Shown one piece after another: positions 1-32,000 of a stretch of 32,000 bases of DNA. Each line of letters starts with the position of its first letter. Within the stretch, counting starts at the first letter, position 1. The position numbers and the translations under genes were made by a program. Below the pieces are notes generated by a model. That model was not told where the DNA came from. It ran no database searches and was given only the letters and a program-made list of their open reading frames with translations. This DNA is from Nostoc sp. PCC 7120 = FACHB-418. GTDB lineage: Bacteria; Cyanobacteriota; Cyanobacteriia; Cyanobacteriales; Nostocaceae. The stretch is taken from NCBI RefSeq assembly GCF_000009705.1, contig NC_003272.1:420001-452000 (forward strand), written 5' to 3'.

Positions 1-61
1 CATCTGATTTTTTACTTTTATCTTCTCAACTACTGTACCAAACCGTTAGACAAAGTGCTGT

Positions 62-107
62 AATCACTAACATAGAAGCTGGTAATTTTCCCCTTATGTT
101 AGTGATT
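62..107 (-). terminator. Putative stem-loop terminator downstream of the S8/RTX protease gene
   Basis: Perfect 13-bp inverted repeat AATCACTAACATA (62-74) / TATGTTAGTGATT (95-107), starting 17 nt past the minus-strand stop codon at 124-126. The loop is long (20 nt) and there is no clear U-tract, so the call is weak. Confidence 0.3.
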
Positions 108-123
108 TACTTGCCATAAATCC

Positions 124-2826
124 CTAAGCAACAACGAGAATATCTGCATTGGTCAAGGACAGTCCAGTATTGAGGGTAGCAAATTGAACTTTAGCGATCG
201 CACCCGTGCCATCCTGATCAAAGAAGAGAGCGCCGTTGTTTCGGTCGTAGAGGAATCGGTGGCTAGCAGTAGTGGCGGCTGAACCTAGTAAAAACTGACT
301 AGATGCGATCGCCGCACCTACAACCAACCCGCCACCAAAGCCAGCCGCAGAGACAACAATAGTGTCATCAACCACGTTAAAATCGGTAATTCTGTCGATA
401 CCTTCACTACGAGAATTGAATGTAAAGCGATCGCGTCCTACACCCCCTGTTAGTGTATCGTTACCAGTACCACCAACGAGGATGTCATTACCGTTACCAC
501 CAAGGAGAGTATCAACACCTGCACTACCATTAAGAGTATCATTGCCATCTCCACCATTTAGGGTATTGTTGCCACTGTTACCTGTAATGACGTTGTTAAG
601 ACGGTTACCTGTACCATTGATTGCAGATGTACCTGTGAGAGTCAAATTCTCTAAACTATTGCCTAATGTATAGCTGATAGATGACTGAACTAAGTCTGTA
701 CCTTGGTTGGCATTTTCCAAAACGTAGTCGCCTATACTATCAACAATGTAGGTGTCGTTACCTCCGCCACCAAGCATCGTATCATTGCCTGTACCACCAT
801 TGAGAATGTCATTACCATTGCCAGCAATCAGGAAATCATTACCAGCATCGCCATTGAGGGTATTATTGCCACTGTTGCCAGTGATCGTATTGTTGAGACT
901 GTTACCTGTACCGTTGATTGCACCCGTACCAGTCAGAGTCAAATTTTCTACATTCGCGCCCAGAGTATAAGTAACAGATGACTGAACTGTGTCTATACCT
1001 TCGTTAGCGTTTTCCGTAACGATATCCCCAGTGCTATTGACTATATATGTGTCGTTACCTCTACCACCCCTGAGCGTATCGTTACCTACTCCGCCATCGA
1101 GAGTATCATTACCCCTACCACCATGCAAAACGTTAGCAGCACTATTACCGATAATTGTGTCATTACCATCACCACCAAAAGCATTTTCGATTGTAGTTCC
1201 CGTACTGATAGTTAAGACGGTTCCATTGAGGATACTTGTAGACCCTGGATTTAGGTTGAGGTAAGAGTCAGCAGTAATCGCCGCCGCATTAATCGTGTCA
1301 GTACCTGAACTATCGGTTAGTGTCGTTGAGCCATAAAAACCATACTCATTGGTGTAGAAATAAGTGTCATTGATAGTATCAGCATCGCCGTATAAATTTA
1401 ATTTCCAACTATTAAAAATGCCGATATCTGAGGGGCCTAAATCTTGTATTGTCAGTGTCCAATTGCCAGCGCTGGTTTCTCCCCAGTGTTGCGTACTGGA
1501 GAGTTTAAACACAATATTGTCTCCCTCATCTTCCTTATTACCAGGTTGATGAACCAAAACACTCTGAACCCCACTCGGAGAAGTCAGGTAAACAACTATA
1601 TCACCCCGATAAGGATGAGTCAGATTAAGTTCTACTTCTACCCAGTCAATTTCTAAGCCAGCCGCCACCGTAAAAGTGTGACTAATTCCTGCCTCATCGT
1701 TATCAGGAACAGTCAAACCTAGATTACCTGAACTGTAAGAAAGAGACTGCTCGTTGTTGAATCGGCTCTGTTTTTGCCAAGTCTCAGCCAAACGCACAGC
1801 AGCAAGCGCATCTACCAAACCGAACCCATAATCATGGCTGACGTGTAAACCCCCACCATTAAAATTGTTAGCACCGTTAATTTGCCAAATGTAATTTCCC
1901 CCTACGTTATAGAAATCATTCTGGCGGGCGGAATAGGCGAGAATTTCTTGTATGTCTCGATAACCTAAATTCCGATTGGCTTCCAGCATTAAGGCGACTA
2001 CCCCAGAAACTTCAGGTGCTGCTGCTGAAGTGCCGTTAAACTCGTAGTTATAGTCTCCTAAACTAGAACCTTCTGATCCTCTACGGTCTGTAGTCACAAT
2101 ACTACCAGGAACCCCACTGCCAAAAGCTGAAACTAGAATAGAAGCCCCTGGAGTGCTATAAAAGGAAGCTGTACCATCATATTCAAGCGCTGCTACCGAA
2201 ATGACGTGGCGAGAGTTGGAAAAGTTGGAATAATTGGTATTTAAACCCTCTTCTCTGGAATTTCCAGCTGACCAGACAATTGCAGTCCCTAATCCATTGC
2301 GTCCAAACTGGACAGCATCCCGAATAGCTTGAACTACTGGAGCATATCCAGGATTAAGAAAATCAGCCCCAAAAATTGATGTGCTACCCCAACTATTATT
2401 AGCGACATCCACATTGCGTAGGCGCTGCAATGCCCGAATCATACTATCAGAATTGTTGTAACTAAATCGGAAGGAAGCTAAGGTTGAACCATAAGCTACA
2501 CCCACCCCACCAATACCATTTCCCGCAGCTGCACCAATCACACCCGCAACAGAAGTAGCATGACCGCTTTCTCCAGCTAGAGGGTAAGGATTACCACCGT
2601 TGGTAACGCCATCATAATCAATAGCAGTATTGTAATTGGGAGCTAAATCAGGATGAGTGTATTCAACACCACCCCCTTCAAATACACCAACCGTCACACC
2701 CCTCCCGGTATAGTCATCCCAAACATCGACTACATTGAGGTCAAGACCACGAGTACCAGTAAACCAATCGTAGTTGTATAAATGCCATTGATACTGAAAT
2801 AAAGGATCAGAAGGAAAAGTAGGCAT
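124..2826 (-). CDS. S8 (subtilisin/kexin-like) peptidase with a proprotein-convertase P-domain and C-terminal RTX hemolysin-type Ca-binding repeats; probable T1SS substrate
   Basis: 900-aa ORF. The N-terminus starts directly at the kexin-like DPLFQYQWHL motif. S8 motifs present: His SGHATSVAGVIG, NNSWG, oxyanion SAGNS, Ser GTSAAAPEVSG. P-domain-like segment: HPYRGDIVVYLTSPSGVQSVL...WGETSAGNWTLTIQD...WKLNLYG. Many GGxGxDxL nonapeptides follow (GGRGNDTLDGGVGNDTLRGGRGNDTYIV and others). No N-terminal signal peptide. Confidence 0.85.
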   Translation of the reverse strand: MPTFPSDPLFQYQWHLYNYDWFTGTRGLDLNVVDVWDDYTGRGVTVGVFEGGGVEYTHPDLAPNYNTAIDYDGVTNGGNPYPLAGESGHATSVAGVIGAAAGNGIGGVGVAYGSTLASFRFSYNNSDSMIRALQRLRNVDVANNSWGSTSIFGADFLNPGYAPVVQAIRDAVQFGRNGLGTAIVWSAGNSREEGLNTNYSNFSNSRHVISVAALEYDGTASFYSTPGASILVSAFGSGVPGSIVTTDRRGSEGSSLGDYNYEFNGTSAAAPEVSGVVALMLEANRNLGYRDIQEILAYSARQNDFYNVGGNYIWQINGANNFNGGGLHVSHDYGFGLVDALAAVRLAETWQKQSRFNNEQSLSYSSGNLGLTVPDNDEAGISHTFTVAAGLEIDWVEVELNLTHPYRGDIVVYLTSPSGVQSVLVHQPGNKEDEGDNIVFKLSSTQHWGETSAGNWTLTIQDLGPSDIGIFNSWKLNLYGDADTINDTYFYTNEYGFYGSTTLTDSSGTDTINAAAITADSYLNLNPGSTSILNGTVLTISTGTTIENAFGGDGNDTIIGNSAANVLHGGRGNDTLDGGVGNDTLRGGRGNDTYIVNSTGDIVTENANEGIDTVQSSVTYTLGANVENLTLTGTGAINGTGNSLNNTITGNSGNNTLNGDAGNDFLIAGNGNDILNGGTGNDTMLGGGGNDTYIVDSIGDYVLENANQGTDLVQSSISYTLGNSLENLTLTGTSAINGTGNRLNNVITGNSGNNTLNGGDGNDTLNGSAGVDTLLGGNGNDILVGGTGNDTLTGGVGRDRFTFNSRSEGIDRITDFNVVDDTIVVSAAGFGGGLVVGAAIASSQFLLGSAATTASHRFLYDRNNGALFFDQDGTGAIAKVQFATLNTGLSLTNADILVVA

Positions 2827-3156
2827 AATCTTATGTTTTTATTTTGACCATTTAACCCTGCATAATTTTACAGAGTACGAAATGAACAAGAATTAGTCGT
2901 TTATGCTTTATGCAGTCTTAAATGCAGGATTGAGTATCGATGTATGCAACATCATGTATGCAGAGTTGCAGAAAACTGCATTCTTTATGAGCGTAAATGG
3001 ATTCATCAGGTTGCTACACCTGGACATACAATATTTGTAACGCTCCTTTACAACTGCTTCAGCCAAATCATAGCGATCGCCTAAACTTAGACTGGAGCGG
3101 TAATATTTCCTCGGCGATCGCTCAGGAATTTTCACTTAACAAACCTTATATAAGAT

Positions 3157-6100
3157 TTGCCTGAGAGCAAAATTGTGATTAAACAAGATTATTTAAACTG
3201 GTATTTCACCTTAAGCTTATTAGTCAGCCTGACTTTAACAACAAATGCGAAAACCTTGGCACAAGTCACCGCCGACCAAACATTAGGAACACAAGTTACA
3301 GATATTGGCTTAAGTTATTTTGTTCAAGGTGGTACAACAGTTGGTAACACTAATTTATTCCACAGTTTTGGTAGTTTCAATGTTCCTAATGATGGTGCAG
3401 CAATTTTTATCAACGACCCCAGTTTAACTAATATCTTTGCACGAGTAACTGGTGGCACAGTTTCCGATATTCAAGGCAGAATAGGAACTCAAGGTACTGC
3501 TAATTTATATTTAATCAATCCTAATGGCATTATTTTTGGTACAAATGCTAGTTTAAATATCGGTGGTTCTTTTGTTGCTACCACTGCTAATACTATTCAA
3601 TTTCCTGGTGGTGCTGAATTTTCTCTAACTTCACCAGTTACATCAACAAACACACTACTAAGTGTCAACCCTACAGCATTTTTATTTAATCAAATTGCGA
3701 ATCAGGGTACAAACTCCATTGAAAATCGCGGTTATTTAGCAGTTCCTAATAATAAGAGTTTAATCTTACTTGGTGGTAATATTGCACCCACATCTAACGC
3801 CACTGGAAAAATTTTAATCGATGGTGGAGTGGTTCAGGCATTAAATGGTAGGGTAGAAATTGGTGGATTAGTTGAACCTGGTTTTATAGGAATTAATGTT
3901 GATGGCAACCAATTAAGCCTAACTTTTCCTGATAGTGTAGCAAAAACAGATATTTCATCGATTAATAATGGTACCGTTTTTACTTCTGGTGCTGGTGGTG
4001 GTGATATTGTAGTTAATGCTGATAACTTGAGCTTACTAAATTATGGTGCTTTTTTTACAGGCATACTTAATAACCAAGGAAACGCGGAAACTCAAGCAGG
4101 TGATATCTCAATTAATGCTACAGGCATTGTCACTGTTGCTCAAAATAGTATTATCTCCAATTCCTCTTTGGGAATTGGAGATAGTGGAAAAATCAACATT
4201 GTTGCTCAATCACTGCAAATCATTGATAATAGCTCAGTTCAATCATTTTCATTACAAGGTAATTCAGGAACAGTTAATGTTAAAGTGGATGATACGGTTT
4301 CCCTATTAAGCGGCCAAATTAGCAGTAGTGTTCGGCCAAGAGGTGCCTCTGCCTCTTCTTTACAGTCAAATTTATTAGGTACACCGACTAGGGGGAAAAG
4401 TGGTGGTATTAATATCCAGGCGCGCAGTCTTTTAGCAGTAGATAGTAGTGCGATAAGTGCAAGCAACTTTTTGGCAGATGATTCTGGAGATATTAAAATT
4501 CAAGCTACTGATGCGGTTATTTTGAATAACAGATCAACTATATCTTCAAGTGCTTTTGGCCAAGGGAAATCAGGTAATTTATCCATTAATACTAATTGGT
4601 TAAATATAATCAATAATTCTCAAATAACAGCTAATACCTTAGGAACTGGAAATGCTGGTGATATTAATATCATTGCTCTTGATATTAATATAGATAAATC
4701 TTTGATTACCGGAAGTACATCCTCTTTTTTAAACACTATCGTTAATTTAGGGAATGCTGGAAATATTAATATTCAAACGGCACGAATTAATCTAACTAAT
4801 AGTGGCTTCATTATATCTACTTCTGGCAGACCAGAACAGAAAGAAACAAGTGGTTTTGGTGGTAATATTAATATTACAGCCACTGAATTAATAGAAATAG
4901 ATCCAAAAGGTGCGACAGATATAATCACAGGTTTTAGTACCAGAACTTTTAGTGGTAGCCGTGCTGGTGACATAACGCTAAATACCAAAAATTTGATTGT
5001 GAGAAATGGCGGTGTTATCATGGCAGATGCTGCTAATAATTTAGGAGGAAACGCGGGAAACATTAATATCAATGCCTCCGATACTGTTAAGCTCATTAGC
5101 TCTCTAGGAAATTCTTATAGTAGAATTTTTACGGGTGTTGTATCTTCTGATAATAATGTGATGAATGCGGGTAATGGTGGGGAGTTAAATATTACCACTG
5201 GAAAATTACAGCTAACAAATGGCGTTATATCAGCAGCAACATTAGGTCAAGGTCATGCAGGTAATATTACTATATCTAGTAATGATGAGATAGTTCTTGA
5301 TAGTGGGTTAATATTTAGTCAAGTTGATGCTGGTGCAGTTGGGAATGGGGGAGATATTAATATTCAGACACCAAGACTAACTTTAACTAATGGTAGTCAA
5401 GTTGATGCTAGTATTCGGCGTGGAGGAATAGGCAAAGGTGGAACTATTCGCATTGATGCAGCCGATTCTGTAATTATTTCCGGACGGGATGCAGACGGTT
5501 TTGCTAGCTTATTAGCAGCTGGCAATGAAGGAGGAAGTATTGGTCAACCAGGAGACATTATTGCTAATACAGATTATTTTCTCATAGAAAAAGATGCTTT
5601 CCTGAATACAGGAACCTTTAACTCCAGTAACGGAGGTAGTGTTACCATTAATACTCGTATCTTTGAGGCTTTGACTGGTGGACGAATTTTTTCCAGCACT
5701 AGTAGTAGTGGCAAAGCAGGCGACATTATTATTAATGCTACAGATAGTATAACCGTCTCTGGGGTAAGTCCAGAAACTAGAAATAATGCTGCGATCGTTG
5801 CAGGAACACTTATAGACTCCACTGGTAATGGAGGAAAAATATCCTTATCCACTACTAATTTTAATTTAAGTAACGAGGCTGGAGTTTTCACACGCAGTCA
5901 GGGACGAGGCATTGCAGGGGACATCAACATCACTGCTAGAGGCAATTTGAATGTTAATAATGCTTTTATCAGCGCACGAGCTGAACAGGCTGGTGGTGGA
6001 AATATCGATATCATCACTAAAAATGTTAACCTACGCAATCACAGTGATATCCGCACAGATTTATCTATAGGTGAAGGTAGAGGTGGTAATATTTCCCTCA

Positions 6101-6633
6101 CAGCAGATATCATCATTGCCTTAGAAGATAGCGATATTCTCGCCTTTGCACCGGAGGGACAAGGTGGGGATATTAAATTTAATACCCGCGCTGTATTTAG
6201 CGATTCGCTCTACAACTCCAGACAAACAGCATCTGATAGAAATAGTCTTCAGTCACTAGTGAGTAATAGTAGTTCCGATATTAACGCTACAGGGACAATC
6301 TCTGGCAAGATTATTGGTGTACCTGATATTAGCTCTATCCAAAACGGACTCACAGAATTACAAGCTAATCCCATTGATACTACAGTACTTATTGCTAATA
6401 GTTGCATTGCTCGTAGTCGTAGACAAGAAGGGACTTTTATTATTACGGGGACTGGTGGTTTACCAACTCGTCCTGGTGAGGCCGTGAATTCCAGCTACCC
6501 CACAGGTGATGTGCAGAGTGTCACTCATCAGAGTACGGCTAGTTTGTGGAAAAAAGGTGACCTGATTATTGAACCGCAAGGAGTGTATAAGCTGGCGAAT
6601 GGAGATGTGGTGATGAGTCGTGAGTGTCATTGA
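3157..6633 (+). CDS. Two-partner-secretion (TpsA/filamentous hemagglutinin N-terminal domain) beta-helical exoprotein, paralog 1
   Basis: 1158-aa ORF. Signal peptide ends ..KTLA/QVTAD. TPS-domain motifs: NTNLFHSFGSFNV and LINPNGIIFG. Long array of about 20-aa beta-helix repeats (GNAGNINI type). By homology to paralog 2 the true start is probably GTG 3175 (MIKQDYLNWYF), not TTG 3157. Confidence 0.85.
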   Translation: MPESKIVIKQDYLNWYFTLSLLVSLTLTTNAKTLAQVTADQTLGTQVTDIGLSYFVQGGTTVGNTNLFHSFGSFNVPNDGAAIFINDPSLTNIFARVTGGTVSDIQGRIGTQGTANLYLINPNGIIFGTNASLNIGGSFVATTANTIQFPGGAEFSLTSPVTSTNTLLSVNPTAFLFNQIANQGTNSIENRGYLAVPNNKSLILLGGNIAPTSNATGKILIDGGVVQALNGRVEIGGLVEPGFIGINVDGNQLSLTFPDSVAKTDISSINNGTVFTSGAGGGDIVVNADNLSLLNYGAFFTGILNNQGNAETQAGDISINATGIVTVAQNSIISNSSLGIGDSGKINIVAQSLQIIDNSSVQSFSLQGNSGTVNVKVDDTVSLLSGQISSSVRPRGASASSLQSNLLGTPTRGKSGGINIQARSLLAVDSSAISASNFLADDSGDIKIQATDAVILNNRSTISSSAFGQGKSGNLSINTNWLNIINNSQITANTLGTGNAGDINIIALDINIDKSLITGSTSSFLNTIVNLGNAGNINIQTARINLTNSGFIISTSGRPEQKETSGFGGNINITATELIEIDPKGATDIITGFSTRTFSGSRAGDITLNTKNLIVRNGGVIMADAANNLGGNAGNININASDTVKLISSLGNSYSRIFTGVVSSDNNVMNAGNGGELNITTGKLQLTNGVISAATLGQGHAGNITISSNDEIVLDSGLIFSQVDAGAVGNGGDINIQTPRLTLTNGSQVDASIRRGGIGKGGTIRIDAADSVIISGRDADGFASLLAAGNEGGSIGQPGDIIANTDYFLIEKDAFLNTGTFNSSNGGSVTINTRIFEALTGGRIFSSTSSSGKAGDIIINATDSITVSGVSPETRNNAAIVAGTLIDSTGNGGKISLSTTNFNLSNEAGVFTRSQGRGIAGDINITARGNLNVNNAFISARAEQAGGGNIDIITKNVNLRNHSDIRTDLSIGEGRGGNISLTADIIIALEDSDILAFAPEGQGGDIKFNTRAVFSDSLYNSRQTASDRNSLQSLVSNSSSDINATGTISGKIIGVPDISSIQNGLTELQANPIDTTVLIANSCIARSRRQEGTFIITGTGGLPTRPGEAVNSSYPTGDVQSVTHQSTASLWKKGDLIIEPQGVYKLANGDVVMSRECH

Positions 6634-6656
6634 ACAAATGTTTAAAAGCAAAGCTT

Positions 6657-9600
6657 ATGATTAAACAAAAAAATTTTAATTGGGTTTTTTACTTAGGTTT
6701 ATTATTCAGCGTAGGTGTAACAACAAATAACCAAACCTTGGCACAAGTCACAGCCGACCAAACATTAGGAACACAAGTTGTAGATATTAATTTAAACTCC
6801 TTTATTTTAGGTGGTGCAACAGTTGATAACACTAATTTATTTCACAGTTTTGGTAGTTTCAATGTTCCTAGTGGTGGTGCAGCAATTTTTATCAACGACC
6901 CCAGTTTAACTAATATCTTTGCACGAGTAACTGGTGGCACAGCTTCCGATATTCAAGGCAGAATAGGAACTCAAGGTACTGCTAATTTATATTTAATCAA
7001 TCCTAATGGCATTATTTTTGGCACAAGTGCTAGGTTAAATATCGGTGGTTCTTTCGTCGCTACCACAGCTAACGCCATTCAATTTCCTAGTAGTACTGAA
7101 TTTTCTTTAACTTCACCAGTTACATCAACAAACACACTACTAAGTGTCAACCCTACAGCATTTTTATTTAATCAAATCGCCAATCAAGGCACAAACTCCA
7201 TTGAAAATCGCGGTTCTTTAATAGTTCCTAATAACAAGAGTTTAATCTTACTTGGTGGTAATATTGCACCCACATCTAACGCCACTGGGGAAATTTTAAT
7301 GGATGGCGGAAGACTTGGAGCATTAGGTGGTAGGGTGGAAATTGGTGGATTAGCTGCACCTGGCTCTGTGGGAATAAATACTAATGGCAACAGTTTAAGC
7401 CTAAGCTTTCCTGATAGCGTAGCAAGAGCAAATACTTCATTAATAAATAATGCTTTGATTCTTGCTTCTGGTGTTGGCGGTGGTGATATTGTAGTTCATG
7501 CTAATAGTTTGAGTTTACTAAATAGTAGTGATTTTTTTGCAGGTATACTTGATAATCAAGGAAGCTCTCAAACTCAAGCAGGTGATATTGCCATTAATGC
7601 TACTGGCATTGTCACCGTTGCTGAAAATAGTATCATAGGAAATTCGTCTTTAGGAATTGGAGATAGTGGGAATATCAACATTGTTAGTCAATCGCTGCAC
7701 ATAATAAATGGTAGTGTTCAGGCATTTTCTCTACAAGGCAATTCAGGAACAGTTAATATCAAAGTTGGTGATACAGTTTCCCTGTCAGAAAGTCAGATTA
7801 GCAGTATTGTTCGACCCAAAGATTCCTCTTTACAGTCAAATTTTTTAGGAACGCCAACTCGTGGAAAAAGCGGTGGTATTAATATCCAAACGCGAAATCT
7901 TTCAGTGGTTGATAATAGTATAATAAGTGCCAGCAACATTTTGGCGGATGATTCTGGAGATATTAAAATTCAAGCTAATAATTCCGTTATTTTGAATAAT
8001 AGAGCAACTATCTTCTCAAGTGTTTTTGGACAAGGAAATGCGGGCAATTTATCTATTATTACTAATCGTTTGGATATAAGAAATAATTCTCAAATAGCAA
8101 CTACTACATTTAGCAATGGAAATGGAGGTGATATTAATATTAATGCTCATGACATTAGTATAGATAAGTCTTTTATTAGCGGAGGTGCATCGTCTTTCCG
8201 AACAGATATCACAAATATAGGTAATGCTGGGACTATCAATATCCAAACAGAAAGAATTAGTCTCACAAATCGTGGTTTGATTACATCTATTTCTGACGAA
8301 CCAGCACCGGAAAAAACAATCGGTTATGGCGGAAATATTAATATTACAGCTAATGAATTAATAGAAATAGATACAAAAGGTACAACAGGTGTAATTACGG
8401 GTTTAGTTGCCAGAACTTTTAGTGGCAGTCGTGCTGGTGACATAAACCTGAATACCAAAAATCTGATTGTTAGAGATGGCGGTTATATCAGCGTAGAAGC
8501 TGCTAATAATTTAGGGGGAAATGCTGGTAATATTACTATCAACGCATCAAATTCTGTTGAGTTAACTAGCTCCATTGGCAACCGTCCTAGTATAATTTTT
8601 ACTGGTGTTTCAGACTTTAATGATAATGCGATCGCTGTGGGTAACGGTGGTGACTTAAAAATTAGTACTCAAAATTTACAGCTAACAAACGCCGCTATAT
8701 CAGCCGGGACTTTCGGTCAAGGTAATGCAGGCAATATTAATATCTTCAGCAATGATGGGGTGGTAATTGATAATAGTGTGATCAATAGCCGAATTGGTGC
8801 TGGCGCAGTTGGAAATGGTGGTGATATTGACATCCAGACACAGAGGCTAACTTTAACTAATGGTGGTGGGATTGATACTGTAGTCTCCCCACCAGAAGGA
8901 AATTTACCTGGCGGACAGGGTAAAGGCGGAACTATTCGTATCAATGCTACAGATGCAGTCACTATTTCAGGAACTAATGCTAATGGGTTTGAGAGTGCAA
9001 TCTTGACTGAAACCCAAGGAGGAGCCTTTGGTCAATCTGGCGATATCATCATTAATACGGATTATTTCCGTGTCGTAGACAACGGTAGTGTATCGACATT
9101 AACAGGAAATAGTAGTGATGCAGGTAATATTCTGATCAATACCCGTGTAATGGAGGTGTTGAATGGTGCAGCAGTAGTTACAGGAACTGAGTCTATTGGT
9201 AAAGCTGGTGACATTACCATTAATGCTACAGATAAAATTAACATCTTGAGCAACACCGACTTACATGGTAATACTGGTTTACTGGCTAGCACTACTTCTA
9301 GTGGAGATGCGGGGAATATATACCTATTTACAACTGAACTTAACTTATTAGCCCCTAATTCTAACTTGCCAGCTCCCGTCCTTGTGGCCACATTAAGTCA
9401 AGGAAGCGGAATAGCCGGGAATATTAATATTGTTGCCACAGGTAATTACAATGCCAATAATGGCTTAATCAGCGCACGATCTGAACAAGCCGGTGGTGGA
9501 AATATCAGTGTCAATGCTAGAAATATCAACCTACGGAATAACAGCGACATTCGTACAGATTTATTTAGTGGTAGCGGTAAGGGTGGAGGAATTTCCCTCA

Positions 9601-10133
9601 CCGCAGATATTATCATTGCCTTAGAAGATAGTGATATTCTCGCCTTTGCACCGGAGGGACAAGGCGGCGATATTAACTTTAATACCCGTGCTGTGTTTAG
9701 TGATGCTCTCTACACTGCTAGGGAAACAATACCTGATAGCAATAGTCTTCAGTCAATAGTTAATAATAGTCGCCCTGACATTAACGCCACAGGGACAATC
9801 TCTGGCAATATCATTGGTGTACCTGATATTAGCTCTATCCAAAACGGACTCACCGATTTACAAGCTAATCCTATTGATACTACAGTACTGATTGCTAATA
9901 GTTGTATTGCTCGTAGTCCTAGACAAGAAGGAACTTTTATTATTACGGGGACTGGTGGTTTACCAACTCGTCCTGGTGAGCTTAAGGCTTCTAATTATCC
10001 CACAGGAGATGTGCAGAGCGTTAGTAATAATAATGTAGCTAGTGCGTGGAAAAAAGGCAACGCTATAGTTGAACCACAAGGAGTATATCGACTGGCAAAT
10101 GGGGATATGGTGATGAGTCGTGAGTGTAGTTAA
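6657..10133 (+). CDS. Two-partner-secretion (TpsA/filamentous hemagglutinin N-terminal domain) beta-helical exoprotein, paralog 2
   Basis: Same architecture as 3157-6633. The N-terminal roughly 300 aa and C-terminal roughly 200 aa are nearly identical to paralog 1. ATG 6657 (MIKQKNFNWVFY) is preferred over the ORF-track GTG 6624, which would overlap the end of paralog 1. It lies 23 nt after the upstream stop, so the two are probably an operon. Confidence 0.85.
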   Translation: MIKQKNFNWVFYLGLLFSVGVTTNNQTLAQVTADQTLGTQVVDINLNSFILGGATVDNTNLFHSFGSFNVPSGGAAIFINDPSLTNIFARVTGGTASDIQGRIGTQGTANLYLINPNGIIFGTSARLNIGGSFVATTANAIQFPSSTEFSLTSPVTSTNTLLSVNPTAFLFNQIANQGTNSIENRGSLIVPNNKSLILLGGNIAPTSNATGEILMDGGRLGALGGRVEIGGLAAPGSVGINTNGNSLSLSFPDSVARANTSLINNALILASGVGGGDIVVHANSLSLLNSSDFFAGILDNQGSSQTQAGDIAINATGIVTVAENSIIGNSSLGIGDSGNINIVSQSLHIINGSVQAFSLQGNSGTVNIKVGDTVSLSESQISSIVRPKDSSLQSNFLGTPTRGKSGGINIQTRNLSVVDNSIISASNILADDSGDIKIQANNSVILNNRATIFSSVFGQGNAGNLSIITNRLDIRNNSQIATTTFSNGNGGDININAHDISIDKSFISGGASSFRTDITNIGNAGTINIQTERISLTNRGLITSISDEPAPEKTIGYGGNINITANELIEIDTKGTTGVITGLVARTFSGSRAGDINLNTKNLIVRDGGYISVEAANNLGGNAGNITINASNSVELTSSIGNRPSIIFTGVSDFNDNAIAVGNGGDLKISTQNLQLTNAAISAGTFGQGNAGNINIFSNDGVVIDNSVINSRIGAGAVGNGGDIDIQTQRLTLTNGGGIDTVVSPPEGNLPGGQGKGGTIRINATDAVTISGTNANGFESAILTETQGGAFGQSGDIIINTDYFRVVDNGSVSTLTGNSSDAGNILINTRVMEVLNGAAVVTGTESIGKAGDITINATDKINILSNTDLHGNTGLLASTTSSGDAGNIYLFTTELNLLAPNSNLPAPVLVATLSQGSGIAGNINIVATGNYNANNGLISARSEQAGGGNISVNARNINLRNNSDIRTDLFSGSGKGGGISLTADIIIALEDSDILAFAPEGQGGDINFNTRAVFSDALYTARETIPDSNSLQSIVNNSRPDINATGTISGNIIGVPDISSIQNGLTDLQANPIDTTVLIANSCIARSPRQEGTFIITGTGGLPTRPGELKASNYPTGDVQSVSNNNVASAWKKGNAIVEPQGVYRLANGDMVMSRECS

Positions 10134-10286
10134 TTTTCTTTTTTACTATTACTAAAATATATAGTCAATACATTTTTCTGCAATTTTTGATGATAGTTCC
10201 TGCATATCAACCAGCATAGAAAGTGAATACACTCTATCATTAATCTCCTTTAATCTGTTCAATAAAGTAATTATTGGTAAGGTTAC

Positions 10287-10508
10287 ATGATGAAGAAAGG
10301 CAATATTTTACTCATAACCTTATTAACAGCATCAATATTCATCAATGGTGGCATGGCAAAAGCCAACACACAATCGGATAGACAAGAGATTATCCGCAGA
10401 TATCAATGGATGAGTGATGGTTGCAATGCCAGAATACTCGCTAAATGTTACGCCTACGTGTGTGTCAATTGGTTTTCAAGCTTGCAGAGCAGATGGCAGT
10501 TTAACTAA
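10287..10508 (+). CDS. Small hypothetical protein with an N-terminal signal/TM segment (possibly frameshifted)
   Basis: 73-aa ORF with a signal-peptide-like start (MMKKGNILLITLLTASIFINGGMAKA). Its tail overlaps a second ORF (10414-10596) in another frame that looks more protein-like. No recognisable family. Confidence 0.3.
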   Translation: MMKKGNILLITLLTASIFINGGMAKANTQSDRQEIIRRYQWMSDGCNARILAKCYAYVCVNWFSSLQSRWQFN

Positions 10509-10746
10509 TTTCACAGAAGAAGTTCAAAGCGCGTACAAGTTATTTCAACAAGCTAGTCATATCACATCAAATTACACTTATTCAGGCTTAAATTAATTTT
10601 TTCAGTAATACTTGTTTATTTAAACAAATTATTCTGATTGAGCTGTATACTGGTTCCTCGATTAAGTAGTTATACTCAAATCGCACATAGCAGTCGAATC
10701 ATAGTTGAGGAAATAAATCAATGAATAATGATCAAACCTATACACT

Positions 10747-10773
10747 AAAGGGATTTTAAGAACTTCCCTTTTT
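10747..10773 (+). terminator. Possible weak intrinsic terminator
   Basis: AAAGGGA (10747-10753) pairs with TCCCTTT (10765-10771) around an 11-nt loop, running into a 5-T tract (10769-10773). Lies downstream of the small ORFs and upstream of the calpain-like gene. Confidence 0.25.
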
Positions 10774-10924
10774 GCCTGCTATATTGCGTATTTCTACCCT
10801 AGATCATTAACAAACTTAAAGCGCAACATTAAACAAATTTCACCATATCTTTTTGTTTAAAGCTTTAAGCATTTACAGTGTGTAATTTTTCAAGTGGTTT
10901 CGACTAGATTCAGTAAGGAAAAGT

Positions 10925-12430
10925 ATGGCTCTTGATAAAGTAGGTAACACCCTCAGTAACAGTCAAAAAATAACTTTCAATACTAAAACTCAGACTATTT
11001 CTGACTGGGTAGGCTCCTCAGATATCAATGATTTCTATAGCTTTAGTTTAAGTTCTCATAGTAGTGTGAGTATTGCTATAGATGGCTTAAGCGCTAATGC
11101 AGATTTACAACTGCTTAAGGACAAGAATAGCAATAACTCAATTGATAAAGGTGATGTGATTGCTAGTTCTAGTAAAGGTGGAACTCTCAGTGAATCAATT
11201 AGCAAAACTTTAAACGCTGGGAATTACTTTATTAGAGTCTATTCAAAACGTGGTAACACTGAATATGAGTTGAAATTTTTTCAAACTTCTTCAACTTCTC
11301 CAGAAGAAGTCTACAAAGAGAGTAGCGTTAGTAGCAATGCAGGAAATAGCACATTGGCCGCTACCAGTGCAGATTGGTTTAGTCAAAATTTAAACGACCA
11401 AAAAATTGTTTCTCTAGCACGCAACTTAGCATCTGATGGGAAATTAAGCCGTCAGGATATGTTGGATATTTTCAGAAATGTCCAAGATAATTCTGTGGTT
11501 GACAGCAACGAGGTAAAAGACCTGAAAACAATAGTTGCTGCTGGGAACAACTTTAATATCGAAGACCATGTTAAATGGCTCTCAGCACAGGTTGCTAATG
11601 GGGCCTCATCAGGCATGAGTGCTAGTAATTTTGAGTCTAAATTAGTCGGTCGCTGGTTTTTAGGAACTGTAGCACCGACACCTGAGTTTAATGGTAAAAA
11701 GCTTACTTACACTGAGGTCAAGGGTAATCTTTTTGGTAGTACTAATAAGGCGGAAATCGGCGATATTCATCAAGGAATAATCAATGACTGTACATTCTTA
11801 GCTGCTTTGGGTGCAACCTTTAGCCGTCAGTCTGATGATTCAGGTAATGCTTCCAGTTCTGTGATCAAGAACATGATTAAAGACAACGGAGACAATACTT
11901 ATACTGTACGCTTTTACTCAGGTAAATATTATGCACCTGGTGAAGCACAATATGTAACAGTAGACCGTCGTATTGCCACCAACATAGCTGCTCAAAGAAA
12001 TGATGGTGTTCTTTGGGTAGCGTTAGTAGAAAAAGCTTATGCTCAATGGCGCGAATGGACAGATGGTCGCCCTGGCTATAACATCATTGGTAATGGCGGC
12101 GCTCTTGCTCCTCCTCTTAGCTTCATTACAGGACGCAAGACCAATAACTATAGTAAGAGTAGAATCAGCTTTTCGCTGCTGGAAGATGCTTTGAAAGCTG
12201 GCAAGGCTATAACTACATCCCGTTCAGGCAAAGATACTTCGTTTATTTTAGGTTCCCATGCCTATTCAGTGAGCAACGCTTACATTAGTGCTAGTGGGGA
12301 GCAACGTGTTGTAGTTCGCAACCCTTGGGGAGTAGACGGCAAAGCTAAAAGTGGCGCTAATGATGGGTTTATCAACTTATCCTATCAAGAGTTTATCAAC
12401 TCTTTCAATCTAGGGGTTAGCGTCTCCTAG
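10925..12430 (+). CDS. Calpain-like (peptidase C2) cysteine protease with an N-terminal pre-peptidase C-terminal (PPC)-type domain
   Basis: 501-aa ORF with a good RBS (AAGGAA 5 nt upstream). PPC-like N-terminus: DINDFYSFSL...ADLQLL...GNYFIRVY. Calpain triad motifs in order: Cys QGIINDCTFLAALGA, His GSHAYSV, Asn VVRNPWG. No signal peptide. Confidence 0.8.
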   Translation: MALDKVGNTLSNSQKITFNTKTQTISDWVGSSDINDFYSFSLSSHSSVSIAIDGLSANADLQLLKDKNSNNSIDKGDVIASSSKGGTLSESISKTLNAGNYFIRVYSKRGNTEYELKFFQTSSTSPEEVYKESSVSSNAGNSTLAATSADWFSQNLNDQKIVSLARNLASDGKLSRQDMLDIFRNVQDNSVVDSNEVKDLKTIVAAGNNFNIEDHVKWLSAQVANGASSGMSASNFESKLVGRWFLGTVAPTPEFNGKKLTYTEVKGNLFGSTNKAEIGDIHQGIINDCTFLAALGATFSRQSDDSGNASSSVIKNMIKDNGDNTYTVRFYSGKYYAPGEAQYVTVDRRIATNIAAQRNDGVLWVALVEKAYAQWREWTDGRPGYNIIGNGGALAPPLSFITGRKTNNYSKSRISFSLLEDALKAGKAITTSRSGKDTSFILGSHAYSVSNAYISASGEQRVVVRNPWGVDGKAKSGANDGFINLSYQEFINSFNLGVSVS

Positions 12431-13505
12431 TAGAAATAGATCAACAAAGAGTATCTCGTACACAAGTTCTCAAGCATCTACTCCGAACTGATGCACTACG
12501 TTGTCTGTTCAAACTTGGTGTAAGCGTATGGGGGGTGTAAAGGTTTTGAACATCAACACCCCTCCTTCTCCCAACCCTTAATTTTTAGTTTTCAGATGTA
12601 AGTCATGCACTCAAGAAGACTCGTTATTAAAGAAACTAAATTTTTAGTAAAAAAATATACTTTACTAATGCAAAACGCTTTGATGAGCAAAATAGGTTTT
12701 GCGTATTTATCATCGAGTTAAAAATACTACCTTTATTCTGCACAGACAAAACAGCTTATAAAAACGTCAAAGTATAAACAATTATAAAACAGTTAATTTT
12801 TAACTATATTGACTACCTTATCTAAAATAATGTAGCTCCGAGAATTTTGTACAACATAAATATTATTAGATGAAGTTATTTTATTTGCATATATCAATAG
12901 TTACAATTCTTGATTATAAAAATATCTATCAAAGGTTATACCGAGTAGAATGGTTCTTCTAAAAATATACTTTTTGCAAGTAGATTCTATTTAATCTACT
13001 TAAAAGTTATTCAGCGTGATAAAGGGAGTCTATGTACCTACCCATATGCCTGACAAGCCTGTGTTCTTTATATTGCAAGTACTACAGCAAAAATAAAAAT
13101 TTCAAAAGTAATATTTAAGTCCGTATAAGACTAATGTTTTTTATATTAAATTCTTTCTCCTTAAATTGACAATAAATACTAAATTATCAAAGCATCCATC
13201 TAAAGTAATAGAAATTAAAATAGCAAATTAATTTAAAAAATATAAATCTTTAATTAACCATTTAAACTTAGCGGTTTCTTTATAAAAGACTAAATAACAA
13301 CATGAAATTAATGTGTAATGATACTGATTAAGTAAAGTACATAATTAATCTATAGGCATTAACTTAACTTTGTTTATACTACTTGGTTAAGGGAAATTCG
13401 CGTACATATATGATTTTTATGTTACCGATGCCTATAGTTAATTACAGGGTTTGTACTTAGCTAATTTGGAATCATCTTGAAATTAGAGAACCGTAAACTA
13501 CTGAC

Positions 13506-14210
13506 ATGGTGAATAAAATGAGAAATTTTCAGAACTGGGGTCGCAGCGTAGCATTAGCAAGTAGTACATTGGCTTTAGGCTCTGCCTTGGCTATTTCCTC
13601 AAGCATCTCCTCTGCTCAGGCTGCATCTCTTGGTGCAATCAATATTACTGGTGGGGCTATTATCGGTAACGTTATTGATATCTCACCAGACAATGACACT
13701 ATTTCATTCACTGCGCCTTTTACGACCGTATCGTCCAGTGGCCCATTTTCTGGTTTGGTTGCTAGCTCTATATCTACTATCAATCTAGTGCTTACAGGTG
13801 CTGGAGTAGAGGTTTTGGGAACAACTGTAACACCCTACTCAGCCACAACTACCGCTCCATTCATTAGTTTTGTGGATGGTTCCAACTTTGTGGTTGATGA
13901 TCCCTCCATTGCTGGTCGAAACTTTACTCCTGGCGATGATGAGAATATCGTAGGATACACGTTGCCTCAATTACGAGGAACATTCTTCAGTAACACTGGC
14001 GACTTCTTAAGCGAAGGAATCCTCACAGCAAATCAAATCAGTGGAACTGGTATCAATGGCAGTTTCTCCTTGACTCTGTCTGCTGTTGAGGTTGGAATAG
14101 GCCAACCAGTACCAGAACCTGCAACCGCAGGCGCACTTGCTGCTTTAGGAATAGGTGCGCTTTTTACAAACAACGTGGTTAAGAAAAAGAAAGTAAAAAT
14201 AAACGCTTAA
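13506..14210 (+). CDS. PEP-CTERM sorting-domain protein (secreted or cell-surface, exosortase substrate)
   Basis: 234-aa ORF. N-terminal signal peptide (..SSISSAQA/AS). C-terminal motif VPEPATAGALAALGIGALF followed by a basic tail (KKKKVK). The start could instead be ATG 13518. Confidence 0.85.
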   Translation: MVNKMRNFQNWGRSVALASSTLALGSALAISSSISSAQAASLGAINITGGAIIGNVIDISPDNDTISFTAPFTTVSSSGPFSGLVASSISTINLVLTGAGVEVLGTTVTPYSATTTAPFISFVDGSNFVVDDPSIAGRNFTPGDDENIVGYTLPQLRGTFFSNTGDFLSEGILTANQISGTGINGSFSLTLSAVEVGIGQPVPEPATAGALAALGIGALFTNNVVKKKKVKINA

Positions 14211-14235
14211 TAAGGGCTTTTATTAAGCGTTTATT
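14199..14235 (+). terminator. Stem-loop terminator overlapping the stop of the PEP-CTERM gene
   Basis: Perfect 16-bp inverted repeat AATAAACGCTTAATAA (14199-14214) / TTATTAAGCGTTTATT (14220-14235) with a 5-nt loop. A second imperfect hairpin follows at about 14250-14285. Confidence 0.5.
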
Positions 14236-14684
14236 CTGATTAACCTTGTAAAACCTCTATGACTTTTAAGGGTTATAGGGGTTTTATAACTAAAAGTTGA
14301 GAAAATTGCAGGCATAGCAAATCTGTTTTGCTGGAAATATATCTGCGTTTTATTTCGTACTGTTTTCTAATTAGTCTGGAGTTTTTTAAAGTTTGTTTAC
14401 TGCTCCCTGTCAAACACTTCCTTTTCACCAGTGTCTTTCGCTTCCGATTCCCAAACCAGACTCACGACGGGTGAATTCGCACCAGTGTTCTTTCGGTTTT
14501 TTTGTCTAGGAATTGCCTTGAATTCTAGATTACAACTTCTCTTATCCCTGGCTTCACTTTGTTTCTTCCGCCCTTCCCGTAGGTGCGCCTCCAACGGAGG
14601 CGCACGTTAACTTAACCAGGTTTATACCAATTCACAATTGAGAGACATTAGAAGTAACGGAACTTTCGTAATTTTTGAATTGAT

Positions 14685-15980
14685 TCATTCATATTCTTGC
14701 AGTGACCCTAACTTGACAATTCCCGGCCAAATCGCAGCCGTAGCAACCACGACTAAAATCGTGCCAATACCGCCACCAACTACGGAAAGCACAGGGCCGA
14801 ATAAAGCTGCCGTTAGACCAGATTCAAAACCTCCCAACTCATTGGAAGCGCTAATAAATACGCTATTAATCGCTGCAACTCGACCGCGTAATTGGTCGGG
14901 GGTTCTGATTTGCACCAATGTATGGCGAATCACTACGCTGATAGTATCTAGTGCGCCACTCAGGGTAAGCATGATTAGGGATAGCCAAAACCACCGGGAA
15001 AGACCAAAGATAATTGTCACCACACCAAAGCCAATCACAGACCACAATAAAGCTGTCCCAGCTTTACGTAGTGGTGGGAGATAGGCTAAGGTCACAGCCA
15101 TAATTAAAGCGCCGATGGAAGGCGCTGCTTGTAAGTATCCCAGTTCTACTGGCCCCACCTGCAAAATATCTTTGGCAAAGACTGGTAACAGTGCAACTGC
15201 GCCTCCTAATAAGACAGCAAACATATCTAAGGTAATAGCTGCCAGAATTAATTGATTTTCCCAAATGAACTTAGCACCGGCGGCTAGTACTTGTAAGGAT
15301 ATAGGTTCAGTGACACGCTCAACTGTTTTCTCTTTGATTGCTGCCATGAAGAGAAAACACAAAAAACCAGCGATCGCTGCTAAGATATACACTCCTGTGG
15401 CGCTTCCTAGTACTGCAATCCCCAAACCACCCAAAGCCGGGCCAGCCACAGATGCTAACTGAAAGCTACTACTATTCCAAGTGGCTGCATTGGTAAACAC
15501 ATTCACTGGTATTAACTGCCACATAATTGCATCACTGGCAGGCTTGAGAAATGCTCTACCCACACCAATAAGCGCCAAGCAGCCATAAATTAAAAATACT
15601 GCGCCTCTAGTATAAGACAGTACTGCTAAACCCAGGGAGCAGAGCGCTAATAACATTACTGACAATAATATAGTCAGTTTGCGTGAACGGCGATCGGCAA
15701 TATCTCCAGCAACTAAGGTGAGGGCAATCATCGGTAAGACTTGGGCTAACCCCACGCCACCTAACACCATAGCTGAGTTAGTGCGTTCGTAGAGTTCCCA
15801 ACCAATAGCTACAGTCTGCATCTGTGATCCCACAGATAGCAGCACACGTCCTAATGTAAATAGGCGATAGTCTCGAAACCTCAAAGCGGCAAAGGGGTCG
15901 TGCTGGTTAGCTTCAGCGCTTGGGGGGGGTGAATTCCGTTTGATCAAAGACATTTTTGAGTAAAGCCAATCCTTTTTCAA
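14685..15980 (-). CDS. MFS transporter (12-TM efflux type)
   Basis: 431-aa ORF, hydrophobic throughout with about 12 predicted helices. MFS-like loop GDIADRRSRK between TM2 and TM3. Its 5' end overlaps the 3' end of the upstream MarR gene, suggesting an operon. Confidence 0.8.
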   Translation of the reverse strand: MKKDWLYSKMSLIKRNSPPPSAEANQHDPFAALRFRDYRLFTLGRVLLSVGSQMQTVAIGWELYERTNSAMVLGGVGLAQVLPMIALTLVAGDIADRRSRKLTILLSVMLLALCSLGLAVLSYTRGAVFLIYGCLALIGVGRAFLKPASDAIMWQLIPVNVFTNAATWNSSSFQLASVAGPALGGLGIAVLGSATGVYILAAIAGFLCFLFMAAIKEKTVERVTEPISLQVLAAGAKFIWENQLILAAITLDMFAVLLGGAVALLPVFAKDILQVGPVELGYLQAAPSIGALIMAVTLAYLPPLRKAGTALLWSVIGFGVVTIIFGLSRWFWLSLIMLTLSGALDTISVVIRHTLVQIRTPDQLRGRVAAINSVFISASNELGGFESGLTAALFGPVLSVVGGGIGTILVVVATAAIWPGIVKLGSLQEYE

Positions 15981-16395
15981 CTTGGGATATTTCCTCGGCT
16001 GTCAGACCTTCCAAAAGATCAGCAATTTGGGCGCGTGTTTCATCTAAAGATTGTTGCAAAATAGATTTCCCCTCATCAGTCAGAGTGAGGACAATACGTC
16101 TGCGCTCTTGTGGATGGTGAATCCGTTGCACTAATTCCCGTTGTACTAGCCGTTCGATTGTGGCTGATGCTGTAGCAGAGGTGACACCTAAATGCTCTGC
16201 TAGATCAGATAAGGACGCTCCGGGGTTACGATTGAGGAATGCTAGCGATCGCAATTGTGGTATCGATAAAAAAGTGGCTTTGTGCGCTCGCATTTTCGCT
16301 CGGATAAACCGCATCACTGAGGGTACTGTTTCCATTACTTTGGCGGCACATTCTACAGAATTTGCACCTTCTTGAGAGGGTTTATCGAGCTTCAT
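15913..16395 (-). CDS. MarR-family transcriptional regulator
   Basis: Winged-HTH MarR pattern: LSIPQLRSLAFLNRNPGASLSDLAEHLGVTSATASATIERLVQRELVQRIHHPQERRRIVLTLTDEGK. The ORF is open to 16539, but ATG 16395 (MKLDKPSQ...) gives a typical 160-aa MarR. Confidence 0.8.
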   Translation of the reverse strand: MKLDKPSQEGANSVECAAKVMETVPSVMRFIRAKMRAHKATFLSIPQLRSLAFLNRNPGASLSDLAEHLGVTSATASATIERLVQRELVQRIHHPQERRRIVLTLTDEGKSILQQSLDETRAQIADLLEGLTAEEISQVEKGLALLKNVFDQTEFTPPKR

Positions 16396-16452
16396 GAGTA
16401 TCGTAATTCTCCTAATTACATCATCACCAGTGGATAAAGTTTGCCACAGATG

Positions 16453-16492
16453 AGGTTTAAACCTATTAATGCTAATAAGAGAATTGTACAAT
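16453..16492. promoter_or_regulatory. Candidate MarR operator palindromes upstream of marR
   Basis: Perfect palindromes AGGTTTAAACCT (16453-16464) and ATTGTACAAT (16483-16492) lie 58-97 nt upstream of the proposed marR start. Assignment rests on position only. Confidence 0.2.
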
Positions 16493-16552
16493 CCAGACCA
16501 AAGCCATATACGCTTGAACCTTGCAACAATCATTCTCACCCGCTCCTCAATC

Positions 16553-17557
16553 CTACACGCCCAATTCGGACATTACCTGTAACCATTTATCTGGTGTTGG
16601 CAAACTTTCCTGGAGAAATTCGGGGGTAAGATTGCTAGCGTTGGCTTTGTATAAAAGAGTTGCGTAGGTAAAACAACGAGCTTGTTTCTTGAAATCGTCA
16701 GCACCGTAAACAGAAATCAGTTCTGCTAGTTTATCTTCTACCTTGAGGATTGCTGTGGGAGCAAGGGCAAGTAAATCATTCATCCACTGTTCCTTCTCCA
16801 CAATGAAGGCGGACAATTCTGGATGCGGGGAATCTCTATATTCATCACAAACTGCCTGGATTTTTGCCCATTTATAACTACCCCAGGGTTTAGCCATCAT
16901 CACAGGTAACTGCCATTTGACCATCTCTTCACGCCAATAGTCTTGAGGTGCTTGTACCTGCACAACCTCAAAACTAGGTAAAATTAACCCAGTTAATTTA
17001 CCACCGTGACAGGCTCCAGTATCAATCCCATAAATCTTTCCCGCAATGATCAGTGGAATATCACCTACAACATGATGACCAAAGATAATAGGCTTGACAC
17101 CAGTATATAACTGGCTCCAGTATGTATTTCCATAGCGTTTTTCTAGATGCTTTTCTCCCGCAGTGCAACCACACAAAACCTCTGGTCTCTGTTCCCCTAT
17201 AGGTATACCATCTTCCACGGCCGCATGAACTAAAATTGCTGCGTCAGTTTCGTGATAATAAGGCCTGTGACTAACCCATTCTAAAAATTCTGGGTAGCGA
17301 TCGCCAAACTGTAATTTCACAATTTCCTGGGAATAGGAAAGCGTTTGGCGTAGATGTTTGCGTTCATGATTACCCATCAAAACGATAGTGTTGGGGCGAT
17401 TTTTGAGAAAATCATACACCCTGACAGAATCAACCCCGCGATCGACGATATCACCTAATGAGATTAAACAGTCTTCTTTTGTAATTTGCGCTTTAGTTAG
17501 TAGTTGAAGCAGTTCTTCATAACAACCATGAATATCACCAACTATGATTGTTCGCAT
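16553..17557 (-). CDS. Metallophosphoesterase, PPP-family Ser/Thr phosphatase / ApaH-like, with a C-terminal extension of roughly 100 aa
   Basis: 334-aa ORF with canonical PPP motifs: GDIHGC, GDIVDRG, GNHE, and later VHAAV / GHH. Confidence 0.8.
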   Translation of the reverse strand: MRTIIVGDIHGCYEELLQLLTKAQITKEDCLISLGDIVDRGVDSVRVYDFLKNRPNTIVLMGNHERKHLRQTLSYSQEIVKLQFGDRYPEFLEWVSHRPYYHETDAAILVHAAVEDGIPIGEQRPEVLCGCTAGEKHLEKRYGNTYWSQLYTGVKPIIFGHHVVGDIPLIIAGKIYGIDTGACHGGKLTGLILPSFEVVQVQAPQDYWREEMVKWQLPVMMAKPWGSYKWAKIQAVCDEYRDSPHPELSAFIVEKEQWMNDLLALAPTAILKVEDKLAELISVYGADDFKKQARCFTYATLLYKANASNLTPEFLQESLPTPDKWLQVMSELGV

Positions 17558-17730
17558 AGTCTCAGTTAGATCAAATAACTTAAGTTTAATAGGGGATTTG
17601 AATTAAATTAGGACTTACGCATGAAAACGAAAAATCAAGGGTTTGGAAAAGGGTGTAGGGGTATAGGGGAGTAAGTGAAGACGCGACTCATCGCGTCTCT
17701 ACGGATGGTTTATTCATTTTTTGGTGTTCC

Positions 17731-18891
17731 CTAATTTAAGCCTTGCAATACGGCCACTAATTTTTCTATATGTGATGCTTTATGAGTTGCCATTAAGGAT
17801 ATTCTGATGCGACTTGTGGGGACTGTGGGGGGACGAATTGCTGGGGCGAAGATTCCTGCTTGTTTTAGTTGCTTACCCACTTGTAGCGCTTCGCTGGGAC
17901 TTGACAACTGAAAACATAGTATGGGCGATGCTGATGGTAGTAATTTGAGGTTTGGTATTTTCTGTAATAATTCTCTCAAGTAATTAACGTTGTGCCATAA
18001 CTGCATTCGGTGTTGTGGTTCTTGTTGAGCTATATTGATTGCTGCTAGGGCTGCTGCTGTATCTGCGGGTGATAACCCTGTGGTATATATCCAACTAGGG
18101 GCGCGGTTTCGCAAATAGTCAATCAGGTTGTGGCTTCCTGTTACATAACCGCCTAGACTACCTAAGGCTTTACTCAATGTACCAATTTGGATTAATTGCC
18201 TACCTGTACACCCAAAATGTTCTACACACCCAGCACCAGTTTCACCCATCACTCCAGTAGCATGAGCTTCATCAACTAGGAGCATACAACTAAATTCTTC
18301 AGCCAAATCTAATAGATCTGGTAAAGGGCATAAATCCCCATCCATGCTGAAGACGCTATCCGTCAAAATTAAACAACGTCGGTAGTTTTGCCGTTGCTCA
18401 AGTAATTGGGTTTTCAGTTCCCCTACCTGACAGTGGGAATATTCCCTAACTGTCGCCCCACTGAGAATAGCTCCATTTTTCAGACTGGAATGATTGTATT
18501 GGTCAGATAAGATTAAATCACGCTTGCCGACAAGAGCTGCGATCGCTCCTATATTAGCCAGATAGCCTGAGCTAAACACTAACGCGTCTTCTGTTTGTTT
18601 CCAAGAGGCGATCGCCTTTTCTAATTGCCCATGCAGTTCTCGATGTCCACTCAATAATCTCGAACCAGTACTCCCAGTGCCAAATTCTTGAGTAGCAGCT
18701 ACAGCCGCAGCTATTAAGCGTTCATCCCCAGCCAACCCCAAATAATCATTACTAGCAAAATTAATTACCTCCTGACCCCCTAAAACTACGCTTGCGCCAG
18801 CACGACCCTGTATTGCTTGCACTGAACGATACCAATCTGCCCGATGGATGGTTAGGAGTGAGTTTTGTAACCAAGCATAGGGATCGGGCAT
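17731..18891 (-). CDS. bioF: 8-amino-7-oxononanoate synthase (PLP-dependent, biotin synthesis)
   Basis: 386-aa ORF. Alpha-oxoamine synthase pattern: [23 protein letters not shown]-lysine motif [14 protein letters not shown]. Confidence 0.85.
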
Positions 18892-18895
18892 AGCA

Positions 18896-18937
18896 ATTCA
18901 AAATTCAAAATTCAAAATTCAAAATTCAAAATTAAAG
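18896..18937. repeat. STRR heptamer tandem repeat (ATTCAAA)x5 plus a partial unit
   Basis: attcaaaattcaaaattcaaaattcaaaattcaaaattaaag, read directly in the bioF-ruvA intergenic region. Confidence 0.9.
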
Positions 18938-18968
18938 AACTCTTAGGGAGTGGGGGAGTAGCTGATGA

Positions 18969-19610
18969 CTAATGACTAACTTGCTCACTACTGCTGAGGT
19001 GGGCGATCGCTTGTTTGATCCAGTCTTCTACATAGGCATCCTTGGGTAATCCGATGTCTTCACTGACTACGTGTAAAGCGTGGCTAACTTCATGGGCGGT
19101 GTAACCCAGGGCGAATAGAGTCATTTGCACTTCTTCGAGAATGCCGGGGGCTGGGCCTTCGGTAGCGACGAAGAAGCCTGCTGATTTGCGCCACTCGATT
19201 AATTTGGCTTTGAGTTCCAAACAAACACGCTCGGCGATTTTTTTGCCCACACCTGGGGCTTGAATTAAGATTTGGACGTTAGCAGCAATGATGGCTTGGA
19301 CTAAATCGGGTAGTTCCAAGGTGTCTAAGAGAGCGATCGCGCTGGCTGCACCTACACCACTCACAGACAATAGGTGGCGGAATAAATCCCGTTCGGCTGG
19401 GGAAGAGAAACCATAAAGCAAGGGAATTTCTTCCCGGACTTGGTAATGGGTAAATATTTGTACCAAATCTCCGGTTGTGGGTAATTGCTTGGCTAACCGT
19501 TGGGGAATTTGCAAATCATAGCCCATACCATTCACTTCGAGAGTGAGAATGACACGATTGCTGCCTACGTTTTGAATACCGGCGACTATACCTTTGAGAT
19601 AGCTAATCAT
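18969..19610 (-). CDS. ruvA: Holliday junction branch-migration complex subunit RuvA
   Basis: 213-aa ORF. Typical RuvA start MISYLKG..., OB-fold N-terminus, and HhH motifs ([30 protein letters not shown]). Its start overlaps the upstream gene's stop (ATGA). Confidence 0.9.
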
Positions 19611-20383
19611 TCGAGGAAACCAAAGAATTGTAAACCTTCAATAATTCCACCTGCACAAAAGTTTTTTGCCAGGTAGCGATGGTCTGCGGGATACTCACTG
19701 TGCCACTGAAGCAACTCCGGTCGGGCATTCCCGACGATGATTCCCCTTTCGTTGCCCACAGCGAACAAAGCAATATCATTACCTGAATCACCACAGACAA
19801 CTGTTCTTTCTGCTGCAAATTTCCACTTTTGACGAAGAAACTGCATTGCCTGACCTTTATCGCTGTTTAATGGTACAATGTCAAGGTCTATACCGCTACT
19901 ATAAATTAACTTTATATTTAGTTTACATTTCGCTAACTCTGTCTCAAGTTGTGGTATGACCTTAAATGAGGCTTCTTGATGCAGAAAAAAACTGACTTTA
20001 AAAGGACGTTGTTCCGAGTCTGGTTGCAGCATTAATTCAGGAAATTTTTTAGTTACGGACAATACTAGTTCTCGATTCCAGCCATCGTTAAGAATTTCTG
20101 ACCAGTCAGAATCAGGATTACCACTACCATCAAGATAGATTTCCGTACCCACAGACAAAACTAACCCATCAGGTTCTATCAGGTTTTTTTCTACTTGCAG
20201 TTCTTTGTAAAGAATAGGCGATCGCCCAGTGGCATAAACTATCTTTGTGCCATATTCTTGACGATGGTGAGTGAGTATCTGGCTGAGTTCTGCCAGGGCT
20301 GCATCATTACCTACCAGAGTATGATCCAAATCGGTGACAAAAAGAAATGGCTTCATTATTTTGTTCCCAAATTCATAGGTCAA
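19607..20383 (-). CDS. spp: Sucrose-phosphate phosphatase (HAD-IIB hydrolase)
   Basis: 258-aa ORF. HAD motifs: [30 protein letters not shown]. Size and pattern fit cyanobacterial SPP, but substrate specificity cannot be proven from sequence alone. Confidence 0.7.
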
Positions 20384-20431
20384 GCATTCCGAGCTAATTT
20401 ACCAGATTTTGGTTCTTATGTATTCTCACCA

Positions 20432-20533
20432 GTGTAGGAGTGTGAGGGTGTAGGGGTGTAAGGGTGTAAGGGTGTGAGGGTGTAAGGGTGTGAGGGTGTA
20501 GGGTGTAAGGGTGTAGGGTGTAGGGTGTGAGGG
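20432..20533. repeat. STRR-type octamer tandem repeat (GTGTRAGG)n
   Basis: gtgtgagggtgtaggggtgtaagggtgtaagggtgtgagggtgtaaggg..., about 12 units, in the divergent intergenic region. Confidence 0.9.
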
Positions 20534-20619
20534 AAAAGAAATTTATTTTTACTCCTTCCTCTATACCCCCATTTTTCCTCGCTAAAATAACACAGAAAGA
20601 TGATTTAGGTTCTATATAA

Positions 20620-21081
20620 GTGCTGAAAAAATTTCGTTTTCATTTATTATTTGCACTTAGTTTAGTTTTTGTGATGGGAGTATATTACATCTCAGATTTT
20701 TTCGAGCGATCGCCTGTGGCAAGTTGTAATATCCCCTATGGTTTTATTCAGACAAAAGAGGCTAAATCCTATACATTTGCTGAAGAGATAGTTGTTCAAC
20801 CTTGGCGCGGTCAGCATCATGTATACGCTTTATTTCAGATTCCCGACGGCTACCAACATGAGTATTTATTTCGGCTAAAAATCCCAGGAGAACCTACTCA
20901 ATGTGGGGGATTAATGCCTCTTGATAAAAATGTTCTTGCTAGCATTCCCCGCAAGCAAGGTTACTATCCAGTTCGAGGATATTTAAATACTCGCATTGCT
21001 CTAAATCTGATGATCCAAGGTAAGCTCAATCAGTTAAAGCAACCACAAAACTGGCAGCTTGGTTATGTTAAAAATAACTAG
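20620..21081 (+). CDS. Hypothetical membrane-anchored protein
   Basis: 153-aa ORF with a GTG start and one N-terminal TM helix (HLLFALSLVFVMGVYYI). No recognisable family. Confidence 0.5.
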   Translation: MLKKFRFHLLFALSLVFVMGVYYISDFFERSPVASCNIPYGFIQTKEAKSYTFAEEIVVQPWRGQHHVYALFQIPDGYQHEYLFRLKIPGEPTQCGGLMPLDKNVLASIPRKQGYYPVRGYLNTRIALNLMIQGKLNQLKQPQNWQLGYVKNN

Positions 21082-21158
21082 TATAATGTGGCATAAATCA
21101 CTCATCTTTTACAAAGAAATTAACACCCTGAGAAAAATTTAATTATGAAATACGGTTG

Positions 21159-22367
21159 TTAAATTAACATTCCGGCAATACAAGCGGTAATAAAACCTGC
21201 CAACAATCCACCAATCATGCTTCTAACACCCATCCGGGCTAAATCATGTTGACGTTGAGGAGCCATTCCAGTAATACCGCCTATCGTAATCCCAATTGAA
21301 CCGATATTGGCAAAGTTACACAAAGCATAGGTAGCAATAATCACTGCCCTCTCAGAGATTTTTCCACTTTTGATTAAGTTTCCCAAATCTACATAAGCCA
21401 GAAACTCATTCAAAATTGTTTTCTTACCCAGTAGCGCCCCCACTTGCGCGCAATCGCTCCAAGGTACACCCATAAAAAACGCTACAGGAGCCATAATAAA
21501 AGACAAAATCCACTCTAAAGATAATTGTGGTAAACCAATATAAGACCCCAACCATCCAATTAGGGCATTAACAACAGCCAACAACCCCAAAAAGGCAATA
21601 ATCATTACCCCCACATTCACTGCTAGCTTTACACCGTCAATTGCGCCGCTAGCAGCCGCATCAATTACATTGACATAACCAGTCTCGCCTTCCATCTTTG
21701 CCTGACTAGCAGTTTCCGATACTTCCGTTTCTGGATAAAGTAATTTTGATACTACTAACGAGGTAGGAGCCGTCATAAAAAAAGCAGCAATTAAATGTTC
21801 TGGAGGTATTCCAAAAGACAAATAAGCACCCAGCACACCACCAGCAATTGTGGCAAAGCCTCCAGTCATCACCGCATGGAGTTCTGATTGGGTCATTTTT
21901 GCCACATAGGGTTTTACCATCAGTGCTGATTCTGTCGGCCCTAGAAAAATGTTACCAGCACAAGATAGAGATTCGGAACCAGAAGTTTTCATTGTCTTCA
22001 TCATCACCCATGCCAACCCATTGACCACCCTTGGTAAAATGCCGTAATAATACAAGACGTTAATGAAGGCAGAAAAAAAGATAATTGTCGGTAGTACTTG
22101 AAAGGCAAAAAAATGATCCTTAAAATTATCGCCAAAGACGAATTTTGCCCCCACATCTGAGAATGATAAAAAATGGCTGACTGTATCACCCAAAGACCTA
22201 AACACATTTAATCCCCAAGGTGTTTTGAGAATCACTAGCGCCAATACAAATTCCAAACCTAAACCCCAGGCTATAGTTCGCCAACGTACTGCGTCACGGC
22301 GAATAGACATAGCGTAGGATATACCAATGAAAACTAAAATTCCTAAAGCAGATATGGCACGTTCCAT
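21159..22367 (-). CDS. nupC: NupC/NupG-family concentrative nucleoside (CNT) transporter
   Basis: 402-aa polytopic ORF with CNT signatures: GAKFVFGDNF, FAFQVLPTIIFFSA, GNIFLGPTESALMVKPY, TIAGGVLGAY. Confidence 0.85.
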   Translation of the reverse strand: MERAISALGILVFIGISYAMSIRRDAVRWRTIAWGLGLEFVLALVILKTPWGLNVFRSLGDTVSHFLSFSDVGAKFVFGDNFKDHFFAFQVLPTIIFFSAFINVLYYYGILPRVVNGLAWVMMKTMKTSGSESLSCAGNIFLGPTESALMVKPYVAKMTQSELHAVMTGGFATIAGGVLGAYLSFGIPPEHLIAAFFMTAPTSLVVSKLLYPETEVSETASQAKMEGETGYVNVIDAAASGAIDGVKLAVNVGVMIIAFLGLLAVVNALIGWLGSYIGLPQLSLEWILSFIMAPVAFFMGVPWSDCAQVGALLGKKTILNEFLAYVDLGNLIKSGKISERAVIIATYALCNFANIGSIGITIGGITGMAPQRQHDLARMGVRSMIGGLLAGFITACIAGMLI

Positions 22368-22486
22368 GTAATTTTGCTTTTATACAAACATGGTCAAAAA
22401 GTATACATAAGAATTTGCTTTTTTGTTCAGTTTTGGGGGAAATTGAAACGCGGAGGATTGGTTATGGGTGATGAAGTGGGAATGAG

Positions 22487-23245
22487 ATGGTGAAGCTGTT
22501 GTTATTGAATTTATTGGCAAGTATTATATTTTACACAAATATCCCTCTGCCTTATATTAATGGCTTGGATTTTCAACGAGTGGCGCGGCTAGTCCCTACG
22601 GTGGGGTTAATTATTGGGGGGATTTTAGGGTTATTCGATGGAGGCATGAATTATCTGGGTATGCCCGTATTAACTCGTAGTGCCTTGGTGGTGGTACTGT
22701 GGATTTTTATCACTGGGGGGTTACATTTAGATGGGGCGATGGATACGGCTGATGGTTTGGCTGTGGGTGACCCAGAACGGCGGTTGGAAGTGATGGCGGA
22801 TAGTGCTACAGGTGCATTTGGAGCTATGAGTGCGATCGCTATATTATTACTAAAAACCTCTGCCCTCACAGAGATTGGGGAATACCGTTGGCTAGTATTA
22901 ATGGCTGCTTGTGGTTGGGGACGTTGGGGACAACAAGTGGCGATCGCCTGTTATCCTTATTTAAAAGCCACTGGTAAAGGCGCATTCCATAAACAAGCTA
23001 TTCGCTCATACAAAGATTTATTACCCGGATTATGCTTGATGTTTGCAATCAGTGGCTTATTTTGGCTAGTAAATAACCATCATCTATTGATATCAGTAGT
23101 GGTGTTAATTGCCGGGAGTGCGATCGCTACTTTAACAGCTGCATGGTTTAATCACAAATTAGGCGGACACACCGGCGACACCTACGGCGCAGTCGTCGAG
23201 TGGACAGAGGCTTTATTTCTCTGCGTACTCACCATACTCACATAA
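22487..23245 (+). CDS. cobS: Adenosylcobinamide-GDP ribazoletransferase (cobalamin synthase)
   Basis: 252-aa membrane ORF. CobS motifs: [32 protein letters not shown]. Confidence 0.85.
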
Positions 23246-23339
23246 CTTACCATGTAGGCAATAATTCTATCTGTGTTTATCTGCGTGCATCTGCGTTTAA
23301 TTTCATCCCAGTTTACTCATCAGCACAAACATAATGCGT

Positions 23340-23648
23340 TCATTCCTGTTTTTCAGTTTTCTGCTCTGTGGGTAAATCTAGATAACTGGATAGCCCCACA
23401 TCCAGGCTATCAGTTTCTCGGTTGGCTTGAATAACATCGCGCTGGATGTTTCGCAGCAGTTTGAATAACAGCCTGTCGGATATCTCACCAACTAGTAAAC
23501 TAGCTAAAAATACCCCCACTGTACAAATAATCACCGCAAACAAACCCAAGGGCGCAATAATTAAAATCACCCAAGTCACCGCCGCATTGACTATAGCTAC
23601 AATCCAGCTACGATATCGGACTAATTTTTTTGTGACAGATGCAGACAT
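23340..23648 (-). CDS. Hypothetical small membrane protein (2 TM), divergent from cas1
   Basis: 102-aa ORF with two hydrophobic helices (WIVAIVNAAVTWVILIIAPLGLFAVIICTVGVFLASLLV) and a charged C-terminus. No family recognised. Confidence 0.45.
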   Translation of the reverse strand: MSASVTKKLVRYRSWIVAIVNAAVTWVILIIAPLGLFAVIICTVGVFLASLLVGEISDRLLFKLLRNIQRDVIQANRETDSLDVGLSSYLDLPTEQKTEKQE

Positions 23649-23808
23649 AATCTTTGTCCTTGCTTGTTGATGAAAGTGGATTTATTCTGACATCCCTGTG
23701 GAAGTGGGATTTTCCATTAGGGGTGGAGAATGTAGACAAACTAAGAGAATTAACTTCCCCACTGTTACACGTATCTGTAAAGACTCGTAGTGTCTTTTCT
23801 TATAAGAG

Positions 23809-23814
23809 TATAAT
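23809..23814 (+). promoter_or_regulatory. Candidate -10 box for cas1
   Basis: Perfect TATAAT lies 22 nt upstream of the proposed cas1 ATG. No convincing -35 element. Confidence 0.2.
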
Positions 23815-23836
23815 CGCGTCTTTACTGTTTATCCAC

Positions 23837-24847
23837 ATGACGACACTTTATCTAACCGAACCAGGAACTATACTCCGTTATCGCAACGAGTCGTTAATTA
23901 TCATGAAGCAGGAAAAATCTCACAATTGTCGCCTAGCAGAAATCACGCTTATAGTTGTTTTACCAGGTGTTCAGTTGACCGATGTGGTGATTTCCCAATT
24001 ACTTGACCGGGGTATTGAAACGATATTTCTTCGTCAAGATGGACAATTTCGCGGTCGTCTCCAGGGACACTTTGCAACTAACATGACTATTCGTCTAGCT
24101 CAGTACCGCACTGTAGAAACTACATTTGGGATGGCGCTAGCACAAAAATTGGTGATTGGTAAAGTGCGTAACCAACGAGTTCTGCTACAACGGCGTAACC
24201 GCGCTACGAATGGACAGATTAGTGAATTAACCGAAGCAATTGATTTAATTAGCGTCTATGCTTCCCAGTTGAACAACACTACTACGCCGTTAAATCGTAA
24301 CGAACTTATGGGAGTTGAGGGAATTTGCGCTCGGACTTATTATCAAGCGCTTAAACATTGGTTTCCGACGCAGTGGAATTTTAACGGACGCAATCGCCGT
24401 CCACCATTAGACCCAATTAATGCGTTATTGAGTTGGGGATATGGCGTATTGTTAGCACGGGTGTTTTCTGCTTGTGTCCAAGCTGGACTTGACCCATATT
24501 TAGGATTTTTCCACGCTATTGAACCCTATCGCCCGAATTTAGTGCTGGATTTGATGGAAGAGTTTCGACCCGTGGTGGTAGACCAAGCCGTGATTTCTCT
24601 AATTCAGTCAGACTTATTAACCCAAGAAGATTTTCAGCCTTCCCCTGATGGTGTGGGTATTTGGTTGGGAACTATGGGAAAAAAGCTATTACTAGGAGAA
24701 TTAGAACGTCGCTTCCGCACCTCTGTACTTTATCCCCCACAAAATCGCCAATTGAGTTTGAATCAAATTTTACTGGAACAAGCCCGCAGTTTGGGACGCT
24801 GTTTATTACAGTCAAAGTTAGACTATGAAGCATTTGTTATCAAATGA
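23837..24847 (+). CDS. cas1: CRISPR-associated endonuclease Cas1
   Basis: Cas1 pattern: MTTLYLTEPG..., catalytic-region motifs LMGVEG, LGFFHA, LVLDLMEEFRP. The ORF is open from 23654, but ATG 23837 gives the usual length of about 336 aa. Followed by cas2 and a CRISPR array. Confidence 0.9.
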   Translation: MTTLYLTEPGTILRYRNESLIIMKQEKSHNCRLAEITLIVVLPGVQLTDVVISQLLDRGIETIFLRQDGQFRGRLQGHFATNMTIRLAQYRTVETTFGMALAQKLVIGKVRNQRVLLQRRNRATNGQISELTEAIDLISVYASQLNNTTTPLNRNELMGVEGICARTYYQALKHWFPTQWNFNGRNRRPPLDPINALLSWGYGVLLARVFSACVQAGLDPYLGFFHAIEPYRPNLVLDLMEEFRPVVVDQAVISLIQSDLLTQEDFQPSPDGVGIWLGTMGKKLLLGELERRFRTSVLYPPQNRQLSLNQILLEQARSLGRCLLQSKLDYEAFVIK

Positions 24848-24850
24848 AGA

Positions 24851-24941
24851 TGACTGATGACTGATGACTGTTGACTGATGACTGTTGACTGTTGACCGTT
24901 GACTGTTGACTGTTGACTGTTGACTGTTGACTAATGACTAA
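24851..24941. repeat. STRR heptamer tandem repeat (TGACTGW)x13 filling the cas1-cas2 intergenic space
   Basis: 13 consecutive 7-mers (TGACTGA / TGACTGT / TGACCGT / TGACTAA), counted directly. The tract carries stop codons in all three forward frames. Confidence 0.95.
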
Positions 24942-24954
24942 AAACCAATAACTA

Positions 24955-25239
24955 ATGACCAAACTTTATTTAGTGTGTTATGACATACCTGACGATAAGC
25001 GTCGGACTAAACTGGCTAAGTTAATAGAACAGCGCTGTCAACGAGTACAGTATTCCGTATTTGAATGTCCTTTAGAGGAGTCTGTTTTGAATTATCAGTT
25101 AGAGAAGCGTTGGCTACCCATACTGAAATTAAGTGAGGACAGTCTCAGGGTTTATCCTCTTGATGCTACAGCCAAGCAGCAAACAAGGGTCTATGGTGGT
25201 GAGCCTCCTTATGAACCACCAGATTATTTAATTTTGTAA
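24955..25239 (+). CDS. cas2: CRISPR-associated endoribonuclease Cas2
   Basis: 94-aa ORF with Cas2 signatures LYLVCYDIPDDKRRTKLAKL...RVQYSVFEC. Confidence 0.9.
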   Translation: MTKLYLVCYDIPDDKRRTKLAKLIEQRCQRVQYSVFECPLEESVLNYQLEKRWLPILKLSEDSLRVYPLDATAKQQTRVYGGEPPYEPPDYLIL

Positions 25240-25572
25240 CGTCTATACTCTGGTGAAAATGATGTTTTTAAAGGCTGAAACGCAAATTTTTACTAGGGCT
25301 TGGCAGTTTGTAACGGATTGTAAATGTCACTGCTAATTCGTCGCAGGGAGATATGACAAGCTAGGAAGAATAAATATGTGTAAATAAAAGTAAAGTTAGT
25401 AATTTAACCTTGACTACTGGAGTTTATTCGGTTAAATTGTCTATAAAGCTGAATTTTGGTAAAAAAGCTTTTGATTTATCACTACTGAGTGTATAAACTA
25501 CAATAGCTTTTGCGTACCTCGGCGCAACTGAACCTTGAAATCTAAATATAGTAATAGTTTCCAAAGGGTAGG
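25240..25572 (+). promoter_or_regulatory. CRISPR leader with a candidate promoter
   Basis: 333-nt AT-rich region between cas2 and the first repeat. Candidate promoter TTGACT (25410-25415), 17 nt, TAAATT (25433-25438). An alternative TATAAA lies at 25492-25497. Polarity is supported by repeat decay at the far end of the array. Confidence 0.55.
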
Positions 25573-27853
25573 GTTACTTACCATCACTTCCCCGCAAGGG
25601 GATGGAAACTCCATGAACCTCTCCCCGCTGACCCGCGCGTCCCGTTACTTACCATCACTTCCCCGCAAGGGGATGGAAACAAAAAGCATCTAAAAGGCTG
25701 AAGGATTTACCAGAAGAGGCGAGTTACTTACCATCACTTCCCCGCAAGGGGATGGAAACCCACTCTCGTGCTGCATCGGAGCGGAAGCACAGGCCCGTGG
25801 GAGCTCGGTTACTTACCATCACTTCCCCGCAAGGGGATGGAAACGCGCGCTGCCGCGCCGCCGTGCGCGACAGGCCGCGGTGCCGCCGCAGGTTACTTAC
25901 CATCACTTCCCCGCAAGGGGATGGAAACCCATTGGCAAAGGCGCGGCACCGGACACCCTGGCGACGGAATGGTTACTTACCATCACTTCCCCGCAAGGGG
26001 ATGGAAACTAACGACTGCGATGATCTAGTCGCGGACTAAAAGTTTCCATCAAGTTACTTACCATCACTTCCCCGCAAGGGGATGGAAACTCGCCGGACAG
26101 GATGCGCACCTGCCATCCTCGCGCGCGCAGGTTACTTACCATCACTTCCCCGCAAGGGGATGGAAACTGGGAAGGATGTATTCCTAGAACTCCAGAAGAG
26201 AGAATAGAAGAAAGTTACTTACCATCACTTCCCCGCAAGGGGATGGAAACCTCCTCGGCCTGGGCGGGCGGCAGGATGCCTTCAAATGGGTTACTTACCA
26301 TCACTTCCCCGCAAGGGGATGGAAACGTTGGCGGATCTGATGTTCGATGATCTGGGAATAGAGTTACTTACCATCACTTCCCCGCAAGGGGATGGAAACG
26401 TCTAGCTGAAGAGGTAGCCAAAGGTAATCCTGATGCTATATCTGTTACTTACCATCACTTCCCCGCAAGGGGATGGAAACGACCTGTATAATTCATATTC
26501 ATTGTGATATCTTCCACTTTTACAAGTTACTTACCATCACTTCCCCGCAAGGGGATGGAAACGTGAAGTACCCGGCGAGCTGCGACGAGTGCGGCAGCTG
26601 CGCCGAGTTACTTACCATCACTTCCCCGCAAGGGGATGGAAACTATCAAACTTATATAAACACAGCAAAGCTATCCTATGGTTACTTACCATCACTTCCC
26701 CGCAAGGGGATGGAAACGTAATAGCAACTCGTATGTATCTTGAAGAAACTCACCCTTCTGAGGTTACTTACCATCACTTCCCCGCAAGGGGATGGAAACG
26801 TCCTGGGTGAACTCCAGGCCCAGGCCGAGGTGTTTTTTGGCGTTACTTACCATCACTTCCCCGCAAGGGGATGGAAACCTCGGAGGTGCAGTATGGCGGG
26901 ATCAACGATCGCCGCGGCGTGGCTGGTTACTTACCATCACTTCCCCGCAAGGGGATGGAAACTCCATTCGCCCATACGTCGGTAGCACCAGGCAAACACA
27001 GAGGTTACTTACCATCACTTCCCCGCAAGGGGATGGAAACGTTTGTATGGACGGCCATACAGATCGCCGATGGAAGTTACTTACCATCACTTCCCCGCAA
27101 GGGGATGGAAACTTTATCCTTGCAATCCATACCTCCGTTTGCTGTAGGTTACTTACCATCACTTCCCCGCAAGGGGATGGAAACACAAACTAATTTACCA
27201 AATTACTCCACAAGAAATTGTGGAGTTACTTACCATCACTTCCCCGCAAGGGGATGGAAACTGTCCCTATCCAAAATACTCCTTTTTTATAAGGGTTACT
27301 TACCATCACTTCCCCGCAAGGGGATGGAAACCGTAAGGCCAAGCTATGAAGTAGGCAAAGTTAAATTTGTTACTTACCATCACTTCCCCGCAAGGGGATG
27401 GAAACCTCAAGTGCTTTAGATGTTAATTTAGTTAGTCCACTAACGATGTTACTTACCATCACTTCCCCGCAAGGGGATGGAAACTTGGCTGAGTCAGATC
27501 TAATTGCCAGTCCAATAACTTCAGTTACTTACCATCACTTCCCCGCAAGGGGATGGAAACACAACACATTCACGGTGTTTCACAATCGCCACATAGTCAG
27601 TTACTTACCATCACTTCCCCGCAAGGGGATGGAAACACCTCTTTTACAACATCTGCCCAGGCTTCGCGGAAACTGAAGAGTTACTTACCATCACTTCCCC
27701 GCAAGGGGATGGAAACCGTTCTTTTAAATGACGCAGAGTATTATCTACAATTAGTTACTTACCATCACTTCCCCGCAAGGGGATGGGTGCGACTCTAGGC
27801 ATAGCCAAGTCAGTAGGCAAGCCAAGCTTACTTACCCACAAGGGGGCGGAAAT
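25573..27853 (+). CRISPR. CRISPR array with 28 perfect 37-nt repeats, one 3'-degenerate repeat and one truncated remnant; 29 spacers of 33-48 nt
   Basis: Repeat GTTACTTACCATCACTTCCCCGCAAGGGGATGGAAAC has an internal CCCC-GCAA-GGGG hairpin and a 3' ATGGAAAC handle. First repeat is 25573-25609. Repeat 29 (27754-27790) ends GGGTGC instead of GGAAAC. Remnant CTTACTTACCCACAAGGGGGCGGAAAT is at 27827-27853. Repeat shape resembles Cas6-processed type III / I-D cyanobacterial repeats. Confidence 0.97.
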
Positions 27854-27927
27854 TAAAAGATATAGCTGTTACCAGTAGTGTTAGAACATCAATAGATGAT
27901 ACAACCTAGACACAACAAGACTTTTCA

Positions 27928-27960
27928 CCCAGTACCCAGTCCCCAATCCCCAATCCCCAG
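27928..27960. repeat. STRR heptamer repeat (CCCAGTN / CCCCAAT)
   Basis: cccagtacccagtccccaatccccaatccccag, read directly. Confidence 0.8.
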
Positions 27961-28080
27961 CTATATGATTGAGCGATCGCCAGAATTTGGATAAAATAAT
28001 TGACGGGACTATAATTTTGGGCGTTGCATAAATGCGGGATGAATTGAGACTTTTTTGTAAAGCAGAATATTGATTCTACC

Positions 28081-28228
28081 CTGCGGGAACGCCTTGCGGC
28101 GAATGCGTCTTTGCGCCTTTGCAGACATACTTTAAGGAAATCTCCCCGCTAAATTCCACTGCGGGAACGCCTTGCGGCGAATGCGTCTTTGCGCCTACCG
28201 CAAGCGGAACGCCTGGCGGCGAATGCGT
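28081..28228. repeat. Three copies of a GC-rich dispersed repeat
   Basis: CTGCGGGAACGCCTTGCGGCGAATGCGTCTTTGCGCCT occurs at 28081-28118 and identically at 28159-28196. A partial diverged copy, GCGGAACGCCTGGCGGCGAATGCGT, lies at 28204-28228. Confidence 0.85.
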
Positions 28229-28246
28229 GAGACAAAAATCATCCCA

Positions 28247-29176
28247 CTAATCAGCAACGCCTAATTTTGAATTACCCAAAGAGTGGGAATTTTTTAACTG
28301 ATACTGTCGCCACTTCTCCTGCTGACGCATTCTTTTATCTTCCGTAAGACTATCAAAACAGTGGGGGCAAGAAATACCTTCCTCATACTGAAGAGATGCC
28401 TTATCTTCTTCAGCCAAGGGGTGTCCACAACAGAAACATAACTCATGAGTTCCCGGCTCTAACCCATGAACTACGGCGATACGTTCATCAAAAACAAAAC
28501 ATTCCCCTTGCCATAAACTCTCCTCTGGCGGGATTTGCTCTAGGTATTTGAGTATACCACCCTTGAGATGATACACCTCTGCAAAACCTTGAGAAAGCAT
28601 GAAAGATGAAGCCTTTTCGCAGCGAATACCCCCAGTACAAAACATAGCAACTTTTTTGTGCTGATTCGGGTCGAGGTTTTGGCGGACATATTCGGGGAAG
28701 TCTCGAAATGAGTTTGTTTGGGGATTTTGCGCCCCCTGGAAAGTACCGATATGTACCTCGTAATCATTGCGTGTATCAATAACAATCACTTCCGGGTCAG
28801 AAATCAACTCATTCCATTCTTCAGGGGTCACATAAGCACCCACCTGTTCATTAGGGTCTACTTCTGGTAAACCCAAGGTGACAATTTCTTTTTTCAGCCG
28901 CACTTTCATCCGTTCAAATGGCGGGGTGTCTGCGGTAGATTCTTTATGTTCTAGGTCTTGTAGGCGCAAGTCAGAACGTAGATAAGATAAAACATTGTCA
29001 ATGCTTAGACGCGAACCTGCAATTGTGCCGTTGATTCCTTCCTTAGCTAAGAGAATCGTACCCTTGATATTTTGGGCTAAACAATAAGCCAATAAGGGTT
29101 CTTGTTTCTCGGCAAAATCCGGCAAACTGACAAATTTATAAAATGCAGCAACGATTTGCGTATTTTCTTGGTTCAT
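28247..29176 (-). CDS. trhO: Rhodanese-domain protein of the UPF0176/YceA family (tRNA uridine(34) hydroxylase TrhO-like)
   Basis: Pattern VAAFYKF..., rhodanese active-site loop [13 protein letters not shown], and a C-terminal Cys cluster (CFCCGHP...CPHC). ATG 29176 (MNQENTQ) is preferred over the ORF-track start at 29230. Confidence 0.75.
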
Positions 29177-29236
29177 CCCTTTGTAAAAAACAGAGTTTTC
29201 GGTTATGATAGCGGAGACTAATAAATTCAATTTTAC

Positions 29237-29309
29237 GGGGGTTTAGCTCAGTTGGTAGAGCGCCTGCTTTGCAAGCAGGATGTCAGCGGTTCGAGTCCGC
29301 TAACCTCCA
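29237..29309 (+). tRNA. tRNA-Ala (anticodon UGC)
   Basis: Hand-folded 73-nt cloverleaf: acceptor GGGGGTT/AACCTCC with the G3:U70 Ala identity pair, D arm GCTC-AGTTGGTA-GAGC, anticodon arm CCTGC-TTTGCAA-GCAGG, T arm AGCGG-TTCGAGT-CCGCT. CCA is not encoded. Confidence 0.9.
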
Positions 29310-29426
29310 TTGACGTAAATTAGGGTATAGGGGTATGGGGGAAAGAAAAGTGAATATGCAGCTCGCATTAAGCGCTTGCTGTTAAAAGGTATAGGGGTTT
29401 AGGGGAAAGAGTAAAACCAGATTCTT

Positions 29427-29570
29427 CCCTTACACCCTCATACCCTTACACCCTCATACCCTTACACCCTCATACCCTTACACCCTCATACCCTTACACC
29501 CTCATACCCTTACACCCTCATACCCTTATACCCTCATACCCTTATACCCTTATACCCCTACACCCTTACA
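29427..29570. repeat. STRR-type tandem repeat (CCTTACACCCTCATAC)n, the reverse complement of the octamer family at 20432-20533
   Basis: cccttacaccctcatacccttacaccctcatac..., about 8-9 units of 16 nt, read directly. Confidence 0.9.
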
Positions 29571-29573
29571 TAA

Positions 29574-30206
29574 TTAACGTTGAAAGACCACCGAAAGGTT
29601 ATTAGCAGGCATTTGGTAGGTTTTGTGCAGTTGGAGATTTTGTTGTTTAGCTGCTGCAATCACATCTTCCAGGTTGCGTACTCCCCACTCTGGATTTTGG
29701 GAACGTAAGGATTCATCGAAGGCGGCGTTACTTGGGGCGGTATGTTCTCCCCCTTGTTTATAAGGCCCGTAAAGATAAAGAATCCCACCTGGTGGCAAAA
29801 TCCGCCCCGCACCAGCCAACAGTCCCAAACAAGCTGACCAAGGGGAAATGTGAATCATATTGATATTAACTATGGCAGCAATGGGGGCATCCTGTAGAAT
29901 TGCGTCCCTTTCTACTGACCAAATTGGCTGACTCGCATCAAGTTCTACAGGTGGGTAAAGATTATCGCTGGGAAATTGTGCAATCCAGGCGGTGATACTA
30001 GCCCGTAATTCCGGATTGGGGTCAGAGGGTAGCCATTTACGTGGTTTGAGGCGGGGGGCAAAGAAAATGGCGTGTTCACCTGTACCACTGGCAATTTCTA
30101 GAATAGTGCCACTGGCAGGCAACACTTGTAAAAGCACTTCTAAGATGGGTTCGCGGTTGCGTTGTGTTGCTGGTGCATATTTGCGGGGGTCTTGTGGTGT
30201 GTTCAT
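29574..30206 (-). CDS. DUF938-family / class I SAM-dependent methyltransferase-like protein
   Basis: 210-aa ORF. N-terminal APATQRNREPILEVL, SAM-binding-like ILEIASGTGEHAIFFAP, then WLPSD. This pattern is typical of DUF938. Confidence 0.7.
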   Translation of the reverse strand: MNTPQDPRKYAPATQRNREPILEVLLQVLPASGTILEIASGTGEHAIFFAPRLKPRKWLPSDPNPELRASITAWIAQFPSDNLYPPVELDASQPIWSVERDAILQDAPIAAIVNINMIHISPWSACLGLLAGAGRILPPGGILYLYGPYKQGGEHTAPSNAAFDESLRSQNPEWGVRNLEDVIAAAKQQNLQLHKTYQMPANNLSVVFQR

Positions 30207-30416
30207 CTGGCTGTGTAGAGTAATTCATTATTAAACTAGCAGCGATGGGCTACCCTCCACCATAATCGTTGGTGTTCCGCCCAGCCTAGCTGACCGCCTG
30301 CTTTTAAAAGTGGCAAAATCAATTAGGCTATTCTGCTTTTAAGTTGCATAATTCATCGTGAAGACTGTTGACAGTTGACCGTTAACAGTTAACAGTCAAC
30401 AGCCCTTATTAGTAGT

Positions 30417-30555
30417 TAACGCCGTGTGCAACTTTCTCTCAAACCTAACCCCCAACCCCTTCCCTGCGAGGGAAGGGGAGCAAGATTCAAAGCCTCTCTC
30501 CGCTTCGGGGAGAGGTTTGGAGAGGGGTTTCAAAAATAAGTTGCACATCGCGTTA
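30417..30555. mobile_element. MITE-like small dispersed element
   Basis: 18-bp terminal inverted repeats TAACGCCGTGTGCAACTT (30417-30434) / AAGTTGCACATCGCGTTA (30538-30555), 16/18 complementary. They enclose two internal hairpins (CCCTTCCCTGCGAGGGAAGGGG and CCTCTCTCCGCTTCGGGGAGAGG). No coding capacity. Confidence 0.6.
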
Positions 30556-30620
30556 GTTATGCAATTTAGACCCGCATTAGCTTAGGCATTCATTTTGGAT
30601 AATATAGTCGGGAGTATCAC

Positions 30621-32000
30621 TTGCCGAAATTAATCAACTCTACCCAACCACCCCTAAAATTTATCCCCCATAGTTTTAACCCCCTCATCCTCAGGTTAAT
30701 GCAGTGGTTACTACCCCTGGTGTTGCGCTTTCGTACGCGCCCTTGGCTCCCGGCTGGTATCGTCAAAATTGAAGCAGAAAATTCCGAGATATTAGCAGAA
30801 CTTTATCAACAATTCCAAAGTGGGAAAATTCGCTTTTTAATGGCATTTCGCCACCCAGAGGTAGAAGACCCTCTGTGTATGTTGTACTTAATTTCTCGCA
30901 TTGTTCCACAGGTGGCGCGTCAAAAAGGTATTAAGTTGCAATACCCAGTTCACAGTCATTTTGTCTATGACAGAGGAATGACTATATGGGCTGGAAATTG
31001 GTTGGGTTGGTTGTTTTCTCAGTTGGGAGGTGTGCCAATTCGGCGCGGAAGACGGTTAGATAGGCAAGCTATTCAAACAGCAAGGGATTTATTCGCTAAC
31101 GCTCCATTCCCCATTGCTGTTGCCCCTGAAGGCGGGAATAATGGTCACAGTGGCATAGTCAGCCCTCTGGAACCCGGTGTTTCCCAATTGGGGTTTTGGT
31201 GTGTGGAAGACTTGAAAAAAGCTAACCGGACTGAAACTGTGGTGATTGTGCCGGTATCTATCCAATATCATTATGTTACGCCGCCTTGGTCTAAATTGGA
31301 TGAGTTGTTGAGTAAGTTAGAAGTTGATAGCGGTTTACCAGTGCAATCAGTTGGGGAGTCTGCAATCAATCAACCAGAAATTTATGCTCAACGCATCTGC
31401 CGCCTGGGTGAATATTTAATTACAGAGATGGAAGAGTTTTATCGCCGCTTCTATCATCAAGATATCCCCAACACCGTAGCCACAGAAGAATCTACCACGC
31501 CCAATCAGGTGTTAATTGCCAGACTGCATCATTTATTAGATAAAGCGTTACAAGTTTCCGAGCAGTATTTTGGTATTCCAGCCCAAGGTAATTTTATAGA
31601 CCGTTGTCGCCGTTTAGAAGAAGCCAGTTGGAATCGCATATATAGAGAAGATTTACCAGATATGGATAATTTACCTTCCTTCAAACGGGGACTCGCCGAC
31701 TGGGTAGCCCAAGAAGCAGACTTACGAATACAGCATATGCGTCTGGTAGAAAGTTTTGTGGCTGTGAATGCTACCTATATACAGGAAAAATATAGTGCAG
31801 ACAGATTTGCCGAGACGGCTTTACTAATGTTTGATATGCTTTCTCGCATACAAGAATCCACTCTACCAGGACGACCAAGGTTAGGTTTACGGGAGGCGGT
31901 AATTAAGGTAGGTGAGCCAATTTCTGTCACGGAACGCTGGGAAAAGGTGCATGATAACCGCCAAGCGGCTAAAAGGGCTGTGAATAATTTAACTCAAGAT
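30621..32000 (+). CDS. PlsC-like acyltransferase (1-acyl-sn-glycerol-3-phosphate acyltransferase family); 3' end lies beyond the window
   Basis: The frame is open from TTG 30621 to the window edge (460 codons) and is absent from the ORF track because it has no stop. Acyltransferase HX4D motif FRHPEVEDP and motif III VAPEGG are present. The start codon is uncertain. Confidence 0.6.
   Translation, partial: MPKLINSTQPPLKFIPHSFNPLILRLMQWLLPLVLRFRTRPWLPAGIVKIEAENSEILAELYQQFQSGKIRFLMAFRHPEVEDPLCMLYLISRIVPQVARQKGIKLQYPVHSHFVYDRGMTIWAGNWLGWLFSQLGGVPIRRGRRLDRQAIQTARDLFANAPFPIAVAPEGGNNGHSGIVSPLEPGVSQLGFWCVEDLKKANRTETVVIVPVSIQYHYVTPPWSKLDELLSKLEVDSGLPVQSVGESAINQPEIYAQRICRLGEYLITEMEEFYRRFYHQDIPNTVATEESTTPNQVLIARLHHLLDKALQVSEQYFGIPAQGNFIDRCRRLEEASWNRIYREDLPDMDNLPSFKRGLADWVAQEADLRIQHMRLVESFVAVNATYIQEKYSADRFAETALLMFDMLSRIQESTLPGRPRLGLREAVIKVGEPISVTERWEKVHDNRQAAKRAVNNLTQD

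Follow-up and report, generated by a model that had tools for sequence, protein, structure and literature searches.

Tandem TpsA-type exoprotein genes and a divergent S8 protease gene of Nostoc sp. PCC 7120: a probable arm of a rearranged cyanobacterial TPS cassette

The window analysed here is a 32,000-nucleotide stretch of the Nostoc sp. PCC 7120 genome (NC_003272.1, positions 420,001 to 452,000). Close to its left edge lies a minus-strand gene (124..2826) for a 900-residue, kexin/furin-like protease of S8, P-domain and RTX composition, separated by a divergent intergenic region of 330 bp (2827..3156), common to the genes on either side, from the plus-strand genes of two TpsA-type exoproteins, TPS-1 (3157..6633; 1158 aa) and its tandem paralogue TPS-2 (6624..10133; 1169 aa as the listed ORF). 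Gene callers start these two genes at 3175 and 6657, giving proteins of 1152 and 1158 residues, respectively. Further along the plus strand are genes for a calpain-like C2 cysteine protease with a PPC domain (10925..12430; Peptidase_C2 profile) and for a PEP-CTERM-like secreted protein (13506..14210). Every feature described in the original prediction (the S8, the two TPS and the C2 genes, the 330-bp gap and an Arg-Arg site in TPS-1) is present as described. The idea that it built on them, an exoprotein-plus-maturase module, survives in part: the co-localisation of S8 and TPS genes stands, and the membership of C2 and the supposed lack of CHAT-type partners do not.

Both exoproteins match the TPS domain (E 3e-49 for TPS-1, 1e-52 for TPS-2) and the TIGR01901 NPNG domain. 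TPS-1 consists of a signal peptide ending in ...TLA/QVTAD, the TPS domain (NPNG at 3517-3528), a repeat-rich shaft and a conserved C-terminal module of 118 residues (6277..6630); TPS-2, 70% identical over its full length, carries its own copy of the module at 9777..10130. Both reading frames (~1150 codons each) are intact, and dN/dS values of 0.28 for TPS-1 (relative to the N. parmelioides orthologue) and 0.33 for TPS-2 indicate purifying selection. The module defines a large family (1232 representatives) and its position is always C-terminal. Its two cysteines (aa 1083 and 1157, the sole cysteines of TPS-1; aa 1094 and 1168 of TPS-2 in the numbering of the listed 1169-aa ORF) are the only ones of the mature proteins, and are near-invariant in the family (152/152 and 151/152 sequences). 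This cysteine pattern, taken together with an analogy considered below, suggests that the module may be a disulfide hook; a structure model of the isolated module is of low confidence (pLDDT 47).

The module also contains a basic site, RSRR/Q in TPS-1 (CIARSRR/QEG, with the RR codons at exactly 6418-6423) and RSPR/Q in TPS-2 (SPR/QEG at 9903-9932). The original prediction noted the dibasic site of TPS-1 as a difference between the paralogues. As an S8-specific feature the site is rejected: R-x-x-R is present in both paralogues, just 59/152 sequences of the module family have a basic residue at P1, and motifs of this type also occur in 20-kb loci that have no S8 gene and are missing from some S8-bearing loci, so that presence of the site does not track S8. 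As far as sequence comparison goes, a dibasic site here marks a clade.

The product of the S8 gene matches the Peptidase_S8 (E 6e-37), P_proprotein (3e-26) and RTX repeat (5e-37) profiles, and its best relatives of solved structure are furin and kexin, with a match (E 1e-52) that spans both the catalytic domain and the P domain. Neither a signal peptide nor a propeptide is found in the protein, and its C-terminal tail (...ADILVVA) is of a type known from T1SS substrates. Conservation extends to His (2551-2565), Asn (2254-2268) and Ser (2014-2034), and the gene is under purifying selection (dN/dS 0.15-0.16). Because Glu (VFEGGG, 2668-2685) replaces the catalytic Asp, activity of the S8 protein cannot be assumed; judging from this replacement, the protein may be weak or inactive.

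A Pfam search of a set of window ORFs that takes in the one running off the 3' end finds no TpsB, T1SS ABC/MFP protein or exosortase, in agreement with the original prediction. (Three small ORFs, 362-673, 4773-5096 and 14638-15084, are outside this set and lie inside or overlap large annotated genes.) A relaxed HMM search of the window likewise yields no remnants of TpsB, CHAT, DUF928 or CHASE2. The partner genes are absent from the window because of where it starts. In the spacer 3' of the S8 stop codon (1..123), an IS630-family transposase ORF (HTH_Tnp_IS630 and DDE_3 domains; 12824-13769 in L001/L003 coordinates, in which S8 ends at 12703) begins ~121 bp past the stop, at about window position 3, and runs leftwards out of the window. 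Past it, starting ~1 kb beyond position 1, are genes for a TPR-CHAT protein, a DUF928 protein, a CHASE2-kinase sensor and a response regulator (RR), so that the S8 gene sits between TPS and CHAT, sharing the orientation of CHAT and diverging from TPS. In N. parmelioides (L009) the same genes are contiguous and the insertion sequence is absent. The orthologous loci of N. linckia, N. foliaceum and Nostoc FACHB-280 (L010, L012 and L022, with the complete set in L022) do include a TpsB, of ShlB type in N. linckia and FACHB-280, and the divergent S8/TPS arrangement recurs in L009, L010, L013, L022 and L023. Thus, the proposed search of the DNA beyond position 1 for a TpsB finds CHAT, DUF928, CHASE2 and RR genes and no TpsB at the PCC 7120-lineage locus, and the claim that the partners here are of families other than the usual CHAT and TpsB falls.

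A metagenome scan with the 118-aa module as query defines the canonical cassette, (RR)-CHASE2-DUF928-CHAT-TPS-TpsB, of which an annotated example lies on the N. flagelliforme plasmid pNFSY04; no functional description of it was found in the literature. In the 23 loci that reach 15 kb or more, CHAT is found in 18, DUF928 in 15, CHASE2 in 12, TpsB in 10 and S8 in 6. An N-terminal export segment is present in each of the 27 cassette CHAT proteins whose N-terminus is complete. DUF928 carries a signal peptide; in the CHASE2 protein, a TM-CHASE2-TM arrangement is joined to a kinase-like tail.

Comparison of gene neighbourhoods bears out the pairing of S8 with TPS: 8/12 S8 loci examined have a TPS gene no more than 10 kb away, in differing gene orders. 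TPS-linked members occur in both Nostocales S8 subclades, and TPS cassettes from metagenomes hold subtilases of no fewer than three architectures, among them an unknown N-terminal region joined to S8, and PPC joined to S8. By the measure of these neighbourhoods, S8-TPS co-localisation is conserved, not accidental. S8 is nevertheless not a core component of the cassette, since it is missing from 17/23 long loci. The C2 protease, which has intact Cys, His and Asn motifs and no signal peptide, is found at 0/75 TPS loci; its orthologues in Nostoc NIES-3756 and MS1 (86-90% identity) have no TPS or S8 neighbour and do retain the downstream PEP-CTERM-like gene. (The product of the latter has a weak cyano_PEP match, under the curated cut-off, and 68-77% identity to the ORFs that follow the C2 genes orthologous to this one at L017 and L019.) The synteny marks the C2 protease as a chance neighbour outside the TPS system, contrary to the original prediction; the PEP-CTERM-like gene, its conserved downstream partner, is outside the system as well.

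The reading that we favour, at a probability of roughly 0.55, is that window segment 1-10133 belongs, as one arm, to a cyanobacterial TPS cassette, rearranged and devoid of its transporter, whose exoproteins would undergo processing by cassette-associated proteases. The PCC 7120-lineage copy shares with the canonical cassette the family module on its TPS proteins and the adjoining CHAT, DUF928, CHASE2 and RR genes; it differs in its tandem duplication of TpsA, an acquired S8+P+RTX protease, an IS630 insertion between S8 and CHAT, and the missing TpsB. The TpsA proteins would be exported by Sec and then threaded through a TpsB necessarily encoded elsewhere, with the two-cysteine module keeping the fibre attached to the cell surface. 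In the periplasm the module would be acted on by the TPR-CHAT protein, an exported cysteine protease, in concert with DUF928 and the pair of CHASE2 sensor and RR, and the T1SS-type S8 protease, outside the cell, would trim or release the exposed fibre.

The proposed mechanism would resemble two known systems. In the CdrA/CdrB system of P. aeruginosa, a pair of cysteines at the C-terminus (the 'cysteine hook') anchors the TpsA fibre CdrA to the cell surface. LapG, a cysteine protease of the periplasm that an inner-membrane signalling protein controls, frees the fibre by acting at its C-terminal tail, and the secreted protease LasB trims it further (PMC7616799, PMC11898600, PMC5422565). The PCC 7120 locus offers a TpsA whose only two cysteines are in the C-terminal module, an exported cysteine protease (CHAT), a membrane sensor (CHASE2) and a secreted protease (S8-RTX). 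On the other hand, the parts are not homologous: caspase-like CHAT stands in place of LapG, a CHASE2-kinase and response regulator in place of the c-di-GMP receptor LapD, and S8 in place of LasB, which is a metalloprotease; nothing corresponds to DUF928, and the functions at the PCC 7120 locus are putative. In the FhaB/FhaC system of Bordetella, the C-terminal region of the TpsA protein FhaB is processed stepwise by periplasmic proteases (DegP, CtpA) and then by the surface subtilisin-like protease SphB1 (PMC8263021, PMC5422565), and here too a TpsA may be processed in steps, with participation of a subtilisin-like protease. However, the gene for SphB1, an autotransporter, lies apart from fhaB, whereas the window S8 is a T1SS-type RTX protein adjoining the TpsA gene, with Glu at the catalytic Asp position, and the FhaB prodomain comprises ~1200 aa as against 118 for the module.

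The S8 protein might instead be a general secreted, Ca-dependent scavenging protease and a paralogue of PrcA, with linkage reflecting co-regulation of surface and exoproteome genes through the common regulatory region and TPS-1 and TPS-2 not being substrates. Anabaena PrcA (Alr1381), a Ca-dependent S8 protease present in the exoproteome (PMC4390845), has the same combination of S8, P-domain and Ca-binding repeats in the same organism, although it is a different gene (71.5 kDa; adjoining futABC and the 21-kDa All1380), and relatives of PrcA size group in a clade of their own that has the canonical Asp. The architecture is very common (> 2300 relatives), PrcA-type paralogues lie in unrelated neighbourhoods, four related S8 loci (L011, L014, L015, L024) lack a TPS neighbour, and no specific cleavage motif accompanies S8. 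This is nonetheless unlikely, given a TPS linkage that persists through rearranged gene orders and the independent recruitment of unrelated S8 architectures into the same cassette. Somewhat less probable again is a catalytically impaired (Glu-His-Ser) pseudo-protease that, instead of cleaving the TPS fibre or some other part of the cassette, would bind to it as a chaperone or adaptor. VFEG[GDT]G and HAT replace the canonical D-DG and HGT across the whole subclade of the window S8, furin Asp153 aligns with the Glu, and the L023 protein has lost the catalytic His too; that loss apart, conservation is strict for the His, the oxyanion Asn and the Ser, the gene remains constrained, Glu is still acidic and could be a triad member, and the canonical Asp persists in the sister subclade, which is TPS-linked.

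Decay of the locus, with TpsB lost, the cassette disrupted by the insertion sequence and the TPS genes no longer secreted or functional, is improbable. It would account for the missing transporter and the IS630 insertion, for a frameshift in a second TPS locus of the same lineage (L100), and for the PCC 7120 exoproteome tables, in which no window protein is matched by predicted mass; but both TPS frames are open and selected, a TpsB goes undetected in the fetched stretch of as many as 13/23 long cassette loci, and several TpsA proteins can share a single TpsB (PMC5422565). The original model, a self-contained island in which dedicated S8 and C2 proteases mature two TPS exoproteins without CHAT or TpsB, draws on physical adjacency inside the window and is already contradicted by the synteny data (C2 orthologues located elsewhere, the CHAT-type genes just past the edge, TpsB in orthologous loci), which leaves it hardly any credence. 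The favoured reading, a rearranged cassette arm, places the PCC 7120 genes in a cassette that is widespread among cyanobacteria but uncharacterised, and of which S8 proteases are a recurrent accessory.

The two tandem TPS genes of Nostoc sp. PCC 7120, with the subtilase gene beside them, form a type Vb secretion locus with accessory proteases, and this locus lies within a widespread cyanobacterial cassette (response regulator, CHASE2 sensor, DUF928 protein, TPR-CHAT protease, TpsA and TpsB) that we did not find described as a system in the literature on DUF928, CHASE2, CHAT and TPS proteins. TPS-1 (3157..6633, plus strand) and TPS-2 (6624..10133, plus strand) are 70% identical end to end. Each has a Sec signal peptide ending TLA/QVTAD, then the TPS domain (PF05860, E 3e-49 and 1e-52; TIGR01901) with NPNG at 3517 and 6999, and a repeat-rich shaft that, read from the sequence, is rich in Gly, Asn and Ile. 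Both genes are intact and under purifying selection, with dN/dS of 0.28 and 0.33 relative to N. parmelioides. The S8 protease gene is divergent from the pair across a gap of 330 bp. These features of the original prediction (the S8 gene, the tandem TPS genes, the C2 protease gene downstream, and the Arg-Arg codons of TPS-1, which are exactly at 6418-6423) are confirmed.

TPS-1 and TPS-2 end in a conserved module of 118 residues that contains the only two cysteines of each mature protein. (A word-indexed search for homologues of the module returned short fragments only, and an exhaustive search was used instead.) The module is represented by 1232 sequence clusters, 826 of them at E <= 1e-10, and is always the extreme C-terminus, in proteins of 126-2174 aa. 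Its cysteines are essentially invariant across the family (152/152 and 151/152 sequences). AlphaFold2 models the isolated module at a pLDDT of 47. When the two paralogues are compared over 3175-10133, dS is 0.18-0.25 at the N-terminal TPS domain and 0.36 at the C-terminal module, and 0.5-1.45 in the middle. The much lower values at both ends suggest that gene conversion keeps the secretion and anchoring ends of the two proteins alike. A second TPS gene of the same lineage (L100, RSCN01000036.1, 5665-9235) is split by a frameshift into 998 aa and 206 aa; its neighbours are a phage-type integrase gene and an HNH gene, and neither TpsB nor CHAT lies close by.

The 900-residue S8 protein (124..2826, minus strand) combines Peptidase_S8, a proprotein-convertase P domain and RTX repeats in Pfam. 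Its best relatives of solved structure are furin and kexin, which align over residues 5-482 (E about 1e-52), a stretch that takes in both the catalytic and the P domain, and the succession of subtilase catalytic domain and P domain is that of the S8B (kexin/furin-type) convertases. The protein departs from that group in its catalytic residues and at its N-terminus. Furin Asp153 is opposite Glu (VFEGGG), while His194, Asn295 and Ser368 are conserved; the Glu, with a one-residue insertion at the catalytic Asp position, is encoded at 2668-2685 (residues 48-53). Signal peptide and propeptide are missing: the start of the ORF, MPTFPSDPLFQYQWHL, falls opposite residue 6 of the furin chain (1p8j). 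The substitution is shared by a subclade that reads VFEG[GDT]G and HAT in place of the V[IV]D-DG and HGT of its relatives. (Its members are the window protein, those of loci L009, L010, L011, L014, L015 and L021 in other genomes, and P0040 and P0081.) Strong purifying selection acts on the S8 gene (dN/dS 0.15-0.16), and the subclade may constitute a Glu-His-Ser variant of the subtilases.

The RTX repeats (E 5e-37, 10 GGxGxD motifs) make up the C-terminal half of the S8 protein, whose tail reads ...ADILVVA. This ending, together with the missing signal peptide and propeptide, would fit a type I secretion substrate with its transporter encoded elsewhere. Bordetella SphB1 is a subtilisin anchored by an autotransporter beta-domain; the window protein has RTX repeats instead, and Pfam finds no autotransporter domain in it. 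ABC transporter and MFP genes adjoining S8 are absent from the window ORFs tested, and no ABC/MFP pair is listed among the called neighbours at the Pfam-annotated S8 loci (at L009-L013 the comparison covered the cassette families only); one weak HlyD/RND-type MFP-like match lies near S8 in a Calothrix locus (L014). The divergent All1380/Alr1381 pair described in an exoproteome paper raised the possibility that the S8 protein is PrcA (alr1381). This identification is rejected on size (71.5 kDa for PrcA, 93.7 kDa for the window protein) and on neighbours, which at PrcA are futABC and All1380 (21 kDa) and at the window are different. In the PCC 7120 exoproteome tables no entry matches the window proteins by predicted mass.

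Linkage of S8 and TPS genes, which the original prediction had put forward from a single stretch of DNA, is real. At 8 of the 12 S8 loci examined a TPS gene is found no more than 10 kb away, in varying gene order. The simplest arrangement, one TPS gene divergent from S8, is that of Desmonostoc geniculatum (L013) and D. muscorum LEGE 12446 (L023); PCC 7120 has two TPS genes in this position, and N. foliaceum (L010) has a TpsB gene between the two. In N. linckia (L012) a TPS gene faces TpsB, DUF928, CHASE2 and response regulator genes of opposite direction, followed by S8 in the direction of TPS, and in D. muscorum CCALA 125 (L021) S8, DUF928 and a CHASE2-cyclase gene are followed at some distance by two TPS genes, all in one direction. 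The complete set is present in Nostoc FACHB-280 (L022), where TpsB and a TPS gene divergent from S8 are followed, beyond S8, by CHAT and then by DUF928, CHASE2 and response regulator genes read in the opposite direction. The remaining linked locus, that of N. parmelioides (L009), is the closest counterpart of the window. Four S8 loci (L011, L014, L015 and L024) have no TPS neighbour. In a neighbour-joining tree TPS-linked members occur in both Nostocales subclades of S8, with the unlinked ones nested inside, and the PrcA-sized relatives form a separate clade. At L023 the S8 protein (10001-12832 region) has Asn for the catalytic His and GD for GN, and looks degenerate; in the adjacent region (3981-9672) a group II intron reverse transcriptase separates a 1002-aa TPS gene from a 199-aa fragment in which the C-terminal module is found. 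At L022 an ORF for a 147-aa retropepsin-like aspartyl protease (6230-6673; PF13975, PF13650) is located between TpsB and the TPS gene.

The usual partners of cyanobacterial TPS genes were originally taken to be missing. That holds inside the window, where relaxed HMM searches detect no remnants of TpsB, CHAT, DUF928 or CHASE2, but not for the chromosome, which encodes CHAT, DUF928, CHASE2 and response regulator proteins 1-8 kb past window position 1. An IS630-family transposase gene starts about 120 bp past the S8 stop, at approximately window position 3, and is followed on the source chromosome by genes for an 883-aa TPR-CHAT protein, a DUF928 protein, a 633-aa CHASE2 protein and the response regulator. 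N. parmelioides, with an S8 protein 96% identical, has the same arrangement without an IS: two TPS genes divergent from S8, then TPR-CHAT, and DUF928, CHASE2 and response regulator genes of opposite direction, all contiguous. The apparent absence of the partners thus has two sources, the edge of the window and the recent insertion of an IS. (Intergenic DNA has diverged between the two genomes, and blastn comparison with L009 does not place the exact boundaries of the IS630 element.) An N-terminal hydrophobic export segment (for example ...VNA/QTP) is present in 27/27 cassette CHAT proteins with a complete N-terminus, and the cassette DUF928 protein bears a signal peptide. The CHASE2 protein has one transmembrane segment, the CHASE2 domain (the only one recognized by Pfam), two further transmembrane segments and, in the cytoplasm, a tail whose N and G1 boxes are kinase-like.

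A metagenome scan with the module alignment yielded 75 loci, which were annotated by iterated HMM, and the recurrent order in them is CHASE2 and DUF928 in one direction, CHAT in the other, then TPS in the first direction, and TpsB. An annotated canonical copy is carried by the N. flagelliforme plasmid pNFSY04 (response regulator, CHASE2, DUF928 and CHAT, then a protein with the N-terminal domain of filamentous hemagglutinin, then ShlB/FhaC/HecB). Of the 75 metagenome loci, 23 are 15 kb or longer; CHAT is found at 18 of these, DUF928 at 15, CHASE2 at 12, TpsB at 10, S8 at 6 and C2 at none, so that S8 recurs as an accessory and does not belong to the core of the cassette. The cassette-linked subtilases of the metagenomes also differ in build: three (L035, L047, L095) have an N-terminal region of unknown type followed by S8, and two (L041, L077) have PPC repeats followed by S8. 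These architectures are unrelated to that of the window protein, and a subtilase has therefore been recruited to the cassette more than once.

Pfam identifies no TpsB, T1SS component or exosortase among the window ORFs given to it. A cognate TpsB (POTRA_2 and ShlB barrel) is missing from the window even at relaxed thresholds, and the 790-bp gap after TPS-2 contains no TpsB remnant. A 73-aa ORF in this gap (10287-10508), with a signal-peptide-like N-terminus, is called by gene callers in several assemblies; it has no match in Pfam and does not resemble TpsB. Orthologous loci do carry TpsB (L010, L012, L022), and at 13 of the 23 long cassette loci it went undetected in the fetched stretch. A search of plasmids gave 492 matching records, with none from PCC 7120 among the best 15. 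Different TpsA proteins can share one TpsB (PMC5422565).

Two further elements of the original prediction are not supported. One is the dibasic site at the boundary of the C-terminal module of TPS-1, which it noted for that paralogue, against SPR/QEG in TPS-2. A first comparison of eight TPS sequences that adjoin S8 shows Arg or Lys directly before an invariant Gln in all of them (8/8), and an invariant Arg 3-4 residues upstream of it; R-x-x-R is accordingly present in both paralogues. Across the family the position before Gln is basic in 59/152 sequences. It is basic in 12/16 sequences at loci with S8 and in 29/66 at loci without (Fisher p = 0.049, a nominal value uncorrected for relatedness). 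The motif IARS[PS]KQE also occurs in 20-kb loci without S8 (L027, L031), and S8-bearing loci L041 and L077 have no basic residue at the position. With counter-examples both ways and a signal that follows clades, a basic P1 residue as an S8-specific cleavage site is rejected; judged from the alignment, R-x-x-[RK]/Q is a mark of clade membership and does not count in favour of a kexin site.

The other is membership of the C2 protease in the module. This PPC and calpain-like protein (10925..12430, plus strand) retains its Cys, His and Asn motifs and lacks a signal peptide. Its gene is found at 0/75 TPS loci, and its orthologues in Nostoc NIES-3756 and MS1 (86-90% identical) have a DUF5117/DUF4953 gene and a NACHT gene as neighbours, while TPS and S8 genes are absent from their surroundings. 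The C2 protease is a bystander. That the window protein is N-terminally truncated was considered and rejected, the whole family beginning MA[LV]DKAGNTL with no Sec signal. A 234-237-aa ORF downstream of the orthologues is 68-77% identical to the product of window 13506..14210; the C2 and PPC protease and this PEP-CTERM-like protein are a conserved pair in three Nostoc genomes (window 10925-14210; L017, L019).

Farther along, the window contains a CRISPR-Cas adaptation unit (23654-27810) with cas1 (23654-24847; PF01867, E 2e-86), a Cas2-like ORF of about 91 aa near 24950-25230 (PF09827, E 4e-20) and, from about 25573 to 27790, an array of 29 copies of the 37-nt repeat GTTACTTACCATCACTTCCCCGCAAGGGGATGGAAAC, the last copy degenerate; the window holds no effector genes. 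Just after cas1 the heptamer TGACTGT is repeated in tandem about 12 times (24851-24932). The 16-mer CCCTTACACCCTCATA occurs in about 9 tandem copies at 29427-29566, and a 38-nt direct repeat is located at 28081-28238.

Precedents for the handling of such exoproteins exist in proteobacteria. In the CdrA/CdrB system of P. aeruginosa a C-terminal cysteine hook keeps the fibre in the barrel; the CdrA tail is cut by the periplasmic cysteine protease LapG, and the released fibre is trimmed by secreted LasB (PMC7616799, PMC11898600, PMC5422565). Bordetella FhaB is processed first in the periplasm, by DegP and CtpA, and afterwards at the surface by the subtilisin SphB1 (PMC8263021). Transferred to cyanobacteria by analogy, these schemes suggest that the two-cysteine C-terminal module would anchor TpsA and that control of this anchor would lie with the exported TPR-CHAT protease, together with DUF928 and the CHASE2 sensor/response regulator pair; the S8-RTX enzyme, in those Nostocales that have it, would act on the exposed fibre. 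The likeness to Lap is functional only: LapG is transglutaminase-like and works with the receptor LapD, whereas the cassette has CHAT (PF12770) and CHASE2. At one locus (L021, 13693-15942, D. muscorum CCALA 125) CHASE2 is fused to a guanylate/adenylate-cyclase domain in place of the kinase-like tail; it would then signal through a nucleotide second messenger, in a manner that recalls control of the Lap type.

The cassette model is built on observed gene content, conservation, export signals and cysteine pattern; each proteolytic event in it is a proposal. Our tentative reading, to which we give a probability of about 0.3, is of regulated release of, or surface signalling by, a TpsA fibre through non-Lap parts: the exported, caspase-like TPR-CHAT protease, governed by DUF928 and CHASE2 (a kinase, or at some loci a cyclase), would cut a disulfide 'hook' anchoring the fibre in TpsB, and in some Nostocales a T1SS-secreted Glu-His-Ser kexin-like subtilase would provide a second, extracellular step.

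The annotation of the locus is corrected in two respects: the calpain-like gene only happens to lie beside the TPS genes, and the seeming lack of partners reflects the window edge and an IS insertion. Two-partner secretion with dedicated proteases has been studied in depth in a few pathogens among the proteobacteria and is essentially unstudied in cyanobacteria, where the family is large (the C-terminal module alone defines >1200 sequence clusters). The locus bears on whether a subtilase encoded beside its putative substrate is its maturase, and on the activity of an S8 protease with Glu replacing the catalytic Asp. Since PCC 7120 is genetically tractable, it also offers a direct way to ask if caspase-like CHAT proteases and CHASE2 sensors govern how a multicellular cyanobacterium displays its surface fibres.

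Follow-up and report, generated by a model that had tools for sequence, protein, structure and literature searches.

A leader-proximal set of GC-rich spacers in the CR_1 CRISPR array of Anabaena/Nostoc sp. PCC 7120 looks like coding DNA of a GC-rich genome

Results

The CR_1 locus and its adaptation genes

The region under study is the array CR_1 of Anabaena/Nostoc sp. PCC 7120, which lies in a 32-kb stretch of DNA (the whole stretch analysed, hereafter the window); a preliminary description of the same DNA had correctly spoken of a Nostoc-type host. CR_1 contains 28 spacers of 33–48 nt, no two of them alike, and its repeats match Rfam RF01331 (CRISPR-DR18) on the + strand with 56.8 bits (gathering score 50). 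Immediately upstream lie csx18, cas1 and cas2 (Table 1). The csx18 gene is divergent from cas1, and related loci carry a small ORF at the equivalent position. The mechanical ORF of cas1 opens at 23654, whereas homologues of 335–336 aa favour the ATG that we adopt in Table 1, which places the N-terminus MTTLYL at residue 62 of the mechanical ORF. Only PF01867 and TIGR00287 were found in this Cas1, which has no reverse-transcriptase domain, and there is no reverse-transcriptase gene in the window. Repeats, adaptation genes, a leader, a distal degenerate repeat and spacers that match foreign DNA together identify the locus as a CRISPR array.

Table 1. Features of the CR_1 locus, with positions in the window
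Feature	Position	Strand	Evidence and remarks
csx18 (102 aa)	23340..23648	-	NCBIfam NF040558 CAS_Csx18, 90.1 bits (cutoff 50)
cas1	23837..24847	+	Pfam PF01867 E=2.4e-86; TIGR00287 350 bits
cas2 (94 aa)	24955..25239	+	Pfam PF09827 E=2.9e-20; TIGR01573 95 bits
Leader	25240..25572	+	AT-rich, 34.2% GC; from composition; between cas2 and first repeat
CRISPR array CR_1	25573..27790	+	28 identical 37-nt copies of GTTACTTACCATCACTTCCCCGCAAGGGGATGGAAAC; terminal degenerate copy at 27754
Spacer 1 (newest)	25610..25643	+	34 nt, 70.6% GC; codon-phase GC 50/64/100%, p=0.03
Spacer 3	25760..25807	+	68.8% GC; without codon periodicity
Spacer 4	25845..25891	+	87.2% GC; one phase 100% G/C
Spacer 5	25929..25971	+	67.4% GC; without codon periodicity
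Spacer 7	26090..26130	+	73.2% GC
Spacer 9	26251..26289	+	69.2% GC
Spacer 12	26481..26525	+	28.9% GC; 44/44 match to Anabaena phage Elbi
Spacer 13	26563..26606	+	70.5% GC; one phase 100% G/C
Spacer 16	26800..26841	+	61.9% GC; strongest periodicity, 86/29/71%, p=0.008
Spacer 17	26879..26925	+	68.1% GC; frame +2 gives SEVQYGGINDRRGVA
Spacer 26	27561..27599	+	43.6% GC; positions 2-25 equal Elbi 45714-45737 (24/24)
Vestigial further repeat, decayed	27829..27852	+	ACTTACCCACAAGGGGGCGGAAA; local alignment to repeat 19/23

The leader and the degenerate repeats stand at opposite ends of CR_1. Given this leader, the degenerate final repeat and the fact that the repeats end in ATGGAAAC, the array is read on the + strand, with the GC-rich spacers described below on its newest side; the GC-rich spacer region is the newer part of CR_1. 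Since effector genes (cas10, RAMP genes or csx19) are absent from the 32-kb window, CR_1 is an 'orphan' except for its adaptation genes. The orthologous cas1-cas2-array of relatives adjoins Cas10/RAMP/Csx19/Csx3 operons. No PCC 7120 protein was among the best 120 matches of a search for Cas10 homologues aimed at other arrays.

CR_1 has been described previously (Hou et al., 2019, RNA Biol 16:518; Reimann et al., 2020, bioRxiv 10.1101/2020.04.14.041012), and what we see is the same locus with no structural difference. Reimann et al., 2020 counted 28 major repeats and one variant, matched spacer 12 to positions 5214-5258 of phage N-1, noted that the cas1-cas2-csx18 cassette is isolated in PCC 7120, placed CR_1 in group 1 and assigned it to type III-D. 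These researchers also showed experimentally that the Cas6 protein Alr1482 cuts the CR_1 transcript, giving crRNAs with the 5' 8-nt tag ATGGAAAC, and the end of the CR_1 repeat matches this expected tag. According to published work, the genes of the type III-D effector that uses the CR_1 crRNAs lie elsewhere in the genome. The system is therefore already in the literature on this model organism, and nothing here involves a new one. The GC pattern of its spacers, however, appears to be unreported: neither a split in spacer GC nor a GC-rich foreign origin is mentioned in Reimann et al., 2020, where the words 'GC content' occur 0 times; the comparison covered that paper.

GC content and position of the spacers

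Nine spacers (1, 3, 4, 5, 7, 9, 13, 16 and 17) stand out by their composition. Their GC contents had been counted by hand in the preliminary description, and our recomputation returned the same values (61.9–87.2%; Table 1). The other figures given there held as well: half of the newest spacers were said to be GC-rich and interleaved with spacers of 29–47%, and we find nine of 17, the remainder at 28.9–47.2%; the oldest spacers, 19–28, were put at 30–51% and have 29.7–51.4%; and the host window, put at roughly 40% GC, has 41.8%. Spacer 18 is intermediate (56.1%). All nine GC-rich spacers fall among the leader-proximal 17 (p=0.0035). This interleaved, leader-proximal placement fits repeated recent acquisitions, as had been proposed. 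When the 28 GC values were modelled, a two-component mixture did only marginally better than a single component (BIC -17.3 vs -16.2).

The GC-rich class is rare in related arrays. At least 60% GC is reached by 9 of the 28 spacers in CR_1 and by 10 of the 268 in eight homologous cyanobacterial arrays (Fisher p=8e-6), three of which carry sporadic spacers of 60–69% GC. Nor are the nine spacers host-like, since 45-nt host windows outside CR_1 almost never have such GC: 0.7% of them reach 62%, and the maximum is 69%. Known Nostoc phages are also low in GC, with 38.3 and 35.4% GC for the Nostoc phages A-1 and N-1 (PMC4916379) and 36.7% for Anabaena phage Elbi. The composition of the GC-rich spacers is thus incompatible with the host and with its known phages, and such a target class is, as the preliminary description had it, unexpected for a Nostoc-type host.

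That the GC-rich spacers are an artefact or self-derived, whether through a chimeric assembly, contamination, low complexity or descent from the host genome, is largely refuted, and we find it hardly credible. Spacer 4 is compositionally extreme at 87% GC. A search for self-matches in 29.7 kb of host sequence in the window, however, returned none for any spacer, and host windows of comparable GC are as scarce as stated above. Perfect repeats flank every GC-rich spacer. Moreover, an identical CR_1 is present in the FACHB-418 assembly, in a UBA genome bin and in JGI and ENA assemblies of mock communities that contain PCC 7120, and it agrees with the published description; its presence in independent assemblies rules out an assembly artefact. 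Low complexity is further contradicted by the codon periodicity of the spacers.

Coding signal in the GC-rich spacers

Pooled, the nine spacers have a significant 3-base periodicity of GC (0 of 2000 shuffles as high; p<0.0005). Taken singly, spacers 1, 13 and 16 are significantly periodic; 3 and 5 have no such signal. The earlier claim of G/C at nearly every third position is accordingly true of spacers 1, 4 and 13 (100%), partly true of 7, 9, 16 and 17 (80–87%) and untrue of 3 and 5. The translations on which that claim had drawn were confirmed: spacer 13 gives VKYPASCDECGSCA in frame +1, with G/C at 14/14 third positions, and spacer 4, once reverse-complemented, encodes LRRHRGLSRTAARQR, with 15/15. 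Codon use in the GC-rich spacers is typical of high-GC genomes. Judged from these sequence properties, the nine spacers as a set resemble protein-coding stretches from a genome with 65% GC or more, although for spacers 3 and 5 the lack of periodicity speaks against a coding origin.

The coding strand is less clear. Both strands of spacer 13 are equally codon-like, frame -1 giving SAQLPHSSQLAGYF, so that the ferredoxin-type motif formerly read from frame +1 is plausible but ambiguous. A codon-usage model favoured the minus strand for four of the GC-rich spacers and the plus strand for five, by small margins. An antisense bias suggested by GC1 > GC2 found no support in the codon model. An origin in structured RNA was rejected, Rfam having matched the repeats only. 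A 13-nt word, CCTCGGCCTGGGC, is common to spacer 9 and the reverse complement of spacer 16.

Searches for protospacers

The preliminary description had called for database searches with the spacers; for the GC-rich ones these returned no significant protospacer in any collection searched, whether of phages, plasmids, IMG/VR contigs, species genomes or metagenomes. GenBank phages yielded no significant match. Plasmids (PLSDB, without the PCC 7120 alpha plasmid) yielded none at E<=0.01, and those at E<=5 were at chance level only. The larger collections were scanned with IUPAC-merged DNA patterns in which third codon positions were wild, two spacers to a scan. Seven spacers searched in this way against 2.9 million IMG/VR contigs found nothing, nor was anything found there at the amino-acid level; spacers 9, 13, 16 and 17 found nothing in 185,579 species genomes; and spacers 4 and 7 gave eight matches in JGI metagenomes, all of them chimeric chance matches with identities of 19–31/41. 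The genome and metagenome scans also missed CR_1 itself, the source record of which must thus be absent from them or masked. Joining 15 spacer translations into one query, which is chimeric and therefore a poor one, produced no match at E<=10 among 5.8 billion proteins.

The few weak matches are chance-level matches to Cys motifs. For spacer 13 the best was in frame but at chance level (E 0.2-3), to NuoG of Sinorhizobium at its 4Fe-4S motif, and the match of this spacer to PF24331, a mycobacteriophage zinc-binding domain, was sub-threshold (E=0.03). Spacer 17 resembled the zinc-ribbon protein gp47 of Pseudomonas phage PMG1 (QHGGINDSATGVA against QYGGINDRRGVA) at a chance-level E of 0.2, and its opposite strand gave a rival chance-level match to Burkholderia iclR (E=0.7). 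When all 168 spacer frames were scored with a zinc-ribbon domain HMM, spacers 7, 13 and 17 took the top three places (three of the nine against a background of 1.1%, P=1e-4). We nevertheless rejected the idea that the three derive from one phage zinc-ribbon domain, given that the scores are 4–5 bits and driven by Cys motifs, that spacer 13 aligns better, in frame, to the NuoG motif, that spacer 17 has the equally good IclR match on its opposite strand, and that no closer relative was found among 31 IMG/VR homologues or among plasmids. Spacers 13 and 17 can be joined in frame as if they were adjacent protospacers, but neither tblastn nor the HMM supported this arrangement, and it too was rejected.

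Another candidate source is a eukaryote of high GC, or a virus of one; a green alga whose genes are rich in GC3, a fungus or an amoeba living in the same habitat would be examples. Eukaryotes were absent from all collections searched, so that such a source would account for the lack of matches throughout. A GC3 near 100% with an overall GC of 62–87% also fits such eukaryotic nuclear genes. We consider this source highly unlikely, however, as no positive evidence points to it, it has no apparent route into the cell, and the one GC-rich spacer of this array family that has been traced is bacterial.

Traced spacers and a precedent in a related array

Among the 19 other spacers of CR_1 (29–56% GC), two have database matches. 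Spacer 12 matches Elbi at 44/44 nt and the phages N-1, A-1(L), Dfl-JY23 and YongM2 at 92–97%; its crRNA would be antisense to ELBI_7. Spacer 26 targets the tail collar gene ELBI_71 and has the same sense as that gene.

The traced GC-rich spacer belongs to the homologous array of a related Nostocales genome whose Cas1 is 82% identical. Spacer 8 of that array (L024; 62% GC) matches pstA of Paracoccus denitrificans at 36 of 38 nt (E=2e-6) and other Alphaproteobacteria at 85–89%. The target is a housekeeping gene, and the spacer lies in sense orientation. Cross-phylum capture from GC-rich bacteria is thus real for this array family, and adaptation modules of the CR_1 type do take spacers from the chromosomes of GC-rich heterotrophs.

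Discussion

On balance, we think that the nine recent spacers are probably, for the most part, protein-coding DNA of one or more GC-rich (~65–70% or more) bacteria or of their mobile elements; that they are of foreign bacterial origin, when they were acquired and how the DNA entered are all three inferred. In the proposed course of events, GC-rich heterotrophs living alongside Nostoc, or else their phages or plasmids, would have supplied DNA that entered Nostoc cells repeatedly before isolation, with uptake of free DNA, conjugation and abortive injection as candidate routes. Cas1-Cas2 would have sampled the DNA that entered, and the csx18-cas1-cas2 cassette of CR_1 would have added the spacers at the leader end; the ordinary low-GC spacers interleaved with them would be those of Nostoc phages in the A-1/N-1/Elbi group. 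The crRNAs cut by Cas6 Alr1482 would then, judging from the literature, serve the type III-D effector. To our knowledge, natural competence is not known for PCC 7120.

Two observations weigh against the simplest form of this explanation. First, nine of 17 recent spacers make a foreign share that greatly exceeds the occasional spacers of relatives, an excess for which bystander capture alone is insufficient. Second, a common cultivated neighbour should have given at least one match, and so the lack of matches agrees with an unsampled mobile element at least as well as with a chromosome. The earlier proposal of a high-GC replicon of at least 65% GC is partly borne out, in that the spacers are coding-like as a set and not host-like, but, with 0 of 9 protospacers found, neither a single replicon nor a particular class of source is proven.

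One alternative is that the spacers come from an unsampled, transcribed, GC-rich parasite of Nostoc itself, be it a phage, a plasmid or an integrative element, and that the protection they give through the type III-D effector is the reason for their retention. Nine acquisitions among phage spacers do suggest sustained pressure rather than accident, the negative species-genome searches suit a mobile element better than a chromosome, and spacers 13 and 17 bear their weak, non-significant likeness to phage zinc-binding and zinc-ribbon proteins. Spacers without a database match are moreover the rule for CRISPR in general, as with all but two of the 19 others here. However, all known Nostoc and Anabaena phages that were matched have 35–38% GC (PMC4916379 for A-1 and N-1), and an element of 70% GC with saturated GC3 is poorly suited to a host of 41% GC. 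Such a parasite was also missing from the 2.9 million IMG/VR contigs, amino-acid level included, and the antisense excess that an RNA-targeting type III system needs is not seen among strand assignments of four minus to five plus with small margins. Since, in addition, the sole traced GC-rich spacer in a relative is from a housekeeping gene and in sense orientation, we regard the parasite as rather unlikely.

A different alternative concerns the step of acquisition. PCC 7120 has an RT-Cas1 gene between CR_2 and CR_3, which are of the same repeat group (Reimann et al., 2020). This RT-Cas1 of the type III-D locus could have copied the spacers from RNA, acting in trans on CR_1 in place of the local Cas1-Cas2 acting on DNA, and it would fit that most of the nine look coding, that is, transcribed. 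Set against this, the Cas1 next to CR_1 lacks an RT domain, the repeats of CR_1 and CR_2/3 share only ~65% identity, and a supply of foreign RNA, made in the cell or delivered to it, would still be required. The proposal deals with acquisition only and names no source; we rate it as quite unlikely.

Type III systems with RT-Cas1 reportedly hold 'hyperdiverse, enigmatic' spacer repertoires. CR_1 is alike in being a cyanobacterial type III array with spacers mostly without matches, in a genome that encodes an RT-Cas1 elsewhere, and differs in the Cas1 beside it. We know of no report of a GC class discordant with the host in such repertoires. Closer in what they record are haloarchaea, in which inter-species mating is said to lead to spacers from chromosomal genes of other species. 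These spacers likewise record DNA of other cellular organisms, housekeeping genes included, and the pstA spacer is such an event. However, the haloarchaeal donors are close relatives, the route is cell fusion and the system is type I-B, whereas the donors to CR_1 would belong to another phylum and the array is type III. In Neisseria meningitidis, a type II-C CRISPR system reportedly limits natural transformation. Its spacers have their matches in other strains, in chromosomal or prophage DNA that arrives in free form. In that species competence is established and the DNA comes from conspecifics, whereas the donors to CR_1 would be of another phylum and PCC 7120 is not known to be competent.

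About one third of the CR_1 spacers, and half of those recently acquired, seem to stem from a genome much richer in GC than the host or any known Nostoc phage, and this appears not to have been reported. More tentatively, the arrays of Nostocales might be a log of routine cross-phylum DNA entry, whether of chromosomal genes or of phages and plasmids, written by Csx18-Cas1-Cas2, with CR_1 holding a burst of nine such entries; we see this as a possibility that falls well short of probable. If true, DNA of other phyla would be entering, by natural competence, by conjugation or with phages that inject promiscuously, a lineage for which hardly any such uptake is documented. Should neighbouring heterotrophs be the source, CR_1 would be natural evidence that DNA of a foreign phylum enters Nostoc often enough to be sampled, which would bear on horizontal gene transfer and natural competence in heterocystous cyanobacteria, and as PCC 7120 is genetically tractable, this idea is directly testable. 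Should the source instead be a GC-rich element that infects Nostoc, the nine spacers are ready probes with which to find it.

The CR_1 locus

The array and its neighbours agree on repeats, spacer 12 and cassette with CR_1 of Anabaena sp. PCC 7120, for which 28 major repeats and one variant, a spacer 12 of 45 nt that matches positions 5214-5258 of phage N-1 and, in the same genome, an isolated cas1-cas2-csx18 cassette have been described (Reimann et al., bioRxiv 10.1101/2020.04.14.041012); the system is therefore already known, and the cassette here adjoins the array. CR_1 is transcribed, its precursor is cut solely by the Cas6 Alr1482 to leave an 8-nt tag, and it has been placed with PCC 7120's type III-D system (Reimann et al., bioRxiv 10.1101/2020.04.14.041012). 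The GC pattern of its spacers appears to be unreported; that paper contains neither the term "GC content" nor "G+C". The repeat is CRISPR-DR18 on the plus strand, above the Rfam gathering score. No effector cas genes lie in the window, the remainder of which holds ordinary housekeeping genes. The repeat orientation, the leader and the degeneration at the far end place the newest spacers on the left, as the preliminary description had assumed.

Features of the CR_1 locus and other observations in the window
Feature	Position	Strand	Remarks
Subtilase with P-domain and RTX repeats, beside two tandem ~1160-aa ORFs with TPS (two-partner-secretion) domains	124-2826 and 3157-10133		No relation to the spacer finding
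csx18	23340-23648	-	NF040558, 90 bits; upstream of array
cas1	true start probably 23837		Upstream of array
~17 tandem heptamers (TGACTGA/TGACTGT)	24837-24955		Cover 3' end of cas1 ORF and cas1-cas2 gap; resemble an inserted short tandemly repeated (STRR) element of Nostoc, within the adaptation cassette
cas2			Beside cas1, directly upstream of leader
Leader	25240-25572		34% GC; between cas2 and array
CRISPR array	25573-27790	+	28 identical 37-nt repeats GTTACTTACCATCACTTCCCCGCAAGGGGATGGAAAC
Spacer 9	26251-26289
Spacer 16	26800-26841
Spacer 26	27561-27599
Terminal degenerate repeat copy	starts 27754
Implied further spacer, very old	~27791-27828		51% GC; implied by the vestige
Vestige of a further decayed repeat	27829-27852		Past annotated array end
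Second heptamer-type run (CCCAGT/CCCCAAT)	27929-27958		Shortly downstream of array
Three copies of GC-rich 38-nt direct repeat CTGCGGGAACGCCTTGCGGCGAATGCGTCTTTGCGCCT	28081-28238		Two identical, one 61% identical; between array and UPF0176/rhodanese gene; matched by no spacer

An excess of GC-rich spacers

Nine of the 28 spacers of CR_1 are at least 60% GC: spacers 1, 3, 4, 5 and 7 (70.6, 68.8, 87.2, 67.4 and 73.2%) and spacers 9, 13, 16 and 17 (69.2, 70.5, 61.9 and 68.1%). They are interleaved with spacers of 29-47% GC, spacer 18 has 56%, spacers 19-28 have 30-51%, and the window stands at 41.8%; recomputation reproduced every number that had been counted by hand. All nine are among spacers 1-17 (p=0.0035), at the leader-proximal end, where new spacers evidently enter. 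Across eight related loci with Cas1 76-88% identical to that of the window, GC-rich spacers are rare: 268 spacers average 41.5% GC and 10 reach at least 60%, 4 of them at least 65% (Fisher p=8e-6 against 9/28). The excess in CR_1 is solid, while a two-component GC mixture is just marginally better than a one-component one (BIC -17.3 versus -16.2), so that "bimodal", the term first applied to these spacers, describes them fairly but is not proven as a distribution. In the host, 0.7% of 45-nt windows reach 62% GC, with a maximum of 69%, and outside the array the window has no match to any CR_1 spacer; an artefact or a self origin is essentially excluded.

The low-GC class is ordinary anti-phage memory, since spacers 12 and 26 trace to a low-GC Anabaena phage. 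Spacer 12 has 44 nt identical to phage Elbi (36.7% GC), whose host is PCC 7120, and is 92-97% identical to phages N-1, A-1(L), Dfl-JY23 and YongM2; its predicted crRNA is antisense to the structural gene ELBI_7. Spacer 26 is identical at positions 2-25 (24 of 39 nt) to the Elbi tail-collar gene, in sense orientation, and so would not direct RNA targeting against the tail-collar mRNA. Phages A-1 and N-1 have 38.3 and 35.4% GC (PMC4916379). Just two of the 19 spacers outside the GC-rich class (29-56% GC) are traceable, a reminder that spacers normally lack a database match.

Coding character

The preliminary description read the GC-rich spacers as coding DNA, and for the set this holds: the phase-specific GC of the nine together is reached in 0 of 2000 shuffles; taken singly, spacers 1, 13 and 16 reach significance, and spacers 3 and 5 show no such phase signal. 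The two translations put forward, with G/C at 14/14 (spacer 13) and 15/15 (spacer 4) third positions, are correct. By a codon model trained on 10,594 codons from metagenome contigs of 60-72% GC, the best frames score like ordinary coding sequence of high GC. Its choice falls on the minus strand for four spacers (4, 7, 13 and 16) and on the plus strand for five (1, 3, 5, 9 and 17), with small margins throughout. Because the model cannot separate strands, we withdrew an initial view that most of the crRNAs are antisense to the coding strand. For spacer 13, SAQLPHSSQLAGYF on the other strand is as codon-like as the frame first proposed, VKYPASCDECGSCA.

A 13-nt word, CCTCGGCCTGGGC, occurs both in spacer 9 and in the reverse complement of spacer 16; in each it lies in the frame preferred by the codon model and reads LGLG. 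Since a shared word of this length is reached in only 2 of 300 shuffles, the two spacers may derive from a single source's related or repeated genes.

The source of the GC-rich spacers

Searched against PLSDB plasmids, the 28 spacers gave nothing at E<=0.01, and the GC-rich ones gave nothing significant among GenBank phages; plasmids at a permissive E<=5, with spacer 18 included, returned 15 records, all with E>=0.2. As exact scans would miss diverged relatives, we also used DNA patterns in which periodic third positions were set to N and, where this was allowed, two spacers were merged into one IUPAC pattern. These had 0 matches in IMG/VR (spacers 4+7, 13, 17, 1, 9 and 16) and 0 in a 185,579-species genome collection (13+17 and 9+16); in JGI metagenomes spacers 4+7 had eight matches, all chimeric chance at 19-31/41 identity. 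The patterns do match the window itself, and the host genome is evidently absent or masked in the scanned collections. The foreign high-GC source first suggested is partly supported: the composition pattern is confirmed, and no protospacer was found for any of the nine spacers in the collections searched.

The main rival to capture of DNA from GC-rich neighbours is a GC-rich parasite of Nostoc that exists but has yet to be sampled. It would suit both the number of acquisitions and the negative genome scans; its composition would, however, be mismatched with that of the host, and the IMG/VR negatives and the lack of strand bias also speak against it. A eukaryotic source is a further, unlikely rival; the collections searched hold no eukaryotes.

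Weak leads concern three spacers. Spacer 17 shares 17+10 identical bases with the gene of a zinc-ribbon protein of Pseudomonas phage PMG1 (QHGGINDSATGVA versus QYGGINDRRGVA; E=0.2), a domain found in temperate and jumbo Pseudomonas phages and Cupriavidus plasmids. Against an HMM of this domain spacers 7, 13 and 17 are the three best of 168 spacer frames, a score that real GC-rich fragments reach 1.1% of the time (P=1e-4 for three of nine). We rejected this identity: the scores are just 4-5 bits and depend on Cys motifs, spacer 13 has a better alignment, in the frame of the gene, with the 4Fe-4S motif of NuoG from Sinorhizobium, and spacer 17 matches a Burkholderia iclR gene equally well on the opposite strand. 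The 31 IMG/VR homologues include none that is closer, and a GGINDRRG scan returned unrelated sequences only. The NuoG alignment of spacer 13 (ASCDQCGNCVE versus ASCDECGSCA) has 28-29/32 nt at E 0.2-3, and the top Pfam match of spacer 13, a mycobacteriophage zinc-binding domain, falls short of its cutoff (E=0.03; 14.7 bits, where 27 are needed). Given these competing matches, the "ferredoxin-type" reading of spacer 13 is possible rather than proven.

Precedent in related arrays

In six of the eight related loci, type III effector operons (Cas10, RAMPs, Csx19, Csx3) lie next to the cas1-cas2-array unit, in keeping with the type III assignment. Spacers of 60-69% GC occur sporadically in three of the eight arrays: L023 (spacers 12, 21 and 61), L026 (10, 12, 14, 38 and 46) and L024 (4 and 8). 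Nine of these ten, all except L026 spacer 46, were searched as for CR_1, and eight had no database match. The ninth, spacer 8 (ATCGAGGTCAACATCTCCAACCTCGCGGCCGTGCCCTCGA, 62% GC) of the homologous type III array at 11620-12721 of L024, a 7.9-Mb, 38%-GC Nostocales genome with Cas1 82% identical to that of the window, matches Paracoccus denitrificans pstA at 36/38 nt (E=2e-6) and pstA of ten further bacteria at 85-90%, of which nine are Alphaproteobacteria and one is a Pseudonocardia. It has the same sense as pstA, so its crRNA could not pair with the mRNA. Spacer 8 records the capture of a housekeeping gene across phyla, and shows that arrays homologous to CR_1 do take up housekeeping DNA from the chromosomes of GC-rich heterotrophs, with no apparent selection for function. 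GC-rich spacers are sporadic elsewhere (~4%), and CR_1 of PCC 7120 has a burst of them.

We suggest, as the most likely course, that before isolation Nostoc cells were entered again and again by DNA from GC-rich neighbours or from the mobile elements of these, by routes that could include free-DNA uptake, conjugation or abortive injection, and that Cas1-Cas2 would have sampled it in alternation with phage infections. According to the literature, the transcript is cut by Cas6 (Alr1482) and used by the type III-D effector. The pattern is of moderate interest, since it may be a natural record of DNA from another phylum getting into a model cyanobacterium.

Copies of CR_1

Cas2 and an identical array are also found in several independent records, namely NCBI assembly GCA_014697155.1, a UBA genome bin and several JGI/ENA "metagenomes". 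One carrier is a mock community that includes Nostoc sp. PCC 7120. This is ENA project PRJEB12287, the synthetic community of Schirmer et al. 2016. CR_1 is identical in all assemblies examined except one and so appears static in culture; the exception, a mock-community assembly (L003, ENA ERZ926324), has a copy without spacers 12 and 13 and otherwise identical, reflecting either repeat-mediated deletion in the sequenced stock or assembly collapse.
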